Assembly: GCA_963612465.1 (NCBI GenBank) | Contig: CAVDUV010000006.1 | Coordinates: 36,732 to 100,731 of the forward strand | DNA: 64,000 nucleotides | Reading direction: 5' to 3' | Origin: Bacteroidaceae bacterium | Lineage (GTDB): Bacteria > Bacteroidota > Bacteroidia > Bacteroidales > Muribaculaceae | Shown: positions 1 to 64,000 of the stretch, piece after piece | How positions within the stretch are numbered: the stretch's first letter is position 1 | Layout: each line of letters opens with the position of its first letter | Position numbers and translations under genes: made by a program | The notes under the pieces: generated by a model | Database searches by the model: none | Seen by the model: the letters and a program-made list of their open reading frames with translations, nothing else | What the model was told of the DNA's origin: nothing

Positions 1-124
1 GCATGGAGGTCGACTCGCGCCGCATAGCAGCCGGCAAAACCACTGTTGACGTGAGCGGTGACGGAATCCAAATTTAGACTATCGCCACTGGTTTGTGAGC
101 ATTAACGAAAAACACTTCGATCAT

Positions 125-685
125 ATGGCAAAACTCCCTTTTTTAAACGACGATTTCGACGACGATTTCACGAAGCCTGAATCGCAGGTAGCTCAGCAGC
201 CCAAACAACCCACTCAAGAAGAGCTGCAGGCGCAGCGCGACGAGGAAGAACTGCGGGAAACCGTGATAGAGCGCCGCCCCAACCGGCTGCGCATCATGCT
301 TGTATGCATCACCGTGGTGGCAGTGGTGTCGGTGGCCGTCTGGCTGTGGCTACGCTATTTTCACCCATATAAAGTGGGGCAGGAGCGCGGCGTGATAATG
401 GAGATGAGCGCCAATGGGCATCTCAAGACCTATGAGGGCAAAATGATGAGCGAGCGTCTCATCGACTCTACTCACATATATCAGACCGATTTCCTTTTCA
501 GCACCACCAACGACTCGGTGGCTGCGCTTGCCTCGCGTCTGGCCGGCACTGGCCGCCGCGTGACGGTGTATTATGAGGAATTCAAGGGACGCCGATTGTG
601 GCGCGGCGAGACTAACCGTTTCGTCACCGCCATTGTGCCCGACGGATGCGACAGTGTGCCGACGACCGCGGGCGCGGGCGAATAA
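125..685 (+). CDS. hypothetical membrane-anchored protein (acidic/Q-rich N-terminus, one TM helix)
   Basis: ORF track 95..685. Position 95 is GTG; the first in-frame ATG is at 125. One hydrophobic helix (LRIMLVCITVVAVVSVAVWLWL). No family recognised. Confidence 0.55.
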   Translation: MAKLPFLNDDFDDDFTKPESQVAQQPKQPTQEELQAQRDEEELRETVIERRPNRLRIMLVCITVVAVVSVAVWLWLRYFHPYKVGQERGVIMEMSANGHLKTYEGKMMSERLIDSTHIYQTDFLFSTTNDSVAALASRLAGTGRRVTVYYEEFKGRRLWRGETNRFVTAIVPDGCDSVPTTAGAGE

Positions 686-810
686 TTGCGGCCAGATGGC
701 GATTTTAAGCACTATTAATAATCGCCATGCGCCTAAATTGAAATCTTTGTCATACTTTTGTGCCGTCTTGCCAGTGTGAGGCAGACAGCAAAAACCGGCA
801 AAGCACAATT

Positions 811-1470
811 ATGAATAGCAAAGTCAGCAAAAAAATATTGATGTTTGTGATAGCTGCCGTGGCAGTCATTGCAAGCCACTCACAGGCGGCAGCACAAGAC
901 GCGGGCTCGGTGGGTGCGGCATTGCCGTCGGCTCTGCGCAACGTCTACTATGGCCGTTACCACTTTGTGGACAAGGTGAGCGGCGACACCTTGCTGATGC
1001 TTGTGCTCAACACCATCACCATCTATCCGCCCGAGCGTTTCCGCAACAGTGCCGAGGAGCAATTCTACTGGCGCACGGTGCGCGACGTGAAGCGCACGCT
1101 CCCCTATGCCAAGCTCATCAATTCCACGTTGCAGGAAACTTATGAATATCTCGAGACTTATGCCACCAAACAGCAGAAGGAGCAGTACTTGAAACAGTTT
1201 GAGAAGGAGATATTCAACCAGTACAAGCCCGAGATGAAAAAGATGACCAGAAGTCAGGGTAAGATGATGATTAAGCTCATCAATCGCGAGACCAATCAAA
1301 ATTCCTACAACATAGTCAAGGCTTTCTTGGGCACTTTCCGTGCAGGCTTTTGGCAGACTTTCGGTCGCTTCTTCGGTGTGAACATGAAGACGGGCTATGA
1401 TCCGCAACACGACCATAACGATGCCATGATTGAGCGCATTTGCATCCGTGTGGAGCAGGGCACTATCTAG
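811..1470 (+). CDS. secreted protein, DUF4294-like
   Basis: ORF 760..1470. In-frame ATG at 811 gives the signal peptide MNSKVSKKILMFVIAAVAVIASHSQA. The body resembles the Bacteroidetes DUF4294 family from memory. Confidence 0.6.
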   Translation: MNSKVSKKILMFVIAAVAVIASHSQAAAQDAGSVGAALPSALRNVYYGRYHFVDKVSGDTLLMLVLNTITIYPPERFRNSAEEQFYWRTVRDVKRTLPYAKLINSTLQETYEYLETYATKQQKEQYLKQFEKEIFNQYKPEMKKMTRSQGKMMIKLINRETNQNSYNIVKAFLGTFRAGFWQTFGRFFGVNMKTGYDPQHDHNDAMIERICIRVEQGTI

Positions 1471-1648
1471 TGGCTTCCTTCACCTTTTTAGGTGCATAAG
1501 GGTGTGATTTTCCCCAATAGTTGGACATTAAAATGCACTGGCAATTACTTGATTGTCAGTTGTCGCTTGCGGTTTTATGCGCTGTGTGAGGTCGTTGAAG
1601 TGTTAAAAAGCACCTGGAAACCATACGCATTAACACATTTTAGTATTA

Positions 1649-1657
1649 CCCCCCCCC
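1649..1657. repeat. C9 homopolymer tract (intergenic)
   Basis: Nine consecutive C counted directly (tattaCCCCCCCCCattttt). Confidence 0.95.
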
Positions 1658-1958
1658 ATTTTTAACAAATTAGAACTAATTTTGAGGCGTCGATTCCTGC
1701 TGACGGTTGTCCCCCATGCTTGGCGTGCGGATAATCGGTTTGTCTTGCACTTGGCAAATGCGTGAATCGGCTATATCATTACTGCCTCTCTCTGGAGGCT
1801 CTAATGCCAATGCCATGAGCCATCTTGTGATGCAAGATGGGATTTTAGCGTTCACCCTTATGGGAAAGATAGTATTGTAATGAAATGATGTAACTCCACA
1901 CCGTTTGTGGCGCATGTTGATGGCGCAAGCCTCTGATATGCGCCGCAAATGTTTTGTG

Positions 1959-2140
1959 ACTACCGTTGCCTGTGGCGAAAGTAGGCTGCGCCTCGGCAAT
2001 GAGCAAATTCATACAAGTCCGATTTGTCATTGCGCTCGGCTTGCACTACCGTTGCCTGTGGCGAAAGTAGGTTGCGCCTCGGCAAAGGGCAAATTCGTAC
2101 AAGTCCGATTTGCCATTGCGCTCGGCTTGCACTACCTTTG
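1959..2140. repeat. 86-bp tandem repeat, 2 full copies plus about 10 nt of a third
   Basis: Copies start at 1959, 2045 and 2131. There are 5 substitutions between the two full copies. Each copy contains an imperfect hairpin (gcaatgagcaaat ... atttgtcattgc). Confidence 0.9.
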
Positions 2141-2165
2141 TGGGCAAGAAAAAACGGAGAATAGA

Positions 2166-2672
2166 ATGATGAGAATGAACGGCAAGTGCATATTGCATTG
2201 CATGGCCATAGCCGCTTTAGTGTCATTGGCTTCATGCCATAGCACCGAAGCTAACTACAAGGCCGCCTACGACAAGGCTGTGGACCGCACTAAAGACGGT
2301 GTGGGACTTGAGGTGTATAACAAGGTGCTCGAGGAGCGCAACCGCGACAACTATATTGTGAACGGTGACAGCCTGCGCATGGTGCTCGACCGGTGCAACA
2401 TTGTCGACGGCAAACCCGATGAGGTGAGGCCCTATGGCGTGGTGGTGGCTGAATTCAAGCAGAAGTTCAATGCCACGAGTCTGCGCAACCGCTTGCGCAC
2501 CGAGGAAAAGCTCCCGGCTTATGTGGTGTTCACTGGCAGCGAGCAAAAGTATTGTGTGGTGGCAAGTGGCTTTGACGATGCCACCGATGCTGCTGCTTTT
2601 GTGAAAAACATAGGCAAAAAAATGAAAATAAAGCCCCTTGTGCCTAAAGTATGGGTGCTTCAGAGAATTTAG
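2166..2672 (+). CDS. lipoprotein with SPOR-like C-terminal domain
   Basis: ORF 1905..2672. In-frame ATG at 2166 gives MMRMNGKCILHCMAIAALVSLASC (lipobox). The C-terminal part (YVVFTGSEQKYCVVASGFDDATDAAAFVKNI) looks SPOR-like. Confidence 0.55.
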   Translation: MMRMNGKCILHCMAIAALVSLASCHSTEANYKAAYDKAVDRTKDGVGLEVYNKVLEERNRDNYIVNGDSLRMVLDRCNIVDGKPDEVRPYGVVVAEFKQKFNATSLRNRLRTEEKLPAYVVFTGSEQKYCVVASGFDDATDAAAFVKNIGKKMKIKPLVPKVWVLQRI

Positions 2673-3331
2673 CCGAACTTAAGTGCGTCTGGAAACTCGG
2701 ATTTGGTGACGACGACGGGTGGATTAATGGCTTTTTTGAGCATTACCACACGGCGGGTGACTGCTATGTGTGGCGCGACAGCCAAGGCCACATAGTGGCA
2801 CAGATGCATGCATTGCCCACGAGTGTGGGAGGGGTCTACATCTATGGTGTGACCACACATCCCGCATGGCGTGGACGTGGCATTGCAAGGGCCTTGATGG
2901 CCGAGGCATTGTGCGACTTGGCAACGCGTGGTGTGCCTTATGCAATGCTGATTGCCCAGGAGCCGTCGCTGCGCCGGTGGTATGAGGGCATGGGGTTCTG
3001 CTTGGGGACTGAAGCCGTGGATGTGGTGGGCTATGACGGCGAGTGCTTGGGTAACGATGATCCTGCGCTCAATTTGCCCATGGTCAGGGTGGTGAATGCA
3101 CAGCGCTATGTGGCTGCCGGAATCGGTTGTGGGCAGTGTGGACTGAAGTTGCCGTTTCACCTGAGCGACGGCATGATTCCCGGCAATGACGGGGTGTTTA
3201 CTCCCGATGGCCGTTTCTTGCCGGGAGAAATGCTCCCGGGAGTGCCAGACCTTTTGCCGATAGAAGTAGCAAGGGCGTTGCCTGTGCCACTGTCGGGGCG
3301 AATAGATGTCATTGACCCTCGCGGCCTGTAA
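2651..3331 (+). CDS. GNAT family N-acetyltransferase
   Basis: Acetyl-CoA binding motif region VTTHPAWRGRGIARALMAEAL. Overlaps the upstream gene by 22 nt. Confidence 0.7.
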   Translation: MGASENLAELKCVWKLGFGDDDGWINGFFEHYHTAGDCYVWRDSQGHIVAQMHALPTSVGGVYIYGVTTHPAWRGRGIARALMAEALCDLATRGVPYAMLIAQEPSLRRWYEGMGFCLGTEAVDVVGYDGECLGNDDPALNLPMVRVVNAQRYVAAGIGCGQCGLKLPFHLSDGMIPGNDGVFTPDGRFLPGEMLPGVPDLLPIEVARALPVPLSGRIDVIDPRGL

Positions 3332-3445
3332 AGTGCCGATCCAATGTGGGTTACTCACCGCATTGTGCCCGTTGTGGCTGTATGGAATAAATCTGCAATC
3401 AATATAAATTCAGTAATGTGTAATCAAGAAAATTCTGCCGGCAAG

Positions 3446-4615
3446 ATGCCTTTGGCCAAGTGGTTGCCGCTTCTTGGCTTGACGTGTGCCGCTTTTGTGT
3501 TCAATACCTCGGAATTTGTCCCCATTGGCTTGCTGACCGACATTGCCGCCGACTTCTCCCTTACCGAAGCCCGTGCGGGCCTGCTGATATCGGTTTATGC
3601 CTGGGTGGTGATGCTGCTGTCGCTGCCGCTGATGATACTCGCCTCGCGCTTCGACTTGCGCCGGCTCATGCTGTGGATGGTGGGACTCTTTTCGGTGTTT
3701 CAGGTGTGCTCGTTTCTATCGGTAAGTTATGGCACACTGATGCTGTCGCGCATCGGGGTTGCCTGCACCCACTCGGTGTTTTGGTCGATAGTCTCGCCCA
3801 TGGCGGTGCGCATGGTGCCGCAGCGTTATCGCCAGTTGGCCTTAAGTCTGATTGTGACTGGCACGTCGGTGGCAATGATTTTCGGCCTGCCGCTTGGGCG
3901 TGTTGTGGGATTGCTTGTGGGGTGGCGCATGACCTTTTTGGGCGTGGGCATTGTGGGCGCTGTCACGTTTGTGTATCTGCTTGTCACCCTCCCGTCGCTG
4001 CCCAGTGTCGACCGTTTCAGGTTTGGCCAGTTTCCTGCATTGCTGCGCAACCGCACCCTGGTGGGTATATGGCTGTTCTCGTTTGTGCTGGCTACTGCCT
4101 ACTACACAGGCTACAGCTACATAGAGCCGTTTCTTGGGCAAGTGGCCCACTTCAGCAGCGGCATGGTTACTGCAGTGCTGATGATGTTTGGCGGTGCGGG
4201 CATCTTTGGCAGCATGGCTTTCTCGAAATTCTATGTGCGCTACCGCTGCGGCTTTGTGAGCATTGCTACACTGGCAATGGCTGCCGCGCTATTTATGTTG
4301 TGGCCGCTGGCATGCTCTGTGGTTGCGGTGGTGGCACTGTGCGCCATGTGGGGCGCAAGCGCCACGGCATTTAATGTGGCCATGCAGTCGGAGGTGATCA
4401 ATGTGTCGACGGCCGAATCCACATCGGTGGCTATGTCGGTATTTTCGGGCATTTTCAATCTGGGTATAGGATTGGGCGCATTGGCCGGTGGGGCAGTGTG
4501 CACGCTGCTGTCGATTTCGTGGATAGGCATTGCCGGCGGTGTGATTGCCGTGGTGGCTTGGGGGTTCTGGCAGTGCGACTTGTCGCGGCGCTTGCGGTTG
4601 CTGCACAAGCGCTGA
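3446..4615 (+). CDS. MFS transporter (sugar-efflux-like)
   Basis: About 12 hydrophobic helices. N-terminus MPLAKWLPLLGLTCAAFVFNTSEFVPIGLL resembles SotB/YdeA-type MFS. Alternative in-frame starts at 3416 and 3344. Confidence 0.8.
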   Translation: MPLAKWLPLLGLTCAAFVFNTSEFVPIGLLTDIAADFSLTEARAGLLISVYAWVVMLLSLPLMILASRFDLRRLMLWMVGLFSVFQVCSFLSVSYGTLMLSRIGVACTHSVFWSIVSPMAVRMVPQRYRQLALSLIVTGTSVAMIFGLPLGRVVGLLVGWRMTFLGVGIVGAVTFVYLLVTLPSLPSVDRFRFGQFPALLRNRTLVGIWLFSFVLATAYYTGYSYIEPFLGQVAHFSSGMVTAVLMMFGGAGIFGSMAFSKFYVRYRCGFVSIATLAMAAALFMLWPLACSVVAVVALCAMWGASATAFNVAMQSEVINVSTAESTSVAMSVFSGIFNLGIGLGALAGGAVCTLLSISWIGIAGGVIAVVAWGFWQCDLSRRLRLLHKR

Positions 4616-4650
4616 TGCGTGGCTGAGCCTTCAATAGACAAAATAAAAAC

Positions 4651-4679
4651 AAAGGCCCGGAACTCATTTCCGGGCCTTT
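4651..4679. terminator. bidirectional hairpin terminator between convergent genes
   Basis: aaaggcccgga / tccgggccttt form an 11-bp stem flanked by A and T runs. Confidence 0.7.
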
Positions 4680-4713
4680 GTGCTGTTATGAAAAGCCTGT
4701 TGCTGCGTGTGGA

Positions 4714-6048
4714 TTATAGTCCCACCGACAGTGATGTGTAGTAGCGGCCGCCTTCGCTGCTGAGGTTGAGGGTCACATATCCCCGTCCATCGCCGCCATA
4801 CCATGAGATGCACATTGAGCTGCCGCCGTTGTAACCTATGGGTTGCCCGTAGGTGGCGCAAAGGTCGCGGTATATGCGGTTGTAGCGGCTGCGGTCGTAG
4901 TATGGGGTTGAGTATACGAACTGTGCGTAGTTGAAGCCGCTGTAGGGGTCATAGCTCATCATCACGTCGGGCCAGGTGAAACTCAGTAGTGGCACGTTGC
5001 GCAGATACACCACGTTGTCATAGTATCCGTCGATGTCATATCCCTTATAATACAGGAAGTTGAGGGCCGAGTTGGCGAGAGTTCCGAAGTCAACTCCAAG
5101 GATGCTCACGATTGATGGTGCGCCATAGTATGGGCGGTAGCTTGCCGGAACAGTAGGGCGGTAGTACCAGATGCGCTCGGGCCGATAGGCTCTTGCGGGC
5201 GGCATCACGGGTCGGCGCCAGTCGTTGTTGCGGTAGTTCCAGAAGAAACGGTCGTTGTTGCTCCTTGGACGCATGTTCCCGTCGTAGCGGTAGCGGTCAT
5301 ACTTGTTGCTGCCGTTGTTGTAGCTGTAGTTGTTGGGACGGTTGTTGTTTGGGCGGTAGTTGCCAGTGTATCCGTAGTTGTTGCCGGGGCGGCGTCCGTC
5401 GCTGTAGTTGTAGCTGTTGCCAGGGCGGTTGCTGTTGTTATTGCCGTAGTTGTAATTGTTATTGTTGCCTGTGTTCCCGTTATTGCCGGTGTTGGGCTTG
5501 AAGCCGGTGTATCCGTTGTTGCCGGGACGCCGTCCGTTGTTGCCCGAATTACTGTTCGAGACCTCGTTGCGCACGGTGGCTGAGCGGTGGTTAACGCTGT
5601 TGTTGGCGTTGGTGGTGGCACTGTTGGCCCCTGGCCAGTAATTGATTGTCGGCTGAGTGCTGCGTCGGTCGGTGGTGGTGCTTTGGCTACCTATGTTGTC
5701 GGCGTTTCTGTTGGTGGTGGTAGCCGATGCCGGCATCCGGCCGTTGTTGTTGACCGAAACTGTGTTGCGCCGCTCGTTGGCCGAGCTCGACGAAGTGAAG
5801 CGTCCTACGCTGCTTGAGCTTGAGGTTGAGGCTGATGCTCGGCGGCTGTTGTCGAACTGGGTTGCCGACGGGGAGGCGTTGACTGCCTGGCGGGGTGCTG
5901 TCGCTTGGCTGCTTCCGCGGTGGCCGGTCACATTTTGCGGGCCGTTACCGCCTGCCGATATTCTTCCCTGTGCCGTCATTGCCGGCGATGCCATCATGCT
6001 GCCCAGCAGCATTGCGCAAATCATTAAGTTGTTAGTGGTGCGTTTCAT
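4714..6048 (-). CDS. secreted low-complexity (S/T then N/G/Y/R-rich) protein with globular C-terminal domain
   Basis: ORF 4714..6156. In-frame ATG at 6048 gives the signal peptide MKRTTNNLMICAMLLGSMMASPAMTAQG. Long N-, G-, Y-, R-rich stretch. No family recognised. Confidence 0.65.
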   Translation of the reverse strand: MKRTTNNLMICAMLLGSMMASPAMTAQGRISAGGNGPQNVTGHRGSSQATAPRQAVNASPSATQFDNSRRASASTSSSSSVGRFTSSSSANERRNTVSVNNNGRMPASATTTNRNADNIGSQSTTTDRRSTQPTINYWPGANSATTNANNSVNHRSATVRNEVSNSNSGNNGRRPGNNGYTGFKPNTGNNGNTGNNNNYNYGNNNSNRPGNSYNYSDGRRPGNNYGYTGNYRPNNNRPNNYSYNNGSNKYDRYRYDGNMRPRSNNDRFFWNYRNNDWRRPVMPPARAYRPERIWYYRPTVPASYRPYYGAPSIVSILGVDFGTLANSALNFLYYKGYDIDGYYDNVVYLRNVPLLSFTWPDVMMSYDPYSGFNYAQFVYSTPYYDRSRYNRIYRDLCATYGQPIGYNGGSSMCISWYGGDGRGYVTLNLSSEGGRYYTSLSVGL

Positions 6049-6173
6049 AACAGTATGCTTTTTGTTGATTATCAAATAAGTGTTTAACTTTTTCGTTTGC
6101 TTCTTTGACTTTTTGCCGGCTACTCGGTTTAATCGGTCGTTGCCGTGATAGACCAACGCGCTGTTTTTGCCGA

Positions 6174-6626
6174 CTAATGCCGTTCCTTAGCCTTGCACTC
6201 AGCGCACAGACCCTTGAGCACGTAGTTGATGCTGTGCACTTCGAAGTTGCCAGTAAGGGTGGCCACCGGCACATGGATGCTTTTCAGGCAGAACGTGCGG
6301 TGGCAACGCTCGCAATAGAAGTGTGCATGCATGTCGTCGGTGTCGCCGTCTTCCTCGCCGCAATGGCAGTTGTTGGCGCATACAGCATATTTCAGGGAGC
6401 CCGATCCGTCGTCGATGGCGTGGATTAAGTGGTGGGTGAGAAATAGCATTATGGTGCGGTAGATGGTCGACTTGTCCACGGTGTCGAGGTCGTATTCCAG
6501 ACTTTGCAGCGAAAAGGCATCTTTGCGGGCCATCATGGCCTTGAGAATGAGAATCCTTAGGGCCGTCGGCTTAATGTCGCGCAATGCGAGCTTGTGTAGA
6601 TACACGTCGGTTTGTCCTGTTTCCAT
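6174..6626 (-). CDS. Fur family transcriptional repressor
   Basis: Winged-helix region (TALRILILKAM ... STIYRTIMLF). Metal sites HHLIH, CxxC pairs (CANNCHC, CERCH, CAEC). ATG at 6626 checked in frame. Confidence 0.85.
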   Translation of the reverse strand: METGQTDVYLHKLALRDIKPTALRILILKAMMARKDAFSLQSLEYDLDTVDKSTIYRTIMLFLTHHLIHAIDDGSGSLKYAVCANNCHCGEEDGDTDDMHAHFYCERCHRTFCLKSIHVPVATLTGNFEVHSINYVLKGLCAECKAKERH

Positions 6627-6738
6627 TGTGGCTGGCCAAGGGCCGCTTGTGGCCTCAAGGCATTGCGCAAAAATAGTAAATATTGCTGATATTTGCCAAT
6701 CGGCGCGGGGTGCCGAAGCGCGCTTGCCCCGGAGGGGG

Positions 6739-8208
6739 CTATTTATGCTCAAGCGGGCAATTCACTAAATACAGGTGCTTGCGGGCACGGGTCATTGCCG
6801 TGTAGAGCCATCGCATGAAGTCGAGTGAACTTAGCGCGTCGGGCATAATCGAGCCCATGTCGACAAACACGTTTTGCCACTGGCCGCCTTGGGCTTTGTG
6901 GCAGGTTACGGCATAGGCAAACTTCACTTGCAGGGCATTGAAATAAGGATTGGCCTTGAGGGCGCGGTAACGGCTGCGTTTGTCCCCGGTCATTTCGGCC
7001 ATCAGCTCGTTGTACAGGCGGTCGCTTTGCTCGCGGGTGAGTGCAGGGGTGTCGCTGAACAGGCTATCGAGAATCACCTTGGCGTCGACCTCAATGCCGC
7101 CGTGGTCGGGAAACTCAAGTGTGACTTGGGCAAACCGCAGGCCATAGCGTAGCTCCACCTCGCCCCACACCCGCTGCACACGAGCCACGTCGCCATTGGC
7201 GATGAAGTCGATTTCTTTGTAGTCGGCAGCCCAGTGGTAGTTGTTTTTTGTCACTAGCAGCATGTCGCCGTGGGTGAGTTCCTCGTCGCGAAACAGAATT
7301 TGGTTGCGTATGGCCCCGTTGAACAGTTTGGCTCTGCGGTTGCTGCGCGTGATTATTATGGTGTCGTCTTGCCCGCAACTGTCGTAGCTGTCGCTGATTT
7401 TTTCGAGCAGGTACTCGCCGGTCACGGTTTCCACGTCGTCAAATTGCTGCAATTCTATAACCGGCGGCACCGTCTCGGCCGTGGTGAGCATGCGTCTCAC
7501 GGTGGTTGCGTTATACAGGATGCCGCTTTGTGCCGCTTGCCGGGCAATTTGTGTCAGCCAGATGTCGTATACGCTGAGGCCGTAACCACTCAGCACTTGG
7601 GCTTTCAGTGCCGGACTGTCGGTCTGGCCCACCGGCGGCAACTGGGCCGAGTCGCCCATCAGCACCAAGCGGCAGTTGCTTTGCCCGTTGGCGTAGACGT
7701 ATCCCACCAGGTCGTCAAGCAGTCGTCCTGTTCCGAATGCGGAACCGTCAAGTCCTGGCGAGTTAGATATCATCGATGCTTCGTCGACGATAAACAAAGT
7801 GTCGGTGTGCTTGTTGTCGGCAAGGGAAAAAGCTTGGTCGAGGTAGCTGTTTTGGCGGTAGATTTTGCGGTGAATGGTGAAGGCCGTGTGGCCTGAATAG
7901 TCGCTGAACACTTGTGCTGCGCGTCCCGTTGGTGCCAGCAGCACAGATTTCGAGCCGCGCCGGGTGAGGGCTTTCACAATCGCGCCTGTGAGGCTCGTTT
8001 TTCCGGTACCGGCATAACCGTTGAGCAAAAACACGGCTTTGGGACCGCCGTATAGCATGAAGTGTGCAAATGCGGCAATCATGGTCACTTGGTCGTTGTT
8101 GGGCTCATATGGAAGGAGGTCCATCACGTCGAGGGCAAAGTCGCGGATGGCTTTGTCGTCGCGCCCGATTGCGCTTGGGGTGGCATTATGGCTCGAATTT
8201 TCTTCCAT
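6739..8208 (-). CDS. RecD/PIF1-like ATP-dependent DNA helicase (AAA_30 / UvrD_C_2 type)
   Basis: Walker A GYAGTGKTS, Walker B/motif II FIVDEASMIS, LMGDSAQLPPV, C-terminal AVTCHKAQGGQW. Confidence 0.85.
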   Translation of the reverse strand: MEENSSHNATPSAIGRDDKAIRDFALDVMDLLPYEPNNDQVTMIAAFAHFMLYGGPKAVFLLNGYAGTGKTSLTGAIVKALTRRGSKSVLLAPTGRAAQVFSDYSGHTAFTIHRKIYRQNSYLDQAFSLADNKHTDTLFIVDEASMISNSPGLDGSAFGTGRLLDDLVGYVYANGQSNCRLVLMGDSAQLPPVGQTDSPALKAQVLSGYGLSVYDIWLTQIARQAAQSGILYNATTVRRMLTTAETVPPVIELQQFDDVETVTGEYLLEKISDSYDSCGQDDTIIITRSNRRAKLFNGAIRNQILFRDEELTHGDMLLVTKNNYHWAADYKEIDFIANGDVARVQRVWGEVELRYGLRFAQVTLEFPDHGGIEVDAKVILDSLFSDTPALTREQSDRLYNELMAEMTGDKRSRYRALKANPYFNALQVKFAYAVTCHKAQGGQWQNVFVDMGSIMPDALSSLDFMRWLYTAMTRARKHLYLVNCPLEHK

Positions 8209-8295
8209 ATCACAAAATTACTCACAAATTCCGATGATTGGCAAAAAATCATTATCTTTGTGTCCGCAATGCTTTGAAGCATGCGGTGAAATCAT

Positions 8296-8383
8296 GGAGT
8301 GATGCTCGAGTGGTTGAAGAGGCACGCCTGGAAAGCGTGTATACGTCAAAAGCGTATCGGGGGTTCGAATCCCCCTCACTCCG
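8296..8383 (+). tRNA. tRNA-Ser (anticodon GGA)
   Basis: Hand-folded. Acceptor ggagtga/tcactcc. Anticodon stem cacgc/gcgtg with loop ctGGAaa. Long variable arm atacg..cgtat. T arm ggggg-ttcgaat-ccccc. No encoded CCA. Confidence 0.9.
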
Positions 8384-8389
8384 CTCAGG

Positions 8390-8425
8390 CGCGCTTGGCC
8401 TCGATAGGCTGAGCGCGTTTTTTTT
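8390..8425 (+). terminator. rho-independent terminator after tRNA-Ser
   Basis: Stem cgcgct...agcgcg with an inner gcct/aggc pair, followed by T8. Confidence 0.75.
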
Positions 8426-8468
8426 ATTGTGTGAAAACATGGTGGGCGGCACAGTGGGGCGCGCAGAT

Positions 8469-8516
8469 GAAACAAAAACAAAACGGGAGGAAATCCATTC
8501 GGACTTTCTCCCGTTT
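8469..8516 (-). terminator. rho-independent terminator after the tRNA-Asn pair
   Basis: Stem aaacgggag / ctcccgttt. On the minus strand it is followed by a T-rich run (ttttgtttttgttt). Confidence 0.7.
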
Positions 8517-8517
8517 G

Positions 8518-8591
8518 CGCTTCAAGATGGACTTGAACCAACGACCCCATGATTAACAGTCATGTGCTCTAACCAACTGAGCTATTGAAGC
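8518..8591 (-). tRNA. tRNA-Asn (anticodon GTT), copy 1
   Basis: Reverse complement gcttcaatagctcagttggttagagcacatgactGTTaatcatggggtcgttggttcaagtccatcttgaagcg. Acceptor gcttcaa/ttgaagc. Anticodon loop ctGTTaa. One T-T mismatch in the T stem. Confidence 0.85.
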
Positions 8592-8623
8592 AGGTTGATA
8601 TTTGTTTTGTCTTATTATTCTTG

Positions 8624-8697
8624 CGCTTCAAGATGGACTTGAACCAACGACCCCATGATTAACAGTCATGTGCTCTAACCAACTGAGCTATTGAAGC
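8624..8697 (-). tRNA. tRNA-Asn (anticodon GTT), copy 2
   Basis: Identical 74-nt sequence, 32 nt upstream of copy 1. Confidence 0.85.
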
Positions 8698-8882
8698 AAG
8701 ATGTATTAGCAACCGCTCGGCAACCTTTCCGAGAATTGCGTTGCAAAAGTAACTTGATATTTTGATATATGCAACGTTTTGGCCGAAAATGTTGCTAAAA
8801 AAGTGCGTTTTTCACAATTTTATCAATGCGCAACACCGTTAATTCACGTTTTAGTAGTACTTTCGCACTAAAATCCAGTAAG

Positions 8883-10553
8883 ATGAATAAGACATTAAAA
8901 AACGTTGCCCTTGCGGCCTTTGTGGTTCTTGTGGCCTCGCCAGTGGCCACCGGAGCGCTCAAGCGTGCCGACAATGCCGCAATAGTGCGCAACCTCGACA
9001 TATTCAACAGCCTCTATAAAGAGCTCAACACATTTTATGTGGACACCCTGAATCCGCAAAAGTCGATTGAGACAGCCATTAATGCGATGCTCGACGACAT
9101 CGACCCATATACCGAATACTATCCGGCCAAGAAGCAGGACGACTTGATGATGATTTCTACCGGCGAATATGGCGGAATAGGGTCTTACATCATGCTGGGA
9201 ACCGACAAGGCCGTCTATATCTCGGAGCCTTACGAGGGCAGTCCTGCGGCCAAGGCCGGGCTGCGCCCCGGAGACCGGATTGTGAAAATCAACGGCAAGA
9301 GCGTGAAGGGTTGGACCCAAGACAAAGTGAGCGAGAACCTCAAGGGCCAGGCCAACACCAGCCTGACGGTGACTGTGGTGCGCCCCTATTGCACCGACAG
9401 CGTGAAGACATTCAACATTGTGCGTGAAAAGATAAAGGTGAACCCTGTGCCATATTATGGCGTGGTGAGGGGCAACATAGGCTACATCAACCTGACTACA
9501 TTCAATGAGCAGAGCGCCGAGGCTGTGAAAAAGGCTCTGCTGGAATTCAAGAAAAACCCTCAGGTGAAATATCTGGCACTCGACCTCCGCGGCAATGGTG
9601 GCGGACTGCTTGAGAGTGCCGTGCAAATCGTGGGCTACTTTGTGCCCAAGGGTACTATGGTGCTCAAGCAGAAAGGCCGGCTCAAGCAGAGCGAGAAAAT
9701 CTACAAGACCACCGAAGAACCCATAGTTCCCGATATGCCGCTGGCTGTGCTTATCGACGGCGGATCGGCATCGTCGAGCGAAATCACGGCCGGCTCGCTG
9801 CAAGACCTCGACCGTGCGGTAATCTTGGGCTCGCGGTCGTTTGGCAAAGGCTTGGTGCAGACCACCCGCCAGCTGCCTTTCGACGGACTGCTCAAGGTGA
9901 CCATTGCAAAATACTACATTCCGAGCGGACGCCTGATTCAGGAAATCGACTATAGCCACCGCAACGCCGACGGCACGTTCAAAAAAGTGCCCGACAGCCT
10001 CACCAACGTGTTTACCACTGCCCACGGCCGCAAGGTGCGCGATGGCGGTGGCATCACACCCGATATAAAAATCAACTATCCCGAGGTGAACCGGCTTGTG
10101 TATAACGTGGTGCGTGACCATTGGGCTTTCAACTATGCAACCAAATATGCATCGACTCATGCTTCGGTGCCCTCGCCTGCAAAATTTGAGGTTACCGACT
10201 CGATGTTTGCCGACTTCAAGCGTTTTGTCGACCCCAAGAAATTCAATTACGACAAGGTGTGTGAGGAAGGCGTGGCCAATTTGAAGAAAGTGGCTAAGAC
10301 TGAGGGGTATATGAACGACAGCACAGCGGCTGTGTTTGCCCAGCTTGAGAAGCTGCTCAAGCACGACTTGGGCCACGACCTCGACGTGAACAGGAAGCAA
10401 CTCAGCGGCATTATCGCCGACGAGATAATGAAGCGCTATTATTACCAGCGTGGCCAGATAGAGAACACGCTGAACAACGATGAGGCCATCGACAAGGCCG
10501 AGGCGATGTTTATGAAGCCCGGAGAATACAAGCGCATGCTGAACTTGAACTGA
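8883..10553 (+). CDS. S41 family C-terminal processing peptidase (PDZ domain)
   Basis: Signal peptide from the ATG at 8883. PDZ region GLRPGDRIVKINGKSV. S41 core LDLRGNGGGLL and SASSSEI. Confidence 0.85.
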   Translation: MNKTLKNVALAAFVVLVASPVATGALKRADNAAIVRNLDIFNSLYKELNTFYVDTLNPQKSIETAINAMLDDIDPYTEYYPAKKQDDLMMISTGEYGGIGSYIMLGTDKAVYISEPYEGSPAAKAGLRPGDRIVKINGKSVKGWTQDKVSENLKGQANTSLTVTVVRPYCTDSVKTFNIVREKIKVNPVPYYGVVRGNIGYINLTTFNEQSAEAVKKALLEFKKNPQVKYLALDLRGNGGGLLESAVQIVGYFVPKGTMVLKQKGRLKQSEKIYKTTEEPIVPDMPLAVLIDGGSASSSEITAGSLQDLDRAVILGSRSFGKGLVQTTRQLPFDGLLKVTIAKYYIPSGRLIQEIDYSHRNADGTFKKVPDSLTNVFTTAHGRKVRDGGGITPDIKINYPEVNRLVYNVVRDHWAFNYATKYASTHASVPSPAKFEVTDSMFADFKRFVDPKKFNYDKVCEEGVANLKKVAKTEGYMNDSTAAVFAQLEKLLKHDLGHDLDVNRKQLSGIIADEIMKRYYYQRGQIENTLNNDEAIDKAEAMFMKPGEYKRMLNLN

Positions 10554-10595
10554 CGTTAATAAAAAAGACAAGCTACATAATAACCGGAAATCGAC

Positions 10596-13500
10596 ATGGC
10601 TACCACACTTGGTGACTTTATGGAGATAGGGGCGTTGTGCGACTTGCTAAACAGCAAGGCACACACCAAGGCTCTTGCCCGCATGGTGGGCAACGAAAGC
10701 AACCGTGTGATGAGTATCGACGGCTTGGCCGGATCGGCTGCCGCAATGCTCATTTCGAGGCTGCCGGCCCTTGACACACCTTATTTGGTGGTGGCCAATG
10801 ACCTCGACGATGCCGGCTACATCTACAACGACCTGTGCCAAATCAACGGCGAGGCACACGTGCTCATATTCCCGTCGGGCTACAAACGCGACATTAAATA
10901 TGGCCAGATTGACGCCCCGCAAGAGATTTTGCGCACCGAGGTGCTCAACCAGTGGCACTCCAATGCGACTCTGCGCTGGGTGGTTACCTATCCCGAAGCC
11001 CTTGCCGAGAAAGTGGCCGACCGCGACACGGTGGAGAACAACACCCTTAATTTGTCGCGCGGCGGAACGGCCGACCTTACCGAGACTGTGTGCCGGCTCC
11101 GCGAACTGGGGTTCAGCGAAGTGGACTATGTGTACGAGCCGGGCCAGTTTGCCGTGCGTGGCTCAATACTCGACGTCTACTCGTTCAGCAACGAGTTGCC
11201 CTACCGCATCGACTTCTTTGGCGACGACATCGACAGCATGCGCACTTTCAACGTCGAGACCCAGTTAAGCGACGCTCAAGTCGACTCGGTGAGCATCGTT
11301 GGCTGTCATGGCAGTGAGGCCGATGCCGGCACATCGCTTCTGCAGTTTGTGGGGGACGACACGGTGCTTGTGTGCCGCGACGTGCAGTGGCTCAGGCAGC
11401 GGGTGAAGGCAATAGGTGAAGAGCAGATGTCGGCCAATGCGCTGATTGCGGGCGACACCGACACCGACGCCCTTGGCAAGGTGGTCGATTTTGCCGCGTT
11501 TGATGCCGCACTGGGCGCAATGCGCCGCATCGACATCTACAACGGCAAGAGCGGTGGCAAGGCTGATGCGGCTTTGCACATGCATTGCTCGCCACAAGGA
11601 ATTTACCATAAGAATTTCGATTTGATAAGCGAGTCGTTCGGCGGATTCCTGAGCCAGGGCTACCGCATTGTGATATTGAGCGACAGCGCAAAACAGATAG
11701 AGCGTTTGCGCATGATATTCAACGACCGCAACGACGACATAGCCTTCACACCGGTGCTCAGCACGGTGCACGAGGGATTTGTGGACGACGACTGCCGCCT
11801 GTGTGTGTTTACCGACCACCAGATTTTTGACCGTTTCCACAAATACAACCTTAAGAGCGACAAGGCGCGGTCGGGTAAGTTGGCCCTGTCGCTCAAAGAG
11901 CTGAATCAAATTGAGGTGGGCGACTACATTGTGCACGAAGACCACGGCATAGGCAAGTTTGGCGGCTTGGTGCGCACTGCAATCAACGGCTCTCCGCAGG
12001 AAATGATAAAGCTCGTCTATCTCAACGGCGACATAATCTTTGTGTCGATACACGCCCTTCACAAGTTGTCGAAATACCGTGGCAAGGAGGGACTTGAGCC
12101 GCGCTTGAGCAAACTCGGCTCAGGGGCGTGGGGCAAACTCAAAAGCCGCACAAAGAGCAAACTCAAAGATATCGCCCGCGACCTCATAAAGCTGTATGCC
12201 CAGCGCCGCAATGAGCGCGGCCACGCCTATCAGCCCGACGGCTACATGCAACACGAGCTAGAGGCGTCGTTTATCTACGAGGATACCCCCGACCAGCTTA
12301 AAGCCACACAAGCCGTGAAGGCCGATATGGAAAAAGACAAGCCCATGGACCGCCTGATATGCGGCGACGTGGGTTTCGGAAAGACCGAAATAGCCATTAG
12401 AGCAGCGTTTAAGGCTGCCACCGACGGTAAGCAGGTGGCAGTGCTTGTGCCCACCACCGTGCTCGCCTTCCAGCACTACAACACCTTCACCGAGCGACTT
12501 AAGGACTTTCCGGTGAGGGTTGATTACCTGACGCGCGCCCGCAAGCCCAAAGAAGTGCGGCAGATGCTTGCCGATCTTGCCGACGGCAAAATCGACATAA
12601 TCATAGGTACGCACAAGCTCATAGGCAAGACGGTGAAATTTCACGACTTGGGCCTGCTCATAATCGACGAGGAGCAGAAATTCGGCGTGGGCGTCAAGGA
12701 GAAACTGAAGCAGCTCAAGGTGAACGTCGACACGCTCACCATGTCGGCCACGCCAATACCGCGCACCTTGCAGTTCTCGCTCATGGGTGCCCGCGACCTT
12801 AGTGCAATCACCACCCCTCCGGCTAACCGTTATCCCATTCTCACATCGCTCAACTCGCTTAACGACGAGGTGGTGGCCGAGGCCATCAATTTCGAGCTGT
12901 CGCGCAACGGCCAGGTGTTTTTCGTCAACAACCGCATCGACCTGCTGCCCACGCTCCAAAACATGATTAAGCGCGTGGTGCCCGATGCCCGTGTGGTGGT
13001 AGGGCACGGCCAGTTGCCCCCCGAAGAGCTTGAGCGGCGCATCATCGATTTCTCCAACCATGACTATGATGTGCTCCTTGCCACCACCATTATAGAAAGT
13101 GGCATCGACATGCCCAACGTGAACACCATTATCATCAATAATGCGCAAAACTATGGCTTGAGCGACTTGCATCAGTTGCGAGGCCGCGTGGGGCGCTCGA
13201 GCCGCAAGGCATTCTGCTATCTGCTTGTGCCCCCTGGCGCCCCCCTCACCCCGGTGGCCCGCCGACGCCTGCAGGCTATTGAGAGTTTCAGTGACCTTGG
13301 CAGCGGAATCCAGATAGCGATGCAAGACCTCGACATACGCGGTGCCGGCAATCTGCTTGGTGCCGAGCAGAGCGGCTTTATCGCCGATTTGGGCTACGAA
13401 ACTTATCAGAAGGTGCTCAAGGAGGCCGTGCTTGAGCTGAAGACCGAAGAATTTGCCGACACTTTCGAGCAGCATGCCGACGGGCAACAGGATGCCGATG

Positions 13501-13982
13501 GGGCAGAGCCTGATTATGTGACCGACTGCACAATCGACACCGACCTCGAGCTTATGTTTCCCGCCACCTATGTGCCGCAGGAAAACGAGCGCATATCGCT
13601 CTATCGTGAGCTTGATGCCATGGAAACAGACGACCAGGTGGCTGAATTTGAGGACCGCCTGCGTGACCGTTTCGGCGAAATTCCCGAAATGGGCCGCGAA
13701 CTCATTCGCATAGTGCCGTTGCGCCGGCTTGCACGCCGGTTGGGCATCGAGAAGATAGCCCTGATGCAAGGCCGCATGTATGTGTACTTTGTGGGAAAAG
13801 AAAATGTGGCATATTATCAGTCTCCCGCATTTGGGCGAATACTGCAGTATGTGCAGATGAATCCTCGCCGGTGCAACTTCCGCAACGTCAATGGTCGCAA
13901 TTCCATCCTCATTTCGGGTGTGAGCCGCGTGGAAGAGGCTCTTGAGATATTGCGGACAGCCATCAAGTTGCCGTCGGCTTGA
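10596..13982 (+). CDS. mfd: transcription-repair coupling factor
   Basis: 1128 aa. CarD-like IVHEDHGIGKF. Helicase motifs GDVGFGKTE, DEEQKFG, MSATPIPRT, LHQLRGRVGRS. TRG/D7 C-terminal region. Confidence 0.95.
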   Translation: MATTLGDFMEIGALCDLLNSKAHTKALARMVGNESNRVMSIDGLAGSAAAMLISRLPALDTPYLVVANDLDDAGYIYNDLCQINGEAHVLIFPSGYKRDIKYGQIDAPQEILRTEVLNQWHSNATLRWVVTYPEALAEKVADRDTVENNTLNLSRGGTADLTETVCRLRELGFSEVDYVYEPGQFAVRGSILDVYSFSNELPYRIDFFGDDIDSMRTFNVETQLSDAQVDSVSIVGCHGSEADAGTSLLQFVGDDTVLVCRDVQWLRQRVKAIGEEQMSANALIAGDTDTDALGKVVDFAAFDAALGAMRRIDIYNGKSGGKADAALHMHCSPQGIYHKNFDLISESFGGFLSQGYRIVILSDSAKQIERLRMIFNDRNDDIAFTPVLSTVHEGFVDDDCRLCVFTDHQIFDRFHKYNLKSDKARSGKLALSLKELNQIEVGDYIVHEDHGIGKFGGLVRTAINGSPQEMIKLVYLNGDIIFVSIHALHKLSKYRGKEGLEPRLSKLGSGAWGKLKSRTKSKLKDIARDLIKLYAQRRNERGHAYQPDGYMQHELEASFIYEDTPDQLKATQAVKADMEKDKPMDRLICGDVGFGKTEIAIRAAFKAATDGKQVAVLVPTTVLAFQHYNTFTERLKDFPVRVDYLTRARKPKEVRQMLADLADGKIDIIIGTHKLIGKTVKFHDLGLLIIDEEQKFGVGVKEKLKQLKVNVDTLTMSATPIPRTLQFSLMGARDLSAITTPPANRYPILTSLNSLNDEVVAEAINFELSRNGQVFFVNNRIDLLPTLQNMIKRVVPDARVVVGHGQLPPEELERRIIDFSNHDYDVLLATTIIESGIDMPNVNTIIINNAQNYGLSDLHQLRGRVGRSSRKAFCYLLVPPGAPLTPVARRRLQAIESFSDLGSGIQIAMQDLDIRGAGNLLGAEQSGFIADLGYETYQKVLKEAVLELKTEEFADTFEQHADGQQDADGAEPDYVTDCTIDTDLELMFPATYVPQENERISLYRELDAMETDDQVAEFEDRLRDRFGEIPEMGRELIRIVPLRRLARRLGIEKIALMQGRMYVYFVGKENVAYYQSPAFGRILQYVQMNPRRCNFRNVNGRNSILISGVSRVEEALEILRTAIKLPSA

Positions 13983-14046
13983 TTTTAATTTCATGTCCTA
14001 TGTGCCGCTATGGCGGTAATCGTATTAAAATGTGTAGTGAAAAACT

Positions 14047-14076
14047 GAAAGCACAATTCTGTGTTGTGCTTTATTG
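14047..14076 (+). terminator. hairpin terminator after mfd
   Basis: gaaagcacaa / ttgtgcttt stem followed by a T-rich tail. Confidence 0.6.
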
Positions 14077-14159
14077 AAAATATGCGGCTTTTATTGGAAC
14101 TTTGTTACAAATAATTGCACATTTAGTGCAAAATAATAGCATAAACTGAAAAAAATAAT

Positions 14160-14167
14160 TAATTTTG
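14160..14167 (+). promoter_or_regulatory. candidate Bacteroides-type -7 box (TAnnTTTG)
   Basis: TAATTTTG lies 70 nt upstream of the 14237 ATG in an AT-rich spacer. Motif match only. Confidence 0.3.
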
Positions 14168-14236
14168 CCGTCATCAAGACTTGCTTTGGGTTGTAAAGTC
14201 TAATTATTTTTATTCATTTTCTAAACATTTTTCATT

Positions 14237-17200
14237 ATGCGTAAATTTACACTTATGCTTTTATGCGCCTTTATGGCGGTATTAGCATGCTCTGCTACGC
14301 AGTCACGCGACGAGTTCACCTTCACCAAGGTGCCCGTGGCAAGTGGCGTTGCGGCAGAGACAGCGACGCGCATCAGTGCCACCCAGCTGGCAAGCGGCAG
14401 TGTCTACACTGACGGCAGCCTCAGCTCTAAGGCACGTGTCGTGTCGGCTGCGCGTAAATCGCCGAAGGCCAAGGTCGCAATCGACGACTTTGCCGGCTCT
14501 CGCTACGTGATTTCCCATGCCACAACAGGTGTGGTCACGGCGCGTGAGGCCACAGTGACAAAGGTTGGCACCGACAGCCTTTCGATCAGCGGTTTCGTGT
14601 ACAGCGATGTAACTGTGGGCGCAAAAGTGGATGTGGCTACCGGCAAGGTGACCATTTATCCGCAATATGTGGCCACGGTGCAAGGTTATTCAGTATGGAT
14701 TTGTAGTGTGGATCAAGACAAGAACGTCTACAGCACTACCGACCCCATTGAAGGAACAATTGATGAAAGCGGCGCTCTGCATCTGGAGACCGCTTTCGGT
14801 TTTTTTGTGACTTCGGGTGACAGAAAAGGCGCCTATCTCACTATAGGCATTCAGAACTATGCCGATGTGGCAAAAGTCAACGGCCGCGTCACCACACAGG
14901 TCATCAAATATGATGGTTACTTTTCGACCAAGCGCCGCTCAGTCACTCCAGTCACCGACTGGGTGTATGTGCGCCAGACAGCAGCCGACAAGCTGCGCAT
15001 AACCCACTTGTCGAGCGACAAGGGCTACTTCGACTTCGATGCCAAGCTCAACTACGACAAGACCCTCAGCATCGACCCGCAGACTCTGCTCTCTATAGCA
15101 TATTCGGGCTCGTTCTGCTGCTACAAGTTTACCGAGACAGTGCAAGACACCACCGTTACAATCTCAGCTCAAATTCTGAGTCCCATTACCGGAACACTCA
15201 CACAAGACGGCGACTCGGCCAAGATTGCGCTGGGCAAGTGGATGGTGGGCAGCACCTCTGGCGGTGTGCTCAACCTGTTTGAGAGCAGTGCCTTCAGCAC
15301 TTCGGCCTCAATCGTGTTCCCCGAGAAGCCTCAAGCCAACTTCGAGGGCTCGGGTACTGAAGCCGACCCCTATCTGATTAAGACTGCGGCCGACCTCAAG
15401 GCCCTCTCTGTGACAGTCAATACCGACGCCTCTAAGCGCGGAAGCATCAAGACTGATGTTCAAGGCAATCAGTACTATCCGGTATATGCCGGCACCTACT
15501 TTGCTCTTGCCGCCGATATCGACATGGGCAGCTTCAAGGAGACCTTCGACCCCATTGGCACATCGGTAATCCGCTTTGCCGGTACGCTTGACGGTCGCGG
15601 CCATACAATCAAGAAACTCCAGTTTATCGACTACGCTTACGACTATGTGGGTCTCTTCGGAGCCACCGCACCCGAGGCTACCGTCAAGAACCTGCGCTTC
15701 AGCCAGCCCAAAATCACAACAGTGGGCTACAACGTAGGTGTGCTTGCCGGCCGTAACTTCGGTACTGTCGACGGTGTTACTGTCGACACCGCAACTGTAA
15801 GCACCAGCGGCTACAACGTGGGTCTTATCGGCGGTTACAACTTCGGTACAATATCTAATGTAAAAGTTCACAAAGCCTCTATTGCAGCCCTTGGCTACGT
15901 GGGTGGCGTGGCTGGATTCTGCTACGGCAACGTGCTGTCGTCGAGTGTTGAGGGTGCTACCATCCAACTCCTCTACAAGCAGCAGTTTGTCGGCGGTATT
16001 GTGGGCTACATTAGCCGTATCAAGGGCCAAGCCAACAGCAAGCTGCTCGATTGCTCGTTCTCAGGAACCATCTATTCGTCGGCTTCTGAGATTTGCATGG
16101 GTGGTATTGCAGGTGAGGCAGCCTACACCGAGATTGCCCGTTGCTACACTGCCGGACGCATACTCAGCGGTTCAAGCGTGCAAAACTACATAGCCGGCCT
16201 TGTGGGTGCAGCATGGGTGTGCGACATCCACGACTGCTACGCAACCGGTGTGGTCTACAACGAGAACAGCGCATATGCAGCCGGTCTCGTCAGCGAAGAC
16301 CCTGAAACCAGCGATGAATACGGCGGCACCACCATCACCAACTGCTATGCAGCCGTGCAGCTCACCACCGCTTCTACCGACTCTATTGCCGGCCTCGTGG
16401 GTAAGCCTAAATACATCACTGTAAAGAACAGCTACTTCGATGCCCAGCTGGCCAACATCAACCACTCTGAATGGGGCAAGAGCACTGCCGAGCTCACTTC
16501 GGCAGCCGGCATCTCGGGCTTCGACGCCAGCGTTTGGAATTTCACCGAGGGCCTGTATCCCCGCATCAAGGCAACCGACACAACCGATGTGGCTGTGGTT
16601 TCGGCTTCGCCCATTATCTTGGCTTCGGCCGACAACGTGAAACTCGTGAAGAGCGACTTCACTTACAACTCTGCGGCTAGCAACGTCAAGTGGCGTGCCG
16701 TGCAAAATGGCTCTTACAGCACCGAGGGCGGACACGCCTTTACGTTCAACAACGGCGTGGGTAAGCTCAACTATCAGCAGTATACCGATACCGTTGAGGT
16801 TTCGTGCAACAATGCATTCAAGCTCTACTTCGTCAATATAGCTCCGATGCCATTCAAGGGCGACGGCTCGGCCGAGAACCCATGGGAAATCGGCACACGC
16901 GAGGAGCTGAATCAACTGATCAGCATCTCTAACAATGCTACGCTCACGTTCAACGGCAAGTATATCAAGCAAACCGCCAACATCGACATGCAGGGCGACA
17001 CTATCCAGCCTATCGACAACGACAACAGCGGCAAGCTCCACTTCCTGGGAACCTACGACGGTCAGAAATACACCATCGACAACTTCGTGCTGAGCACAGC
17101 TGGCTTCCATGCCGAGGGCAACTCTTCGGGCAAGCCGGCAGGTGAGTTCAATCCGCGCGACGACCGCAGCACATACTATGGCGGTCTGTTTGGCACAGTG

Positions 17201-20200
17201 GGTGCCACTGGCGTGGTTAAGAATGTGACAGTGGGCAGCAAAGCCGTTTATCAACTCTTCTGCTACGGCGGCGCTATTGCCGGTCAGTGCTATGGCCGCA
17301 TTGAGGGCTGCTCTAACTTCGGTACTGTATACACCTACTATTCTCGCTCTGGCGGTATCGTAGGTCAGCTCAACAAGGACGGCGTGGTCAGCGGCTGCTA
17401 CAATGCTGGTAGCGTCTATGTAGACAACAACCAGGCTGGCGGTATTGCCGGCTATGCAGCTCAAGCAACCATCGAAAACTGCCAGAACGCAGGTGAGGTG
17501 GGTGCCGTATACTTCAACTCTTACCAAAAGGAAGGCGTGCAGGCTAAGGCCGGCGGTATCGTTGGTGAAGATTCGAAGTGTGTGATCAAGAATGTGCTCA
17601 ACACCGGTCATGTGGAAACCTACAAGCAGGTGGGCGGTATCAGTGGTGTCACTTCAAGCTCTACATTCACCAATGCAGTGAACTATGGTACTGTGGTTGT
17701 GAAGACCGACAAGTCTACTTCAGGCCACATCGCAGGTGCCAACACAAGCTCTACATTCGAGAATTCATATTATGCAAGCCAGCTGTCGAAACTGGGTGCC
17801 GTGGCTAACGGCAACCACGACGGTGTTGAGGGTGAGACCACAACAAATCTCGCCTCGGGCAGCATCAAGACTCTCTCCGACTCGATATGGACACAGAAGG
17901 CAGGCTGTTATCCCACTCTTGCCGCCACCAGCAATTGGCCTGAGGCTCAACTTGCATCAAAGGCAACTGTGTTCTTCGCCGATGGCAACTATGCAAGCTC
18001 TGTCTTGACTCCCGCCACTCTGGGTAACACCCAAGAGCTGACTTGGTCGGTTAAGACCGGAAAGGCATTCGCTGTTACCGACGGCAAACTTGTGCCCACA
18101 GTGCCCGCATCGGGCGCCGAAGCCGACACTCTGGTTGCTGTCTTTGGCAACTACAAGCGTTACTTGCCCATCGTCACACTCAATGCAGCAATCCTCGAAG
18201 GCAGCGGCACAGCCGAGGCTCCTTACCTCATCAAGACTGTGGCTGACTACAACACTCTGGCCGACTTCGTGAAGTCGACCGGACACGACTACGAGGGCAG
18301 CTACTTCAAGGTGGTCAACGACCTCGATTTCAAGGATGTTGCATTCCAGCCTATTGCCGACGGTCCTAACGGATTTGCAGCCGACTTCAACGGCAACGGC
18401 AAGACGTTCAGCAACATCAGCTACGACACAAGCACCGACAACGGAACTACGGCTCATGCCGTGTTTGGTACCGTGCTTGCCGCAGGTTCTGTGCACGACC
18501 TTACCATCGACGAGTCTTGCAAGTTCGGTTCTTACACCTATCCTGCAGCATTCGTATCGTCGCTTTACGGTAAGCTCTACAACCTCACCAACAAGGCCGC
18601 TGTGGCCGCAGGCAACTACTATGCCGGCGGTATTGCCAGCTTGGCCAATGCTGGTGCGTCAATCAAGAATTGCGCCAACTATGGCGACATCACAGCTAAG
18701 TATGGCTATGCCGGTGGTATCTTCGCCGTCAGCGTTGCCGGCTCTGCTATCCAGGTCGACAGCTGCGTCAACGAGGGCTTAATCTCGTCGGCAAGCTATA
18801 TGGGCGGTATCGCCGCACAGGCATCGGCCAATGTGAATGCAAGCGTCAACCGTGGCGCAATCGCAGCTACTGCCAAATATGCAGGCGGTATGCTTGGTGT
18901 GGCTCTCGCTCCGTCGAGCGCAACCTACTGCCACAACGAGGCCGACATTCTCGCTGTTGAGGATGCTGGCGGTATCTTCGGTCAGGTGGCTGCACACAGC
19001 GCTCCCTACCGCTGCACTATCGACAGCTGCTACAACACTGGCGCAATCACTGCCGCCACAAGCTCTAAGAAAAAGTCGTACTACATGGGCGGTATCGTGG
19101 GCTACGCTACCCGCGGCATCACCGTCAACAAGTGCTACAACATTGGCGAGGTGAAGGCTGAGTCGAGCGACATCATCCTCTACACTGCCGGTGGCATTGT
19201 GGGTTCGAGCAGCGCAACCAGCGCAGGCTACAACTATTTCACCGACTGCTGGAATTCAGCCAACGTGAGTGCATATAACAACGTGGGCGGTATTGGCGGC
19301 GCAATCAGCGGCGACACCACCGCAATAATTGTGCGCTGCTACAACTTGGGCAATATCTCAAGCAACAGCCCCACAGTCTCTAACGCCGGCGGTATTGTGG
19401 GTAATGGCGGATATGAAATCAGCGACAGTTACAATGCAGGTAACGTGACCGGTACTGGCTATCAGATTGGCGGTATCGCAGGTTACCTCACTGGTCACCC
19501 CTACGACTTCCACAATGTGGCCAATTATGGCACGGTGACCGGTACCACTACCAAGTCGACTAAGATCGGCGGTATCGTTGGTATGGGTCGTGTGGACATG
19601 AAGGATTGCTACAACTTTGGCGAAGTGAGTGGCTACGACGCAGTGGCCGGTATCGTGGGTTATCCCGGCAATGCGCTTGCCGAAAGCTACTACACCTATA
19701 TCACCCGCACCTATAATGTAGGTAAGGTGACTGCCACCAATGGCGCAGCAGGAAACATCACCACACTCAACAGCAACTGTAAGTATTATTCTTGCGACTC
19801 GGTTTATTTCGACAGCAGTGTCAACGAGGCTGGTAGCTACGACACCCAAAACGGTGTCAAGGGTATCACCAAGCGTGAGTTTGTCGACCTGAAGATAAGC
19901 GATGCCTTCGAAAATGCCGAGGCCACCTATCCTTCGCTCAAGGTGTTCAAGAACAATGACTACAACAGCTTTGCAGTGGCAATGCTCCTGCTTGCCGACG
20001 GCGAGAAGACCGACAGCGTGACACACAACTTCAAGGTGGGTACTCCCGCAGGTGCTGTGTGGACAGCTTCATCTAACCTTGTGATTGATGGCAACGACGT
20101 GAAACTGGCCAACAAGACCAATGGCGAGAGCGCAACCATCACCCTCACTGTGGGCGACTTCAGCCGCACTTATGAGCTCACGCTCTACTATCCTTCTGGC

Positions 20201-20365
20201 ATCTCGAGCAACATAGCCGACAAGGCAGTTGCCAACCGCGTATACTACAACCTTGCCGGTGTGCGCGTTGATGGCCCGTCGGAATACAACCCGGTAGTGA
20301 TTGAGCGCACCGTCTACACCGACGGCACTTCGGCTTCGGCCAAGGTTATCTACCGAGCCAAGTGA
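14237..20365 (+). CDS. giant (2042 aa) GLUG-motif repeat surface protein with T9SS C-terminal sorting domain
   Basis: Signal peptide MRKFTLMLLCAFMAVLACSA. Three modules each open with GSG/GDG-x-AE-x-P(Y/W)(L/E)I (nt about 15347, 16859, 18200). Each is followed by many roughly 20-25 aa GG(I/L)(A/V)G...N(C/S)YN.G.V repeats. The C-terminus (VYYNLAGVRVDGP...KVIYRAK) is like Por_Secre_tail. Confidence 0.85.
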   Translation: MRKFTLMLLCAFMAVLACSATQSRDEFTFTKVPVASGVAAETATRISATQLASGSVYTDGSLSSKARVVSAARKSPKAKVAIDDFAGSRYVISHATTGVVTAREATVTKVGTDSLSISGFVYSDVTVGAKVDVATGKVTIYPQYVATVQGYSVWICSVDQDKNVYSTTDPIEGTIDESGALHLETAFGFFVTSGDRKGAYLTIGIQNYADVAKVNGRVTTQVIKYDGYFSTKRRSVTPVTDWVYVRQTAADKLRITHLSSDKGYFDFDAKLNYDKTLSIDPQTLLSIAYSGSFCCYKFTETVQDTTVTISAQILSPITGTLTQDGDSAKIALGKWMVGSTSGGVLNLFESSAFSTSASIVFPEKPQANFEGSGTEADPYLIKTAADLKALSVTVNTDASKRGSIKTDVQGNQYYPVYAGTYFALAADIDMGSFKETFDPIGTSVIRFAGTLDGRGHTIKKLQFIDYAYDYVGLFGATAPEATVKNLRFSQPKITTVGYNVGVLAGRNFGTVDGVTVDTATVSTSGYNVGLIGGYNFGTISNVKVHKASIAALGYVGGVAGFCYGNVLSSSVEGATIQLLYKQQFVGGIVGYISRIKGQANSKLLDCSFSGTIYSSASEICMGGIAGEAAYTEIARCYTAGRILSGSSVQNYIAGLVGAAWVCDIHDCYATGVVYNENSAYAAGLVSEDPETSDEYGGTTITNCYAAVQLTTASTDSIAGLVGKPKYITVKNSYFDAQLANINHSEWGKSTAELTSAAGISGFDASVWNFTEGLYPRIKATDTTDVAVVSASPIILASADNVKLVKSDFTYNSAASNVKWRAVQNGSYSTEGGHAFTFNNGVGKLNYQQYTDTVEVSCNNAFKLYFVNIAPMPFKGDGSAENPWEIGTREELNQLISISNNATLTFNGKYIKQTANIDMQGDTIQPIDNDNSGKLHFLGTYDGQKYTIDNFVLSTAGFHAEGNSSGKPAGEFNPRDDRSTYYGGLFGTVGATGVVKNVTVGSKAVYQLFCYGGAIAGQCYGRIEGCSNFGTVYTYYSRSGGIVGQLNKDGVVSGCYNAGSVYVDNNQAGGIAGYAAQATIENCQNAGEVGAVYFNSYQKEGVQAKAGGIVGEDSKCVIKNVLNTGHVETYKQVGGISGVTSSSTFTNAVNYGTVVVKTDKSTSGHIAGANTSSTFENSYYASQLSKLGAVANGNHDGVEGETTTNLASGSIKTLSDSIWTQKAGCYPTLAATSNWPEAQLASKATVFFADGNYASSVLTPATLGNTQELTWSVKTGKAFAVTDGKLVPTVPASGAEADTLVAVFGNYKRYLPIVTLNAAILEGSGTAEAPYLIKTVADYNTLADFVKSTGHDYEGSYFKVVNDLDFKDVAFQPIADGPNGFAADFNGNGKTFSNISYDTSTDNGTTAHAVFGTVLAAGSVHDLTIDESCKFGSYTYPAAFVSSLYGKLYNLTNKAAVAAGNYYAGGIASLANAGASIKNCANYGDITAKYGYAGGIFAVSVAGSAIQVDSCVNEGLISSASYMGGIAAQASANVNASVNRGAIAATAKYAGGMLGVALAPSSATYCHNEADILAVEDAGGIFGQVAAHSAPYRCTIDSCYNTGAITAATSSKKKSYYMGGIVGYATRGITVNKCYNIGEVKAESSDIILYTAGGIVGSSSATSAGYNYFTDCWNSANVSAYNNVGGIGGAISGDTTAIIVRCYNLGNISSNSPTVSNAGGIVGNGGYEISDSYNAGNVTGTGYQIGGIAGYLTGHPYDFHNVANYGTVTGTTTKSTKIGGIVGMGRVDMKDCYNFGEVSGYDAVAGIVGYPGNALAESYYTYITRTYNVGKVTATNGAAGNITTLNSNCKYYSCDSVYFDSSVNEAGSYDTQNGVKGITKREFVDLKISDAFENAEATYPSLKVFKNNDYNSFAVAMLLLADGEKTDSVTHNFKVGTPAGAVWTASSNLVIDGNDVKLANKTNGESATITLTVGDFSRTYELTLYYPSGISSNIADKAVANRVYYNLAGVRVDGPSEYNPVVIERTVYTDGTSASAKVIYRAK

Positions 20366-20416
20366 TAGGCAATAAGCACACAAATGCCCGCTTATAGGCA
20401 GGCATCCCAATAACGC

Positions 20417-20452
20417 AAGAGCCGCGAGGACCCAAGTCCCCGCGGCTCTTTG
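20417..20452 (+). terminator. hairpin terminator after the giant gene
   Basis: agagccgcg ... cgcggctct is a 9-bp GC-rich stem followed by ttt. Confidence 0.55.
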
Positions 20453-20599
20453 CATATCACATGCAGTAGAAGAGTGAAACAAAACCAATCAGCGAGCAGA
20501 ACAGGGGCAAGCCCTATGGGATAATGCCATTGCCAATGCAGCATTGCAACAAATGCCACAATAACGAATGTTTTTCAGTGCTCTCGGCATGCCGCATCC

Positions 20600-20911
20600 A
20601 TGCCGATTGGCAGTGAATCCGTTACTTTTACAGGCCGCACCACTCGCTCGGAGTATTGGTGGTTTTATCTTGCCTGCATAATTATCAGCTTTGCCATTGG
20701 TCTTGTCGACGGACTTTTTGGGGAAAAGAGTATTGTGTCGAATATTGTGTCGCTGGGTCTCTGCATCCCAATGCTTGCTGTGGGCATCAGGCGGATGCAC
20801 GACACGGGCCACTGTGGCTGGTTTATCCTAATCCCCATCTACAATTTGGTGCTCCTTTGCACCAAGGGAGAGTCGCAAGCCAATGAGTATGGCGATGTGT
20901 CTGCCAAGTAA
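20600..20911 (+). CDS. DUF805 family inner-membrane protein
   Basis: FTGRTTRSEYWWFYL ... GIRRMHDTGHCGWFILIPIYNLVLL is characteristic of DUF805 (YhaH/YhaI-like). Confidence 0.75.
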   Translation: MPIGSESVTFTGRTTRSEYWWFYLACIIISFAIGLVDGLFGEKSIVSNIVSLGLCIPMLAVGIRRMHDTGHCGWFILIPIYNLVLLCTKGESQANEYGDVSAK

Positions 20912-20937
20912 GGCTCAAGGGCTGAACGTATAAAATT

Positions 20938-20974
20938 AAAGGCTGGCCGTGCGCGGATGCGCGGGCCAGCCTTT
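20938..20974. terminator. GC-rich hairpin (bidirectional terminator), left copy
   Basis: aaaggctggcc-gtgcgcggatgcgcg-ggccagccttt. Lies 27 nt after the DUF805 stop. Confidence 0.7.
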
Positions 20975-20996
20975 ACTGTGGGGTTGTGGTAACGGG

Positions 20997-21062
20997 TTAG
21001 TGGTCGTAGTGGGCGAGGGCGCGGCGCAGGTTGTCGGCCAGCTGCACGCGCATCTCTTTGGG
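20997..21062 (-). pseudogene. orphan 3' fragment (last 21 codons plus stop) of the WYL-regulator gene
   Basis: The reverse complement reads PKEMRVQLADNLRRALAHYDH-TAA. The intact gene ends PKEMRVQLADNLRRALALYDH-TGA at 26228. No upstream coding continuation. Confidence 0.85.
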
Positions 21063-21502
21063 GGATCGTGAAGTGACATGCGGCTACGTAATCGCTATTG
21101 CACTGGTACAACATTTTTGTTGTGTGTGACAAGGATAAATGTAAAAATATAGTTATATTTGCCGTGCACTTATATTCGAAAGGATAGAGGTGCTACATAT
21201 TAATACGGACGTTACTTAAGCGTTACCTCTACATTCAAAACTCGCAATTTTGTAAAAAACTTCGGAGGTGAAGTCGTAGCAGCGTCCACGTTTTGCGCAT
21301 ATGTCGCCAGCCCATACTTTCCGCTATGGAAGGTATGGGTCTTGGTGCTTGCATATTGGGCGTGGGCTGACTGGGTTACTTATTCTGAAGTTTGGGCATG
21401 CGAGGCCTTGAATGTGGAATAAGACAAGTACAGATTCCTACGCCCTTTTTGTGTTATGTTCAGCTATGGGGAATTCAGTTGGACGCCATAAAAACGTATG
21501 CT

Positions 21503-21730
21503 ATGATATTCATAGGCCCTATTATAAAGGCCGAGCTAGATCGCCAGGAGCGCAGCGTCAGTTGGTTTGCTCGCAAGATAGGTTGTGATCGCTCCACAGT
21601 GTATCGCATATTTCAAAGAGCCAGCATCGATACACAGTTGTTGATGCGCATCTCTACCGTACTTGACCATGACTTCTTTGCTGATATATCGCAGAGCATA
21701 CACCATGTACCATATTCAGATTCTCGCTGA
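21503..21730 (+). CDS. small helix-turn-helix DNA-binding protein (75 aa)
   Basis: ORF 21392..21730. In-frame ATG at 21503. HTH-like SVSWFARKIGCDRSTVYRIFQRASIDTQLL. Confidence 0.6.
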   Translation: MIFIGPIIKAELDRQERSVSWFARKIGCDRSTVYRIFQRASIDTQLLMRISTVLDHDFFADISQSIHHVPYSDSR

Positions 21731-21764
21731 TTGCGGCACAAGTGTGGCAATTGTGCAGCACAGA

Positions 21765-21799
21765 TTTCTTTTACGTAACTGCTATTGCCAATATCTTTG
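21765..21799 (+). promoter_or_regulatory. candidate Bacteroides-type promoter for the peptide/radical SAM operon
   Basis: TATCTTTG (21792-21799) fits the -7 consensus TAnnTTTG. A T-rich tttctttt lies at about -33. Motif match only. Confidence 0.3.
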
Positions 21800-21860
21800 C
21801 GTTGTTAAAGAAAAATCCGAATCGCTTGAAAGGACGTAGGAAGTAAACTTTAACAAAAAT

Positions 21861-21897
21861 GAGAAAGCCGAAATGCAAGAAAGAGAGTAGGCAAAAA
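21861..21897 (+). repeat. 37-bp perfect direct repeat, copy A (leader upstream of the 23-aa ORF)
   Basis: gagaaagccgaaatgcaagaaagagagtaggcaaaaa is identical to 22000..22036. Ends 18 nt before the ATG at 21916. Confidence 0.95.
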
Positions 21898-21915
21898 AAT
21901 TAATACTAAGATGAA

Positions 21916-21987
21916 ATGATAGTAGGAATTGGATCAATGCTGGGGATTATGTTGATTGGATATTTAGCCTTTAAAATTTTCCATTGA
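21916..21987 (+). CDS. 23-aa hydrophobic peptide MIVGIGSMLGIMLIGYLAFKIFH (putative small membrane peptide)
   Basis: Hand-translated; below the length shown in the ORF track. Sits at the same spacing from the 37-bp repeat as the 49-aa ORF. No Cys. Confidence 0.35.
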   Translation: MIVGIGSMLGIMLIGYLAFKIFH

Positions 21988-21999
21988 CAAACCAATACA

Positions 22000-22036
22000 G
22001 AGAAAGCCGAAATGCAAGAAAGAGAGTAGGCAAAAA
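22000..22036 (+). repeat. 37-bp perfect direct repeat, copy B (leader upstream of the 49-aa ORF)
   Basis: Identical to 21861..21897. Ends 18 nt before the ATG at 22055. Confidence 0.95.
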
Positions 22037-22054
22037 TTTTTAATTAGAACCAAA

Positions 22055-22204
22055 ATGAAAAAGTATCAGAAACCCAAAGTCGTGGCAAAAAATCTTCCGT
22101 CTGGTTCATATGCAGCTGGTTGTCCAGCGAACCGTTCCGGAGAGACTTGTTTTATGTTCAATGTGCAAGGACCCACATGCAAATATTGTGAACGCTCGAA
22201 ATAA
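22055..22204 (+). CDS. 49-aa Cys-containing putative RiPP precursor MKKYQKPKVVAKNLPSGSYAAGCPANRSGETCFMFNVQGPTCKYCERSK
   Basis: Hand-translated; below the length shown in the ORF track. Lys-rich leader-like N-terminus, 4 Cys in the C-terminal 27 aa. Lies immediately upstream of two RRE-rSAM-SPASM genes. Confidence 0.6.
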   Translation: MKKYQKPKVVAKNLPSGSYAAGCPANRSGETCFMFNVQGPTCKYCERSK

Positions 22205-22222
22205 AGGCAACGAAATTATTTT

Positions 22223-22258
22223 AATTCAAGGGGAGGATTCCCCTTGAATTTTATTCTT
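22223..22258 (+). terminator. 12-bp perfect hairpin plus T-rich tail between peptide gene and radical SAM genes (possible attenuator)
   Basis: aattcaagggga-ggat-tccccttgaatt followed by ttattctt. Lies 19 nt after the peptide stop and 9 nt before the rSAM start. Confidence 0.6.
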
Positions 22259-22266
22259 ATCATGTG

Positions 22267-23736
22267 ATGTATATTCAGCTATCAAAAAATTCCTTTATAA
22301 GGTGTACCCCAAATTATGGGTATATTACAAATCAATTAACTAGGCAAGATAGGGTATATAACGAATCTGGAGCAAGTTTTCTTAAAAAAATAGCACGTAA
22401 GCCGTTGAAGCTGGAAAATATAGTGGGGCAACTTTGTGATGAATATCCAGATGAACTCAAAGAAACCATTGAAAAAGACTTTGTCTCTTTTATAGAAGAT
22501 TTGGCAAATCATGGATTTGTAATACTGGGGGATAGTATTGATGACCTTGCAAAAAAAGAACAGGAATTTTCTTATTCAATAGACGCTCCGTTCACAATGA
22601 CGGAAGACTTTACACAGCAGACCCAAGAAAGGGTTAGCGAAAACACACAAGATTTTTTCCTCGAGGAAGTGCAAAAACGTCCAATGATTTCTGCATTGCA
22701 GTTTGAGCTGTCAAGTAGGTGTAATGAGAGGTGTATACATTGTTACATACCGAACGACAAGAAAAATAAAGGATTTGACATGCCTACGCAAGAAGTGAAA
22801 AGAGTGCTGGATGAATTTTCAGATATGGGTGGACTTTATGTTACATTGTCTGGTGGAGAAGCCTTTTTACACAATGATATCCTTGAAATAATTGAGTATT
22901 GTAGAAAGAAGGATTTTAGGGTTACAATATTGTCCAATTTAATTTCTGTAAAAGAAGAACATGTACAGGCATTGAAAAAGATGAATGTCTCTCTCATCCA
23001 GACCTCCCTATATTCTATGAATCCAGAAATCCATGATTATATAACTACTGTTAAGGGATCGTTTGAGAGAACTAAGTCGTCTATAGAAAAATTGGTGAAA
23101 TCCGATATTCCAGTCCAGATAAGTTGTCCTGTTATGAAAGCCAATAAAGATAGTATTCGCGATGTTTTACTATATGCCAGGTCTTTAAAGATAAAGGCTC
23201 AAACCGATTATATTATGATGGCACGCTCAGATCTGGATACATCTAATTTGGCTAATAGATTGTCCTTGGAAGAGACAGAGAAAGTAATCCAAGACATACT
23301 ACAATTTGATGCTGATTACATTGACAATACGCTTATGCAGAAACCTCTTTCTGATGAAGTGAAATTTAACATGGACAGATTTAAGTCTCAACCAGTTTGC
23401 GGTGTGGGCTATGATAATTGCTGTATAACTGCAAATGGAGACGTTTATCCGTGTGCAGGATGGCAGGACTATGTGATAGGTAATGTGTATCGTCAGCCCC
23501 TAAAGGAAATTTGGGAAGGTAGTAAAAAAGTGCAGGCACTACGTAAAATCACTCAAGCATCCTTTCCTTCATGTCTTAATTGTGAAGCACTTAACTATTG
23601 TAATCGATGCCTTGTTAGAAATTACAACGAAACGAATGGAAATATGTTTGAAATCCCAAAACGTTTTTGTGACATAGCTTTCTTGAACAAAAAGCTGACA
23701 GAAAAATTTGAACACGATTATATATACAAAAAATAG
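22267..23736 (+). CDS. radical SAM/SPASM peptide-modifying enzyme with N-terminal PqqD-like (RRE) domain, paralog 1
   Basis: CNERCIHCY (CxxxCxxC), SGGEAFL. C-terminal Cys cluster CGVGYDNCCITANGDVYPCAGW ... CLNCEALNYCNRC. N-terminal roughly 90 aa resemble PqqD. GTG at 22264 is an alternative start. Confidence 0.85.
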   Translation: MYIQLSKNSFIRCTPNYGYITNQLTRQDRVYNESGASFLKKIARKPLKLENIVGQLCDEYPDELKETIEKDFVSFIEDLANHGFVILGDSIDDLAKKEQEFSYSIDAPFTMTEDFTQQTQERVSENTQDFFLEEVQKRPMISALQFELSSRCNERCIHCYIPNDKKNKGFDMPTQEVKRVLDEFSDMGGLYVTLSGGEAFLHNDILEIIEYCRKKDFRVTILSNLISVKEEHVQALKKMNVSLIQTSLYSMNPEIHDYITTVKGSFERTKSSIEKLVKSDIPVQISCPVMKANKDSIRDVLLYARSLKIKAQTDYIMMARSDLDTSNLANRLSLEETEKVIQDILQFDADYIDNTLMQKPLSDEVKFNMDRFKSQPVCGVGYDNCCITANGDVYPCAGWQDYVIGNVYRQPLKEIWEGSKKVQALRKITQASFPSCLNCEALNYCNRCLVRNYNETNGNMFEIPKRFCDIAFLNKKLTEKFEHDYIYKK

Positions 23737-23742
23737 TTCCGC

Positions 23743-25083
23743 GTGTTTGTTAAAAGATTAGACTCGACAATAGTGAGAGCACTGAAAGATGGTTCTGCTC
23801 TTGCGTTTAATGTTGAAACGGGTGAACATATCGTCTTAGATGAAGTAGGAGGTGCTTTTATTAGTAAGGTGTTGACCAAAGCGCAGGATGTGGATAATAT
23901 ATGTTTATCGCTTATGTCAATGTACTATGGTGTCTCGCTATCTGAATTAAGGACTGATTTTATTGGATTTATTACGGAATTAGGGGACAAGGGAATTTTA
24001 AAGATTTCGGAAAAACCTGAGAATGAGCATGAACTTACTGATATACAGATAGAAATTATAACTGGTTGCAATGAGCGCTGCGTGCACTGTTACATACCAA
24101 ATGCGGAAAAAAACAAGTGTGTGTTGATGCCTAACAAAATGGTGCACTCAATTATTGACCAATTCAAAGTGTTAGGCGGCAAGAGCATAACATTGTCAGG
24201 AGGAGAACCGCTACTTCATCCAGACTTGTGCGATATGATAAATTATTGTGCATTAAACAATTTGCGAATTAACATTTTCACAAACCTAACTCTACTTGAC
24301 GATAAAATAACATCGGCATTATTAGACTCGAATATTGGCGTAGTTCAAACTTCACTATATTCAATGAATCCAAATGTGCATGATGATATAACAAAAGTCC
24401 CAGGTTCATTTGCAAAGACTTTGCATGGAATAGAGAAATTAAAAGAAAATGGGATTGAAGTGCAAATTGCGTGTCCAGTGATGAGTAAAAATAAGGAAGG
24501 TCTAAGTGAATTGGTCGATTTTGCTGTTGGCAATGGCATTAATTTAAGGCTAAACTCTCAGTTAATGGCTCAAAATAATGGCGATGATACTTTTGTCAAA
24601 GGCAATAGGCTCTCATTGATACAAAACAAGGAACTATTATGTGAATTGATGACCAATCATGCAGAATATGTAATACACCATTTATTTGAGTTGTCTGATT
24701 TGGATGCAGCATTGATTGATAACCCCAAAAAAACCTGTGAAAGTTCGATTTGTTCTGCAGGGAAAAATTCATGCAGCATATTGGTAAATGGCAATGTAAT
24801 TCCTTGCCCAAGTTGGGTGGAATGTGTGTTGGGGAATGTTTTTGTCTCATCATTAAGTGATATTTGGAATGGAAGTGCTCTCTTAAAGCATTTACGCCAT
24901 TTCAATAAACAAAAGTTTTATCCCGAATGTTTAGAGTGCAAGGCTTTATCGTTTTGCAAAAGATGTTTCGCTCAGAATGCATCCGGGAATAGTAAATGTT
25001 TCCTTGATATTGATGGGAGAGTGTGTGACGAGGCTTTTTTAAGGAAGGAGTTTTTTGATCGATACGCAAATGGAAATGGCTGA
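23743..25083 (+). CDS. radical SAM/SPASM peptide-modifying enzyme with N-terminal PqqD-like (RRE) domain, paralog 2
   Basis: GTG start 6 nt after the paralog 1 stop. CNERCVHCY, SGGEPLL. SPASM-like CSAGKNSCSILVNGNVIPCPSW ... CLECKALSFCKRC. Clearly homologous to paralog 1 along its length. Confidence 0.85.
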   Translation: MFVKRLDSTIVRALKDGSALAFNVETGEHIVLDEVGGAFISKVLTKAQDVDNICLSLMSMYYGVSLSELRTDFIGFITELGDKGILKISEKPENEHELTDIQIEIITGCNERCVHCYIPNAEKNKCVLMPNKMVHSIIDQFKVLGGKSITLSGGEPLLHPDLCDMINYCALNNLRINIFTNLTLLDDKITSALLDSNIGVVQTSLYSMNPNVHDDITKVPGSFAKTLHGIEKLKENGIEVQIACPVMSKNKEGLSELVDFAVGNGINLRLNSQLMAQNNGDDTFVKGNRLSLIQNKELLCELMTNHAEYVIHHLFELSDLDAALIDNPKKTCESSICSAGKNSCSILVNGNVIPCPSWVECVLGNVFVSSLSDIWNGSALLKHLRHFNKQKFYPECLECKALSFCKRCFAQNASGNSKCFLDIDGRVCDEAFLRKEFFDRYANGNG

Positions 25084-25396
25084 TGAATATGTTTCAATGA
25101 TAGTAGCAGGATCTTTTACTGTTTTAGGGGCTATGGTTAGCTCAATATCACATTGGTTAACGTCACGAAACAGTACAAGAACGCATAAGTTGGAAAAATA
25201 TGTCATGCAATTAGGAGATCAAGTTAAATCTTATTGGTACTTGGAGCGGTTATATGCTCACGAGCTATCTGAATTAAAAAAATGTAACGAGGAAACAACA
25301 TTGAAAAGGAACCGAGCTAAAATAGCAGATCAAGTGGGTGTTCGGCCCAAAATGACAGCTAATGATGTAGATAAACTTTTGGATGATATTCGGTGA
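25070..25396 (+). CDS. small protein with one N-terminal TM helix and charged helical tail
   Basis: ORF 25055..25396. ATGs at 25070 and 25076 overlap the rSAM-2 stop. Helix MIVAGSFTVLGAMVSSISHWL. No family recognised. Confidence 0.55.
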   Translation: MEMADEYVSMIVAGSFTVLGAMVSSISHWLTSRNSTRTHKLEKYVMQLGDQVKSYWYLERLYAHELSELKKCNEETTLKRNRAKIADQVGVRPKMTANDVDKLLDDIR

Positions 25397-26148
25397 TGAT
25401 TGTTGATAGCCACGTACATGTAGGACAATTCAATGATAAATATTTTTCCCCTGCGTTTGTATCAAGGCTGATGTCAAGCGTAGGGGTTGACTATTATGCA
25501 GTGTCGTCTACCACAATGTGTAATGAGGATTACCCAAAGGTGTTGTCTGAAATAAATGAATTGATTGGTCTTGATGGTGAACGAGTGTTGCCTGTTATTT
25601 GGATTACGCCATATGGACTTAAGGGTAGCATTGCATGGTTTCTTGAGTCGGATGTTAGGTGGCGCTGCTTGAAGGTTCATCCATTTCTACACCCCAATGA
25701 CTGGGAACCGAATGGCTCACAGTTTTGCGACGTGATAGACATTGCTCGTGAACTGCATGTGCCATTGTTAATACACACAGGGCATGATAAAAGTTGCATG
25801 TGTGGCAAATATGAGGAAATGATTGCTGAAAATGTTGATGTTGATTTCATCTTGGCTCATGGTCAACCATTGAAGCAGGTGATACCTATATTAGCTCGTT
25901 ATATGAATGCTTATGCAGATTCTGCTTTTATGCCTATTGGGCAAATGAGAGAGATCATTGACAATGACTTAGCACATAAACTTTTGTGGGGGACAGATAT
26001 GTGTGTGCCGTTACATTTTTATTCCCATATAGATCTTGCTCAGTGTTATGGCAAAAAACTGAAAGACTTTCGCGCGGTTTGCTCACAAGAGCAATATGTG
26101 TCAGTGACAAGTATTAATGCAAGAAAATTGTTTGGCATTTCATTGTGA
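25396..26148 (+). CDS. amidohydrolase-2 type metal-dependent TIM-barrel hydrolase
   Basis: N-terminal DSHVHV (HxH), LLIHTGH, ILAHG, WGTDMCVP. The ATG overlaps the previous stop (TGATG). Confidence 0.7.
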   Translation: MIVDSHVHVGQFNDKYFSPAFVSRLMSSVGVDYYAVSSTTMCNEDYPKVLSEINELIGLDGERVLPVIWITPYGLKGSIAWFLESDVRWRCLKVHPFLHPNDWEPNGSQFCDVIDIARELHVPLLIHTGHDKSCMCGKYEEMIAENVDVDFILAHGQPLKQVIPILARYMNAYADSAFMPIGQMREIIDNDLAHKLLWGTDMCVPLHFYSHIDLAQCYGKKLKDFRAVCSQEQYVSVTSINARKLFGISL

Positions 26149-26167
26149 TGGTTGAAGACATTAAAAA

Positions 26168-26293
26168 TAAAGGCTGGCCGTGCGCGGATGCGCGGGCCAG
26201 CCTTTATTGTGGGGTTGTGGTAACGGGTCAGTGGTCGTAGAGGGCGAGGGCGCGGCGCAGGTTGTCGGCCAGCTGCACGCGCATCTCTTTGGG
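26168..26293. repeat. 126-bp direct repeat, right copy (island boundary; part of the intact WYL gene 3' end)
   Basis: Matches 20937..21062 with 3 mismatches. Confidence 0.95.
26169..26205. terminator. GC-rich hairpin (bidirectional terminator), right copy
   Basis: Same hairpin as 20938..20974. Lies 20 nt after the amidohydrolase stop and 22 nt after the WYL gene stop. Confidence 0.7.
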
Positions 26294-27127
26294 CCGCAGC
26301 ACTTCTATTGAGGGGCCCAACGACAGCAGTTTCTGCATTAGGTCGTAGGTGAACCGCATGCGGTAGGTGAATATCGAGTAGGCATCGTGCAACTCTTCGC
26401 GCTGCGAGTGGTGCAGCGGCAGTCCGCGCAGATATTTGGCCTGTGTCACATTGGCTTTAATCACAATGTCCTTTGGCTCGCTTTGGTCGGTGCTGATGCC
26501 GAAGCAGTCGGCATAATACTCCCGCGGGCTGAAGCTTTCGGGCATCGTGAAACTGTGGTTGGTTATGACAAGGTGGCTCATGCGGTCGAGCGAGTAGGTC
26601 TTGATGCACTTGTCGGCCACGTTGAATCCTATCACATACCACCGTTGCTCGAAGATTTTAACAAAGTATGGCTCCACTTTCACGCCATAGTTCAAGTTCA
26701 CACGGCTATAGTTGTTGTAGCTGAAGGTGATGCGCTTGTTTTGCCGCATTGCCTCAATCACCACCGGCAGGTTGCCGCGGCTCGAGGGCACGTCTTCGAG
26801 CATAATGCGCGCCGACATGTCGTGTGAGTCGCTTAGCACGCCGCTTATCGACACCGAGTTGAGCAGCCACTCCTGGAACTGCAGGTTGCTTTCGCTGGTG
26901 TCAGGGTCGATATAGTATTCGTAGGTCGACGTGTCGCACATGATGTCGATGCTGAACGTGTCGGCAATGCCATGGCGGTAGTTATAGAACGTGCGTCTGG
27001 CCAGTGGCTCACCCTCGCTGATGTCGGCCTCGAGCCAGAGCCGGTTGAGCTCCTCGCGGGTGATGCGCTTGTAGCGCTTGATGGTGGTGATAATCCACAC
27101 ATATTTGTTGATCAGATTGCGTGCCAT
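26228..27127 (-). CDS. WYL domain-containing transcriptional regulator
   Basis: 299 aa. N-terminal wHTH-like region, central ...FEQRWYVIGFNVADKCIKTYSLDRM (WYL-type motif), C-terminal WCX-like domain. Confidence 0.75.
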   Translation of the reverse strand: MARNLINKYVWIITTIKRYKRITREELNRLWLEADISEGEPLARRTFYNYRHGIADTFSIDIMCDTSTYEYYIDPDTSESNLQFQEWLLNSVSISGVLSDSHDMSARIMLEDVPSSRGNLPVVIEAMRQNKRITFSYNNYSRVNLNYGVKVEPYFVKIFEQRWYVIGFNVADKCIKTYSLDRMSHLVITNHSFTMPESFSPREYYADCFGISTDQSEPKDIVIKANVTQAKYLRGLPLHHSQREELHDAYSIFTYRMRFTYDLMQKLLSLGPSIEVLRPKEMRVQLADNLRRALALYDH

Positions 27128-27160
27128 TTTCTCTGCGGAGTGATTGCTTGGGTGGGGGAG

Positions 27161-28621
27161 TTATGCGTTGACGGCTTTCTTGCCCGTCGACAGCAGGGCA
27201 AGGCCGGCCATGGTGAGCACGGCGTTGAGCAGGAGCAGCTCAAAGCCCAGCGTGTAGCCAAACGAGTTTTTGAGCCATTGCTGCACAAAGAAGCTGATGA
27301 TGGGTGCTGCGATGCACACAACGGGCACAAGGCGGTCACGCACGGCGCTCTTGCACATCATGCCAAAGGCAAAGAGGCCCAGGATGGGGCCGTAGGTGTA
27401 GCTTGCCAGGGTGTAGACGGCGCTTATGGCGTCGCTGTTGCTGATGAGGTAGAACACATAGATAACGATGCCCATGCCGGCAGCCATCGACACGTGCACG
27501 AGTTTGCGTGTGTGCGACAGCGTAGAGTCGTCTTGCTTGCGGTCGGCCTCAAGGATGTCGACGGTAAACGATGTGGTGAGCGATGTCAGGGCCGAGCCGG
27601 CAGCCGAGTAGGCAGCGGCTATGAGGCCGAGGATAAACAGGATGCCCACAATGATAGGCATGCCGGGGTCGGCAGCCACAAGGCCAAACAGCTCATCGCT
27701 CTTTTCGGGCTGGGCAAGGCCTTTGGCGCGGGTGTAGAGCACGAGCAGTGTGCCCAGAATGAGGAACAGGCTAATCACAAAGAATTGTGTGATGCCGCTC
27801 ACGATAAGGTTTTTCTGCGACTCCTTGGCGTTCTTGCAGGCAAGGCTGCGCTGCATCAGGTCTTGGTCGAGTCCGGTGGTGGCGATTACCATAAACACGC
27901 CGGCAATAAACTGCTTCCAGAAGTAGGTGCCCTCTTTGGGATTGTCGAAGAAGAACACGCGCGATGTCTCGTCGCCTGCCACAGCTTTCACCATGCCGGC
28001 GAAGTCATATCCGAGGCCCTTGGCAATGAAGAAGATGCATAGCACCACCGACATCACCAGGCAGAAGCTCTTGAGCGTGTCGGTCCAAATCACGGTCTTC
28101 ACACCGCCTTGCAGCGTGTACAGGAAAATGAGGGCGATGGTGGCCACCACATTGACTATAAACGGCACTCCAAGCGGACCGAACACAAGCAATTGCAGCG
28201 TGACGCACACCACATAGAAACGCACGGCCGCACCAAGCATTTTGCTGATGAAGAAGAACCATGCACCGCTCTTGTGGGTGCCGGCACCGAACCGCTGCTC
28301 AAGGTAGCCGTAAATCGACACCAAATTGCGCTTGTAGAACAGCGGAATGAGCACATAGGCAATGACAAAGTAGCCCACCACGAAACCCAGCACCATTTGC
28401 AGGTAGCTGAATCCCTTGGCCACCACCATGCCGGGAACTGAGATGAATGTGACACCCGAGATGGGGGCACCGAGCATGGCAATAGCCACAATAAACCACG
28501 GCGCCTGGCGGTTGCCGTTGAAAAAACTTGCGTTGTCGCTGCCTCGTGAGGCTATCCACGACACCAGAAACAAAACGATGAAGTAGCCGACAATTGTGGC
28601 CAATACAATCCAAGGGGTCAT
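27161..28621 (-). CDS. sodium:solute symporter family transporter
   Basis: 486 aa, about 13 TM helices, SSF-like N-terminus (ASRGSDNASFFNGNRQAPWFIVAIAMLGAPISGVTFISVPG). Confidence 0.85.
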   Translation of the reverse strand: MTPWIVLATIVGYFIVLFLVSWIASRGSDNASFFNGNRQAPWFIVAIAMLGAPISGVTFISVPGMVVAKGFSYLQMVLGFVVGYFVIAYVLIPLFYKRNLVSIYGYLEQRFGAGTHKSGAWFFFISKMLGAAVRFYVVCVTLQLLVFGPLGVPFIVNVVATIALIFLYTLQGGVKTVIWTDTLKSFCLVMSVVLCIFFIAKGLGYDFAGMVKAVAGDETSRVFFFDNPKEGTYFWKQFIAGVFMVIATTGLDQDLMQRSLACKNAKESQKNLIVSGITQFFVISLFLILGTLLVLYTRAKGLAQPEKSDELFGLVAADPGMPIIVGILFILGLIAAAYSAAGSALTSLTTSFTVDILEADRKQDDSTLSHTRKLVHVSMAAGMGIVIYVFYLISNSDAISAVYTLASYTYGPILGLFAFGMMCKSAVRDRLVPVVCIAAPIISFFVQQWLKNSFGYTLGFELLLLNAVLTMAGLALLSTGKKAVNA

Positions 28622-28672
28622 TTCAAATAAAGTGTTATTTTGTTAATAGGGTATAAAATGCGTCGGGCCGAA

Positions 28673-29917
28673 TCATTCGCTGTAGAGCAGGTACTGCTGA
28701 CGCTGTTTTTTGAATTTCTCGATATCGGGTTGCCATGAGGCTTTTATCTCGTCGGCACTCTTGCCGGCCATGATCATTTTGCGCAACCCGTTGCCACCGG
28801 CCAGCAGGTCGAAGAAGCGGGTGAAGAATTTCTCGCCAATGTTGAGGGTGCGGTAGGCGTCGATCACATAGTTGAGGTTGATGCCGCCGGCTATCACACT
28901 GTCGGGGTCGGCATTGCGCAGGTCGGTGCCGTAGCACAGCTTGTCGAGTTGCGGTGGGTTCTTGGCTCCGGGGATGCTGCGCGGTGTGAAGGTGAAATCG
29001 TGACCGGCTTTCATGTCGGGATGGCCATAGACTTGGAATGGAGCCAGTGTGCCACGGCCCAGACTCACCGGTGTGCCCTCAAAGAAGCATGTCGACGGGT
29101 AGAGGTAGACCGATGTCATGTTGGGCAGGTTGGGCGACGGAGCTATGGGCAGCTGGTAGCGAGTGTGGCGTGTGTAGTTCTCGCAAGGCACAACCGTGAG
29201 ATTGGCTTTTTTGCCGCCGTCGAGCCATCCTTCGCCGTTGGCCATGCGGGCAAGCTCGCCCATTGTCATGCCATACACGATGGGTATGGGCAGATAGCCG
29301 ACACCCGACTTGAACTTCATGTCGAGAATCGGTCCGTCGACATACATTATGTTTGGGTTCGGGCGGTCAAACACCACCACTTGCTTGCCATACTTGTTGC
29401 AGGCATCCATTATGTGAATCATTGTCACATAGTAGGTGTAGAATCGCAAGCCCACATCTTGCAGGTCGACCACCACCACGTCCACCTTGTCCATGGTTTC
29501 CTTGCTGGGCATAGGCAGAGATCCGTCGTAGAGCGACGCGATGGGTATGCCTGTGGGCTCATCTATGCTGTTGCCCACCTTCTCTCCCGCATCGGCCTTG
29601 CCGCGGAATCCGTGTTCGGGCGACAGAATGGTTACTACTTTTATGCCTTGGCCGAGCATCACGTCGAGCACGTGCTTGTTGCCCACGATGCCCGTCTGGT
29701 TGCTTAGCAGGGCCACGCGCTTGCCCTTGAGCAGTGGCACATATACATCGGTGCGTGCTGCGCCCACCACCACTGGAGCATTTTTGCGCTCGCAGTGTGT
29801 GGCTGCGCATGAGGCCTTGTTGTTGCTGTTGTTGTCGGCACAAGCCGTTATGGCCTGGGCCGAAGCAAAACATGCGGCGCAGGCAAGTGTGAGAATTGAT
29901 GTTTTAAGCAGATTCAT
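28673..29917 (-). CDS. DUF1343 family protein (NamZ-like exo-beta-N-acetylmuramidase)
   Basis: Signal peptide. RTDVYVPLLKGKRVALLSNQTGIVG, VVVDLQDVGLRFYTY and similar segments are typical of DUF1343. Confidence 0.75.
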   Translation of the reverse strand: MNLLKTSILTLACAACFASAQAITACADNNSNNKASCAATHCERKNAPVVVGAARTDVYVPLLKGKRVALLSNQTGIVGNKHVLDVMLGQGIKVVTILSPEHGFRGKADAGEKVGNSIDEPTGIPIASLYDGSLPMPSKETMDKVDVVVVDLQDVGLRFYTYYVTMIHIMDACNKYGKQVVVFDRPNPNIMYVDGPILDMKFKSGVGYLPIPIVYGMTMGELARMANGEGWLDGGKKANLTVVPCENYTRHTRYQLPIAPSPNLPNMTSVYLYPSTCFFEGTPVSLGRGTLAPFQVYGHPDMKAGHDFTFTPRSIPGAKNPPQLDKLCYGTDLRNADPDSVIAGGINLNYVIDAYRTLNIGEKFFTRFFDLLAGGNGLRKMIMAGKSADEIKASWQPDIEKFKKQRQQYLLYSE

Positions 29918-30114
29918 AATTTATGAAAATAGTACGTAAATACGTGGTTTTTAGGTTGCTGTTGAATTACGCGACAATTGCGTGCTGCATTGCCTGAGAA
30001 GGTGGCTTTAGGCGATGCTGAATGCAAAGTTAGTAAAAATGCGCTACTGTTAAAATAATTGTGGGCAAAAATGTAGCACACCCTTCACGGTGTGGGGCCA
30101 AAGTGCAAAGTCAC

Positions 30115-30155
30115 AAAAAAGATTCATGCCAACGCTTTTACGGGTTGGCATGAAT
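30115..30155 (-). terminator. rho-independent terminator after serpin copy 1
   Basis: attcatgccaac / gttggcatgaat is a 12-bp stem. A T6 run follows on the minus strand. Confidence 0.75.
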
Positions 30156-30193
30156 TACTTGTATGGCACAAATGTGCTATTGAAAAAGCGGTG

Positions 30194-31444
30194 TTATTTC
30201 GAGAATTGCTTGATGCTTATTGTTTTACCCATAAACAGGATGGCGCCGCTATTGCACTCGCGGATTATGTAGATGAATGGGCTGTCGACAATGAAACAGT
30301 TAGGGGCGACAGCGGTGTAGTCATCGGTTGCTCCTGAGGCTACTTTAATTTGGGTTCCGTGTTCGTCCACATCGATGGATGCAGATTGCTTGACAACGCC
30401 CAAAGCCGATTTCGTTGTTGAGAATTTTCCGAAATCAGCATTTTGTGATAATGCTTGATTAATGCCCATGGCAGTAAGAATATGCTGAAGGTCGTAATTG
30501 AATTCTCCTTTGAATTTGGGAAGCCCTATTTTATATGGGCCATTGCCGGGGTTCTTGGCGGCATTGTCGAGCATGTAGTAGAAATCATCCAAAGTCATTT
30601 CGGTTATGTATTTGTTGATGTCAATGCTCCGGTTGGGCAACAGGATGTCCATCTCGAAGGAGCCTTTGTAAGGAATTTTAAGCAGGCTCACGAAGTCGCT
30701 GTCGGCGTAGTGCTCAAGCATAAGGTCTTGGAACATCATGGGCACTTTTTCGCTTATGTTCTTGTAGTTGTGGAAGATGTCATCGCAGGTGTTTTTTTCG
30801 TCAAACGGGTTTGCCCACCACCCATCAAAAGTTGTTGCGTTTACGACACAAAAGCCCGCATTTGCTGGAATTCCTTCAAAAAGAGATGGTATTTTGCCGC
30901 TAGTGGCATCGCTGACCCATTTGTTCACAATGCCAACGGCCTCGTTGCTGTAAAAATCTGCTCCCTTGAAACTTGTGCCATAATTGCTGGTGCAGTTCTT
31001 TACAAACTCGTCGAGAACGCTATAGCGGTTGTTGTATACGAAGAAGTTTGAAGTCGTGAATTTTGTGTTGGGCACGCATTTTGGCAGGTCTTCGCGCAGG
31101 TGTTTATAGTAACTGTTCACCTCATTGATGTCGTAGCTGATGCCAAGCGCTTTCACTATTTCGTTGTAAGTGTTGCCCTGTGCTCCGTTTGCCAGCATTG
31201 CCAGCACTTGTGCCATGCTGTAGGGCGAGATGAATGTGTTGTCATTCTCGTGCGCATTGTTGAGTGTCTTGAAGAGGTTGAAGGCAAAGTCGTTGGCTTC
31301 GGTAGTTATTTTTTGCTCGGTGGCCGATAGTTGTATCTTTTGATATCCGTTTTCTTGAGGCTCATCGCCTGTGTGATTGCAGGCAGTGGCTACTAGCAAT
31401 GTGGTTGCCGCAATAACGGTGTGCTTGAAATTAAAATGTCTCAT
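30194..31444 (-). CDS. serpin family lipoprotein, copy 1
   Basis: Lipobox LLVATAC. Serpin signatures FISPYSMAQVLAMLANGAQGNT and hinge/RCL region DEHGTQIKVASGATDDYTAVAPNCFIVDSPFIYIIRE. Aligns to the alpha-1-antitrypsin C-terminus by eye. Confidence 0.85.
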   Translation of the reverse strand: MRHFNFKHTVIAATTLLVATACNHTGDEPQENGYQKIQLSATEQKITTEANDFAFNLFKTLNNAHENDNTFISPYSMAQVLAMLANGAQGNTYNEIVKALGISYDINEVNSYYKHLREDLPKCVPNTKFTTSNFFVYNNRYSVLDEFVKNCTSNYGTSFKGADFYSNEAVGIVNKWVSDATSGKIPSLFEGIPANAGFCVVNATTFDGWWANPFDEKNTCDDIFHNYKNISEKVPMMFQDLMLEHYADSDFVSLLKIPYKGSFEMDILLPNRSIDINKYITEMTLDDFYYMLDNAAKNPGNGPYKIGLPKFKGEFNYDLQHILTAMGINQALSQNADFGKFSTTKSALGVVKQSASIDVDEHGTQIKVASGATDDYTAVAPNCFIVDSPFIYIIRECNSGAILFMGKTISIKQFSK

Positions 31445-31467
31445 AATCAGTTGATTTTAAAAGTTTG

Positions 31468-32919
31468 TTAGTTCGTTGATTTGAATCCGTATAATAAATA
31501 TCTGATTTTTTCGACTGAGGTGGTGTTGTCTTTTGATAAAGTGACACCCCAGGTGGGCTCGTATGTGCACTCTACAGCGTCATAGGCGCCTGCGAAGTCG
31601 GAGCCTCCGGCATGGTAGGAGTAAGCCAAATAATATGTGTTGTTATAGCTTTGCCCCCATCCCCAATTCATCCGCAGGTAGGTGTATTTGATTCCGTCAC
31701 GCTCGATTTGCATTTCGGTGTCGCCTGATGCTGATTGCATGAACATCCATGATGGGTATCGGTTGTATTCCTCCTCGGTGATTCGGTGTGACTCGTCCCA
31801 CTCATAGTTTATGACCATCTTGTCCTCGTTGGTTCGCGCACCGTCAATGATGAATGTGTGCCCGCCGTCGGAAGCTCCATTGTTGTCAACCATCTTTCCG
31901 GCGACATAGACTGGGCATCCCGACCTTAAGTTGGACATTACCGTGGTAAAGTTGTAGTTGTCGCTCTTGCTGAATGACAACTTGTAAGGACTGAACGCTT
32001 TGGATTCCTTGTCTCCTGTTGTGGAACCTGCATCCCAAGTGTATGTTGTTCCCAAAATTGAGCCTAGGTAGGCGATGAACATGGCCTGGGTGTTGCTGGA
32101 TGAGAAAATTGAGCTCCATCCGTCGGTTGAAAATCCAGTGACGCCGAACCAGTTGTCATTAATTGTGGGCATGTGTGCTGCCGAAGGCAGTGTGGTGCCC
32201 AAATTGTTGCCGGCCCGATAGTGTGCTATGATTTGGCCGCAAGCCACAGGAATGCAACCGGCTGGACAATGCCGCCAAGATCCAGCAGAATCTTGCCGCA
32301 TAACAGTGTAGTTGTTGTAAGGACTGTTTTGATTCCAACTGGTTTTAATAATGTGTGGGATTTCGTCGGTGTTGCTTACATATGCCGAATCGGTGGCAAT
32401 CCACATTCCGTCGCCATATGCTGAGCGCCTTTTTGCTTTGCTGGCACCTTTTTCAAGGCCTTGCCGATTGGTGTCAATCAGCGCCCAAACAGGGTCTCTG
32501 TGCGTCTCTCCGCTTGCTCTCATTGCGGCTACGCGGTCAATAAGACCTTGAATGCTCTGGATGGCAGGATTCTCGACATCGAGCAGATTAAGCACGCCCT
32601 CGTCGGAGAAAGCGAGTACAGGCGGCATGCGTTGGTCGCCCGATATCAGTTTCCACCCTTTGTCGAGGTTTACACAATAGGCCAGGGTGTCACCGCCTTC
32701 ACAGATAGGTATAATACTCCTTACCCTGGCACTCTTGTGGGCTGTGTTTAGGAACTTGCTGAGCATCTGGCGAGTCACGCCATAGTTGATTGTGGATGCG
32801 TCTGCGCTGGTTTGTGCGCTTGTCACATCGGGCGAGCTCTCGAAAATGTCAGCCTCGTTGCAGCCGGTCAGCAATAGCCCGGCGGCAATAAGGTTTAGTA
32901 GTGAAAATGTTACTCTCAT
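31468..32919 (-). CDS. C10 (streptopain-like) cysteine protease lipoprotein with N-terminal propeptide/inhibitor-like domain, copy 1
   Basis: Lipobox LLLTGC. WNQNSPYNNY, candidate catalytic Cys in PAGCIPVACGQIIAHY, His in GGHTFIIDG, NWGWG. Confidence 0.85.
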   Translation of the reverse strand: MRVTFSLLNLIAAGLLLTGCNEADIFESSPDVTSAQTSADASTINYGVTRQMLSKFLNTAHKSARVRSIIPICEGGDTLAYCVNLDKGWKLISGDQRMPPVLAFSDEGVLNLLDVENPAIQSIQGLIDRVAAMRASGETHRDPVWALIDTNRQGLEKGASKAKRRSAYGDGMWIATDSAYVSNTDEIPHIIKTSWNQNSPYNNYTVMRQDSAGSWRHCPAGCIPVACGQIIAHYRAGNNLGTTLPSAAHMPTINDNWFGVTGFSTDGWSSIFSSSNTQAMFIAYLGSILGTTYTWDAGSTTGDKESKAFSPYKLSFSKSDNYNFTTVMSNLRSGCPVYVAGKMVDNNGASDGGHTFIIDGARTNEDKMVINYEWDESHRITEEEYNRYPSWMFMQSASGDTEMQIERDGIKYTYLRMNWGWGQSYNNTYYLAYSYHAGGSDFAGAYDAVECTYEPTWGVTLSKDNTTSVEKIRYLLYGFKSTN

Positions 32920-33098
32920 AATATTAATGTGCTGTTACGCTTGGTTTTTCTGCGACTATAATAAAATCGTGTGCGGCAAATATATTAATTGTTTGTCAAA
33001 CACCACCCCAAAAATGTAAAATATTTTAATACACATTGCATTTTTTAAAAAGTGTTTTAAAAAGCACACCCCTGCGTAGAGACAAAGTGCAAAGTCAC

Positions 33099-33138
33099 AA
33101 AAAAATTCATGCCAACGCTTTTACGGGTTGGCATGAAT
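33099..33138 (-). terminator. rho-independent terminator after serpin copy 2
   Basis: Same hairpin as copy 1, followed by T7 on the minus strand. Confidence 0.75.
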
Positions 33139-33176
33139 TACTTGTATGGCACTAATGTGCTATTGAAAAAGCGGTG

Positions 33177-34427
33177 TTATTTCGAAAATTGCTTGATGCT
33201 TATTGTTTTACCCATAAACAGGATGGCGCCGCTATTGCACTCGCGGATTATGTAGATGAATGGGCTGTCGACAATGAAACAGTTAGGGGCGACAGCGGTG
33301 TAGTCATCGGTTGCTCCTGAGGCTACTTTAATTTGGGTTCCGTGTTCGTCCACATCGATGGATGCAGATTGCTTGACAACGCCCAAAGCCGATTTCGTTG
33401 TTGAGAATTTTCCGAAATCAGCATTTTGTGATAATGCTTGATTAATGCCCATGGCAGTAAGAATATGCTGAAGGTCGTAATTGAATTCTCCTTTGAATTT
33501 GGGAAGCCCTATTTTATATGGGCCATTGCCGGGGTTCTTGGCGGCATTGTCGAGCATGTAGTAGAAATCATCCAAAGTCATTTCGGTTATGTATTTGTTG
33601 ATGTCAATGCTCCGGTTGGGCAACAGGATGTCCATCTCGAAGGAGCCTTTGTAAGGAATTTTAAGCAGGCTCACGAAGTCGCTGTCGGCGTAGTGCTCAA
33701 GCATAAGGTCTTGGAACATCATGGGCACTTTTTCGCTTATGTTCTTGTAGTTGTGGAAGATGTCATCGCAGGTGTTTTTTTCGTCAAACGGGTTTGCCCA
33801 CCACCCATCAAAAGTTGTTGCGTTTACGACACAAAAGCCCGCATTTGCTGGAATTCCTTCAAAAAGAGATGGTATTTTGCCGCTAGTGGCATCGCTGACC
33901 CATTTGTTCACAATGCCAACGGCCTCGTTGCTGTAAAAATCTGCTCCCTTGAAACTTGTGCCATAATTGCTGGTGCAGTTCTTTACAAACTCGTCGAGAA
34001 CGCTATAGCGGTTGTTGTATACGAAGAAGTTTGAAGTCGTGAATTTTGTGTTGGGCACGCATTTTGGCAGGTCTTCGCGCAGGTGTTTATAGTAACTGTT
34101 CACCTCATTGATGTCGTAGCTGATGCCAAGCGCTTTCACTATTTCGTTGTAAGTGTTGCCCTGTGCTCCGTTTGCCAGCATTGCCAGCACTTGTGCCATG
34201 CTGTAGGGCGAGATGAATGTGTTGTCATTCTCGTGCGCATTGTTGAGTGTCTTGAAGAGGTTGAAGGCAAAGTCGTTGGCTTCGGTAGTTATTTTTTGCT
34301 CGGTGGCCGATAGTTGTATCTTTTGATATCCGTTTTCTTGAGGCTCATCGCCTGTGTGATTGCAGGCAGTGGCTACTAGCAATGTGGTTGCCGCAATAAC
34401 GGTGTGCTTGAAATTAAAATGTCTCAT
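33177..34427 (-). CDS. serpin family lipoprotein, copy 2
   Basis: The 416-aa translation is identical to 30194..31444. Confidence 0.85.
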   Translation of the reverse strand: MRHFNFKHTVIAATTLLVATACNHTGDEPQENGYQKIQLSATEQKITTEANDFAFNLFKTLNNAHENDNTFISPYSMAQVLAMLANGAQGNTYNEIVKALGISYDINEVNSYYKHLREDLPKCVPNTKFTTSNFFVYNNRYSVLDEFVKNCTSNYGTSFKGADFYSNEAVGIVNKWVSDATSGKIPSLFEGIPANAGFCVVNATTFDGWWANPFDEKNTCDDIFHNYKNISEKVPMMFQDLMLEHYADSDFVSLLKIPYKGSFEMDILLPNRSIDINKYITEMTLDDFYYMLDNAAKNPGNGPYKIGLPKFKGEFNYDLQHILTAMGINQALSQNADFGKFSTTKSALGVVKQSASIDVDEHGTQIKVASGATDDYTAVAPNCFIVDSPFIYIIRECNSGAILFMGKTISIKQFSK

Positions 34428-34450
34428 AATCAGTTGATTTTAAAAGTTTG

Positions 34451-35902
34451 TTAGTTCGTTGATTTGAATCCGTATAATAAATATCTGATTTTTTCGACTG
34501 AGGTGGTGTTGTCTTTTGATAAAGTGACACCCCAGGTGGGCTCGTATGTGCACTCTACAGCGTCATAGGCGCCTGCGAAGTCGGAGCCTCCGGCATGGTA
34601 GGAGTAAGCCAAATAATATGTGTTGTTATAGCTTTGCCCCCATCCCCAATTCATCCGCAGGTAGGTGTATTTGATTCCGTCACGCTCGATTTGCATTTCG
34701 GTGTCGCCTGATGCTGATTGCATGAACATCCATGATGGGTATCGGTTGTATTCCTCCTCGGTGATTCGGTGTGACTCGTCCCACTCATAGTTTATGACCA
34801 TCTTGTCCTCGTTGGTTCGCGCACCGTCAATGATGAATGTGTGCCCGCCGTCGGAAGCTCCATTGTTGTCAACCATCTTTCCGGCGACATAGACTGGGCA
34901 TCCCGACCTTAAGTTGGACATTACCGTGGTAAAGTTGTAGTTGTCGCTCTTGCTGAATGACAACTTGTAAGGACTGAACGCTTTGGATTCCTTGTCTCCT
35001 GTTGTGGAACCTGCATCCCAAGTGTATGTTGTTCCCAAAATTGAGCCTAGGTAGGCGATGAACATGGCCTGGGTGTTGCTGGATGAGAAAATTGAGCTCC
35101 ATCCGTCGGTTGAAAATCCAGTGACGCCGAACCAGTTGTCATTAATTGTGGGCATGTGTGCTGCCGAAGGCAGTGTGGTGCCCAAATTGTTGCCGGCCCG
35201 ATAGTGTGCTATGATTTGGCCGCAAGCCACAGGAATGCAACCGGCTGGACAATGCCGCCAAGATCCAGCAGAATCTTGCCGCATAACAGTGTAGTTGTTG
35301 TAAGGACTGTTTTGATTCCAACTGGTTTTAATAATGTGTGGGATTTCGTCGGTGTTGCTTACATATGCCGAATCGGTGGCAATCCACATTCCGTCGCCAT
35401 ATGCTGAGCGCCTTTTTGCTTTGCTGGCACCTTTTTCAAGGCCTTGCCGATTGGTGTCAATCAGCGCCCAAACAGGGTCTCTGTGCGTCTCTCCGCTTGC
35501 TCTCATTGCGGCTACGCGGTCAATAAGACCTTGAATGCTCTGGATGGCAGGATTCTCGACATCGAGCAGATTAAGCACGCCCTCGTCGGAGAAAGCGAGT
35601 ACAGGCGGCATGCGTTGGTCGCCCGATATCAGTTTCCACCCTTTGTCGAGGTTTACACAATAGGCCAGGGTGTCACCGCCTTCACAGATAGGTATAATAC
35701 TCCTTACCCTGGCACTCTTGTGGGCTGTGTTTAGGAACTTGCTGAGCATCTGGCGAGTCACGCCATAGTTGATTGTGGATGCGTCTGCGCTGGTTTGTGC
35801 GCTTGTCACATCGGGCGAGCTCTCGAAAATGTCAGCCTCGTTGCAGCCGGTCAGCAATAGCCCGGCGGCAATAAGGTTTAGTAGTGAAAATGTTACTCTC
35901 AT
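34451..35902 (-). CDS. C10 (streptopain-like) cysteine protease lipoprotein, copy 2
   Basis: The 483-aa translation is identical to 31468..32919. Confidence 0.85.
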   Translation of the reverse strand: MRVTFSLLNLIAAGLLLTGCNEADIFESSPDVTSAQTSADASTINYGVTRQMLSKFLNTAHKSARVRSIIPICEGGDTLAYCVNLDKGWKLISGDQRMPPVLAFSDEGVLNLLDVENPAIQSIQGLIDRVAAMRASGETHRDPVWALIDTNRQGLEKGASKAKRRSAYGDGMWIATDSAYVSNTDEIPHIIKTSWNQNSPYNNYTVMRQDSAGSWRHCPAGCIPVACGQIIAHYRAGNNLGTTLPSAAHMPTINDNWFGVTGFSTDGWSSIFSSSNTQAMFIAYLGSILGTTYTWDAGSTTGDKESKAFSPYKLSFSKSDNYNFTTVMSNLRSGCPVYVAGKMVDNNGASDGGHTFIIDGARTNEDKMVINYEWDESHRITEEEYNRYPSWMFMQSASGDTEMQIERDGIKYTYLRMNWGWGQSYNNTYYLAYSYHAGGSDFAGAYDAVECTYEPTWGVTLSKDNTTSVEKIRYLLYGFKSTN

Positions 35903-36271
35903 AATATTAATGTGCTGTTACGCTTGGTTTTTCTACGACCATAATAAAATCGTGTGCGGCAAATATATTAATTGTTTGTCAAACGCCACCCAAAAAATGT
36001 AAAATATTTTAATACACATTGCATTTTTTTCAAAAAAGCATAATATGTTGATAGTCTGAACAGCTAGCGATAGAGTAAAAATAGAATGAAGGGTGGTCTT
36101 TTTGCTTGTTCAAATAATGTGGATTCGTCGTATTTTTTTGAATGGAAACTTATTCTTTTTGCCAAGTTTGTGGTAATTTTGCAATGCGCTGAGGTGTTTT
36201 GAAAATAGAATACGGCCATTGGCCATAAACCATTCAGCGAATAACAACCACTAAAAACACAGTTAATCATC

Positions 36272-36955
36272 ATGGCCGACAATGAAATAATAGAGCGCAT
36301 TAAATATTTGATCCGCAATCTCAATTACCGCCAAAACGAATTTGCCGAAAAAATAGGCATTAATGCCTCCAATCTGTCAAAGTACATCAATGGCCGCTTG
36401 CCAGTGAGTGAGTCGCTGGTCAATCGCATAGTAGTCAACATGGGAGTGTCGAAGCAGTGGCTTGAAAGCGGTACCGACCTCCCGTTTGCAAAGGCTCAGC
36501 CTGCGCCCGCATCGGTTAGTGTTTCCCCGGCCGATATTAGTGCTCCCTGCAATGGTACCCCCGTGTATGATATCGACGTGACGGCCGGCACCATGCCACG
36601 GGCTCAGATGTTTACCGACGAGCAGATAATAGGCACAGTGAACTTGCCCGATATGGTGAGCAGCGACAGCCGCATAGTGCGGGTGAGCGGCGACAGCATG
36701 AGCCCCGTGATACGCAATGGCGACTTCATAGCCGTGCGCGAGTTGACCAACACGCGCCAGATATTTTGGGGACAGATATATGTGGTGATGCTCGACGACT
36801 ATCGCATGGTGAAATATCTGCGCCGCAACAGCAACCCCGACATGGTGACACTGCATAGCGAGAATCCGGCCTATGACGACATGGAGGTGCTGCGCGATGA
36901 GATTCGCGACTTGATGTTTGTGCAGGCTATTCTGCACTTTGACGTGCGCATGTGA
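36272..36955 (+). CDS. XRE-HTH / S24 peptidase (LexA/CI-like) repressor
   Basis: N-terminal HTH (QNEFAEKIGINASNLSKYINGR). C-terminal S24 motif VSGDSMSPVIRNGDFIAV and a downstream Lys region. Confidence 0.8.
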   Translation: MADNEIIERIKYLIRNLNYRQNEFAEKIGINASNLSKYINGRLPVSESLVNRIVVNMGVSKQWLESGTDLPFAKAQPAPASVSVSPADISAPCNGTPVYDIDVTAGTMPRAQMFTDEQIIGTVNLPDMVSSDSRIVRVSGDSMSPVIRNGDFIAVRELTNTRQIFWGQIYVVMLDDYRMVKYLRRNSNPDMVTLHSENPAYDDMEVLRDEIRDLMFVQAILHFDVRM

Positions 36956-36990
36956 CCCACGGGCCAAGCAAAATCTAAAAAAAACTGACA

Positions 36991-38217
36991 ATGAATCAAG
37001 AGAAAATCACAACATATACCTTGCCCAACGGGTTGCGGTGCGTGCATGTGGCAAGCCAGTCGCCTGTGGGATGGTGTGGCCTGGTGGTGGATGCCGGCAG
37101 TCGCGATGATGCCGAAGGCCATTACGGCTTGGCCCATTTTGTGGAGCACACAATATTCAAGGGCACCACACACCGCCGGGCATGGCACATCATCAACCGC
37201 ATGGAGGCAGTGGGTGGCGAGCTCAACGCCTATACCACAAAGGAAGATACCACCATCTATGCAACCTTTCCGGTCGAGCACTTTGGCCGCGCCATTCAGC
37301 TCATTGCCGATTTGGTGACGTGCTCGGTGTTTCCCGAGGCAGAGTTGGAGCGTGAGCGAGGAGTGGTGCTTGAGGAAATCGACTCTTACCGCGACTCGCC
37401 GGCCGATGCCGTGTATGACGATTTCGAAGACCTGTTGTTTGAGGCTAGCGGCATCGGGCACAACATCCTTGGCAACTCTGCCCATTTGGCAACGATCACC
37501 AGCAGCGACTGTTGCGACTATTTGAAACGCCTCTATGTGCCAGCCAACATGGTGCTGTTCTCGATGGGAAACATAGCGCCGTCGAGAGTCGAGACCATGG
37601 CCGTGAAGCACTTTGGCCACTTGCATCACACCCTTGAGCGCAATCCGCGCCACCTGCCTGCGCCAGTGTCGCCGCGGCGGCGCAAGGAGTCGGCCGACTT
37701 GCATCAGAGCCACACCATAATAGGTGCCCGCATTCCCGGCATGCACGACGAGCGGCGCTATGCCCTGTCGCTGCTCAACAACATAGTGGGCGGACCCGGC
37801 ATGAACTCACTGCTCAATGTGCAGCTGCGCGAGCGGCGAGGATATGTCTACACGGTGGAGTCGAGCGTCACGCCTTTTACCGATTGCGGACTCTTTGAGG
37901 TGTATTTCGGGTGCGACAGCAGCAATGCCGACAAAAGTCTGCGCATTGTGGAACGCAACTTGCGGCAGCTTGCCGAAACGCCGCTCACACCTCGGCAACT
38001 CGCAGCCGCCAAGAAGCAATATTGCGGCCAACTGCTGCTTGCCAGCGACAATGCCGAGGCCAACGTCATAGGTGCCGGAAAATCACTGCTGTATTACGGC
38101 CGAGTGGGCACGCTGTCGGGGTCGATAGAGCACATCCAGTCGATAGATGCCGCCCAGTTGATGGATGTGGCCGGCTTGCTGCAGCCCGAGCTTTGCTCAG
38201 TGCTGACATTCGGGTAG
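36991..38217 (+). CDS. M16 (pitrilysin) family zinc peptidase
   Basis: Inverted zinc motif HFVEH in GLAHFVEHTIFKGT. 408 aa. Confidence 0.85.
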   Translation: MNQEKITTYTLPNGLRCVHVASQSPVGWCGLVVDAGSRDDAEGHYGLAHFVEHTIFKGTTHRRAWHIINRMEAVGGELNAYTTKEDTTIYATFPVEHFGRAIQLIADLVTCSVFPEAELERERGVVLEEIDSYRDSPADAVYDDFEDLLFEASGIGHNILGNSAHLATITSSDCCDYLKRLYVPANMVLFSMGNIAPSRVETMAVKHFGHLHHTLERNPRHLPAPVSPRRRKESADLHQSHTIIGARIPGMHDERRYALSLLNNIVGGPGMNSLLNVQLRERRGYVYTVESSVTPFTDCGLFEVYFGCDSSNADKSLRIVERNLRQLAETPLTPRQLAAAKKQYCGQLLLASDNAEANVIGAGKSLLYYGRVGTLSGSIEHIQSIDAAQLMDVAGLLQPELCSVLTFG

Positions 38218-38426
38218 ACCTGTGACGGCCGTTGGAATGCTGTTTTGCTCCAAAATCAGTCCCAAAATGGCGTGCTAAAGGTTTTTTTGGCTCTATTGCT
38301 TGCTGTGATGGCGCAAAATTCGTATTTTCGTAGCATTAACGGGTTTTGTGTGCGGCCGATGCCGCAACGTGATTTTCCCGTGACGGTTTGCCGAAAACTC
38401 TATAAAACAAATAAACAGTATTGACT

Positions 38427-38987
38427 ATGAACGATGTTAATCATTATCTGCAGCCTGCCGAGAAGAAAATGAGCGAGGCTGTAGGCTATTTAGACGAGTC
38501 GCTGGCACATATCCGTGCCGGCAAGGCCAATGTGAAAATTCTCGACGGCGTGCGTGTTGAATACTATGGCAGCAAGATGCCCATAAGCAATGTGGCCAAT
38601 GTCAACACACCCGACGCGCGCACCATTGTGATTACACCGTGGGAGAAAAACATGTTCAGGGTGATTGAGAAGGCAATCATCGACTCTAACGTTGGCATTA
38701 TGCCCGAGAATAACGGCGAAGTGATACGCCTGAGCATTCCGCCCCTTACCGAAGACCGCCGCAAGCAGCTCGTCAAGGAGTCGAAGGCTGAGGCCGAAAA
38801 GGCCAAGGTGAGCGTGCGCAATGCCCGCCGCGAAGCAATTGAGGGCTTGAAGAAGGCCGTGAAAGACGGTATGGCCGAGGATGTGGAGAAAGATGCTGAG
38901 AACAAAGTGCAGAAGTTGCACGACAAGTATCTTAAGACTATCGACGAACTCTTTGCCGCAAAGGAAAAGGAAATCCTCACCGTCTGA
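38427..38987 (+). CDS. frr: ribosome recycling factor
   Basis: Typical RRF sequence ([21 protein letters not shown]...[12 protein letters not shown]...). ATG at 38427 (the track starts at TTG 38421). Confidence 0.95.
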
Positions 38988-39015
38988 GAACGGTCGTGAT
39001 CGAATGACACAAGCA

Positions 39016-39046
39016 CGGCCCGGCTCCACTAATAGGAGCCGGGCCG
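39016..39046. terminator. bidirectional hairpin terminator
   Basis: cggcccggctcc / ggagccgggccg is a 12-bp stem between the convergent frr and hydrolase genes. Confidence 0.75.
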
Positions 39047-39084
39047 CGTCTTTATGCTGTGGCTCGGTTTGTGTGGCTGGCACC

Positions 39085-40623
39085 TTAGCGTGGCGCGCAC
39101 GTGATGACCACTGGTTTGTCGGGCTTGAAATTGTCGGTGATGGTGACCACGGGCGCGTCGGTGTCGAGTTTGCCTACCGTGAACGTGCGTGAGCTTATCC
39201 AGTTGGTATAAACCACACGGGCTGTGAATGTGCCGTGCTTGCGGTCGTAGGCATAGCAGCCGGCAGTGGTGTAGGGGATGGTGTGCCCGCTGATGCTTGT
39301 GAGCGGCAAGGAGAATGCCCCGTTGAAAAAGGGCGGCGCCATGCGTGTGGTGTGCCGTGCCCACTGCTTGTGCCCAAGCGCAATGCTGTCGCAGGTACCA
39401 TCGGTCATTGTCACCACAAGGGTGCGCTGCCTGTTGCCGCCGATTAGCTGCAGCGAACTTATTCCCAATGCGTTGCCGGTGAGCGATAGGTTGAAATCAC
39501 GGCCCGCGGCATTGCCGTCGAGCGTCGGTATTGACATTGATGCCAGTTTGCGGTCAAGAGATTGCTGCCGCTTGGCGTTTTGCCTTAGGGGCGCATCTTT
39601 AACTCCGGGCATCAGCTGCTGCCACACGCACCTCAACTCGTCGTATGGGCCGTGGTCGAGGCTGATGCCGTTGATGGCCACCACCAGCTGCTTGGCAGGG
39701 TCTACTATGATATATTGGCCATAGGCTCCGTCGGCCCGTGCCACGCCGGGTTCAAGACATCGCCACATTTGGTAGCCATATCCTTGGTTCAGGTCGCTCG
39801 GCTTGTTGCCCGGATGCCATTCAATTTGCACTTTCTGCATGTCGGCCACCCATTCGGCAGGCACCACTTGCTCCCCGTTCCACTTGCCGCCGTTGAGCAT
39901 CATTTGTCCGATTTTGGCCATGGCCTCAAGGCCGAGGCGCAGTCCCCAGCCGCCGGTGCACACTCCACTGGGGCTGAGTTGCCAATCGGCCTCGTCGATT
40001 CCGAGCGGTGTGAACAGCCGTTCACGCAGGTATTGCACCACAGTCTTTCCCGTGACTTTTTGCACGATGGCCGACAGCATGTAGGTGCAAAAACTGTCGT
40101 AGCGGAATCGGTGGTCGGATCCCAACTTGGGGTTGGCCAAAAAAGCCTGCTCCCAGTTGCGGTGGTGCAGTGGCAAGTCGCCTGGTGTGTGGGCTCCGGC
40201 ATCCATCGTGAGCAAGTGCCGCACAGTGAGTGTGGCAAGTGCTTCGCTCACGGTATCGGGCAGGATGTCGGGGAAAAATGCTGCCACGCGGTCGGTGAGG
40301 CGCAGGCGGTTGTCGCCTATGGCCATACCCACGGCAATCGACGTCAGCGTCTTGCTGCACGAAAACAGCGTGTGCACCTCGCCCTGCCTCCAGGGGGCAT
40401 TGTGCCCTTCGGCCACCACATAGCCGTTGCGCACTATCATAAGGTGGTGAATCTCGGTTTTGGGCAGGGCTTGAAGTGAGTCAACTAGTCGCTCGATGGC
40501 TTGCGGGTCGATGCCCTGTTCGGCTGCCGTCGACCGTGGCAGCCGGCTCTCGGCGGTAGCTCCTTGTGTGGCCGTTGCCATTAAGGCAAGGGCAAGAGCT
40601 ATGGATTTCAGTCTCATTGTCAA
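39085..40623 (-). CDS. serine hydrolase, beta-lactamase/transpeptidase-like family
   Basis: Signal peptide. SxxK motif in FSCSKTLTS. 512 aa with a C-terminal extra domain. Confidence 0.75.
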   Translation of the reverse strand: MTMRLKSIALALALMATATQGATAESRLPRSTAAEQGIDPQAIERLVDSLQALPKTEIHHLMIVRNGYVVAEGHNAPWRQGEVHTLFSCSKTLTSIAVGMAIGDNRLRLTDRVAAFFPDILPDTVSEALATLTVRHLLTMDAGAHTPGDLPLHHRNWEQAFLANPKLGSDHRFRYDSFCTYMLSAIVQKVTGKTVVQYLRERLFTPLGIDEADWQLSPSGVCTGGWGLRLGLEAMAKIGQMMLNGGKWNGEQVVPAEWVADMQKVQIEWHPGNKPSDLNQGYGYQMWRCLEPGVARADGAYGQYIIVDPAKQLVVAINGISLDHGPYDELRCVWQQLMPGVKDAPLRQNAKRQQSLDRKLASMSIPTLDGNAAGRDFNLSLTGNALGISSLQLIGGNRQRTLVVTMTDGTCDSIALGHKQWARHTTRMAPPFFNGAFSLPLTSISGHTIPYTTAGCYAYDRKHGTFTARVVYTNWISSRTFTVGKLDTDAPVVTITDNFKPDKPVVITCAPR

Positions 40624-40658
40624 TACAGGTTTTTATGAGTGTAATGGTGTGGCGTGAA

Positions 40659-41477
40659 TCAGGTGAGGGGGATGGTGGTCCAGTGGCTGGGCACCAAGTC
40701 GGGCATGGGTGCGGTTCTGCTCCAGTGCTCAGGGGCAATCACTATGCGGTCGGGGTCGGTGTTGAGCCATGCGCCCCACCAGCCGTTGAGCGACGGTGAT
40801 ATTATGCAGTGGCTTGCTCTCATCAGGTAGGCTATCAATGTGGCCTCATTGGCAATGGGATAACCCGATATCTGCACATTTGCGCCTTGGAAATTCACGT
40901 TGGCGCGAGTCCAGGCAGTGTCGGATGTGAATACCACAAACTGTGGCTTGTCGAGAGTGGTGAGCACGTTGGCCACAGCCCAGTTGAAGTAGTCGGCGGT
41001 GACTGCACCGTTCTGTGGCTGGCTCACCAGCATTGCCACGCATTGAGGCTTGCGCAACAGCTTGATCAGCTCCCACGAGCGTGCCGGCAGTTGGCGGTCG
41101 GTAACATCAAAAGCGGTTCTCACTTCATTCTCAACGCTGGAAAAATATTTGGGCGATAGCCACTTGCCGCGCAGGTAGCAGTTGTCGAGGCTTGTGATTT
41201 CCGGGTCGAATCCGGCATTGGGAGCCTCGCACACTATGCGCCCGCTAGGCTTTATCAGCTTCGACATCAAGCGCCCGGCGGCGCTGTGCATGCCATATGG
41301 CTTTAGTTGTTCGGGGGTGGCCAGGATGTAGTGTCGCAAGGTAAAGCGCGATTTTATCCACCCGCCTTTTTCGGCCACGTTCAGCAGCGTGTGCGGGTCG
41401 TTGACCCTCATGGCTGTGTATAGGGCGAATTGAAACATCTGCTCGGCCACACTGCCCTTGATTTCAATAATGTTCAT
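40659..41477 (-). CDS. GT11-like (alpha-1,2-fucosyltransferase-like) protein, motif-divergent
   Basis: The N-terminus IIEIKGSVAEQMFQFALYTAM resembles the GT11 GGLGNQMFQYA motif. I could not find the HxRRGDY motif. Confidence 0.4.
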   Translation of the reverse strand: MNIIEIKGSVAEQMFQFALYTAMRVNDPHTLLNVAEKGGWIKSRFTLRHYILATPEQLKPYGMHSAAGRLMSKLIKPSGRIVCEAPNAGFDPEITSLDNCYLRGKWLSPKYFSSVENEVRTAFDVTDRQLPARSWELIKLLRKPQCVAMLVSQPQNGAVTADYFNWAVANVLTTLDKPQFVVFTSDTAWTRANVNFQGANVQISGYPIANEATLIAYLMRASHCIISPSLNGWWGAWLNTDPDRIVIAPEHWSRTAPMPDLVPSHWTTIPLT

Positions 41478-41582
41478 CGGTTGTGCTTTTTGCTTGAGGC
41501 ATTTGCCTCAACTGCAAAAATAATGAAAATTGCCCCGGCGCGCCAATAATTTTTGTCTAAAATTGGCACGGGCAAAAACTAA

Positions 41583-44180
41583 ATGCTTACATTTGCATCT
41601 ATAATTATTTTGGCCAACATGGGTAAAAACGAATTATTTGCGATTCCCGGCCGCCTGTGGTCGGGAGTGAAAAGCGCTTTCAAGCGCTTTAGAGTATGGT
41701 ATAAATCCCTTTACAGAGGAAAGCCTTGGTATATAAAGACGGTGGTGGGTATAGCCACGTTCTTTGTGTGCTTTTTCATATATTTGATAGCCGTCGACAT
41801 CAATTTCTTGTGGCTCTTCGGCAAGTCGCCGTCGATGCACGACATCATGAATCCCAAAACGGCAAATGCGTCTTACATCTACAGTGCCGATGGCAAGATG
41901 ATAGGCAAGTTCTACAACGAGAACCGCACGCCCGTTAAGTTCGACGAGGTGAACCCCACCTTCTTCAAGGTGCTTATCGACACCGAAGACGAGCGCTTCT
42001 ACGACCATTGGGGCATCGATGTGCAGGGTCTCTTTGCCGCTGCCAAAGACATGCTTGTGCACGGTCGTTCGCGCGGTGCCTCCACCATCACGCAGCAGCT
42101 TGTGAAAAACATGTTCCGCGTGCGCACCCAGTATTCGACCGGCTTGCTCGGTTACATCCCCGGTGTGAGGATGCTCATAATGAAGACCAAGGAATGGATT
42201 TTGGCCACCGAAATCGAGATTTTCTATCACGACAAGCAAAGGATTCTTGAGATGTATGCCAACACCGTCGACTTTGGAAACAACGCTTATGGCATCAAGA
42301 CGGCGGCACGCACCTATTTCAATACCACCCCCGCCCAGCTCACCATTGAGGAGAGCGCCGTGCTTGTGGGCTTGCTAAAGGCCACTTCGAGCTATAACCC
42401 GCGCCGCAACTACGACCGCAGCCTCAAGCGCCGCAACGTGGTGCTCCGCAACATGCTTGAGCATGGCGACCTCACAAAGGCAGAATGCGACTCGCTGTGC
42501 AGCCTGCCAATTTTGCTCCAGTATCACCCCGAGGACGAGTTCACAGGCGTAGGGCCATACTTCCGCCGTGCTGTGCTTGAGGACCTTAAGGACTGGTGCA
42601 CCGACAATGGGGTTGACCTCTATACCGACGGACTGGAAATACACACCACCCTCGACACACGCATGCAAAAGTATGCTGAGGAGGCCGTGAGGGAACAGAT
42701 GAAAGTGGTGCAGCGCAATTTCCGGGCCCACTGGGGCGACGGTGACTGCTGGGTGGATGAGAACCAGCAGGTGATTCCGAATTTCGTGGCCGACAAGGCC
42801 CGCCAGTGTGATTACTACAAGACGCTTCAGGCCCGATATGGCGGTAACACCGACTCAATCGACTACTATATGAACAAGCCGCGCATGATGCACATCTTTG
42901 ACTACGATGGTGGCAAGGATATGGAGATAAGCGCAATGGACTCGGTGCGCCGCATGCTGCACTACATGCACTGCGGCCTGGTGGCTATGGAACCCGAGAC
43001 GGGCTACGTGCGCGCTTGGGTGGGCGACGTAGACTACAAGACGTGGAAATACGACAAGGTGAGTGCTATGCATCAACCCGGATCCACGTTCAAGTTGTTT
43101 GTGTATGCCGCTGCTATGGAGCGCGGTCTCACCCCGTGTGACCGCCGGCTCGACGCATATATCGACACCATGGTGCTCAACCGCCACACCCACCAGCTCG
43201 AACGCTGGGCTCCGCATAATGCCAACGGCCGATTCTCGGGAGCCAACATGACGCTGCGCTCGGCATTTGCCCAAAGTATCAACAGCGTGGCTGTGCGCGT
43301 GGGCAACGAGATGGGCCTCTCGAATGTGGCGCAGACGGCACGCGACATGGGCATCAAGTCGCCTCTCGATGAGACTCCGGCATTGAGCCTCGGCTCAAGC
43401 GATGTGAATCTGGAAGAGCTGGTGAGTGCCTATTGCACCGTGGCTGCCGATGGCATGGCGCATGAGCCTGTGCTTGTCACTCAGATAATGAGTGTGGGCA
43501 CCGACGGCGTGAAGAAGGTTATTTACACAAGCGAGAAGGAGAAGGGCGCTGCTCGCAGGGCAATATCGCACCGGGCTGCCTATCTGATGCAGAAAATGCT
43601 CGAGGCCAGCCGCACCGATGGCGGTGGCACCTCAATGCCCATCAATGCCTATGTGCCTTATGGCGACTGTGACTGGGGCGGCAAAACCGGTACCAGCAAC
43701 AGCCATGCCGATGCTTGGTTTGTGGCCGTGTCGCCAAAACTGGTGTGCGGCGCTTGGGTAGGCGGTGAATACCGTCAGATTCACTTCCGCACAGGCGCGC
43801 TCGGACAGGGAAGCCGCACGGCGCTGCCGGTGGTGGGTCTGTTCCTGCGCAAGCTGTTTGCCGATGCGGCGTTCAGCAAATATCGCGCACGATACACCAA
43901 CGACCCCGAACTCAACAATCTGGCAGTGGGATGCGCCAATGAATACCAGCGGGTGAGCAACGACTCGGTTGACTATGCCGCCGGCGACTCAATCGACATT
44001 GTGCAGGCTGCCGAGGAAGACATCAACGGGACTCCCGAGGGTGGCGCTACAGTTGCCGACCCTGTAATAACTGAGCCACAGGGAGGCGGCACTCCCGACG
44101 AAAATGTGAAGAAGGCCTTCGGCAACAAGGAAAAAGACAAGGAAAAGAAACAGAAGAAGACGGCAGAGCCAGAAGTATAG
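41583..44180 (+). CDS. penicillin-binding protein 1A (bifunctional transglycosylase/transpeptidase)
   Basis: GT51 motifs EDERFYDHWGID and GASTITQQLVKN. TP motifs GSTFK, SINS, KTGT. Alternative start at ATG 41619. Confidence 0.9.
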   Translation: MLTFASIIILANMGKNELFAIPGRLWSGVKSAFKRFRVWYKSLYRGKPWYIKTVVGIATFFVCFFIYLIAVDINFLWLFGKSPSMHDIMNPKTANASYIYSADGKMIGKFYNENRTPVKFDEVNPTFFKVLIDTEDERFYDHWGIDVQGLFAAAKDMLVHGRSRGASTITQQLVKNMFRVRTQYSTGLLGYIPGVRMLIMKTKEWILATEIEIFYHDKQRILEMYANTVDFGNNAYGIKTAARTYFNTTPAQLTIEESAVLVGLLKATSSYNPRRNYDRSLKRRNVVLRNMLEHGDLTKAECDSLCSLPILLQYHPEDEFTGVGPYFRRAVLEDLKDWCTDNGVDLYTDGLEIHTTLDTRMQKYAEEAVREQMKVVQRNFRAHWGDGDCWVDENQQVIPNFVADKARQCDYYKTLQARYGGNTDSIDYYMNKPRMMHIFDYDGGKDMEISAMDSVRRMLHYMHCGLVAMEPETGYVRAWVGDVDYKTWKYDKVSAMHQPGSTFKLFVYAAAMERGLTPCDRRLDAYIDTMVLNRHTHQLERWAPHNANGRFSGANMTLRSAFAQSINSVAVRVGNEMGLSNVAQTARDMGIKSPLDETPALSLGSSDVNLEELVSAYCTVAADGMAHEPVLVTQIMSVGTDGVKKVIYTSEKEKGAARRAISHRAAYLMQKMLEASRTDGGGTSMPINAYVPYGDCDWGGKTGTSNSHADAWFVAVSPKLVCGAWVGGEYRQIHFRTGALGQGSRTALPVVGLFLRKLFADAAFSKYRARYTNDPELNNLAVGCANEYQRVSNDSVDYAAGDSIDIVQAAEEDINGTPEGGATVADPVITEPQGGGTPDENVKKAFGNKEKDKEKKQKKTAEPEV

Positions 44181-44184
44181 ACTT

Positions 44185-44193
44185 CCCCCCCCC
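44185..44193. repeat. C9 homopolymer tract (intergenic, PBP1A-nadB)
   Basis: Nine consecutive C counted directly, 5 nt after the PBP1A stop. Confidence 0.95.
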
Positions 44194-44268
44194 GACCGCA
44201 ATTGACCTGCTGGCGATATCTGGCACTGATGCGCCGGCTCGAACATGAATGATTAAAAACACCATATA

Positions 44269-45861
44269 ATGATAAGAAAATACGACTATTTGATAATCGG
44301 TTCTGGCGTGGCAGGCATGAGCTTTGCACTAAAAGTGGCCAAAACCGGTACGGTGGCGCTGATTTGCAAGACGTCGCTCGACGAGGCCAACACCGACTTG
44401 GCACAAGGCGGCGTGGCTTCGGTAACCAATTTGCTCGTCGACGACTTCGACAAGCACATCCACGACACAATGGTGGCTGGCGACTGGCTCAGTGATCCCG
44501 ATGCCGTGCGCAAGGTGGTGACCGAGGCTCCCGGCCAAATCAAGCAGTTGGTGGAGTGGGGCGTGAGCTTCGACAAAAAGGCCGACGGAACCTACGACCT
44601 TCACCGCGAGGGCGGACACTCTGAGTTCCGCATTCTGCACCACGCCGACAACACCGGGCACGAAATACAGCAGTCGCTTGTGAAGGCCATCAAGGCCAAC
44701 GACAAAATCGATGTCTATGACAACCACTTTGCCGTTGAGGTTATCACCCAGCACCATTTGGGCAAGATTGTAACCCGACGCACCCCCGACATTGAGTGCT
44801 ATGGCGCTTACGTCCTCAATCAAGCCACAGGCAAGGTCGACACGTTTCTCTCGCGTGTGACGCTTATGGCCACTGGCGGCGTTGGTTCGGTTTATCGCAC
44901 CACCACCAATCCCCTTATTGCCACAGGCGACGGCATCGCCATGGTGTATCGTGCCAAGGGCACGGTGCAAGACATGGAGTTTGTGCAGTTCCACCCCACA
45001 GCCCTTTATCACCCGGGCGACCGCCCTGCATTTCTCATCACCGAGGCAATGCGTGGCTATGGAGCAGTGCTGCGCAACTTGTCGGGCGATGAATTCATGC
45101 ACAAGTATGACCCGCGTCTGTCGCTTGCACCGCGCGACGTGGTGGCTCGTGCCATCGACAATGAGATGAAGCAGCGTGGCGACGACCACGTCTACCTCGA
45201 CGTTACGCACAAAGACCCCGAGCAGACCAAGCTCCATTTCCCCAACATCTACAAGCATTGCCTGGGCATAGGCATCGACATCACCAAGGATTACATCCCC
45301 GTGGCACCGGCAGCCCACTATCTGTGTGGCGGCATCAAGGTCGACCTCAATGCCTGCTCTTCAATCAAGCGGCTCTATGCCGTGGGCGAATGCTCGTGCA
45401 CCGGACTGCATGGTGGCAACCGCCTGGCTTCAAATTCGCTCATAGAGGCTGTGGTATATGCCGATGCAGCTGCCAAGCACGCCATTGAGCACCACAACGA
45501 CTATAACTGGCGCGACGATGTGCCCGAATGGAACGATGAAGGCACGCAGCACCCCGAGGAGATGGTGCTTATCAGCCAAAGCGAGAAGGAAGTGGGCGAG
45601 ATAATGAGCACCTATGTGGGCATAGTGCGCAGCAACCTGCGCCTCGACCGCGCTTGGAACCGCCTCGACATCCTCTATGAAGAGACCGAGAAGCTGTTTA
45701 AGGAGAGCAAGGTGTCGCGTCGCATCTGCGAGTTGCGCAACATCATCAATGTGGGCTATCTGATTATGCGTCAGGCAAAGGAGCGCAAGGAGTCGCGCGG
45801 CCTGCATTACACCATCGATTATCCGCCGAAACCCAAGAATGCCGAAGACCTTAAGTTTTGA
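44269..45861 (+). CDS. nadB: L-aspartate oxidase
   Basis: FAD fold DYLIIGSGVAGMS. Typical NadB segments (HRAKGTV-like, FHPTAL, RLASNSLIE). Confidence 0.9.
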   Translation: MIRKYDYLIIGSGVAGMSFALKVAKTGTVALICKTSLDEANTDLAQGGVASVTNLLVDDFDKHIHDTMVAGDWLSDPDAVRKVVTEAPGQIKQLVEWGVSFDKKADGTYDLHREGGHSEFRILHHADNTGHEIQQSLVKAIKANDKIDVYDNHFAVEVITQHHLGKIVTRRTPDIECYGAYVLNQATGKVDTFLSRVTLMATGGVGSVYRTTTNPLIATGDGIAMVYRAKGTVQDMEFVQFHPTALYHPGDRPAFLITEAMRGYGAVLRNLSGDEFMHKYDPRLSLAPRDVVARAIDNEMKQRGDDHVYLDVTHKDPEQTKLHFPNIYKHCLGIGIDITKDYIPVAPAAHYLCGGIKVDLNACSSIKRLYAVGECSCTGLHGGNRLASNSLIEAVVYADAAAKHAIEHHNDYNWRDDVPEWNDEGTQHPEEMVLISQSEKEVGEIMSTYVGIVRSNLRLDRAWNRLDILYEETEKLFKESKVSRRICELRNIINVGYLIMRQAKERKESRGLHYTIDYPPKPKNAEDLKF

Positions 45862-45919
45862 TTAGGTTTTGCCTTTTGCCCCATGTGGGGCGGGTAGGGG
45901 CATTACATAACACATAGTG

Positions 45920-45965
45920 CTGCGGCACCGGTTCCTTTTCAGGCCGGTGCCGCAGTCGCTTTTGG
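45920..45965 (+). terminator. rho-independent terminator after nadB
   Basis: ctgcggcaccgg / ccggtgccgcag is a 12-bp stem followed by tcgctttt. Confidence 0.7.
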
Positions 45966-46190
45966 CGGATAACTGCGTGGTGAAGCGTAAGGAGGGTCCG
46001 GATTTTAATGGGCCGTCTGCAAAAAAATGAATTGTTTTTCAGCGACGGGAAAATCAACATTTCATTCACTTTTAACAATTGGAATGTTGCGATTATGTGT
46101 TCATTTCGTTAATTTTGTGACGCTTCAGCACTATTCGATACTTGAAGACCAAGATTCAACTAATTAATTATCATAAAACAACTACACACT

Positions 46191-47546
46191 ATGAACCAAG
46201 ACGCCATTTACGCCTTTGTCAGGCAAATCAACTCCGATTTTTTCGGGCCCGCATTAGTGTTCCTCCTTCTGGGCGCTGGACTCTATTTCACTTTCAGGCT
46301 AAACTTTGTGCCGCGTTATCTCTTTCGCACGGTGAAAGGTCTTTTCACCAAGCGCGATAAGTCGCGTGCCAGCCGCTCCGATGGCATCAGCGCATTCCAG
46401 GCACTGGCCACAGCGGTGGCCTCGCAAGTGGGTACGGGCAACATTGTGGGCGTGTCGATGGCTATGTTCATGGGTGGCCCTGGTGCTTTGTTCTGGCTTT
46501 GGGCAAGTGCCATGCTCGGCATGTCGACCAATTTTGCCGAGGCCATATTGGGTCAGAAATATAAAACCCACACTGCCGACGGTCACATAATCGGCGGTCC
46601 GGCTTACTACATACGCAATGGCTTGGGCAGCCGTGTGCTGGCCGGCATATTCTCGGTGTGCTTTATTTTGGCACTCTCAATAGGCATCATGGTGCAGTCC
46701 AACAGCATCAGCGGAGCCATGGACACTCTGTTCCATGGTCATGTGCAGGCTATTTGGTTTGGCGTGTGCTTGGCCATATTGGTGTCACTCATCTTGTCGG
46801 GAGGAATTGAGCGCATAGCCCCGTTTGCGGAGCGTGTGGTGCCATTGATGGCCGGATTGTTCATTGTGGGAAGTCTTGTGTTTATATGCCTGCATCTCAC
46901 AAGCGTGATTCCTGCCCTTGCCGATGTGTTCAAGTATGCTTTCACAGCCAAGGCAGGTGTGGGCGGAGCCACGGGCATAGCTGTGATGACGGCCGTGCGC
47001 TACGGCGTGAATCGTGGCTTGTTCAGCAACGAAGCCGGCTTGGGTACCACGCCACATGCCCACGCCATTGCAAAGGTGCGCAATGCTTACGACCAGGGTC
47101 TGATTGCCATGGTGGGCATTGCTGTCGATTTGCTTGTGTGCACGCTCACAGGGCTGTCGCTTTTGCTGTCGGGGGCGCTCGACCAAACCAGCCTTAACGG
47201 AATCCAGCTTATGCAATATGCCTTTGGCACCAAGTTTGGTGTGGTGGGCGACTGGATCATAGCCGTGTCGCTGTTCTTTTTTGCACTCAGCACCATGGTG
47301 GGGTGGTACTTCTTTGCGGCGCAAAACGTGCGCTATCTTTTCGGTGAGCGCCCAATCATAGCCTACCGTGTGATAGTGGTGCTGCTTGTGGTGCTGGCCT
47401 CAGTGGTTGAGGTGCCGCTTATATGGGAACTTTCCGACACGTTCAACTTCTTCGTGGTTGTGGCCAACGTCATAGCAATCCTATGGCTGTCACCCAAGGT
47501 GGTTGAAGAGGTGCGCCGCATGCGCAAGGATTTTGGCAGCAAGTGA
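46191..47546 (+). CDS. alanine/glycine:cation symporter (AGCS) family transporter
   Basis: ISAFQALATAVASQVGTGNIVGV and FSNEAGLGT motifs. 451 aa, polytopic. Confidence 0.85.
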   Translation: MNQDAIYAFVRQINSDFFGPALVFLLLGAGLYFTFRLNFVPRYLFRTVKGLFTKRDKSRASRSDGISAFQALATAVASQVGTGNIVGVSMAMFMGGPGALFWLWASAMLGMSTNFAEAILGQKYKTHTADGHIIGGPAYYIRNGLGSRVLAGIFSVCFILALSIGIMVQSNSISGAMDTLFHGHVQAIWFGVCLAILVSLILSGGIERIAPFAERVVPLMAGLFIVGSLVFICLHLTSVIPALADVFKYAFTAKAGVGGATGIAVMTAVRYGVNRGLFSNEAGLGTTPHAHAIAKVRNAYDQGLIAMVGIAVDLLVCTLTGLSLLLSGALDQTSLNGIQLMQYAFGTKFGVVGDWIIAVSLFFFALSTMVGWYFFAAQNVRYLFGERPIIAYRVIVVLLVVLASVVEVPLIWELSDTFNFFVVVANVIAILWLSPKVVEEVRRMRKDFGSK

Positions 47547-47644
47547 CATGGCCTTCTATATCGGCTTGATGCCGATGCAGTAATGATGCCAGCGTAAAGG
47601 CTAATTGCGCCTGACTGCGGCATTTGCCGGTCAATAACTTCTTA

Positions 47645-47691
47645 AATCAGGGCTCATTGTGTGGTAAAAGGGCACAATGAGCCTTGATTTT
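47645..47691 (+). terminator. hairpin terminator after the AGCS gene
   Basis: aatcagggctcattgtg / cacaatgagccttgatt (17 bp, 1 mismatch) followed by tttt. Confidence 0.65.
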
Positions 47692-47893
47692 GCTCACGGA
47701 CACTGATTTTAACAGTATGGTTATTGCCCTTTTGGATTTTATTAACTACTTTTGAATCCTTTTGTGCCTTTTTTGCCGTGCGAAGGCGTTATTGCTGTCG
47801 CTATATGGCAATGCCATGCACATGACCGGGCCTATCGTAGGATAAATTAAATATAAACATAAATACTCTTTTTAACAACACTGACACAAGGTT

Positions 47894-50650
47894 ATGAAAC
47901 TAAAACTGTTTTTGCTACTCACGCTGCTCGTGAGTCTGCCGGCAATTGCCCAGCAGGCATCGCTACGCGGCGTGGTGATCAACTCCAAGAGCAGCCAGCC
48001 GGTGGCAGGACTCACTGTGATGCTCAACGGGCAGGGGGCTTCGGCCACCACCGGGCCCAACGGTGACTTCTTGATTACTGGCGCCCAGGCCGGAAGCGAC
48101 CAGCTTCTGGTGCTAGGATATGGCTTTAAGGACTTGGCACTCGATGTGACAATTCCTGCCGGCGGAACCACCGACGTGGGCACCCTCAAGGTGGTGCCGT
48201 CAGACTTCAGCGAAGGTGCTGCCTACACCGAAGCCTCGCGCGACTTTACGCTGAGCGAGTCGCAACTTGAAGACGAGGAGGGTAACTCGCAAGCGGTGGG
48301 TATGCTCACCGGTGCGACCGACAACCCGTTCTACCAGGCTGCAAGTTACAACTTCTCGGCCATGCGGTTCCGCCAGCGCGGCTACAACAGCGAGTACACC
48401 TCCACTTACATCAATGGCATCAATTTCAACGATGCCGCACGTGGCCGGTTCAACTACTCGATGCTTGGCGGTCTTAACCAGGCTTTCAAAAACAAATCAA
48501 TAGGTATTGGCCTCGAGTCGACCAACTTTGGCTTTGGCGACGTGGGCGGTGCCAACAACATCACCACTTATGCCAAGGATTATGCCCCCGGCTTCCGCGG
48601 AAGCGTTGCTTACACTAACTCCAACTACCGCTGGCGTGGCATGGCCACTTACAGCACTGGCATGACCGAAAAGGGCTGGGCGCTGACGTTGTCGGCCATC
48701 GGCCGCTATGCCAACGAAGGCGTTATCCCGGGATCGTTCTATAATAGCTGGGGCTACTTCCTTGCCGTGCAGAAGCAACTGGGACAAAACCACTCGCTGG
48801 CTCTCACCACATTTGGCGCTCCCACATCGCGCGCAAGCAACTCGGCCACATTCGAGGAGGCTTATCAGCTCACTGGCAACAACCTCTATAACAGCAACTG
48901 GGGTTGGCAAAACGGCAAGAAGCGCAATGCCAAGGTGGTTGATTCCTTCGACCCCACAGTGCTGCTCAACTGGATATGGGACATCAAACCCGGCACCAAA
49001 CTCAACACCGGTGTGGGTTTCCACAAGTCGTTCTACGCATCATCGGCGCTCAACTGGTATAATGCCCGTGACCCGCGCCCCGACTATTACCGCTATCTGC
49101 CCAGCTACTATTCCGACAATCAGGAAATCGTAGACCTCTACACCGATAAGTGGACCAACGACGAGAGCTTCCGCCAGATTAACTGGGATGAGCTGTATCA
49201 GGTGAACCAACTCAACTCTTACATGGCCGATAAAACAGGCACTGAGAAAGGTTCAACCTACATTCTCGAGAAGCGCCACAGCAACCAGGCAAGCTGGATG
49301 CTGAGCACCAATCTCAACTCGCGCTTGAGCAATGTGCTCACCCTGCAAGGTGGTGCAAGCGCCAACTACACAGTGTCGTCATACTACAAGACCATAAAAG
49401 ACTTGCTTGGCGGCCGCTACTGGACCGACGTTGACCAGTATGCCGAGCGTGACTTCCCGAGTGACCCCAACATGGCACAAAACGACCTGAACAACCCCAA
49501 CCGTCGCGTGGGGGTGGGCGACCGTTTCGGCTATGATTACAACATCAATTCAATCAATGCACAGCTTTGGTTGCAGAACACGCTCAACCTGGCTCACTGG
49601 GATCTCAACTATGGAGCCGATGTGCGCTACACCTCATATCAGCGCGATGGTAAGATGCGCAATGGCCGTGCGCCCGAAAACTCTTACGGCAAGGGCGTCC
49701 GCCACAATTTCGTTGACTGGAGCGTGAAGGCCGGAGCAGTCTACAAGCTCGATGGCCGCAACAGCTTCCACTTCCATGCCTATTATGGAACACATGCTCC
49801 GCTGTCAAACAACGCCTATGTGTCGCCCCGCATCAAAGACGATGTGATCACCGACCTCAAGAGCGAGCGCATCCTGTCGGGCGACGTGAGCTATGTGTGG
49901 AACTACCGCCGCTTCATGGGTTCAATCACCGGCTATTGGACCGAGTTCTGGGACCAAACCGAGCGCACTTCGTTCTACGACGACCTCAATAGCACTTTCA
50001 TGAACTATGCCCTGACCGGTGTGCGCAAGGAGCACAAGGGTGTGGAAGTGGGACTTGCCTACAAGGTGACCTCGTCGGTGACAATGAGCATCGCAGCCAA
50101 CTTGGCCCGCTATCAATACAAGAACCGTCCGACCGGCACGCGCAGCTATGAGAATGGCTCGCAGCCCGATGTGACTCAAACGGTGTATCTGAAGAATTTC
50201 TATGTGGGTGGCACTCCGCAAGAAGCCTACTCAATCGGTTTCAACTGGGCGGCTCCCAAGCAGTGGTTCTTTGAGGTCAACGGTGTGTGGATGAACCGTG
50301 CCTATATCGACCTTTCGCCCATACGTCACGAGGCTATGGACAACCTCTACACCACAGTGGAAACCCAGGCTGAGCTTGAGGCCAAACTGAAGGAAATCAC
50401 CACTCAGGAGAAACTTAACGAGGCTTTGGTTATCAACATGAGCATTGGTAAGCTCATTTACCTCAACCGCACCGCTTCGCTTAACATCAACCTCACCCTC
50501 AACAACCTGCTCGACAACCGCAATATCCAGACGGGCGGCTACCAGCAGGGTCGATTCGACTACACCAACTTCACCACCACCAAGTATCCCAACAAACTTT
50601 ACTATGGCCAGGGATTCAGAATGTATCTCAACCTGGGAGTACGGTTCTGA
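47894..50650 (+). CDS. TonB-dependent outer-membrane receptor (CarboxypepD_reg N-terminal domain)
   Basis: Signal peptide. LRGVVINSKSSQPVAGLTVML regulatory-like domain, plug region, C-terminal ...YLNLGVRF ending in Phe. Confidence 0.85.
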   Translation: MKLKLFLLLTLLVSLPAIAQQASLRGVVINSKSSQPVAGLTVMLNGQGASATTGPNGDFLITGAQAGSDQLLVLGYGFKDLALDVTIPAGGTTDVGTLKVVPSDFSEGAAYTEASRDFTLSESQLEDEEGNSQAVGMLTGATDNPFYQAASYNFSAMRFRQRGYNSEYTSTYINGINFNDAARGRFNYSMLGGLNQAFKNKSIGIGLESTNFGFGDVGGANNITTYAKDYAPGFRGSVAYTNSNYRWRGMATYSTGMTEKGWALTLSAIGRYANEGVIPGSFYNSWGYFLAVQKQLGQNHSLALTTFGAPTSRASNSATFEEAYQLTGNNLYNSNWGWQNGKKRNAKVVDSFDPTVLLNWIWDIKPGTKLNTGVGFHKSFYASSALNWYNARDPRPDYYRYLPSYYSDNQEIVDLYTDKWTNDESFRQINWDELYQVNQLNSYMADKTGTEKGSTYILEKRHSNQASWMLSTNLNSRLSNVLTLQGGASANYTVSSYYKTIKDLLGGRYWTDVDQYAERDFPSDPNMAQNDLNNPNRRVGVGDRFGYDYNINSINAQLWLQNTLNLAHWDLNYGADVRYTSYQRDGKMRNGRAPENSYGKGVRHNFVDWSVKAGAVYKLDGRNSFHFHAYYGTHAPLSNNAYVSPRIKDDVITDLKSERILSGDVSYVWNYRRFMGSITGYWTEFWDQTERTSFYDDLNSTFMNYALTGVRKEHKGVEVGLAYKVTSSVTMSIAANLARYQYKNRPTGTRSYENGSQPDVTQTVYLKNFYVGGTPQEAYSIGFNWAAPKQWFFEVNGVWMNRAYIDLSPIRHEAMDNLYTTVETQAELEAKLKEITTQEKLNEALVINMSIGKLIYLNRTASLNINLTLNNLLDNRNIQTGGYQQGRFDYTNFTTTKYPNKLYYGQGFRMYLNLGVRF

Positions 50651-50737
50651 TGGTGAGGCGTCAACGATGAATCACAAACACCATATTACAATAAACAAAC
50701 AAAGAAAAAGTTACAATATATCACACATATAAAAATT

Positions 50738-53047
50738 ATGAAAGGTATAAAGACGATATTAAGTGCAATGCTCCTCGCCACCATGGCCGTGAGCTGCAAC
50801 GACAATTTCGACACCCCGCCAATGGTGACCCCTACGGCTCAAGACAAAGCCAATATCACCATTGCCGAGTTTAAGGAAAAATACTGGCAGGACGCTCCCA
50901 ACTACATCGACACCGTGAAAGAAGACCTGGTGATTGCCGGACGCGTGGTGAGCAGCGATGCCTCGGGTAACATCTACAAGAGCCTCTACATTCAAGACGA
51001 GAGCGGAGCCTTGACCATGAGCATCAACTCAAGCAGCCTCTACACCACCTATCGCGTGGGTCAGGAGATTGTGATTCCTCTCAAGGATATGTATGTGGGC
51101 AAATACAATGGCCAGCAGCAGCTCGGCTATCCCGATTATTATGAAAAAGGCAGTGTGTGGGAAGCCACATTCATGTCGCTCGAACTCTTTAAGGCGCATG
51201 CGCAGCTCAATGGTCTGCCCGACCCCGACAAGGTGCAGCCTGTGACTTGCAATATCACCGACCTTGCACACGATGCAGCCACCCTGCGCAAGTGGCAAGG
51301 CCAGCTGGTGCGCTTCGACAATGTCAAGTTCTCTGACGCCGACGGCACTGTGACATATGCCGATGAGAGTGCGTCGACCAACCGCAATATAGAAGACGAG
51401 TCGGGCAACACACTGGTTGTGCGCAACAGCAACTATGCCACATTCCGCAGCTCAATCCTGCCGCTTGGCAAGGGCAGCGTGATAGGTGTGCTCAGCTACT
51501 ACAACACCCGCGCAGGCAGCAATGGCACATGGCAGCTCTACATACGCTCTACCGACGACTGCATTGGTTTCTCAACCAGCACCAAGGGTACTGTCAACGA
51601 TCCCTATACCATCGATGAGGCCATTGAGGGACAAGGCACCAAGAGCGGATGGCTCACCGGCTATGTGGTGGGTGCTGTGGCTCCCGAGGTGACTACCGTA
51701 AAGAGCAACGCCGATGTGGAGTGGAGCGCTCCCACCACACTCGACAACACACTCGTGATAGCTCCATCGGCCGACTGCCGCGACTATACTAAGTGCGTGG
51801 CCATCTCGTTGCCGCAGAGCACACCGTTCCGCACTCAGGCCAACCTCAAGGACAACGTGGAGGTGCTCGGCACTCAAATTTGGGTGAAAGGCTCGTTTGC
51901 AAGCTATATGGGCATGGCCGGCGTGACCGGCAACAGCGGTTCTACCGACGAGTTCCGCCTCTCGGTGAGCACCGGCGGCGTGACAAGCCTCAACGAAGGC
52001 TTCGAGAGCGGCATCCCGTCGACTTGGACCAACTTGAAGGTGCAAGGCAACAAAGACTACTTCATTGCTACCTACAATGGCAACTCATATGCAAAGGTGA
52101 CCGGCTATAACGGCACCGCTCCGTTCGACTCTTGGCTCATTACTCCGGCCATCAACATCAAGAAGGCCGAGAAGCGCATACTCTCGTTCCGCACATGCGT
52201 CAATGCTTACAGCTCTACTGAGACTAAATTTGAGGTTTATGTGATGTCGACTGCCGACCCCAGCACTGCCAAGATGCAGAAGCTGAGCCCCGTTTTGGCC
52301 ACAGCTCCGTCTTCGGGCTTCAGCGACTGGGTGGAGAGCGGCAACCTCGACCTCAGCGAATGGGCCGACGGAACCTACTACATCGGCTTCCGCTACACCT
52401 CGCCCAAGGCCGACAACTATGCCACATGGCAGCTCGACGACGTGAAGTTTGGCGAGGGCTCGTCGGTTGATCCTCCCACACCGCAAAGCGGCACCCGTGC
52501 CGACCTTGAGACGCTGAACAATGGCACTGCCAGTGGCTTCTATGGCACCTATAAGACCTCGGCCGGATGGGTGGCTACCAACTGCAATGTGCTTAAGGGT
52601 GGTGACGTCGACAGCAACCCCACATTTAAGTTCATCGGTTTCAAGACGGGCTCTACTTCTGAATATGCCTACGCTGCTTGCCTCAATGGCAAGGTGGGCG
52701 CTGCAGGAACTCTGGTGTCGCCCGAGCTTACTGGCGGCATTGCAAGCCTCAGTTTCAACTATGGTCTGCCTTATACCGAGGCTAGCGGTGTAAAATTCCG
52801 TGTCGATGTGAAGCAGGCCGGTACAGTGGTCAAGACATTCACCGTTGAGAAGTCGGATGCTGCCAAGTACACAGCCTACACCTTCACTGAAGATGTGGAT
52901 GTGGCTGGAAACTACACTATCGAGTTCACCAACTTGTCGCCGTCGGCTAATTCCGAATCCAACAAAGACCGCACAGCCATTTGGAACGTGACTTGGACAC
53001 AACCCTCGACCAAGGTTGCACGCAATGCACGCTCTTATGTGCGCTGA
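50738..53047 (+). CDS. surface lipoprotein with OB-fold-like N-terminal domain (DUF5689-like) and choice-of-anchor-J-like C-terminal domains
   Basis: Lipobox ATMAVSC. Domain names are from memory of the families, not searched. Lies directly downstream of the TBDR. Confidence 0.6.
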   Translation: MKGIKTILSAMLLATMAVSCNDNFDTPPMVTPTAQDKANITIAEFKEKYWQDAPNYIDTVKEDLVIAGRVVSSDASGNIYKSLYIQDESGALTMSINSSSLYTTYRVGQEIVIPLKDMYVGKYNGQQQLGYPDYYEKGSVWEATFMSLELFKAHAQLNGLPDPDKVQPVTCNITDLAHDAATLRKWQGQLVRFDNVKFSDADGTVTYADESASTNRNIEDESGNTLVVRNSNYATFRSSILPLGKGSVIGVLSYYNTRAGSNGTWQLYIRSTDDCIGFSTSTKGTVNDPYTIDEAIEGQGTKSGWLTGYVVGAVAPEVTTVKSNADVEWSAPTTLDNTLVIAPSADCRDYTKCVAISLPQSTPFRTQANLKDNVEVLGTQIWVKGSFASYMGMAGVTGNSGSTDEFRLSVSTGGVTSLNEGFESGIPSTWTNLKVQGNKDYFIATYNGNSYAKVTGYNGTAPFDSWLITPAINIKKAEKRILSFRTCVNAYSSTETKFEVYVMSTADPSTAKMQKLSPVLATAPSSGFSDWVESGNLDLSEWADGTYYIGFRYTSPKADNYATWQLDDVKFGEGSSVDPPTPQSGTRADLETLNNGTASGFYGTYKTSAGWVATNCNVLKGGDVDSNPTFKFIGFKTGSTSEYAYAACLNGKVGAAGTLVSPELTGGIASLSFNYGLPYTEASGVKFRVDVKQAGTVVKTFTVEKSDAAKYTAYTFTEDVDVAGNYTIEFTNLSPSANSESNKDRTAIWNVTWTQPSTKVARNARSYVR

Positions 53048-53091
53048 TTACAATGAATGCTGATTAATTAGTAATATAAATCTGTAAATTC

Positions 53092-53142
53092 ACGGCGGGA
53101 AGCATGCCTTTTGTATGGGGCTGCTTCCTGCCGTTGTTTTTT
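53092..53142 (+). terminator. rho-independent terminator
   Basis: acggcgggaagca / tgcttcctgccgt stem followed by tgtttttt. Confidence 0.7.
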
Positions 53143-53256
53143 GGCTTGCGCTGCATTTTTGCAGCCGTGTGGTGATTATGAAATCAGCGTTTGCATCGTC
53201 GACAAATATTCTTTAACTTTGCATGTTAATATCAACACGATTAATATGTCCTTACA

Positions 53257-53964
53257 ATGAGAGTAAAGATACACCGCGAAGGTCAAAATATCATATTCGC
53301 CCTGCTGTTCATATTACTGGCAATTGATGTGCCCGCATATATGTTCATAGAATACCGTCCCATACCCATAGCCATGATAGTGGTGTCGGTGGTGGTGTTC
53401 TTGCTTGTGGTCAATTTCTTCCGTTTGCCTAAACGCCATTTCAAGCATTGCGACGATCCGTTGGCAGTGGTCGCCTCGGTTGACGGCACTGTGGTGGCGC
53501 TCGAAGAGGTGTACGAGGATGAATACCTGCACTGCAACATGATTCAGTTGTCGATATTCATGTCGGTTTTCAATGTGCATGCCAACTGGACTCCGGTTTC
53601 GGGTTTGGTGAAGTATGTCAAGCACCATGCCGGACGCTTCATGGCGGCCTATCTGCCCAAGTCGAGTACCGACAACGAGCGCTCGGCAATAGTGATTGAG
53701 GCCAACAATGGGCACGACATAATGGTCAGGCAGATTGCCGGTGCTGTGGCCCGCCGCATAGTCACCTATGTGGAACCGGGTGAGCGTGTTGACTTTGACG
53801 ACCATATAGGCTTTATTAAGTTTGGGTCGCGCGTGGATGTGTATCTTCCGCTCGATACCGAGATATTTGTGAAATTAGGCGACAAGACGTGGGGTGGAGA
53901 GACCCTGGTTGCCCGTCTAAAACCAGCTGAAAACAATGAAAATCCTGAAAGCAATAAGGAATAA
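53257..53964 (+). CDS. psd: phosphatidylserine decarboxylase proenzyme
   Basis: FMSVFNVHANWTPVSG and GFIKFGSRVDVYLP (GS cleavage site). Confidence 0.9.
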   Translation: MRVKIHREGQNIIFALLFILLAIDVPAYMFIEYRPIPIAMIVVSVVVFLLVVNFFRLPKRHFKHCDDPLAVVASVDGTVVALEEVYEDEYLHCNMIQLSIFMSVFNVHANWTPVSGLVKYVKHHAGRFMAAYLPKSSTDNERSAIVIEANNGHDIMVRQIAGAVARRIVTYVEPGERVDFDDHIGFIKFGSRVDVYLPLDTEIFVKLGDKTWGGETLVARLKPAENNENPESNKE

Positions 53965-54658
53965 TATACCCAATGCAATCACTTGCTGCAATTTGTTGTG
54001 CGGTGTGCTTGCCTCGGTAGCCTCGTTCAGCACTTTCGACCAGGTGGGCGTGTGTGGCCTTCAGGGCTATCAGGCCGCTTTCGCATTGATTGCCCTCGGG
54101 GCAGTATTCGACTTTTTCGATGGTTTCGTGGCACGCCTGTTAGGCGCGTCGAGTCCGCTTGGTAAGGAGCTCGATTCGCTCAGCGACTCGGTGAGCTTCG
54201 GCTTGGCGCCGGCCCTGGTGCTCTATAACATGATGCACTTGGCCAATCCGGGCAGCGTGCTTTGCTTTGGCGCTCTCATAATTCCGGTGTTTGGCGCATT
54301 GCGTCTGGCCAAGTTCAACGTCGACACCACGCAGACGACCACGTTCCGTGGCCTGCCCATTCCGTCGAATGCCATATTCTGGATAGGGTTCACGTCGTGG
54401 TATGCCAACCACCACACCGCAAGCCAGTGGTTTGTGCTCGCACTTGCGCTTGTGCTGTCGTTGCTCATGGTGTGCAACTTGCGCATGTTCTCGCTCAAGC
54501 TTCACAGCCTGTCGCTCAAGAAGAGTTTCCGCCAGTGGCTGCTGGCTGTGGCATTTGTGACGTTTGTGGCCATTGCCGGGCTTGAGGGGCTTGCATGGGG
54601 CATCGTGTTCTATGTGGTTCTCTCTGCCGTTGCCGGCACGGGAGCTAAGGAGGCTTGA
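53936..54658 (+). CDS. pssA: CDP-diacylglycerol--serine O-phosphatidyltransferase
   Basis: CDP-alcohol phosphatidyltransferase motif DFFDGFVARLLGASSPLGKELDSLSD. Overlaps psd by 29 nt. Confidence 0.9.
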   Translation: MKILKAIRNNIPNAITCCNLLCGVLASVASFSTFDQVGVCGLQGYQAAFALIALGAVFDFFDGFVARLLGASSPLGKELDSLSDSVSFGLAPALVLYNMMHLANPGSVLCFGALIIPVFGALRLAKFNVDTTQTTTFRGLPIPSNAIFWIGFTSWYANHHTASQWFVLALALVLSLLMVCNLRMFSLKLHSLSLKKSFRQWLLAVAFVTFVAIAGLEGLAWGIVFYVVLSAVAGTGAKEA

Positions 54659-54867
54659 TTGCCGACTGCGATACAATGAAGGATTGTTAACCTGATTTTG
54701 GCGTTTTTTAAGTGAACCTGATGCCGCCGTGGCACGATGTTTGCTCTTTAATAAGTGTCTGAGCAAGGCGGGGAGGAATGAGTTTGGCATCCTCGGCTCC
54801 AATTGCCAAGACGGAATTTTTTGAGACAAATCAGTAATAACTTGATTCCTTTAAAATCCACACGGCT

Positions 54868-55188
54868 ATGTTTACATTTCTCTTTTTACTGCTGCTGGTT
54901 TTCTTCCTTTGGCCCATCTTTGGCTTGGCGTTGAAACTGTTCAGGCTTAAGCGCAGTGTGCGCCGCGCTTGGGAAGGTGCGGGGCAGGCAGCCTCAGGAC
55001 GACCCGAAGGCTTCTCGGCCGACAGCCGTCAAAAGGTGTATGGCAGCTCCGTTGGCGAATATGTGGATTTTGAGGAGGTACCCGATGCTGAGCCCCGTCG
55101 GCAGTCCGTCAGCTCGCAAGCGGCCGACGATGATGATTTCGTGCCCGAGAGCCAGGTGGTGGATGCCGAGTTTGAGGAGATTCCTTAG
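54868..55188 (+). CDS. DUF4834-like small membrane protein
   Basis: N-terminal TM helix MFTFLFLLLLVFFLWPIFGL with an acidic C-terminus (YVDFEEV). Confidence 0.55.
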   Translation: MFTFLFLLLLVFFLWPIFGLALKLFRLKRSVRRAWEGAGQAASGRPEGFSADSRQKVYGSSVGEYVDFEEVPDAEPRRQSVSSQAADDDDFVPESQVVDAEFEEIP

Positions 55189-55306
55189 TGTTAAGGTTTA
55201 ATACGCACAGGCTTGAGAGGCTGTGCTCATGTGATTCGTGCCATTGCTTGATGGTACGTTTTTTTTCGCTACTTTTGCAAATAGAATAAAGAAAAATAAA
55301 TTCATC

Positions 55307-56284
55307 ATGAAGATGTTCAGCTTTGTAGCCACTATATTGGCTTTGTTGCTGTGTGGCAACAGTTGCCAAGGCAAGAACGGGGCTAGCCCCAATGATGCCG
55401 ACACTACCAGTCAGGCAGCGGAAGTGCCGCAGTTTAATGCCGACAGCGCCTATGCCTACGTCAAAGCACAGTGCGACTTCGGGCCGCGCGTGCCTGGCAC
55501 CGATGCCCACAAGCAGTGTGCCGCTTTCTTGGAAAAATCGTTGCGTGCGTCGTGCGACAGCGTTATTATGCAGCATGGCAACGTTACCACATTCGACGGC
55601 AAGAATTTGCTGATAAGCAATGTTATAGGCATTATAAATCCCACAGCCGAACAGCGTATATTGCTCATGGCACACTGGGATTGCCGCCCTTGGGCCGACA
55701 ACGACCCCGATGCGGCAAATCGCCGCAAGCCCGTCATGGGTGCCAACGACGGTGCCAGTGGCGTGGGCGTGCTGCTTGAGTTGGCCCGTGTGATGGGTGC
55801 TCACCGGCCCAGTGTGGGAATCGACATAGTTCTTGTTGATGCCGAGGACTGGGGCGACAGCGATAACGAAGACAGTTGGGCACTAGGCACGCAATACTGG
55901 GCGCACAATCCGCATTATGGCAACGCTAAGCCTATGTTTGGCGTTGTGGTGGATATGGTGGGCGCCACGGGTGCGAAGTTTGGCAAGGAATATTTTTCGA
56001 TGCAATATGCGTCGAGTTTTGTCAACTTGGTGTGGAATGCTGCCGCCACGGCCGGCTATGGCTCTTATTTCACTGCCTCCGATGGCGGGGGAGTCACCGA
56101 CGACCATGTGTCGGTTAACCGCATCACCGGGATTCCGTGTCTCGACATAATCGACATGCGCCCCGACTCACCTACCGGCTTCTACGACGGCTGGCACACA
56201 ACCCACGACACCCTCGACCGCATCGACCCCGCCACGCTGAAGGCTGTGGGGCAGACGCTTGCTCAGGTGATTTACAGTTATTGA
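55307..56284 (+). CDS. M28 family protein, glutaminyl-peptide cyclotransferase-like lipoprotein
   Basis: Lipobox LLLCGNSC from the ATG at 55307. FNADSAYAYVKAQCDFGPRVPGT, HWDCRPWAD, GANDGASGV, DAEDWG. Confidence 0.75.
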   Translation: MKMFSFVATILALLLCGNSCQGKNGASPNDADTTSQAAEVPQFNADSAYAYVKAQCDFGPRVPGTDAHKQCAAFLEKSLRASCDSVIMQHGNVTTFDGKNLLISNVIGIINPTAEQRILLMAHWDCRPWADNDPDAANRRKPVMGANDGASGVGVLLELARVMGAHRPSVGIDIVLVDAEDWGDSDNEDSWALGTQYWAHNPHYGNAKPMFGVVVDMVGATGAKFGKEYFSMQYASSFVNLVWNAAATAGYGSYFTASDGGGVTDDHVSVNRITGIPCLDIIDMRPDSPTGFYDGWHTTHDTLDRIDPATLKAVGQTLAQVIYSY

Positions 56285-56310
56285 CCGACAACTACACACA
56301 CAGAAAAAAT

Positions 56311-58431
56311 ATGACAGTAAAAACATTAGCGCTAATGTGCAGTAGCATGATTATAGGGGCTGGCGCCTGCCAGGCAGCCATAAAATACCCTATGGCAAAG
56401 AAAGTGGCTGTGACCGACGACTATTTCGGCACAAAGGTGGCCGACCCGTATCGCTGGCTTGAAAACGACACTTCGGTCGAAACGGCAGAGTGGGTGAAGG
56501 CTGAGAATAAGGTGACTCAAGACTACCTCAACCGCATCCCATTCCGGAACGACGTGCGCCGTCGCATCACCGAACTTGCCAACTATGAGAAGATGGGCGC
56601 CCCATTCAAGGTGAAGGGCAAGTATTACTATTTCGCCAACAACGGCTTGCAAAACCAGAGTGTGCTCTATGTGAAAGACGCTCTCGACGGCCAGCCGCGC
56701 GTGGTGCTCGACCCCAACCAACTGAGTGCCGACGGCACCGTGGCTCTGCAGCAGCTCAATTTCTCGCACGACGGGCGCTATTTGGCTTATGTGATAACCC
56801 GCAACGGCAGCGACTGGAATGAGATTTATGTGCTCGACCTTGCCACCGGCAACCAACTTGCCGATCATATAAAGTGGGCCAAGTTTACCGATGCCCAGTG
56901 GCTCGGCGATGGCTTTTTCTACAGCGCCTATGATGCACCGGAAGATGCAAAATCGTCGAAAAACGAATACCACAAAGTGATGTATCACCGCCTTGGCACT
57001 CCGCAAAGCGCCGACTATGTGGAATATCGCAGCATGACCAATCCGTTGCTGTTCTACCAGGCTTCGGTGAGCGATGACGAGCGCTATGTGTTTGTTTGGG
57101 AAAGTGGCGGTGAAGGCAATTGCCTATACGTCAAGGACCTTAAAGACCGCAACCCTCACTACGTGCGTCTGGCAGGCGACATGAAGTTTACCAACACACC
57201 GATAGGTGTCGACGGGGGCAAAATATATGTCCACACCAATGCCAATGCCCCATGCTGGAAAGTGGTGGCTTATGATGCCGAAAACTTGGGCGAGAACAAT
57301 GTGGTCGACTTCATCCCTGAAAAGCCGTGGGTGCTGTCGAGTGCCGTGATGGCCGACCACAAGTTTATTGTCACCTACGACCGCGATGCGTCGAATCATC
57401 CATACCTGTATTCGGCCGACGGCAAGGAAGTGGCCGAGATAAAGCTGCCCACATTCGGCTCAGTGGGCTTCAGTTGCAAGAATACGGACAAGGAGGTGTT
57501 CTACACCTTCACGTCGTTTACCACGCCGGCTAGCGTGTATAGCTACGACATTGCGTCGGGAACGTCGAAACTGGTGTTTGCGCCAAAGGTGAAGCTTGAC
57601 CCGGCGAGCTATGTCACTGAACAGGTGTTTTTTAACAGTGCCGACGGCACCCGCATCCCCATGTTCCTTATTTATCGTAAGGGACTAAAACGTGATGGCA
57701 AACGCCCGACACTGGTTTACGGTTACGGCGGTTTCAATATCAGTCTCAACCCGGCGTTCAGTTATTCCCGCGTGCCATTTGCCATGCTCGACATGGGCGG
57801 CGTCTATGCGGTGGTGAATCTGCGCGGAGGCGGCGAATATGGTGAGCAATGGCATGAGGCGGGCACGAAGCTGAAGAAGCAAAACGTGTTTGACGACTTT
57901 ATCGCTGCTGCCGAGTATTTGGTGAAGGAAGGATATACCTGCCCGGGTAAACTCGCTTGCAATGGCGCAAGCAATGGCGGCTTGCTCGTGGGTGCTGTGG
58001 TTAATCAGCGCCCCGACTTGTATGCTGCTGCAGTGCCTCAGGTGGGTGTTATGGACATGATGCGCTACCACTTGTTTACCATAGGGTGGAACTGGGCTCA
58101 CGACTATGGCCGCAGCGACGACAGCAAGGAGATGGCCGACTATCTGTTGCGTTACTCACCGCTGCACACCATCAAGAACGACGGCACCCGTTATCCGGCT
58201 ATCATGGTCACCACAAGCGACCACGACGACCGCGTGGTTCCGGCCCACTCGTTTAAGTATGCGGCCACGCTGCAGGCTTCAAGCACGGGCAATGCCCCCA
58301 AAATCATACGCATCGATAGCAAAGCAGGCCACGGTCACGGCAAGCCCATTGCCAAGGTGATTGATGAGTATACCGACGTGCAGTCGTTTATCATGCACAA
58401 TCTCGGAGTGAAGTACAAATACCGCAAGTAA
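56311..58431 (+). CDS. S9A prolyl oligopeptidase
   Basis: ATG at 56311 gives a signal peptide. DPYRWLEND N-terminal motif, catalytic GASNGGLLVG, later D and H (GHG) region. Confidence 0.9.
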   Translation: MTVKTLALMCSSMIIGAGACQAAIKYPMAKKVAVTDDYFGTKVADPYRWLENDTSVETAEWVKAENKVTQDYLNRIPFRNDVRRRITELANYEKMGAPFKVKGKYYYFANNGLQNQSVLYVKDALDGQPRVVLDPNQLSADGTVALQQLNFSHDGRYLAYVITRNGSDWNEIYVLDLATGNQLADHIKWAKFTDAQWLGDGFFYSAYDAPEDAKSSKNEYHKVMYHRLGTPQSADYVEYRSMTNPLLFYQASVSDDERYVFVWESGGEGNCLYVKDLKDRNPHYVRLAGDMKFTNTPIGVDGGKIYVHTNANAPCWKVVAYDAENLGENNVVDFIPEKPWVLSSAVMADHKFIVTYDRDASNHPYLYSADGKEVAEIKLPTFGSVGFSCKNTDKEVFYTFTSFTTPASVYSYDIASGTSKLVFAPKVKLDPASYVTEQVFFNSADGTRIPMFLIYRKGLKRDGKRPTLVYGYGGFNISLNPAFSYSRVPFAMLDMGGVYAVVNLRGGGEYGEQWHEAGTKLKKQNVFDDFIAAAEYLVKEGYTCPGKLACNGASNGGLLVGAVVNQRPDLYAAAVPQVGVMDMMRYHLFTIGWNWAHDYGRSDDSKEMADYLLRYSPLHTIKNDGTRYPAIMVTTSDHDDRVVPAHSFKYAATLQASSTGNAPKIIRIDSKAGHGHGKPIAKVIDEYTDVQSFIMHNLGVKYKYRK

Positions 58432-58808
58432 CCACCCTAAGGGCCATCTTCACTGGCGGGATGGTGGTAGTGCAAGGCTATTAGGCCTTCAGGTTGGAGA
58501 GCGCTTTGCGCTATTAATGCACTTAGCGTCAACAATATAGGTCGTACAGCGATGTGCGGCCTTTTTTATGACTGACTACGACATTAAACATGTGTTATGG
58601 TCACCGATTCCGCTTGGCTCAAGACTGATGGTGGTTTTAATCCAAGCGGTATGAGCCTGCATAAATGAGCAGGCCGAGCAATGTGGAATGAAGTGCCGGT
58701 GATGGCAATTTACGTTTATTAATTGCCATAAAGGCCCATAATCGCCCAAATTTGAGTAAATTTGCATTCACTACTATATCCTTTGATATATAAAAAAGAA
58801 GAAAAAAC

Positions 58809-59681
58809 ATGGCTAACAACAACCAAAACAATACGCCTGCCTTGCAGCCGGCTCCCGTGTATATAATAACTGGTGCCGCAGGTGCAATGGGCAGTGTGGT
58901 TTCACGCCAACTGGCCGAGCAGGGACACCCATTGGTGCTTGCCTGCCGCCACGTTGAACGCGGCATTGCCTTTGCCAACGAATTAAAGGAATCAACCGGT
59001 AATACCGACATTACTTGCCTGCACCTCGACATGGGGTCGTTTGAAGGTGTGCGTGAATTTGTGCGTGCTTTCAAGCAACTCAACCGCCCGGTGGCGGCGC
59101 TTGTCAACAATGCCGCCGTGCTCACACGCAACCGCGAGATGAGTGCCGACGGATATGAGCGCATGGTTCAGGTCAATTTCCTGGGAGCCGCCATGCTCAC
59201 GCTGATGATAGAGCCTATGGTGGTGCCTGATGGCCACATTGTGCTCACCACATCACACACACGCAACTTTGTGACACTGCCTTTTGAATTCCCGGCAGTG
59301 AGCTCGGTGAGCCGCTTTGTGCCGCTTGCAGTGTATGCTCAAAGCAAATTGGCTCTCACGCTATTCTCGATTTATTTGTCGACCACAATGCGCACACGTC
59401 GCGTGGCCGTCAATCTTGCTGATCCTGGCATCATCAATAGTAGCGTGCTTACCATGAATCGCGTGTTCAACCGTATGAGCGAGCGCATGATGACGCTCGT
59501 GCATAATCCTGAAAACAGCGCAATCTCAATTATGCGTGCGCTCAACACCAAGGACACCGGCTTCATTTTCAAGGGGCTTGAGAACCAAGTCAAGGTCTCG
59601 ACCACCATCAAGAGCCGTGAGGTGTTCCAAAAATTGTGTGAGGATACCATGCGTCTTCTCAAGAAAGAAATTGCGAAGTGA
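58809..59681 (+). CDS. SDR family oxidoreductase
   Basis: Rossmann motif ITGAAGAMGS, NNAAV, YAQSK (YxxxK). Confidence 0.8.
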   Translation: MANNNQNNTPALQPAPVYIITGAAGAMGSVVSRQLAEQGHPLVLACRHVERGIAFANELKESTGNTDITCLHLDMGSFEGVREFVRAFKQLNRPVAALVNNAAVLTRNREMSADGYERMVQVNFLGAAMLTLMIEPMVVPDGHIVLTTSHTRNFVTLPFEFPAVSSVSRFVPLAVYAQSKLALTLFSIYLSTTMRTRRVAVNLADPGIINSSVLTMNRVFNRMSERMMTLVHNPENSAISIMRALNTKDTGFIFKGLENQVKVSTTIKSREVFQKLCEDTMRLLKKEIAK

Positions 59682-59723
59682 TAACGCTTGTGTGAAACTA
59701 TCAAGAGAGACAAACATCATTAT

Positions 59724-60347
59724 ATGGGAAAAATCAAAAATCTGCTTTTCGACCTCGGTGGCGTGATAATAGGAGCCGACCGTGATGCTTGTGTGAGTGC
59801 GCTCACGCGCTTGGGCATGCGTGATGCCGAACAAATGATAGGGCTGTATGTGCAGACGAGCGCTTTCGGGAGCCTGGAGAGCGGAGAAATCTCGGCGGAG
59901 GAATTCCGTGACGAGATGCGCCGTCACTTCGACCGCCCGGTAACCGATGCCCAAATCGATTCGGCTCTCGACGCTTTCATCAGCGGCCTGCCGGTGCATC
60001 GCCTCGAGTCGCTAAGACAGTTACACAGCCGCTATCGCCTTTATGTGCTGTCGAACACCAATTCCATACTGTTCAACGGACGCATAGCAGAGCTTTTCAA
60101 GGGCGAGGGGCTGACCATAAATGATTACTTCGATGGCATCACCACCTCTTATGAGGCCGGGGCATGCAAGCCCTCCCGCAAGATTTTTGACTATGCGGTG
60201 GCCTCGATGGGCATTGACCCGGCCGAGACGATGTTTTTCGACGATGGCCAGGTGAATGTCGACGCTGCAATATCTTTCGGATTCAATGCGGCACTTGTGC
60301 CTGAGGGCGGAGAGTTTGTCGACGTGATGAAACAGCTTGGCTTATGA
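59724..60347 (+). CDS. HAD family hydrolase
   Basis: Motif I LLFDLGGV from the ATG at 59724. LSNTN, KP...IF and FFDDG motifs. Confidence 0.8.
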   Translation: MGKIKNLLFDLGGVIIGADRDACVSALTRLGMRDAEQMIGLYVQTSAFGSLESGEISAEEFRDEMRRHFDRPVTDAQIDSALDAFISGLPVHRLESLRQLHSRYRLYVLSNTNSILFNGRIAELFKGEGLTINDYFDGITTSYEAGACKPSRKIFDYAVASMGIDPAETMFFDDGQVNVDAAISFGFNAALVPEGGEFVDVMKQLGL

Positions 60348-61279
60348 TGCAAGGTGTCATAGGCCCTACCGACAGCCTGCCGCCGCATTCGCTTGCGGCC
60401 ACTATCGGCATGTTCGACGGGGTGCACCTTGGTCATGCCACAGTGCTCTCGGCCTTGTGCAGCCAGGCGTCGCGTTGCGGACTCAAGACGGCTGTGGTTA
60501 CCTTCAAGGAGCATCCGCAAAATGTGCTTGGCAAGGCCGAAACGCCGCTTAAGCTGATAATGCCGGTGAGTGAGCGTGTGGAGGCTATCGGGGCTATGGG
60601 CATCGACTATGTGATTTTGCTCGATTTCACTCCCGAGCTGGCGATGCTCGATTCCACTGAGTTTATGCGGTGGCTCAACAGCCACTATGGTGTAGACGTG
60701 CTTATGGTGGGCTATGACCACCATTTCGGCCACAACCGCAGCGAGTCGTTTGCCGACTATGTGCAAAACGGTGCGGCGTGTGGTGTGCAGGTGGTGAAAG
60801 CACCGGAATACCGCGGGCAATATGCCCCGGTGAGCTCGTCGATAATACGCCGCCTGATATCAAGCGGAAAGGTCGACGATGCCACACGGTGCCTCGGGCA
60901 CGGCTATTCAGTGAGCGGCATTGTGACTCACGGCTTTAAAAACGGGCGGAAAATAGGCTTCCCCACCGCCAATCTCGGCCACATCGACGAGAGCGTGCTG
61001 CTGCCGCACAATGGTGCCTATGCGGCCCGTGTGACTGTGATGGGGCGCCAGTGGCAGGCAATGGTCAATGTGGGCAGGCGGCCCACTCTCGACAATGGCC
61101 GCCAACTGAGCGTTGAGGCCAACATTTTCGACTTCGACCACGATATATACGGCCAGGCTATGACTGTGGAGTTTGTGCGCTTTTTGCGCCTCGAGATAAA
61201 GCTCGGCTCAATCGATGAGTTGCAAAGGCAACTTGTGGCCGACCGCGAGGCGGCGCGCCTCATCCTTTCGAATGGATGA
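60344..61279 (+). CDS. ribF: bifunctional riboflavin kinase / FAD synthetase
   Basis: IGMFDGVHLGH N-terminal motif. C-terminal kinase region GFPTANL ... EANIFDF. ATGA overlap with the HAD gene. Confidence 0.9.
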   Translation: MMQGVIGPTDSLPPHSLAATIGMFDGVHLGHATVLSALCSQASRCGLKTAVVTFKEHPQNVLGKAETPLKLIMPVSERVEAIGAMGIDYVILLDFTPELAMLDSTEFMRWLNSHYGVDVLMVGYDHHFGHNRSESFADYVQNGAACGVQVVKAPEYRGQYAPVSSSIIRRLISSGKVDDATRCLGHGYSVSGIVTHGFKNGRKIGFPTANLGHIDESVLLPHNGAYAARVTVMGRQWQAMVNVGRRPTLDNGRQLSVEANIFDFDHDIYGQAMTVEFVRFLRLEIKLGSIDELQRQLVADREAARLILSNG

Positions 61280-61337
61280 CGGCATGCGGCTGTCTTCGGG
61301 AAAAAATGCTGAATTTAACCAACACCTTTATACAACA

Positions 61338-61994
61338 ATGGATATAATTAATCTGTGTGACCAAAACTCACTTGTGGGTCAGTTTATGAGCGAGCTGCGC
61401 GACAAGAACGTGCAGACCGACCGGCGGCGTTTCCGCACCAATGTGCACCGCCTGGGGCAGATAATGGCCTATGAAGTGTCGAAAAGGCTTGACTATGCCA
61501 CCACACCCACCCAAACCCCGCTGGGCGTGGCAATGACCAATGTGCTCTCGAGCAAGGTGGTGCTTGCCACCATTCTGCGTGCCGGCTTGCCATTCCATGA
61601 AGGCTTTCTGAGCTATTTCGACGATGCCGAGAATGCGTTTGTGAGCGCTTACCGCAAGTATGCCGACGGCGGCGACGACTTCACCGTGCATGTGGAATAC
61701 ATAGCTTGCCCCAATATCGACGGCAAGACCCTGATAGTGGCCGACCCGATGCTTGCCACGGGCTCATCGATGGAGCTGGCCTACCATGCACTGCTCACCA
61801 AGGGCACTCCTGCCCATGTGCACATAGCAAGCGTGATAGCTACCGACCAGGCCATTGACTATGTGCGGAAGCATATTCCAACCGACAATCTGACCATTTG
61901 GTCGTGCGACATCGACCACGAGCTCAATGAGCACAGCTACATCATCCCAGGTCTTGGCGATGCGGGCGACTTGCTCTATGGCACAAAGGATTGA
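61338..61994 (+). CDS. upp: uracil phosphoribosyltransferase
   Basis: PRPP motif LIVADPMLATGSS. C-terminal YIIPGLGDAGD. ATG at 61338 is in frame. Confidence 0.9.
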   Translation: MDIINLCDQNSLVGQFMSELRDKNVQTDRRRFRTNVHRLGQIMAYEVSKRLDYATTPTQTPLGVAMTNVLSSKVVLATILRAGLPFHEGFLSYFDDAENAFVSAYRKYADGGDDFTVHVEYIACPNIDGKTLIVADPMLATGSSMELAYHALLTKGTPAHVHIASVIATDQAIDYVRKHIPTDNLTIWSCDIDHELNEHSYIIPGLGDAGDLLYGTKD

Positions 61995-62024
61995 CCGGTA
62001 GCAGTCATTTATTATTTTAGAACG

Positions 62025-62071
62025 CAAAAGGAAAGCGGCAAGGTGAGTGTCACTCTGCCGCTTTCCTTTTG
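62025..62071. terminator. bidirectional hairpin terminator
   Basis: caaaaggaaagcggca / tgccgctttccttttg is a 16-bp stem between convergent genes. Confidence 0.8.
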
Positions 62072-62098
62072 CCCTTAAGGCTGTTGCCTGTTGGGACT

Positions 62099-62770
62099 TT
62101 ATTTCTTCATGTTCATTCCCAAGCGCACGCCATCGTAGTTAGAGGCGATGTCGCCCACGGCCTCAATCTTTGAGTTGCCAGTGAGCTTGGTGGCTGTCTG
62201 CAGGAGCGATATGAGCTTCTTTGACTCAAACATCAAGCCGATGCCGCTGGTTGTGCGGGTCACATAGGCTGTGGTGCTGAAGAGCAGCGTCTTGAGCTTT
62301 ATGGCGCTTGTCGATGAGTCGTAGGTGTAGGTTCCGCTCAATGGGATTCCTTTTACTTTTGCGCTGAAGTTGTTGTTGCTGTCGAATGTGAAATAAGTGT
62401 TTGAGCTGCTTATTCCCAGATTGTTGTAGGTGGTTTGCAATTGTTCTTTCACCTTGGCTGCCGCTACGGCGCCACCTGCCTTGGCCAGCAGATTCTCGCT
62501 CGTGAATGCGCAACCGGGCTCGCTGTAATACCATGTGCCCACAAGTTGGCTTTGGTCAATCTTCACGCCGCCAATCACCATGTTGAGCAGCTCGCTTGCC
62601 GTGCCGCTGTTGGCAATGCCGCCAATGATGTTGCCCAGCACGCTGCCGGTGCTGCTTGATGAGCTTGAGGAAGAGCTGCTTGTGCTGCCGGTGATGCCCG
62701 ACATTGAGCCGCAACTGCTGCCTATCATGGCCACGGCTGCTGCCATTGCGATAACTGATTTTTTCATCAT
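62099..62770 (-). CDS. DUF4923-like lipoprotein
   Basis: MMKKSVIAMAAAVAMIGSSC lipobox from the ATG at 62770. Ser-rich linker. GTWYYSEPGCAFTSENLLAKAGG is typical of the family from memory. Confidence 0.6.
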   Translation of the reverse strand: MMKKSVIAMAAAVAMIGSSCGSMSGITGSTSSSSSSSSSSTGSVLGNIIGGIANSGTASELLNMVIGGVKIDQSQLVGTWYYSEPGCAFTSENLLAKAGGAVAAAKVKEQLQTTYNNLGISSSNTYFTFDSNNNFSAKVKGIPLSGTYTYDSSTSAIKLKTLLFSTTAYVTRTTSGIGLMFESKKLISLLQTATKLTGNSKIEAVGDIASNYDGVRLGMNMKK

Positions 62771-63118
62771 AATCTCGTTTTTTGTATGTTTTATCGTTCG
62801 GTTTGCAAAATTACAAAAAAACGGGTGAAACTGGTCGCCTTTGTGCCGCAACAATAGACAAACCAATGCTTTTCGCCGACCAAAGCCCGCTGTGGCACAT
62901 TGCTGCCGGTGGGTTGCCGTTACACTTTGATGGGTTATTAACGATATTTTTCACGTCGTGGGCAAGTGAATTGCCCGGCATGCCAATAATTTTGCAAGTG
63001 TAAAAGTTGAGTCATCGGCCTATTTTGACTATTTTTGCATAGTGTGCCGTGCAATGCGCAAGCCTGTGCAGTCAAGGCATGGCCGTCAAGAAGAAATAAA
63101 CAAAAAAACTAACGATAT

Positions 63119-64000
63119 ATGGCAACTAAAGAAAAGACAACAGACCTGGAATTGGGACTTGGCGCTCCTGGCCAGGAACCCGAAACCGCACAGGCAGGCG
63201 GCCGTAAAGCCGTTTCGCCCGAGAAACTCAAGGCTCTGCAGGTGGCTATGGATAAGATTGACAAGACCTATGGCCGCGGATCTATAATGAAGCTTGGCGA
63301 TGACCATATCGAGAACATCGACGTGATTCCCACAGGCTCGATAGGCCTTGATTACGCATTGGGCGTGGGCGGATATCCGCGTGGTCGCATTGTTGAGATT
63401 TATGGCCCGGAATCGTCGGGTAAGACCACTCTGGCCATCCATGCCATTGCCGAGGCACAAAAAATGGGCGGCATTGCAGCAATCATCGATGCCGAGCACG
63501 CCTTCGACCGCTTCTATGCCGAGAGTCTCGGTGTGGATGTGAACAACCTGTGGATTTCGCAACCCGACAACGGCGAGCAGGCTTTGGAAATAGCCGACCA
63601 GCTCATCAGGTCGTCGGCCATCGACATTATTGTCATCGACTCGGTGGCAGCCCTTACTCCCAAAGCTGAAATCGAGGGCGAGATGGGTGAGAGCAAAATG
63701 GGCCTCCAAGCCAGGCTCATGTCGCAGGCGCTGCGTAAGCTCACTGCCACTATCAGCAAGACCAACACCACTTGCATCTTCATCAACCAGCTGCGTGAAA
63801 AACTTGGCGTGATGTTTGGCAATCCAGAGACCACTACCGGCGGCAACGCGCTTAAGTTCTATGCCTCGGTGCGCATCGACATCCGCCGTCTTGGCCAGCT
63901 CAAGGACGGTGAGAATGTGGTGGGTAACCTCACTCGCGTGAAAGTGGTGAAAAACAAGGTGGCTCCTCCTTTCCGCAAGGCTGAGTTTGAAATCCTTTTC
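63119..64000 (+). CDS. recA: recombinase A (3' end beyond window)
   Basis: Hand-translated open frame from ATG 63119 to the window end (294 codons). Walker [28 protein letters not shown]. Absent from the ORF track, presumably because no stop lies inside the window. Confidence 0.95.

Follow-up and report, generated by a model that had tools for sequence, protein, structure and literature searches.

A predicted RiPP-type cassette between direct repeats of a WYL gene 3' end, carried in a strain-variable block of a Muribaculaceae genome

Genes and repeats at the locus

The window (the whole 64,000-nucleotide stretch of DNA that was analysed) carries an island in the spacer between two convergent genes, arranged as follows: to its left is a gene for a small DUF805 membrane protein (20600-20911, plus strand; Pfam PF05656, E-value 4e-23), and to its right is the intact gene of a WYL/WCX regulator (26228-27127, minus strand; Pfam WYL and WCX). 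Sequence comparison within the window gives a direct repeat pair at 20931-21062 and 26162-26293 that is 132 nt long and 97% identical with a spacing of 5231, and alignment with the empty site of a related species (L126, below) extends the duplicated segment to 20920-21062 and 26150-26293, or about 143 bp, the outer 12 bp of which are more diverged. A first-pass annotation of this DNA had described the repeats as 126 bp long with three mismatches and an offset of 5231 bp, and they are indeed present at that offset and longer than was thought. The left copy lies 8 bp (extended repeat) or 19 bp (132-nt repeat) from the end of the DUF805 gene, and the three substitutions between the copies are fixed in all ten island-bearing samples.

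Sequence and folding agree with the earlier description of each copy as a hairpin terminator plus the last 21 codons and stop codon of the WYL gene. The hairpins (20938-20975 in the left copy, 26169-26206 in the right) are strong bidirectional terminators with folding energies of -32 to -34.5 kcal/mol on the plus strand and -29 on the minus strand (z-scores -3.8 to -6.1). The right copy runs unbroken into the intact WYL open reading frame, whose functional 3' end it supplies (ending ...ALALYDH-TGA), and the left copy holds an orphan WYL 3' fragment (20997-21062, TAA plus 21 codons read on the minus strand, ending ...ALAHYDH-TAA) next to DUF805, an arrangement that had been proposed before and that reading of the frames upholds. 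The window has exactly two occurrences of the hairpin core, where shuffled sequences predict none, and among all fetched loci of the species the repeat element is present at these two positions only. The repeat-bracketed structure was recovered in six independent MAGs and four Logan assemblies and so is not an assembly artefact.

Inside the island the G+C content is 0.34-0.42, against 0.50-0.59 in the host DNA around it, so the AT shift suspected from spot counts is real; the summary values are 35-38% for the interior and 52-58% for the host. Judged from its sequence, this AT-rich interior (21063-26149) came by horizontal transfer and is a biosynthetic cassette of the RiPP type with a predicted modification chemistry. 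It encodes an XRE-type HTH protein, whose gene is preceded by a leader, as well as small peptides, one Cys-rich precursor, two radical SAM (rSAM)/SPASM maturases, an amidohydrolase and a putative small membrane protein. The conserved cassette is separated from the left repeat by a 76-bp junction segment (21063-21138) that matches neither the related cassettes at loci L021 and L024 nor any fetched locus outside the species. A candidate Bacteroidetes-type -7 promoter box, TATATTTG (21155-21162, plus strand), which we take to be such a box from the TAnnTTTG consensus, marks the left end of the cassette and is invariant across three cassette lineages. It is followed by a conserved non-coding leader of about 330 nt (21166-21499, plus strand) upstream of the HTH gene, for which a long rod-like fold is predicted; this leader is 86% identical to that of L021 and 70% identical to that of L024, RNAalifold gives 107 pairs of which 17 have compensatory changes, it has no match in Rfam, and full-length nhmmer matches are confined to three HTH-bearing cassette groups. 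The HTH gene encodes a 74-aa XRE/Cro-type protein (21506-21730, plus strand), the presumed cassette regulator, with weak Pfam matches to HTH_26, HTH_28 and HTH_3; its homologue in L023-L028 is called HTH_3.

Downstream of it are three copies of a 44-nt motif (21803-22036, plus strand; starts at 21803, 21854 and 21993), two of which resemble the Rfam DUF805b RNA at sub-threshold scores, and the second copy is followed by a 23-aa hydrophobic open reading frame (21916-21987). The gene of the 49-aa Cys-rich precursor peptide MKKYQKPKVVAKNLPSGSYAAGCPANRSGETCFMFNVQGPTCKYCERSK (22055-22204, plus strand) was read from the sequence and precedes a terminator-like hairpin (22223-22250); by tblastn, precursor homologues adjoin the rSAM gene in most of more than 80 related loci. 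Both maturases (22267-23736 and 23743-25083, plus strand) match Pfam Radical_SAM, SPASM and PqqD (2e-27, 3e-13 and 1e-7 for the first, in which the PqqD-like or RRE domain is N-terminal), and their rSAM motifs of the CxxxCxxC type are CNERCIHC and CNERCVHC. Their NCBIfam scores are far under all equivalog cut-offs (at best 141 bits against a cut-off of 500 bits). The differing calls for the second rSAM gene among strains (316 and 389 aa) come from runs of N in scaffolds and from start-codon choices and not from decay. The last two genes encode a small protein of 108-113 aa with a putative N-terminal hydrophobic segment and no family match (25055-25396, plus strand) and a metal-dependent hydrolase of the Amidohydro_2 family (25393-26148, plus strand; PF04909, 5e-9), whose stop codon is 2 nt ahead of the right repeat.

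The cassette resembles rSAM/SPASM RiPP clusters of the sactipeptide/ranthipeptide type in being a compact operon with a short Cys-rich precursor directly upstream of PqqD-bearing rSAM/SPASM enzymes. It differs from them in reaching no NCBIfam equivalog, in its constant Amidohydro_2 partner, in the DUF805b-like motifs before tiny hydrophobic reading frames, and in having no transporter or classical leader peptidase. The cassette is not a known defence system, since its PADLOC similarity to viperins is limited to the generic rSAM domain, and the literature collection searched has no paper on it or on the DUF805b context. Scans of the interior reading frames with Pfam, NCBIfam and PADLOC found no integrase, transposase or relaxase, as had been claimed from the translations, and 20 large reading frames tested elsewhere in the window include no recombinase either. 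No terminal inverted repeats that pair the cassette ends were found.

Empty sites and the strain-variable block

The first-pass annotation had proposed that relatives should have an empty site with one repeat copy between the DUF805 and WYL genes, and two related species (L109-L113 and L126) do carry DUF805, one repeat copy and WYL, collinear with the island locus. These single-copy sites identify the repeats as a duplication of the insertion target. Neither of the findings that had been named as contrary to an island, a dispersed terminator repeat or a lack of empty-site alleles, was made: there are two copies only, and empty sites exist. In these species DUF805 adjoins WYL and is 78-79% identical in nucleotide sequence to the window copy. 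Both repeat copies in the window share a lineage-specific non-coding spacer and hairpin loop, unlike the nearest empty sites, and each has derived substitutions of its own that are fixed in all carriers. The shared spacer and loop suggest that the duplication arose within the lineage.

What is found at this position in other strains of the same species? Conspecific strains L127-L134 are 99.4-99.5% identical to the window up to 20457 and from 26325 onward, and between these points the sequences are unalignable or densely mismatched. In these strains 241 bp and a different WYL tail replace 20458-26324, and DUF805, both repeats and the cassette are all missing; DUF805 is also missing from the conspecific H1 strains and from L005 and L006. 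The strain-variable block (20458-26324, 5,867 bp) has sharp breakpoints at 20457/20458 and 26324/26325 and includes DUF805 and its upstream region, the left repeat, the cassette, the right repeat and 31 bp of WYL further out, so that it reaches 462 bp past the left repeat on one side and 31 bp past the right repeat on the other. Because strains with near-identical flanks lack DUF805, the repeats and the cassette together, the island in this species travels in a recombined block of 5.9 kb and not as a repeat-bounded unit; DUF805 is part of this imported block and not of the cassette. Near-identical flanks, alternative sequence between sharp breakpoints and a mosaic WYL gene make this a hotspot allele. 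Of the three mechanisms that the first-pass annotation had entertained, capture by homologous recombination holds for the present species in the form of this block, and the attL/attR reading is disfavoured (below).

The mosaic pattern and the breakpoint assign about the last 32 codons of WYL (gene nt ~803-900) to the imported block, and this tail is 97-100% identical to the WYL genes of the empty-site species. Whether the window tail is imported and that of L005 native is undecidable from L005, L109 and L126 and was settled with conspecific P0379-type strains. Another mosaic WYL is present in one island-bearing strain. Compared with the empty-site species, the block has 78% identity in DUF805 but 97-100% in the WYL tail, and the history is accordingly more mosaic than one transfer. 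The conspecific strains, with their 99.5% identical flanks and DUF805-less spacer, show that the insertion event did not take place in the usual background of the present species. The direction of the haplotype exchange (block gained, or replaced in the majority strains) would follow by parsimony from the sister species L005. A donor lineage hosting the original insertion was not found among the loci compared, and carrier contigs either have the site filled or end at the repeat.

Origin of the duplication

We think it probable that a foreign RiPP-type cassette was inserted with a target duplication of about 143 bp and that a larger block was later spread by homologous recombination. The insertion itself would have produced the duplication, in either of two ways: by the joining of a linear fragment into a staggered break, with fill-in of the overhangs, or by a single RecA-type crossover that integrated a circle on which the segment was present beforehand. 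It may have been retained because it left WYL intact and gave DUF805, the cassette operon and WYL a terminator each. The whole block, from DUF805 through the two repeats and the cassette to the WYL tail, would then have moved into or between lineages by homologous recombination through two crossovers, of which the left one fell at the Glug terminator (20457/20458) and the right one within WYL (~26324/26325). The present distribution would need no on-board recombinase, and the two repeats would stay a substrate for precise RecA-mediated loss. It counts against this explanation that three independent end points fall within about 30 bp in WYL, that no donor lineage came to light among the loci compared and that the history is more mosaic than one transfer. 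A phage or plasmid vehicle is not supported: the phage collection has no match to the cassette, IMG/VR has SPASM-level matches only, and the matches in the plasmid collection are confined to rSAM genes of 36% identity on IncF plasmids of enterobacteria.

Several known systems share parts of this structure. Recombinase-free hotspots of horizontal transfer, where homologous exchange takes place between conserved genes, have the same sharp-edged presence/absence block, near-identical flanks, mosaic neighbouring core gene and absence of mobility genes, but inside the block here there is also a duplication of ~143 bp of target, left by an earlier insertion in which flanking homology was not the driver. 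Campbell-type "ends-in" integration by a single RecA crossover likewise places an insert between direct repeats of shared homology, with no dedicated recombinase, and is reversible through recombination between them; it requires a circle that carries the 143-bp host segment beforehand, however, and no circle, plasmid or phage carrier was found. The known duplications made by bacterial transposition are far shorter than ~143 bp, and, unlike an IS or transposon, the island has no transposase and no end-pairing inverted repeat, with a duplication of ~143 bp here and of 78-234 bp across sites. Unlike typical integron cassettes, the island is a multi-gene operon with its own putative promoter, and the window reading frames tested include no integrase. 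An IMEX would be expected at the chromosomal dif site between dif-like repeats of 28 bp; the island repeat is 143 bp and half coding.

Are similar duplications found at related cassettes? The family is large (more than 3000 clusters and at least 565 metagenome matches, with the Amidohydro_2 hydrolase as the invariable partner) and was found in 32 distinct flank contexts; the annotated neighbourhoods inspected around homologous cassettes contain no integrase. Four or five of the 32 contexts are bracketed by direct repeats of 78-234 bp that are unrelated between sites, against none of 41 control intervals: flanking repeats score 46-221 bits at five sites, the cassette-free controls no more than 30 bits and inverted-orientation comparisons no more than 37 bits. 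The repeats measure 132 bp at the window locus, 104+24 bp in the rplQ-gyrB group, 78 bp at L055, 234 bp at L069 and about 98 bp at L021. At the rplQ-gyrB locus, two sets of contigs with the L17 homologue have different downstream neighbours and no synteny to gyrB. Two other candidate target duplications were rejected, the repeat at L047 being an internal DUF805b-like regulatory motif and that at L041 paralogous coding sequence.

These repeats might mean that the cassettes, or in a narrower form those RiPP cassettes of Muribaculaceae/Bacteroidales that bear the HTH gene and the leader, make up a mobile unit without a recombinase of its own, which some trans-acting machinery (or host repair, in the narrower form) inserts near terminators, duplicating about 0.1 kb (~80-230 bp) of target each time, with spread and loss by RecA only thereafter. 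The excess over all 41 controls, the lack of relation between repeats of different sites, and the presence of repeats in all three cassette groups with the HTH gene and conserved leader speak for it. Against it, about 27 of the 32 sites have no repeats, and those at L069 and L021, with 70-72% identity, are weak; the cassettes lack conserved motifs at their ends as well as inverted repeats, and a roughly three-fold spread in repeat length gives no sign of a molecular ruler. That the repeats come from the host was checked against empty sites, and verified, at the window locus only. We regard both forms as unlikely.

Somewhat less likely still is site-specific integration, in which an element bearing a surrogate WYL 3' end (attP) was inserted by a tyrosine or serine integrase encoded elsewhere or since deleted, the repeats being attL and attR. 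A duplicated 3' end that leaves its gene whole is what integration classically produces (phage 21 and e14 in icd; islands in tRNA and tmRNA genes), and the repeat geometry fits: as in such islands and prophages, the repeats bracket compositionally deviant foreign DNA and relatives have a single-copy empty site. Unlike them, the island has no integrase on board or nearby; its 5.1-kb interior is fully occupied by the cassette, with no integrase pseudogene, and the 20 large reading frames (above) supply none. The copies have a (near-)identical spacer and loop distinct from those of the nearest empty sites, which makes an element-borne surrogate from elsewhere unlikely; the repeat instead copies the local lineage's own non-coding spacer. 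Homologous cassettes elsewhere are flanked by unrelated repeats or none, with no att core shared by independent insertions, and the polymorphic unit within the species is larger than the repeat-bounded segment, its boundary not being at the repeats.

It is very improbable that the left copy is what remains of a second, tandem WYL gene that the cassette later largely replaced. Deletion of the rest of a duplicate can leave an orphan 3' fragment, and the window has tandem gene duplication elsewhere (serpin/C10 pairs, 30194-35902), but this requires the cassette to end on its right side precisely at the duplication junction, 2 nt past the amidohydrolase stop codon, and no relative has two WYL copies among at least 20 loci examined. 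Least credible of all, a dispersed terminator or REP-like repeat that flanks the region by chance would account for the strong palindromic hairpin but is refuted within the data at hand by its two copies in 64 kb (at the same positions in every fetched locus of the species), by the fact that half of it codes for WYL and runs on into the gene, and by the exactly one copy in empty sites.

Meaning for gut Bacteroidales

The locus is a worked example of how a biosynthetic cassette without mobility genes can become a strain-variable trait in a family of gut commensals. Its history would have two layers: first an old insertion, in which ~143 bp of target was duplicated so that the adjoining gene and the terminators survived, and then homologous recombination, by which lineages exchanged the whole surrounding block. 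Two cautions follow: repeat-bracketed islands are not automatically att-site elements, and a same-species "empty site" can differ greatly from the site that the repeats predict. If recurrent flanking duplications of 0.1 kb prove general, they would point to an insertion route outside current catalogues of mobile elements. The cassette family is abundant and uncharacterised, and thus new modified peptides of gut Bacteroidales might be found among its products.

Direct repeats of the island and single-copy sites in relatives

The first-pass annotation described the island as bracketed by near-identical direct repeats, and a repeat search of positions 19000-28500 bears this out: the single outstanding direct repeat there is 20931-21062/26162-26293 (132 nt, 97% identity, spacing 5231), and alignment to an empty site in a related species (L126, below) shows that the duplicated segment reaches 20920/26150 and is thus widened to ~143 bp. 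ORF reading and folding agree with the claim that each copy combines a terminator-like hairpin with the last 21 codons and stop of the WYL regulator gene; the right copy is the genuine 3' end of the WYL/WCX gene (26228-27127, - strand, 299 aa), and the left copy is an orphan WYL 3' fragment of 21 codons plus stop. Predicted folding energies of the hairpin are -32 to -34.5 kcal/mol for the + strand and -29 kcal/mol for the - strand (z-scores -3.8 to -6.1); flanked by A-rich DNA 5' and T-rich DNA 3', it looks like a bidirectional terminator that would serve the convergent DUF805 (20600-20911, +) and WYL (-) genes. The annotation had allowed that the segment might be a dispersed terminator repeat, and this is rejected, since the 38-nt hairpin core is present exactly twice in the 64-kb window (0 in shuffles) and the repeat occupies only those two positions across the fetched loci of the species.

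All contigs that carry the exact window WYL, DUF805 or first radical-SAM (rSAM) protein are island-bearing (6 MAGs and 4 Logan assemblies), and the same set of 3 substitutions separates the left and right repeat copies in every one of them. Samples SRR13434689, SRR13434694, SRR13434698 and SRR13434699 are among those with the island. One derived change is also private to each copy: the left has TAA in place of TGA, and the right has Leu in place of His. Sites without the island came to light in the neighbourhoods of WYL homologues. In two related species (L109-L113 and L126; WYL 82-83% identical) DUF805 adjoins WYL with one copy of the terminator and WYL tail between them, which is the single-copy empty site that had been predicted for relatives. 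These sites are collinear both with the left flank and left repeat of the window and with its right repeat and WYL. The spacer and hairpin loop are common to both window copies and different from those of the empty sites; the repeats are therefore a duplication of the local target. The single-copy sites thereby support the earlier structural interpretation, an inserted island with a duplicated WYL 3' end. That the repeats are a surrogate sequence imported by the element was considered and rejected because both copies share the local lineage's own spacer and hairpin loop.

An AT-shifted interior had also been claimed from spot counts, and G+C is indeed 0.34-0.42 between the repeats versus 0.50-0.59 outside. 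In 15000-29000 the coding strand of host genes is C-rich, giving a negative GC skew where genes are on the + strand and a positive one where they are on the - strand; the + strand genes of the island have a G-rich coding strand with a skew of +0.1 to +0.3, opposite to the host genes, and this reversed skew is a second compositional sign of foreign origin.

Content of the cassette

The island interior is a compact + strand operon. It begins with a 76-bp segment (21063-21138) that has no match in the fetched loci outside this species, and the left end of the cassette has a Bacteroidetes-type -7 box on the + strand, TATATTTG, followed by a conserved non-coding leader of ~330 nt (21166-21499) that lies between this promoter and a gene for a 74-aa XRE-type HTH protein (+). 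A 44-nt motif is present in three copies in 21803-22036 (+), the second of which precedes a 23-aa hydrophobic ORF and the third a gene for a 49-aa Cys-rich peptide, after which a hairpin follows. Downstream are genes for two rSAM/SPASM enzymes (+), each with a PqqD-like domain at its N terminus, for a protein of 108-113 aa (+) that seems to have a hydrophobic segment near its N terminus, and for an Amidohydro_2 hydrolase (+) whose stop codon is 2 nt before the right repeat. By its layout the cassette is a predicted RiPP cluster of the rSAM/SPASM kind. Its enzymes approach none of the NCBIfam equivalog cut-offs (best 141 bits versus 500), and the cargo is therefore an uncharacterised member of such clusters.

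The interior ORFs have no integrase, transposase or relaxase match, as the annotation had it, and PADLOC returned only generic rSAM-domain matches on the cassette. The repeat search found no terminal inverted repeats pairing the two island ends, and the 20 large ORFs examined elsewhere in the window include no recombinase and are all housekeeping genes.

The leader has counterparts in homologous cassettes at other loci (L021 2967-3301; L023-L028/L038/L039 8667-8995). RNAalifold predicts from three lineages a long rod-like fold with compensatory changes in 17 of 107 pairs, and the leader has no match in Rfam. Full-length copies are confined to HTH-bearing cassette groups; a ~100-nt sub-motif is weakly matched in L067 and L083. 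Two of the three copies of the 44-nt motif score 27.6 and 22.5 bits against the Rfam DUF805b RNA, below its gathering score of 35.6, and no copy was found upstream of the neighbouring DUF805 gene. The motif sits ahead of tiny ORFs, which in the window are the 23-aa hydrophobic peptide and the 49-aa precursor. Strains L011, L017 and L018 have an extra ~105-bp module behind the first motif copy that encodes a 22-aa hydrophobic peptide, MVYGIIGFVLLFLIIAFVGRGD (motif and module at 1340-1455 in L017), and in L055 a motif of the same type directly adjoins the right repeat.

A strain-variable block and recombination at the WYL gene

The loci of L005, a sister species of the window's species (WYL 91% identical), and of L006 (78%) are syntenic with the window and contain neither DUF805 nor the island; their terminator and WYL tail differ from the window's. 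The window WYL gene is L005-like to ~nt 800 and L109/L126-like beyond. A variant in its 90%-identity cluster, P0379, agrees with the window protein over 267 residues and then continues into another tail of 30 residues; contigs with this variant far outnumber those with the window-type WYL. At least 24 contigs (L127-L134) represent the P0379 context. They match the window at 99.4-99.5% identity as far as 20457 and again from 26325 on, and judged by this identity these strains are clearly conspecific with it. Between the breakpoints they have 241 bp, in which DUF805, the repeat and the cassette are all missing, so the polymorphic unit is the 5,867-bp block 20458-26324, which extends past the left repeat by 462 bp and past the right repeat by 31 bp. 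Breakpoints this sharp in otherwise near-identical DNA are the hallmark of allelic exchange through homologous recombination. This larger block is exchanged between lineages by that route, and capture by homologous recombination, one of three mechanisms that the annotation offered, is demonstrated for the present species by the L127-L134 breakpoints.

An island-bearing strain, GCA_963590315.1 (L114 3103-4002), has a mosaic WYL gene of window and L126 type that is window-like at nt 1-380, L126-like at nt ~380-860 and window-like again in the repeat. This pattern indicates that two species recombined here recently, the exchange ending at the island boundary, and it is further evidence of cross-lineage recombination at the locus. 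The lineage in which the target was duplicated must have had an L109/L126-like DUF805-terminator-WYL site, and the finished repeat-cassette-repeat structure was then imported into the present species. By parsimony, with L005 as the reference, the haplotype of the majority, which has no island, would be the ancestral one; the change may also have gone the other way.

Three independent rearrangement end points lie within ~30 bp at 26293-26325 (WYL nt ~803-835), namely the inner end of the duplication, the conspecific-haplotype breakpoint and the L005 switch to a different tail; the cluster could be a recombination hotspot or a coincidence. Elsewhere in the window, a serpin gene and a peptidase C10 (streptopain-like) gene form a tandemly duplicated pair at 30194-35902. 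The number of pairs differs among conspecific strains: the window has two, L131 has one, and L127, L128, L130, L132 and L133 have just the serpin. A RecD/PIF1-like helicase gene (AAA_30, UvrD_C_2) followed by ORFs of 192 and 480 aa, neither with a Pfam match, occupies 4714-8208 (-) beside tRNA genes at 8296-8697 and may be an uncharacterised accessory module.

Cassettes at other loci and the origin of the duplication

At E <= 1e-30, homologues of the first rSAM protein form more than 3000 clusters, the majority 55-68% identical to it, and metagenomes gave at least 565 matches. The core conserved across loci is precursor, rSAM/SPASM enzyme and amidohydrolase. Flanks were usable for 51 loci and form 32 clusters, which puts the cassette in a wide variety of chromosomal contexts. 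For example, one cassette (88% identical, homologous to window 21139-26148) lies between an ABC-2 permease and MacB in a 60% G+C genome and another between rplQ and gyrB. No integrase was found in the annotated neighbourhoods inspected around homologous cassettes, and no phage or plasmid carrier of the cassette was found when one was sought as a vehicle. The nearest named relatives of the window WYL protein and of the L17 protein at the L024 cassette locus are Muribaculaceae, and the host most likely belongs to that family. Seven conjugative plasmids, enterobacterial or from Photobacterium, carry full-length rSAM/SPASM homologues (36-37% identity, E 1e-98); in the only context inspected, the IncF E. 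coli plasmid CP099011.1 (L123, 86495-87931), the rSAM gene adjoins a small serine recombinase gene.

Cassette-flanking direct repeats stand out in 5 of the 32 contexts: the window (132 bp, 221 bits), the rplQ-gyrB group (104 + 24 bp, 82-95% identity, 100-168 bits), L055 (78 bp, 96%, 128 bits), L069 (234 bp, 70%, 102 bits) and L021/L022 (about 98 bp, 72%, 46 bits). Control values were at most 30 bits for 41 cassette-free intervals and at most 37 bits for inverted-orientation comparisons, and ~27 of the 32 contexts have no flanking repeats. A flanking repeat at L047 was rejected as a target duplication, being an internal regulatory motif. The repeat sequences are unrelated from site to site, and all three cassette groups with the HTH gene and conserved leader belong to the repeat-flanked set. 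This recurrence is suggestive, with host origin of the repeats established at the window locus only.

The island was thus inserted between two convergent genes, with ~143 bp of the target duplicated and no recombinase on board. It resembles an integrase-type island, yet it has neither a recombinase nor a shared att core. Classical site-specific integration, in which the repeats would be attL and attR, is argued against by the lack of an integrase, by the lineage's own non-coding spacer and hairpin in both copies, by the unrelated repeats at other cassette loci and by a within-species polymorphism that does not stop at the repeats. The block behaves instead like a recombinase-free hotspot allele and has the defining property of one.

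Exchange by homologous recombination explains the present species' copy. The duplication itself would date from the original insertion, in which either a linear fragment was ligated into a staggered break whose ends were filled in, or a circle already carrying the segment integrated through a single crossover. It would then have been kept because WYL stays intact and all three transcription units get terminators. We consider it unlikely that the cassettes have a recombinase-less insertion mechanism that makes 0.1-kb target duplications. What stands out is that so long a target duplication occurs with no recombinase present, and that it may recur at other loci.

Follow-up and report, generated by a model that had tools for sequence, protein, structure and literature searches.

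A low-GC insertion in a Bacteroidales genome carries a probable RiPP maturation cassette of precursor peptide, radical SAM maturase and amidohydrolase

What is a compact run of seven co-directional genes, among them a small cysteine-containing peptide and two radical SAM enzymes, likely to make? The genes lie in the window analysed here (the whole 64,000-nt stretch of DNA), and a first-pass annotation had taken them for a mobile-looking RiPP cassette in an AT-rich block. All seven ORFs are present, and composition along the window bears out the AT-rich character of the block, with a GC content of 35-41% within the island as opposed to 51-58% in its flanks. The island is bounded, sharply, by a 132-nt direct repeat whose left (20931..21062) and right (26162..26293) copies are 97% identical; these are the only two copies in the window, and shuffled sequences contain none. 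The interval originally singled out, 21063-26167, is almost exactly the DNA enclosed by the two copies. The right copy contains a terminator hairpin together with the authentic 3' end of a WYL/WCX gene (26228-27127, minus strand), a neighbour outside the cassette; in the left copy, a duplicate of that hairpin is joined to a degenerate version of the gene's final ~66 nt, and tblastn indeed matches a WYL C-terminal fragment there. The whole unit is a 5.1-kb low-GC insertion between 132-nt direct repeats. Along with the repeats and the low GC content, the differing chromosomal contexts in which relatives' cassettes are found support the impression of mobility; neither a recombinase for the island nor an empty insertion site was found.

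The 49-aa peptide with four cysteines is encoded at 22055..22204 on the plus strand (MKKYQKPKVVAKNLPSGSYAAGCPANRSGETCFMFNVQGPTCKYCERSK). It matches no Pfam or NCBIfam model, and source annotations name cassette peptides only "hypothetical protein". The ORF is genuine, as orthologues occur in more than 100 loci and substitutions in the leader are synonymous only: a comparison of loci L001 and L033 shows about ten synonymous and no non-synonymous changes across its 24 codons. The window's precursor consists of a conserved N-terminal segment that extends to GSYAAGCP (C23), a variable loop holding an extra cysteine (C32), and a C-terminal CKYCERSK. Across the family, where precursors are 38-70 aa long, we find an invariant N-terminal segment (M.KY.K...AKN..GSYAAGC), a hypervariable loop of 7-24(+) residues, and an invariant C-terminus, CxxC(E/D)xxx-stop. 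The invariant positions are the same in all 58 unique peptides from loci and 72 more from the protein database, and again in 185 peptide clusters defined at 50% identity. Variation in the loop is strikingly local: when L001 is compared with L038 and L033, cassette nucleotides are 98-100% identical and the core-coding stretch (the loop) is only 48-57% identical. Several related loci carry two different precursors.

Downstream of the peptide lie two paralogous enzymes, both on the plus strand, which are 31% identical and share a three-domain layout: rSAM1 (22264..23736; in public gene calls it begins with the ATG at 22267 and has 489 aa), with an RRE (PqqD) domain, a radical SAM domain (CNERCIHCY) and a SPASM domain, and rSAM2 (23743..25083). 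As the first-pass annotation had proposed, all three domains are recognised in both enzymes by Pfam models above their gathering scores (PqqD 1.3e-7, Radical_SAM 2.4e-27 and SPASM 2.5e-13 for rSAM1; 2.1e-5, 2e-24 and 4.6e-12 for rSAM2), and the full SPASM cysteine pattern, which in rSAM1 reads CX9C...CX2CX5CX3C...C, can be read directly from both translations. The predicted structure of rSAM1, itself of only moderate confidence (pLDDT 75), has its best full-length structural matches in the RRE-bearing peptide maturases SuiB, SkfB and CteB, and the closest PDB sequences to the two enzymes are SkfB, PqqE, SuiB and CteB, with SkfB the top match for rSAM1 (E 4e-14). No NCBIfam model reaches its cut-off for the cassette proteins; PqqE, MftC, AlbA, PapB and SkfB all fall far short for both enzymes. 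We also considered identity with a characterised non-RiPP family and rejected it, the best-scoring models, AhbD (141 bits) and NirJ2 (130 bits), lying far below their cut-offs of 500. That AhbD and NirJ2 are heme-pathway enzymes rather than peptide maturases does count against a RiPP reading.

Homologous enzymes elsewhere essentially always sit beside a homologous small cysteine peptide, as predicted. With the domains in place, the peptide linked and no characterised non-RiPP family recovered, the RiPP reading is supported, and we consider it likely that the cassette is a RiPP maturation unit of a widespread, apparently uncharacterised family of gut and rumen Bacteroidales; our literature search found no paper describing a peptide-maturase-amidohydrolase family of this kind.

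Might the radical SAM enzymes instead act, like viperin, on nucleotides or another non-peptide substrate, as part of a WYL-controlled anti-phage or conflict island? The PADLOC pVip models do match both enzymes (E 1e-18 to 1e-15), the adjoining WYL/WCX regulator is of a type common in defence islands, and the island appears horizontally acquired. But the pVip matches are confined to the generic core of the radical-SAM domain, roughly residues 100-300, and viperins lack RRE and SPASM domains. The WYL gene lies outside the repeats and is missing from every related locus outside the window's species, and the enzymes invariably have the peptide alongside. PADLOC, moreover, has no match for the peptide, the transmembrane (TM) protein, the hydrolase or the HTH protein, and no relatives were found in viral contigs. 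We regard a defence function as highly improbable.

Returning to peptide maturation, we asked whether both enzymes belong to its core. The idea of paired maturases holds for the window, which does encode two paralogous RRE-rSAM-SPASM enzymes, but not for the family, whose commonest relatives carry one; for this reason thuricin CD is only a loose analogy. At least six divergent types of second maturase can be distinguished, each of which keeps the CNERCxHCY motif, and their presence coincides with extra cysteines: at least four are found in 13/13 peptide sets from two-maturase loci as opposed to 16/40 from loci with one maturase (Fisher p = 8e-5, without correction for phylogeny). Second maturases are accessories and not a defining feature.

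The amidohydrolase (25393..26148, plus strand), on the other hand, had been listed among the unusual partners and turns out to be invariant. Among metagenome loci collected with the amidohydrolase as seed, a same-strand maturase is present in 58/58 with at least 1.7 kb of upstream sequence and the peptide in 51/51 with at least 2.3 kb; conversely, all genome loci seeded with rSAM1 contain both peptide and amidohydrolase. The conserved core is a precursor, one RRE-rSAM-SPASM maturase of the rSAM1 type, and a cytoplasmic Amidohydro_2 hydrolase. The window's enzyme is a TIM-barrel metal hydrolase with HxH at residues 7-9 and no signal peptide; it matches Amidohydro_2 above gathering (4.6e-9), and its AF2 model (pLDDT 96.5) has the amidohydrolase TIM-barrel fold. 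Its family is small (265 matches) and uniform in length, with D5, H7, H9, K94, H96, H128, H156 and D202 invariant; a PDB sequence search returned no match at all. Amidohydro_2 relatives of known function are decarboxylases, hydratases, lactonases and C-C hydrolases and include no peptidases, so that leader removal is a guess. All three core proteins are cytoplasmic, and the related loci have no peptidase, ABC exporter or other transporter in common beside the cassette, which leaves secretion in a diderm bacterium without explanation.

A cytoplasmic core without a conserved exporter is what one might expect if the cassette made a peptide-derived redox cofactor or small molecule akin to PQQ or mycofactocin. 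In this scenario, the maturase would cross-link conserved residues, Tyr19/Cys23 and the CxxCE at the C-terminus, and the amidohydrolase would release the product for use inside the cell. An RRE-rSAM-SPASM enzyme with a dedicated metal hydrolase does parallel MftC/MftE and PqqE/PqqB-F, the N-terminal Tyr/Cys and C-terminal Cys/Glu are invariant where the spacer is not, and MftC and PqqE are among the NCBIfam matches. However, their scores are low (MftC 103-106 against a cut-off of 265, PqqE 97 against 381). Moreover, the spacer's hypervariability between near-identical strains is targeted and unlike neutral drift; accessory maturases track extra cysteines within this supposed spacer, and several loci have two different precursors. 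The cassette is also sporadic, at varied chromosomal sites in a low-GC island, and no cofactor-dependent oxidoreductase is linked to it. A cofactor pathway therefore seems to us quite improbable, although somewhat less so than a defence role.

The window's cassette is an extended version of the core, with a second maturase, a single-TM protein, a 23-aa ORF and a small HTH protein. The four large genes are as tightly spaced as initially described: a 6-nt gap separates rSAM1 from rSAM2, and the TM gene overlaps rSAM2 at one end and the amidohydrolase gene at the other. The single-TM protein (25055..25396, plus strand; 108 aa from 25070 in public gene calls) has one N-terminal TM helix (Kyte-Doolittle maximum 1.85 at residue 8), a charged helical tail and no Pfam match. 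It is a lineage-specific accessory, a protein of the same architecture filling the same slot in L005 and L017/L035. The Xre/Cro-like HTH protein (ORF 21392..21730, plus strand) is a probable regulator with weak matches to HTH_26, HTH_3 and HTH_28 (E about 1e-3, under gathering). It likely starts at the ATG at 21497, giving 77 aa, because homologues align from there; orthologues 68-88% identical occupy the same position in L001-L007, L033, L036-38 and L045.

The 23-aa ORF (21916..21987, plus strand; MIVGIGSMLGIMLIGYLAFKIFH) encodes a single hydrophobic helix, a candidate membrane, immunity or export peptide, and is conserved in L024 (two conservative changes) and L005 (22 aa). It shares with the precursor both an upstream leader element and a spacing of 22-23 nt from it. 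Exactly three copies of this element are found in the 64-kb window by model R1, all on the plus strand within the island. Copy 1 (21793..21842; R1 30 bits, E 0.002) is a TCC...GGA variant that no ORF follows in the window; its equivalent in L005 is followed by a hydrophobic ORF of 24 aa, and in L070, too, the element lies 5' of hydrophobic ORFs. Copy 2 (21844..21903; R1 54 bits, E 3e-8) has its core at 21858-21893, ending 22 nt 5' of the 23-aa ORF's ATG, and copy 3 (21983..22042) has its core at 21997-22032, ending 22 nt 5' of the precursor ATG; its R1 score of 57 bits comes from a model whose training alignment included it.

The element resembles the DUF805b RNA (Rfam RF02914, clan CL00115), a cis-regulatory motif of unknown function named for DUF805 genes, which here lies 5' of RiPP precursors and small hydrophobic ORFs. 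The consensus, AGGA-GAAGCCGAAAA-TCCT...AAAGAGUAGGCA, is the same, and elements upstream of orthologous precursors score 37-50 bits, above the gathering score of 35.6; copies 2 and 3 (27.6 and 22.5 bits) are a sequence variant below it. In 13/18 related loci the sequence 5' of the peptide matches RF02914 above gathering, and the element is present in 53/57 distinct upstream regions, at a fixed 20-27 nt from the small ORF. A long-range 3-bp helix, in which GCC in the loop pairs with a GGC further downstream, lies outside the Rfam consensus structure line. Its pairing is 100% and each of the three pairs shows compensatory changes, though the helix is thermodynamically weak by itself (-3.4 kcal/mol). 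Symmetric changes of a similar kind would also arise in a co-evolving DNA operator that is palindromic; the presence of four G-U and no A-C cells weakly favours RNA. Between precursor and rSAM1, a terminator scan finds a 12-bp hairpin with a U-rich tail (22223..22250, plus strand; -17.6 kcal/mol, z = -3.05), likely an intrinsic terminator or attenuator.

Considering these findings jointly, we propose that the RRE domain of rSAM1 would bind the conserved leader, its SAM cluster would abstract a hydrogen atom from the peptide and, with two auxiliary clusters, the enzyme would install at least one cross-link involving the three invariant cysteines. These are probably thioethers, which enzymes of this class most often form on Cys-rich substrates; judged by sequence, C-C or C-O cross-links, epimerisation or chemistry at the invariant Tyr would be equally compatible. 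Sacti- or ranthi-type thioethers that close the variable loop into a macrocycle are the likeliest products, and for the cassette's own product such chemistry is a plausible guess. rSAM2 might add a further cross-link at the extra loop cysteine (C-FMF motif), and the hairpin 3' of the precursor gene, together with the 5' element, could yield an excess of precursor transcript. For the hydrolase and the product's function we infer that the former would perform a required hydrolytic step, most simply leader removal, and that the mature, loop-displaying peptide would mediate strain-specific interactions, be it antagonism or signalling.

Signalling deserves separate consideration. Rather than a toxin, the mature peptide might be a strain-specific pheromone that influences its own expression, with a membrane Ser/Thr kinase and a partner regulator as its sensors, or with the small HTH protein in that role in the window's lineage. 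Of the related loci, 15 have such a kinase, with an extracytoplasmic C-terminal domain, beside the cassette and 12 have a putative regulator of 207 aa there; kinases and regulators are only 25-40% identical among themselves, allele-like core replacement in near-identical strains resembles pherotype diversification, and neither immunity gene nor exporter is conserved with the cassette. Yet neither kinase nor regulator is present in the window or in the P0074-type cassette, the commonest version, and the kinases match one another via a generic domain, so that the association could be synteny within one clade. The small hydrophobic ORFs under the shared leader element also look more like immunity or toxin handling. 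A pheromone is possible, if rather unlikely, and the most credible of the alternatives.

How, then, does this probable RiPP family compare with known systems? Ranthipeptides/SCIFF (CteA-CteB, Tte1186; PapA-PapB freyrasin) likewise pair a Cys-rich precursor with a single RRE-radical SAM-SPASM maturase in compact clusters, often without protease or transporter, and rSAM1 has in CteB one of its best structural matches. However, PapB scores only 66-69 bits (NCBIfam cut-off 340) for the window's enzymes, and the present family, found in Bacteroidales rather than Firmicutes, has an obligate amidohydrolase and only three invariant cysteines, C...CxxC(E/D), around a hypervariable loop, with neither a Cys-rich conserved C-terminus nor CxxxD repeats. 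Sactipeptide systems (thuricin CD TrnC/TrnD, subtilosin AlbA, SkfB) also employ RRE-rSAM-SPASM/Twitch maturases on Cys peptides, and thuricin CD has two paralogous maturases, as does the window; there, however, two precursors are made and both maturases are integral, whereas the window has one precursor and its second maturase is optional. The AlbA, StsB and SkfB models remain far under cut-off, and the cysteine positions depart from the N-terminal-donor/C-terminal-acceptor hairpin pattern. Mycofactocin (MftA/B/C/E) and PQQ (PqqA/D/E) share the combination of peptide, RRE, rSAM-SPASM and dedicated hydrolase without exporter, as well as a conserved C-terminal precursor motif, but their models stay under cut-off, and here the enzyme carries its own fused RRE, an Amidohydro_2 TIM barrel takes the place of a creatininase-family or MBL protein as hydrolase, and the precursor core is hypervariable. 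For an amidohydrolase-superfamily enzyme with a dedicated peptide-cleaving step, a RiPP precedent is the bottromycin follower-peptide amidohydrolase BotAH/PurAH, from a different branch of the superfamily and a YcaO-based rather than radical SAM pathway. Streptide and the RaS-RiPPs (StrB/SuiB) differ in that a Lys-Trp C-C bond is formed on a conserved core, a motif the window's family does not have, and SuiB is only 15-16% identical to rSAM1; it is nonetheless the best full-length structural match (Foldseek E 5.5e-15), with the same three-domain layout, and the product here, too, would be a short, macrocycle-forming peptide.

As an independent test, metagenomes were scanned with the amidohydrolase alone. 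A same-strand maturase was found in 58/58 seeded loci whose upstream DNA reached 1.7 kb or more, and a peptide of the family in 51/51 that reached at least 2.3 kb. The hydrolases themselves form a small family (265 matches) of uniform length. The conserved unit is therefore peptide plus maturase plus amidohydrolase, a strict three-way co-occurrence that is observed directly. The first-pass annotation had regarded the amidohydrolase as an unusual partner, a view that its constant pairing with a maturase overturns; its other proposal, that a small Cys peptide belongs beside such enzymes, is borne out by the 51 loci. No transporter or protease recurs with the cassette among related loci.

The family reaches well beyond the window. 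At E <= 1e-10 the database holds more than 2,400 relatives of the core maturase (rSAM1), including more than 100 cluster representatives that are 65-68% identical, one of which occurs on 191 contigs; source names are generic only, for example "PqqD family peptide modification chaperone". In its commonest version the cassette lies between rplQ and gyrB and comprises, besides the amidohydrolase, an HTH gene, a single maturase and a 44-aa peptide (with a 32-aa truncated copy). The two-maturase layout of the window recurs, in a third chromosomal context, in a relative that is 88% identical, and a scan of one genome per species added 12 further loci with maturases 63-66% identical, nearly all in Bacteroidales MAGs from gut and rumen. 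Two related loci carry the label of a Firmicute, Wujia chipingensis (L005 and L007, CAVKDU010000016.1), and a third that of a 'Clostridia bacterium' (L015); their neighbouring genes (e.g. DUF4294) and the cassette itself have a Bacteroidales look, so that the labels probably reflect an error of binning or titling and not cross-phylum transfer.

In the window the unit is part of an island (21063-26167) whose seven co-directional ORFs lie where the first-pass annotation had placed them, with the spacing it described, a 6-nt gap followed by two overlaps. The AT-rich character noted earlier also holds, with a GC content of 35-41% inside versus 51-58% in the flanks. An HTH gene with weak Cro/C1-type matches comes first and the Amidohydro_2 gene last. 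A 132-nt direct repeat (20931-21062 and 26162-26293) bounds the island on both sides; its two copies are 97% identical, have sharp ends and are the only ones in the window. These boundaries, too, are a direct observation. The repeat is composed of a strong terminator hairpin (-33.5 kcal/mol) and the last ~66 nt of a convergent WYL/WCX gene, whose end is thus duplicated around the island, as around an integrated element. Direct repeats flank the cassette in three different chromosomal contexts, namely the window, the L001 locus (4898-5014 and 9412-9528; 117 nt, 87% identity) and, weakly, the L005 locus (2775-2803 and 8114-8142; 29 nt, 83% identity).

The earlier impression of a mobile cassette thus stands as far as the repeat boundaries and low GC content go. 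It falters on two counts: no integrase, transposase or recombinase lies inside the cassette, and a search for exact matches of the DUF805 and WYL proteins found no empty insertion site. On contigs bearing these two genes the island is present wherever the contig is long enough, and otherwise the contig breaks at the repeat; because no contig showed an empty site, mobility is not demonstrated. The WYL and DUF805 genes were themselves considered as parts of the system and excluded: neither is inside the repeats, and relatives in other species have neither gene.

Both maturases have the architecture that the first-pass annotation proposed, and all three of the domains it named for a check match above their Pfam gathering scores: radical SAM (PF04055; 2.4e-27 in rSAM1 and 2e-24 in its paralogue, the accessory maturase rSAM2), SPASM (PF13186; 2.5e-13 and 4.6e-12) and the PqqD-like RRE (PF05402; 32.3 and 25.2 bits against a gathering score of 23.4). 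The translations of both read CNERC(I/V)HCY at the CxxxCxxC cluster motif and contain the set CX9-10C...CX2CX5CX3C...C, which would supply the cysteines for two predicted auxiliary [4Fe-4S] clusters. The two enzymes are 31% identical. In a predicted model of rSAM1, of moderate confidence overall (pLDDT 75), the N-terminal 97 residues form strands followed by three helices (pLDDT about 90). The best full-length structural matches of this model are SuiB, SkfB and CteB, the three solved RRE-bearing peptide maturases, with anSME and PqqE next and only partial; by sequence, the nearest solved structures in the PDB to the maturases are SkfB, PqqE, SuiB and CteB.

Assignment to an established class is another matter. 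NCBIfam has no model that reaches its cut-off for any cassette gene, and none that matches the peptide, the TM protein or the hydrolase at all; the top scores, AhbD at 141 bits and NirJ2 at 130 bits, compare with cut-offs of 500. Sactisynthases score far too low (AlbA 103 and 80 bits versus 850, StsB 87 and 85 versus 625, SkfB 71 versus 300), as do the ranthipeptide/SCIFF enzymes (PapB 66 and 69 bits versus 340), where the peptide moreover has no NCBIfam match and a different Cys pattern. The mycofactocin and PQQ enzymes fare no better (MftC 103 and 106 bits versus 265, PqqE 97 versus 381), and the precursor is unrelated. An anaerobic sulfatase-maturating enzyme is rejected because an RRE is present, anSME models are absent from the top NCBIfam matches, and the partial structural match to rSAM1 leaves out the N-terminal domain; orthologues of the window peptide do not keep its CPANR, a string of the sulfatase type C-x-A-x-R, which is hence coincidental. 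The enzymes accordingly match no characterised sulfatase or cofactor maturase family; such a match was among the outcomes that the first-pass annotation named as refuting its proposal.

PADLOC raises the different idea of a defence system related to the prokaryotic viperin pVip, a single-domain radical SAM enzyme that acts on NTPs, on the strength of a generic radical-SAM similarity and of WYL models for the neighbouring gene. We reject it: the pVip matches cover only the generic radical-SAM core, the WYL neighbour is not conserved, and an RRE, a SPASM domain and a linked peptide are inconsistent with pVip. Viral contigs contained no relatives of the amidohydrolase.

What, then, does the maturase act on? 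The loci supply 58 distinct precursor peptides, to which the protein database adds 72, and a large library contains 185 clusters of the family at 50% identity. M1, K6, A11-K12-N13 and G17-S-Y-A-A-G-C23 are invariant, and P24, A25, C42, C45 and E46 nearly so. Between C23 and the CxxC lie 7 to 24 residues, more in distant members, and about half of the precursors have a fourth Cys inside this loop; the stop codon falls exactly four residues past the last Cys in 56/56 CxxC-bearing locus peptides. Pfam and NCBIfam searches with the precursors gave no model match, and source annotation calls them "hypothetical protein" only. The window's own peptide is absent from the protein collection and so has apparently never been called as a gene. 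That the precursor ORF is coding is not in doubt, as about ten synonymous and zero non-synonymous differences separate the leaders of two strains. A lipobox reading of AAG|C was dropped because the preceding segment, read from the sequences, is charged and polar and not a hydrophobic signal peptide. The 32-aa second copy in the commonest version (MRKYSKPQVVAKNLLTGSYTAGCPIIGSNNLE; L001-L004, L036-L038 and L045, e.g. L001 6538-6636) has neither the CxxC end nor the upstream RNA element and therefore looks like a decaying duplicate.

Both the conservation pattern and its counterpart, a hypervariable core, are directly observed. In three near-identical strains (L001, L033 and L038) the HTH, maturase and hydrolase genes share 98-100% nucleotide identity, but the 60-120 nt that code for the loop share only 48-57%, which marks the core as the target of allele replacement or of strong diversifying selection. 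Such targeted variation weakens the proposal that the pathway makes a cofactor instead of a RiPP, as do loci with several precursors and accessory maturases that would act within what would merely be a "spacer". That the cassette is a RiPP pathway is supported.

Of the distinct peptide contexts, 13 have a second maturase, and in 13/13 of these the peptide has at least four Cys, compared to 16/40 single-maturase contexts (Fisher p = 8e-5, ignoring the kinship of the loci), so that extra cysteines and extra maturases are linked by direct observation. There are at least six types, whose pairwise identities stay below 38%; all keep CNERCxHCY, and one has no RRE. The window type co-occurs with a loop motif of Cys and three hydrophobic residues (CFMF, CLMF, CLIF, CVLL). 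In our reading the core maturase was duplicated repeatedly, and each duplicate would add a cross-link at the extra Cys. An apparent truncation of rSAM2 in sister MAGs is not pseudogenisation: tblastn finds the full gene at 99-100% identity, and gene calling at a GTG start together with a run of Ns explains the short version.

The slot between maturase and hydrolase is variable across loci. The single-TM protein of the window is confined to its own lineage; a protein of this architecture is also present in L017 and L035. Elsewhere the cassette is accompanied by a membrane Ser/Thr kinase (15 related loci), a 207-aa putative regulator (12), a bacterial PH-domain protein (11) or a 63-aa two-helix hydrophobic protein (8). 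Kinase and regulator lie at L008 656-2771 (Pkinase 2.4e-26, adjoined by the regulator), L097 1401-3460, L101 572-2309, L017 3324-5138 and L018 1500-3505, among others; they are only 25-40% identical to each other, may form a sensing module and are absent from the window. Two small ORF families have no Pfam match: one of 73-91 aa between precursor and maturase (L001 6745-7020 and 17 other loci), the other of 66-68 aa (L076 1362-1562, L078 4876-5082, L060 3532-3735).

The third member of the unit matches Amidohydro_2 (PF04909) with 36.9 bits against a gathering score of 26.4 and has no signal peptide. A PDB sequence search returned nothing meaningful, so we turned to the predicted fold, an amidohydrolase-superfamily TIM barrel (pLDDT 96.5) with TM scores of about 0.7 to 3cjp, LigY, LigJ and ACMSD. 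The closest folds (an uncharacterised Clostridium protein, LigY, LigJ, ACMSD and LigI) are 12-16% identical, and the model gives a superfamily placement only, not a reaction. As D5, H7, H9, K94, H96, H128, H156 and D202 are invariant, H7, H9, H128, H156 and D202 making up the HxH/His/His/Asp metal-ligand set, the protein should be a functional metalloenzyme.

A 44-nt repeat precedes each small ORF of the island; the element lies at 21793-22042. With 27.6 and 22.5 bits, its copies in the window fall short of the gathering score of 35.6 for the Rfam motif DUF805b (RF02914); because elements at the homologous position reach 37-50 bits in 13/18 related loci, often in two or three copies, they are a divergent variant of this motif. 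Rfam lists DUF805b as a cis-regulatory motif with no assigned function, and in this family it stands 5' of nearly every precursor gene. The conserved element is directly observed in 53/57 distinct peptide upstream regions, ending 20-27 nt before the ATG; examples in related loci lie at L099 2490-2524, L018 5210-5515 and L078 4822-4856. The 23-aa hydrophobic ORF has the element at this spacing too, and it is found ahead of similar ORFs in relatives and of the 66-68-aa ORFs, as in L076 and L078. A model built from 45 peptide upstream regions has just three matches in the whole window (64 kb), every one of them inside the island; the DUF805 gene of the window (20600-20911) has no such element upstream.

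In a covariation test on the unfiltered alignment of these 45 regions, a 3-bp pairing of the hairpin loop (GCC) with a downstream GGC is intact in 135/135 cells, with compensatory changes at all three pairs, four G-U cells and no A-C cells. This loop-to-tail helix is not in the Rfam structure line; added to the Rfam hairpin, it implies an H-type pseudoknot, as judged by covariation. The predicted stability of the element alone is low, and it probably needs a partner. An alternative reading is that the three pairs belong to a co-evolving DNA operator instead of an RNA. A 12-bp terminator-like hairpin lies 3' of the precursor gene. The arrangement fits a surplus of precursor mRNA and expression of the enzyme genes by read-through.

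Several features of the surroundings deserve mention in their own right. A tandem duplication of a gene pair encoding a serpin (416 aa) and a peptidase C10 (483 aa) lies ~4 kb right of the island (30194-35902, minus strand; annotations from matching MAG contigs). Directly left of the DUF805 gene, a 2042-aa protein (14237-20365) has GGIxG-type repeats and faint Glug matches. Two database proteins, P0413 (1972 aa) and P0441 (1512 aa), have 9-13 matches each to the GSYAAGCP part of the peptide profile, possibly a low-complexity resemblance. Three tRNA genes lie at 8296-8697, two of them tandem, equal-scoring 74-nt copies (8518-8591 and 8624-8697, minus strand).

How might the parts work together? 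The RRE would bind the precursor leader and the maturase would cross-link the invariant cysteines, most likely through thioethers, a reading we hold with roughly even confidence and for which alpha, beta and gamma linkages look alike in sequence. The mature peptide would have a strain-discriminating extracellular role, with signalling as a live variant. That the hydrolase is the leader peptidase is a tentative idea, which we consider rather doubtful. In a bolder and, in our view, unlikely reading the trio is a new RiPP class with new chemistry, and the TIM-barrel enzyme is no leader peptidase but would catalyse an unprecedented step after cross-linking on the invariant GSYAAGC/CxxCE scaffold, such as hydration, decarboxylation or C-S or C-C hydrolysis. 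A separate part of this reading is that the DUF805b element may be a small pseudoknot riboregulator dedicated to the peptide genes. If true, this would link a structured RNA that lacks an assigned function to hypervariable, strain-discriminating peptides in the dominant gut and rumen Bacteroidales.

Experimentally characterised RiPPs are scarce in Bacteroidales, a dominant gut order, and a 2023 mining study states that the identification and characterisation of class I bacteriocins there "remains elusive" (PMC10352776). The present family is compact (three core genes) and common (a single maturase cluster on 191 contigs), and its sharp core differences between near-identical strains are the signature of a molecule with which strains compete or recognise each other. 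Loop sequences that vary naturally on a constant three-Cys scaffold amount to a ready-made library, and the family gives the orphan DUF805b motif a concrete genetic context. In a partial coverage of the literature, as well as in curated models and source annotation, we found no account of the precursor family, its obligate Amidohydro_2 partner or the DUF805b link. An RRE-rSAM-SPASM maturase beside a Cys peptide is itself of a well-known kind, and automated miners probably flag such loci generically; the pairing of rSAM-SPASM with Amidohydro_2 is apparently new and invites characterisation.

What the first reader, a model, noticed from the sequence alone, without database searches (positions are those of the whole stretch)
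22055..22204. 49-aa candidate precursor below the ORF-track length, with a duplicated N-x-x-G-x-T-C heptad
Hand translation gives MKKYQKPKVVAKNLPSGSYAAG-CPANRSGETCFMFNVQGPTCKYCERSK. The putative core contains two copies of one pattern, NRSGETC and NVQGPTC (N-x-x-G-x-T-C), separated by FMF. An extra Cys precedes them (GCPA) and another follows (KYC). Two repeated motifs together with two paralogous maturases suggest two equivalent crosslinks, or one enzyme per site. The ORF is shorter than any ORF listed in the supplied track, so automated callers could miss it.
Basis: seen in the sequence. Interest (0 to 1): 0.7.

Follow-up and report, generated by a model that had tools for sequence, protein, structure and literature searches.

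The report
New radical-SAM peptide precursor family
The 49-codon ORF is a real gene that gene callers miss; it encodes the precursor of a widespread, apparently undescribed family of radical-SAM-modified peptides in gut and rumen Bacteroidales, but the "duplicated heptad" is a lineage-specific coincidence and not the family's signature.

Summary
The ORF at 22055-22204 translates exactly as reported. It belongs to a large peptide family: 72 database clusters, 116 species genomes and 182 50%-identity clusters, in Bacteroidales and Treponema. The family signature is not the N-x-x-G-x-T-C heptad, which 0 of 150 relatives have twice. The signature has three parts. First comes an invariant N-terminus (Y-x-K-P/A-x-h-h-A-K-N-x3-G-S-Y-A-A-G-C-P). 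Then comes a hypervariable loop of 5-40 residues rich in Gly, Pro and Ser. Last comes C-x-x-C-E-R-[TAS]-x, ending exactly 4 residues after the last Cys. Third codon positions carry most of the variation, which shows selection on the protein.

The conserved cassette is the precursor, one RRE-radical SAM-SPASM enzyme (the window's first maturase) and an Amidohydro_2 metal hydrolase. The second maturase is an accessory paralogue. It was present in 14 of 14 two-enzyme loci whose peptide has an extra loop Cys (Cys32 here), including 4 of 4 prospective tests. It was absent in 3 of 3 controls without a loop Cys.

Each precursor gene carries a DUF805b-type 5' RNA pseudoknot and a 3' hairpin. The cassette sits on a 5-kb low-GC island flanked by 132-nt direct repeats. 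The chemistry is inferred (probably Cys-based cross-links), not shown. I found no curated model or paper that describes the family.

The parts
22055..22204 (+). Precursor peptide gene (49 aa). Invariant family residues are M1 K6 A11 K12 N13 G17 S18 Y19 A20 A21 G22 C23 C42 C45. Cys32 is the accessory loop Cys. The variable loop is residues 24-41, and the fixed 4-residue tail E-R-S-K follows Cys45.
21993..22034 (+). DUF805b-type 5' leader RNA element, about 20 nt upstream of the precursor ATG. The pseudoknot pairing GCC...GGC is kept; stem P1 is degenerate in this copy.
   Evidence: Rfam RF02914 22.5 bits, below the gathering score of 35.6; own model R2 42.6 bits; covariation in the family; orthologous position passes Rfam gathering in 10 of 10 tested loci
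22223..22250 (+). 12-bp stem-loop plus U-rich tract between precursor and first maturase (terminator/attenuator-like; expected to give excess precursor transcript)
   Evidence: a stable hairpin follows the stop codon in 84% of 81 family genes versus 29% of controls
22264..23736 (+). Core maturase: PqqD-like RRE + radical SAM (C153-x3-C-x2-C) + SPASM (C437-x2-C-x5-C-x2-C). The probable ATG start is 22267.
   Evidence: orthologue (41-66% id, 88% in L001) in 71 of 80 loci
23743..25083 (+). Accessory maturase: a second RRE-radical SAM-SPASM paralogue (about 31-35% identical to the core enzyme). It co-occurs with a loop Cys.
25055..25396 (+). 113-aa ORF with one hydrophobic helix and no family match. 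Conserved only in L001 and L037, so its status and role are uncertain.
25393..26148 (+). Amidohydro_2 TIM-barrel metal hydrolase, the second universal enzyme of the cassette. Invariant D5 H7 H9 K94 H96 H128 H156 D202.
21503..21730 (+). Small HTH protein. It lies upstream of the precursor in the window, L001, L008, L013, L022 and L043, and elsewhere in a few further loci. Candidate regulator.
21854..21895 (+). Second copy of the DUF805b-type leader element, 20 nt upstream of the 23-aa hydrophobic ORF. A third, more degenerate copy lies at 21803-21846.
21916..21987 (+). 23-aa hydrophobic mini-ORF (MIVGIGSMLGIMLIGYLAFKIFH). It is conserved in frame in L001 (MEGIGAMILLVLIGFIAFKIFN) behind the same leader element. 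It is specific to this lineage and its function is unknown.
20931..21062 (.). Left copy of the 132-nt direct repeat that bounds the low-GC island
26162..26293 (.). Right copy of the 132-nt direct repeat. It comprises the last 22 codons of the WYL gene (minus strand) plus its terminator hairpin.

Best explanation
The ORF encodes the precursor of an undescribed family of ribosomally made, radical-SAM-modified peptides (a RiPP). Shown: the peptide family exists, is under protein-level selection, and is genetically locked to one RRE-radical SAM-SPASM enzyme and one Amidohydro_2 hydrolase in Bacteroidales and Treponema. Shown: the peptide has three parts, namely an invariant N-terminal 25 residues, a hypervariable loop, and an invariant C-x-x-C-E-R-x-x carboxy end. 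Inferred: the core maturase docks on the N-terminal Y-x-K-P/A-x-h-h-A-K-N segment through its PqqD-like RRE domain. Inferred: it uses the three invariant cysteines (Cys23, Cys42, Cys45) to make radical cross-links, most likely thioethers. These would staple the constant N-terminal G-S-Y-A-A-G-C segment to the constant C-terminal C-x-x-C segment and so close the variable loop. Inferred: the amidohydrolase then performs a hydrolytic or decarboxylating tailoring or trimming step. In this window, and in every other locus with a second rSAM/SPASM paralogue, the loop carries one more Cys (Cys32 here, usually followed by hydrophobic residues). The accessory enzyme most likely installs one additional cross-link at that site. 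The gene is expressed as a compact unit: a DUF805b-type 5' leader pseudoknot about 20 nt before the ATG and a terminator-like hairpin after the stop codon. The whole 5-kb cassette is a horizontally acquired low-GC island.
For: Family: 72 clusters, 116 species genomes and 182 representative clusters. Invariant columns are listed. In 251 distinct peptides the loop is 5-40 aa, and the tail after C-x-x-C is exactly 4 aa in 243 of 251. Coding selection: codon-position entropy is 0.63/0.33/1.40, and all synonymous codons are used at invariant residues. Synteny: a core-maturase orthologue is present in 71 loci and the amidohydrolase in 64 of 80 loci; most loci lacking them are short or truncated contigs. 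The cassette is retained in Treponema at 41-44% enzyme identity. Enzyme features: PqqD, Radical_SAM and SPASM all score above Pfam cut-offs, and the Cys motifs are intact. The nearest solved relatives are all peptide-modifying enzymes: SkfB, PqqE, SuiB and CteB. Several loci carry two precursors with different loops (L018, L038, L047). Accessory enzyme: 10 of 10 two-rSAM loci have a loop Cys against 11 of 61 single-rSAM loci (Fisher p = 7.6e-7, not corrected for phylogeny). These fall in about 4 separate lineages of the core-enzyme tree. In prospective tests, 4 of 4 loop-Cys peptides had two rSAMs and 3 of 3 peptides without a loop Cys had one. Amidohydrolase: the metal-ligand set is intact, the model has pLDDT 96.7, and it has the Amidohydro_2 fold. 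Expression unit. Island.
Against: No chemistry is shown; thioether formation is an analogy to SkfB/CteB/PapB-type enzymes. Both enzymes score far below the cut-off of every curated equivalog model, so the reaction could be something else, such as C-C or C-O cross-linking or epimerisation. No protease or exporter is conserved near the cassette, which is unusual for a secreted RiPP. Glu46 and Tyr19 are not strictly invariant in the wider family (E to D/F/Q, Y to F), so they cannot be obligatory cross-link partners. Eleven single-rSAM loci also have a loop Cys, so a loop Cys does not by itself require the accessory enzyme. No transcription or translation data are available.
Confidence: 0.75

Rival explanations
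1. One reading: the two N-x-x-G-x-T-C heptads are the functional repeat. They receive two equivalent cross-links, one per paralogous maturase or both from either enzyme.
For: The heptads exist. A core-only shuffle gives a 4-of-7 match in only 0.39% of trials. Two paralogous maturases are present.
Against: None of 150 relatives has two heptads and only one has even one. The closest relative already departs from the pattern. The Cys ending heptad 2 is the invariant first Cys of C-x-x-C, while the Cys ending heptad 1 is accessory. Most loci have a single maturase.
Confidence: 0.04
2. The peptide is the scaffold for a peptide-derived cofactor or small molecule, in the manner of PQQ or mycofactocin. 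The invariant N- and C-terminal motifs are joined and excised with the help of the amidohydrolase, and the variable middle is a disposable linker.
For: Both ends are extremely invariant and the C-terminal tail has a fixed length. The loop is rich in Gly, Pro, Ser, Ala and Asn and its length is unconstrained, as expected of a linker. An obligatory hydrolase partner is present, but no exporter or protease. MftC and PqqE models are among the better hits.
Against: The cassette is patchy and carried on islands, whereas cofactor pathways are usually core genes. No partner oxidoreductase is conserved nearby. Multiple precursors with different loops occur in a single locus. An accessory enzyme is tied to a loop residue, which would be pointless if the loop were discarded. 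MftC and PqqE scores are far below their cut-offs.
Confidence: 0.12
3. The cassette works inside the cell as part of a defence or stress island, with the modified peptide as an effector or signal, rather than producing a secreted antimicrobial. This concerns function, not biosynthesis, and is compatible with the best explanation.
For: Neighbours include WYL, membrane Ser/Thr kinases (26 of 80 loci), AAA_14/DUF4143 ATPases, a RelE-like toxin, a GIY-YIG protein, PDDEXK_4 and SRA proteins, and an abiF RNA. No exporter is conserved.
Against: PADLOC gives only generic radical-SAM-core similarity to viperins. None of these neighbours is conserved with the cassette, and none is in the window's island. 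Variable islands also hold competition genes.
Confidence: 0.12
4. The ORF encodes an unmodified small Cys-containing metal-binding or redox helper protein for the radical SAM enzymes, not their substrate.
For: Three invariant Cys including a C-x-x-C.
Against: A loop that varies from 5 to 40 residues and is rich in Gly and Pro does not fit a folded redox protein. The enzymes carry RRE peptide-recognition domains. Loci can hold two divergent copies. There is no Pfam or NCBIfam match.
Confidence: 0.03

Closest known systems
Sactipeptide and ranthipeptide systems (SkfA/SkfB, subtilosin AlbA, CteA/CteB, PapA/PapB, SCIFF/Tte1186)
   Same: A short Cys-containing precursor sits next to an enzyme with an N-terminal PqqD-like RRE, a CX3CX2C radical SAM core and a SPASM domain. 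SkfB and CteB are among the nearest solved relatives.
   Different: The peptide matches no curated precursor model, and the enzymes score 2- to 8-fold below every equivalog cut-off. The conserved/variable/conserved peptide layout with three invariant Cys, the obligatory Amidohydro_2 partner and the lack of a dedicated protease or ABC exporter are not features of those systems. The thioether product is untested.
Two-maturase sactipeptide clusters (ruminococcin C RumMC1/MC2, PMC8188230; thuricin CD TrnC/TrnD, PMC12093266)
   Same: Two paralogous radical SAM/SPASM enzymes lie in one peptide cluster.
   Different: Here the second enzyme is dispensable for the family. It is absent from most loci and tracks one extra Cys in the variable loop. 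In the known clusters the two enzymes serve two precursors or act synergistically on all sites.
Mycofactocin (MftA/B/C/E) and PQQ (PqqA/D/E) pathways
   Same: A small peptide with invariant residues, an RRE-dependent rSAM/SPASM enzyme and a follow-up hydrolase, with no exporter. MftC and PqqE models give moderate hits.
   Different: There is no C-terminal G-V-Y or E-x3-Y motif. The middle is hypervariable and sometimes carries extra Cys. The cassette is carried on islands and patchy, and scores are far below the family cut-offs.
Rfam RF02914 DUF805b RNA (candidate cis-regulatory motif, function unknown)
   Same: The element upstream of the precursor genes passes the Rfam gathering score in 10 of 10 tested loci. 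The window's two copies share its conserved boxes GCCGAAA and AGAGUAGGCA.
   Different: The window copies score 27.6 and 22.5 bits, below the gathering score of 35.6, and lack the annotated stem. My alignment supports an extra 3-bp pseudoknot pairing (GCC/GGC) that is not in the Rfam consensus line shown. The element also precedes unrelated small genes, so it is not specific to this RiPP.

Membership tests
GSYAAGC...CxxCE peptide family (defined here) | Invariant columns M1 K6 A11 K12 N13 G17 S18 Y19 A20 A21 G22 C23 C42 C45, and a 4-residue tail after C-x-x-C | tested here: met
   The window peptide has all of them. 243 of 251 members have the 4-residue tail.
GSYAAGC...CxxCE peptide family (defined here) | Adjacent orthologous RRE-rSAM-SPASM enzyme and Amidohydro_2 hydrolase | tested here: met
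   Both are present at 22264-23736 and 25393-26148. They are conserved in 71 and 64 of 80 loci.
rSAM/SPASM peptide maturases (sacti-/ranthipeptide synthase type) | CX3CX2C radical SAM motif | tested here: met
   C153NERCIHC in the first enzyme and C109NERCVHC in the second. PF04055 scores 96.6 and 87.1 bits against a cut-off of 29.5.
rSAM/SPASM peptide maturases (sacti-/ranthipeptide synthase type) | C-terminal SPASM domain with Cys ligands for auxiliary Fe-S clusters | tested here: met
   PF13186 scores 50.5 and 46.5 bits against a cut-off of 21.5. CX2CX5CX2C plus upstream Cys are present in both enzymes.
rSAM/SPASM peptide maturases (sacti-/ranthipeptide synthase type) | N-terminal RiPP recognition element (PqqD-like) | tested here: met
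   PF05402 scores 32.3 and 25.2 bits against a cut-off of 23.4.
rSAM/SPASM peptide maturases (sacti-/ranthipeptide synthase type) | Membership of a characterised equivalog (AlbA, SkfB, StsB, PapB, ScmE/F, MftC, PqqE, WgkB and others) | tested here: not met
   The best scores are 63-141 bits against cut-offs of 265-850. PDB relatives have E-values of 4e-14 or weaker.
Sactipeptides / ranthipeptides (product class) | Cys sulfur to alpha-, beta- or gamma-carbon thioether cross-links in the mature peptide | not testable with these tools
   This needs MS/MS or NMR of the modified peptide.
Known rSAM-target precursor families (SCIFF TIGR03973, ACGX-repeat, GG_sam_targ_CFB and others) | The peptide matches the curated precursor HMM | tested here: not met
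   The peptide has no NCBIfam or Pfam hit at E <= 0.01.
Mycofactocin / PQQ-type cofactor precursors | C-terminal G-V-Y (MftA) or E-x3-Y (PqqA) motif, and MftC/PqqE-grade maturase | tested here: not met
   The motifs are absent. TIGR03962 scores 103-106 bits against 265, and TIGR02109 scores 96.8 against 381.
Amidohydrolase superfamily, Amidohydro_2 (PF04909) | TIM barrel with an HxH ... H ... H ... D metal-ligand set | tested here: met
   PF04909 scores 36.9 bits against a cut-off of 26.4. H7, H9, H128, H156 and D202 are invariant. The model has pLDDT 96.7. The best folds are LigY, LigJ, ACMSD, IDCase and LigI-like proteins at TM 0.66-0.73. The specific reaction cannot be assigned.
Rfam RF02914 DUF805b RNA | Score at or above the gathering threshold (35.6 bits), with a P1 stem | tested here: not met
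   The window copies score 27.6 and 22.5 bits and have non-canonical P1 pairs.
Rfam RF02914 DUF805b RNA | Same element at the orthologous position in related loci, with base-pair covariation | tested here: met
   10 of 10 loci score 37.7-52.7 bits at 21-23 nt upstream of the ATG. P1 plus the pseudoknot is 92.6% paired against 13-44% in slid controls, and the covariation score is 0.355 against 0.125.
Known anti-phage defence systems (PADLOC) | Specific match of cassette proteins to a defence-system model | tested here: not met
   There is only generic radical-SAM-core similarity to pVip (53-65 bits over the core). The peptide, amidohydrolase and orf113 have no hits.

The most novel reading that the evidence does not exclude
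The family is a constant-frame, variable-loop peptide scaffold. One radical SAM enzyme staples an invariant N-terminal segment to an invariant C-terminal C-x-x-C segment, so that a hypervariable loop of 5-40 residues is displayed. An Amidohydro_2 enzyme takes the place of the usual protease as the second universal step, and modular accessory rSAM paralogues are recruited whenever the loop gains a Cys. Such a system, carried on small mobile islands without a dedicated exporter, would be a new RiPP class. It would use a diversification logic close to that of conotoxin or antibody loops, in the dominant gut and rumen phylum.
Probability: 0.3. Interest if true: 0.75.

Novelty: new variant of a known kind. 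Interest (0 to 1): 0.6.

Why it matters
Modified-peptide (RiPP) production by Bacteroidales, the dominant Gram-negative order of gut and rumen, remains largely uncharacterised (PMC10352776). This analysis defines a family present in more than 100 species genomes and about 180 sequence clusters. It gives the family a clear peptide signature, a minimal three-gene cassette and a testable rule: loop Cys goes with an accessory radical SAM enzyme. Gene callers routinely miss the precursor, so the clusters look like orphan radical SAM genes. The obligatory Amidohydro_2 partner and the absence of a protease or exporter point to biosynthetic steps not seen in characterised sacti- or ranthipeptides. The work also ties an orphan Rfam motif (DUF805b) to a start-codon-proximal position in front of small Bacteroidales genes. 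That may be relevant to translation control in a phylum that does not use Shine-Dalgarno sequences.

Tried and rejected
- **Heptad as signature.** Rejected by shuffles and by family conservation.
- **Curated families for the peptide.** NCBIfam, Pfam and PADLOC give nothing.
- **Literature.** The string SYAAGC occurs in no paper. The Bacteroidales RiPP mining paper and the human-microbiome RaS-RiPP review describe other clusters. One broad query was uninformative and another found nothing relevant. Nothing was found on DUF805b function.
- **Strain polymorphism of the second maturase.** Shorter gene calls in two assemblies suggested pseudogenes. These turned out to be an alternative start call and scaffold N-runs; the DNA is identical.
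- **The 23-aa hydrophobic ORF as a second substrate for the accessory enzyme.** Rejected as a general rule, because such mini-ORFs occur only in the window/L001 lineage and not in other two-rSAM loci.
- **Conserved transporter, protease or kinase as a cassette member.** None is conserved. Ser/Thr kinases are frequent neighbours but are absent from the window.
- **Empty-site search for the island.** All four assemblies that carry the flanking WYL gene also carry the island next to it.
- **Amidohydrolase function.** A sequence search of PDB found nothing. The fold search gives only the generic Amidohydro_2 neighbourhood.
- **Model R1.** It was built with a mistyped extra hairpin, discarded and replaced by R2.
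- **Sigma-70 promoter scan.** Uninformative for Bacteroidales. The TAnnTTTG box at 21792-21799 is only a consensus match.
Full report
**Observation**

Four further ORFs follow on the same strand:
- 22264-23736: a protein with PqqD-like, Radical_SAM and SPASM domains.
- 23743-25083: a second protein with the same three domains.
- 25055-25396: a 113-aa ORF with no family match.
- 25393-26148: an Amidohydro_2 protein.

Both radical SAM enzymes have an intact CX3CX2C motif and a CX2CX5CX2C SPASM motif. The two heptads NRSGETC and NVQGPTC are present.

**Is the heptad meaningful?**

A 4-of-7 self-match appears in 9.7% of whole-peptide shuffles and in 0.39% of shuffles of residues 26-49. Among 150 relatives only one reaches 4 of 7, one has a single N..G.TC and none has two. 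The closest relative (L001, 88% identical) reads NSTGNIC ... NVHGPTC. The start of heptad 1 overlaps a weak family-wide preference, C-P-A-[KN]-[DN]-R-G. Heptad 2 has no counterpart in other members. The duplication is therefore a lineage-specific coincidence.

**What the peptide is**

A protein search found 72 clusters of 36-86 aa, E-values down to 1.8e-14, none with a Pfam domain and only generic 'hypothetical protein' names. A pattern scan of 185,579 species genomes found 116 that encode a relative. A profile search of 1.84 billion representatives found 182 clusters.

Most carriers are gut and rumen Bacteroidales (Muribaculaceae, Prevotellaceae, Paludibacteraceae and others). A sister group occurs in Treponema, and a few hits are in MAGs binned as Clostridia.

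The alignment has these invariant columns: M1 K6 A11 K12 N13 G17 S18 Y19 A20 A21 G22 C23 C42 C45. P24, A25 and E46 are at least 90% conserved.

Across 251 distinct complete peptides:
- The segment between G-C and C-x-x-C is 5-40 residues long (median 14) and rich in Gly, Pro, Ser, Ala and Asn.
- The tail after C-x-x-C is exactly four residues in 243 of 251 members (E-R-[TAS]-x).
- One third of members (84 of 251) have one or two additional Cys in the loop.

More distant members show Y19 to F and E46 to D, F or Q. The strictly required residues are therefore the aromatic residue at 19, G22-C23, C42 and C45.

Over 19 aligned codons of the conserved N-terminal segment (82 genes), nucleotide entropy is 0.63, 0.33 and 1.40 at codon positions 1, 2 and 3. 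All synonymous codons are used at invariant residues, including both Ser codon families. This is direct evidence of selection on the translated product.

**Genetic context**

tblastn of the window's proteins against 80 fetched loci and unsupervised clustering of all neighbouring ORFs agree. Only two protein families are conserved with the peptide:
- An orthologue of the first maturase: 53-66% identity in nearly all Bacteroidales loci, 88% in L001, 41-44% in Treponema; present in 71 loci.
- The Amidohydro_2 protein, present in 64 loci.

Most loci that lack one of them are short or truncated contigs. No protease or transporter is conserved. In an NJ tree the first-maturase orthologues form one clade, while the additional rSAM/SPASM genes branch deeply outside it. 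orf113 recurs only in L001 and L037. The small HTH protein (21503-21730) recurs upstream of the precursor in several loci.

**The accessory maturase and the loop cysteine**

Ten of the 80 genome loci carry a second rSAM/SPASM gene, and all ten peptides have a Cys in the variable loop. Only 11 of 61 single-enzyme loci do (Fisher p = 7.6e-7, not corrected for phylogeny). The ten loci fall in about four separate lineages of the core-enzyme tree.

I then tested the rule on metagenome contigs chosen only by peptide sequence:
- Four peptides with a loop Cys (P0002, P0008, P0014, P0016) all lie next to two rSAM/SPASM genes plus Amidohydro_2.
- Three peptides without a loop Cys (P0042, P0055, P0037) lie next to a single rSAM/SPASM gene plus Amidohydro_2.

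In the two-enzyme loci the loop Cys is usually followed by hydrophobic residues: C-FMF, C-LMF, C-LLF, C-LFS, C-ALF, C-PFF.

In the window this residue is Cys32, the Cys that ends 'heptad 1'. The Cys that ends 'heptad 2' is Cys42, the invariant first Cys of C-x-x-C. The two heptads are therefore not equivalent.

**Enzymes**

By sequence, the first maturase is only distantly related to solved structures, all of which are peptide-modifying rSAM/SPASM enzymes: SkfB 4e-14, PqqE 5e-9, SuiB 6e-9 and CteB 1e-7. Both maturases score far below the cut-off of every NCBIfam equivalog. The specific reaction therefore cannot be transferred from a known enzyme.

The amidohydrolase family keeps D5 H7 H9 K94 H96 H128 H156 D202 invariant. 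Its AlphaFold model is confident (pLDDT 96.7). The model resembles LigY, LigJ, LigI-like lactonases, ACMSD and IDCase decarboxylases, and two uncharacterised TIM barrels, at TM 0.66-0.73 and 10-17% identity. It is a competent metal enzyme of the Amidohydro_2 group, but whether it acts as a hydrolase, decarboxylase or hydratase cannot be told.

**Expression signals**

A 12-bp stem-loop with a U-rich tail lies at 22223-22250, between the precursor and the first maturase. A stable hairpin follows the stop codon in 84% of 81 family genes, against 29% of control windows (p = 4e-23).

Upstream, a 44-nt direct repeat (21854-21897 and 21993-22036, 93% identical; a degenerate third copy lies at 21803-21846) matches Rfam RF02914 'DUF805b RNA' below threshold (27.6 and 22.5 bits against 35.6). 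At the orthologous position, 21-23 nt before the precursor ATG, 10 of 10 tested loci pass the Rfam gathering score.

An alignment of 30 instances supports the annotated stem plus a 3-bp pseudoknot pairing (GCC/GGC, with CCC/GGG, GUC/GAC and AUC/GAU variants):
- 92.6% of cells are paired, against 13-44% in slid controls.
- The covariation score is 0.355 against 0.125 in shuffles, reached by 0 of 500 shuffles.

My own covariance model finds 71 hits in 1.05 Mb, all on the precursor strand. Some hits precede unrelated small genes, again 14-20 nt before the ATG. The element is therefore a general leader close to the start codon in Bacteroidales, not a RiPP-specific signal. Treponema and Clostridia-binned loci have a plain AGGAGG instead.

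A Bacteroidetes-type -7 box (TATCTTTG) lies at 21792-21799, but this is only a consensus match.

**Island**

The cassette lies in a segment of about 36% GC within a genome of about 55% GC. Window 21139-26148 aligns to L001 2940-8062 at 80-87% identity with unrelated flanks, and L001 shows the same GC contrast.

In the window the island is bounded by 132-nt direct repeats (20931-21062 and 26162-26293, 97% identical). These consist of the last 22 codons of the WYL gene plus its terminator hairpin. No integrase is present.

Across the island the window is identical to two NCBI assemblies (GCA_963601825.1, GCA_963599845.1) and to a third (GCA_963614815.1) apart from scaffold N-runs; over the ~12.8-kb compared stretch identity is 99.8-99.9%. 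Their gene calls omit the precursor, the HTH gene, the mini-ORF and orf113.

**Mechanism, with status of each step**

- Shown: family membership, coding selection, the three-gene core, the accessory rule, intact catalytic motifs and the expression-unit architecture.
- Inferred from established knowledge of RRE-dependent rSAM/SPASM RiPP enzymes (SkfB, CteB, PapB, PqqE/PqqD): the RRE binds the N-terminal Y-x-K-P/A-x-h-h-A-K-N segment, and the enzyme makes radical cross-links that involve the invariant Cys.
- Hypothesis: the C-x-x-C donors link back to the invariant G-S-Y-A-A-G segment, with the i, i+3 spacing typical of nested sactipeptide hairpins. This would close the variable loop.
- Hypothesis: the accessory enzyme adds one link at Cys32.
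- Hypothesis: the amidohydrolase performs a later trimming, decarboxylation or hydrolysis step, possibly guided by the fixed 4-residue tail.

The biological role (competition, signalling or intracellular/defence) is open.

**Comparison and novelty**

The system works like sactipeptide and ranthipeptide pathways and passes the generic enzyme-architecture tests. It fails membership of every characterised equivalog and precursor family that I tested.

It differs in four ways:
- the conserved/variable/conserved peptide layout;
- the obligatory Amidohydro_2 partner;
- the lack of a dedicated protease or exporter;
- a modular accessory maturase.

Searches of the held literature and curated libraries found no description. 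The paper library is limited to open-access texts, so an existing description in a subscription journal cannot be excluded.

I rate it a new variant of a known kind, of moderate to high interest to RiPP and gut-microbiome specialists.

Noticed in passing
window 21803-21846, 21854-21895, 21993-22034 (+); L001-L080 about 20 nt upstream of precursor ATGs: A DUF805b-type (Rfam RF02914) RNA element precedes the precursor genes. Covariation supports a stem plus a GCC/GGC pseudoknot pairing. It also precedes unrelated small genes 14-20 nt before their ATG, and plain Shine-Dalgarno sequences replace it in Treponema loci. Its function is unknown; it may act as a translation or stability element in Bacteroidales, which do not use Shine-Dalgarno sequences.
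   Followed up: partly
window 21916-21987 (+); L001 3666-3740 and 3830-3898: Hydrophobic mini-ORFs of 22-24 aa (MIVGIGSMLGIMLIGYLAFKIFH in the window) each lie behind their own copy of the leader element, conserved in frame between the window and L001. They are absent from other loci. They could be small membrane peptides (immunity or toxin), but this is untested.
   Followed up: partly
window 20931-21062 and 26162-26293; island 21139-26148: 132-nt direct repeats (97% identical) bracket the 5-kb low-GC island. They duplicate the 3' end of the WYL gene plus its terminator. The same island sits in an unrelated high-GC context in L001. No integrase is present and no empty site was found.
   Followed up: partly
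L003, L017, L021, L041, L051, L093 and others (26 of 80 loci): Membrane-anchored Ser/Thr protein kinases (Pkinase), often with an unannotated protein of about 190 aa beside them, lie within 6 kb of the cassette in about one third of loci. They are not in the window.
   Followed up: partly
L006, L019, L036, L040, L046, L050, L079 (70 nt upstream of the precursor ATG): A different conserved upstream element (cacattgtg..cggatgtg...gcgagtg.ccatagc.caa) replaces the DUF805b-type leader in these loci. It may be another structured RNA.
   Followed up: no
L073 7748-7920: A leader element is followed by a degenerate precursor-like ORF (MKTYKKATVITGKIITKTYAASNGPLFELPCYSGPHK) just upstream of the intact precursor. 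It may be a decayed paralogue.
   Followed up: no
window about 30100-36000 (-); L081 1-4934: There is a tandem duplication of a Peptidase_C10 (streptopain-like) plus serpin gene pair. Window 30099-31000 matches L081 twice, at 99.9% and 98.6%.
   Followed up: no
L014 4933-4969; L087 1067-3588 and 9628-10929; L059, L060, L070: Neighbourhoods resemble defence islands: an abiF RNA, SRA and AAA_14/DUF4143 proteins, PDDEXK_4, and RelE/YafQ-like toxins between the precursor and the maturase in Treponema loci.
   Followed up: no
P0239 (1972 aa), P0314 (1512 aa): Two long repetitive proteins hit the peptide profile through repeated 'EGSYANGYP' and 'AAGSYTVEA' strings. These are false positives of the short profile, not family members.
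   Followed up: yes
L001 (CAVKDU010000016.1, labelled Wujia chipingensis); L005 and L025 (labelled Staphylococcus): The taxonomic labels of several MAG contigs that carry the cassette look implausible. For example, L001 has 60% GC flanks under a Lachnospiraceae name. These are probably binning errors, so the apparent spread to Firmicutes should be treated with caution.
   Followed up: no
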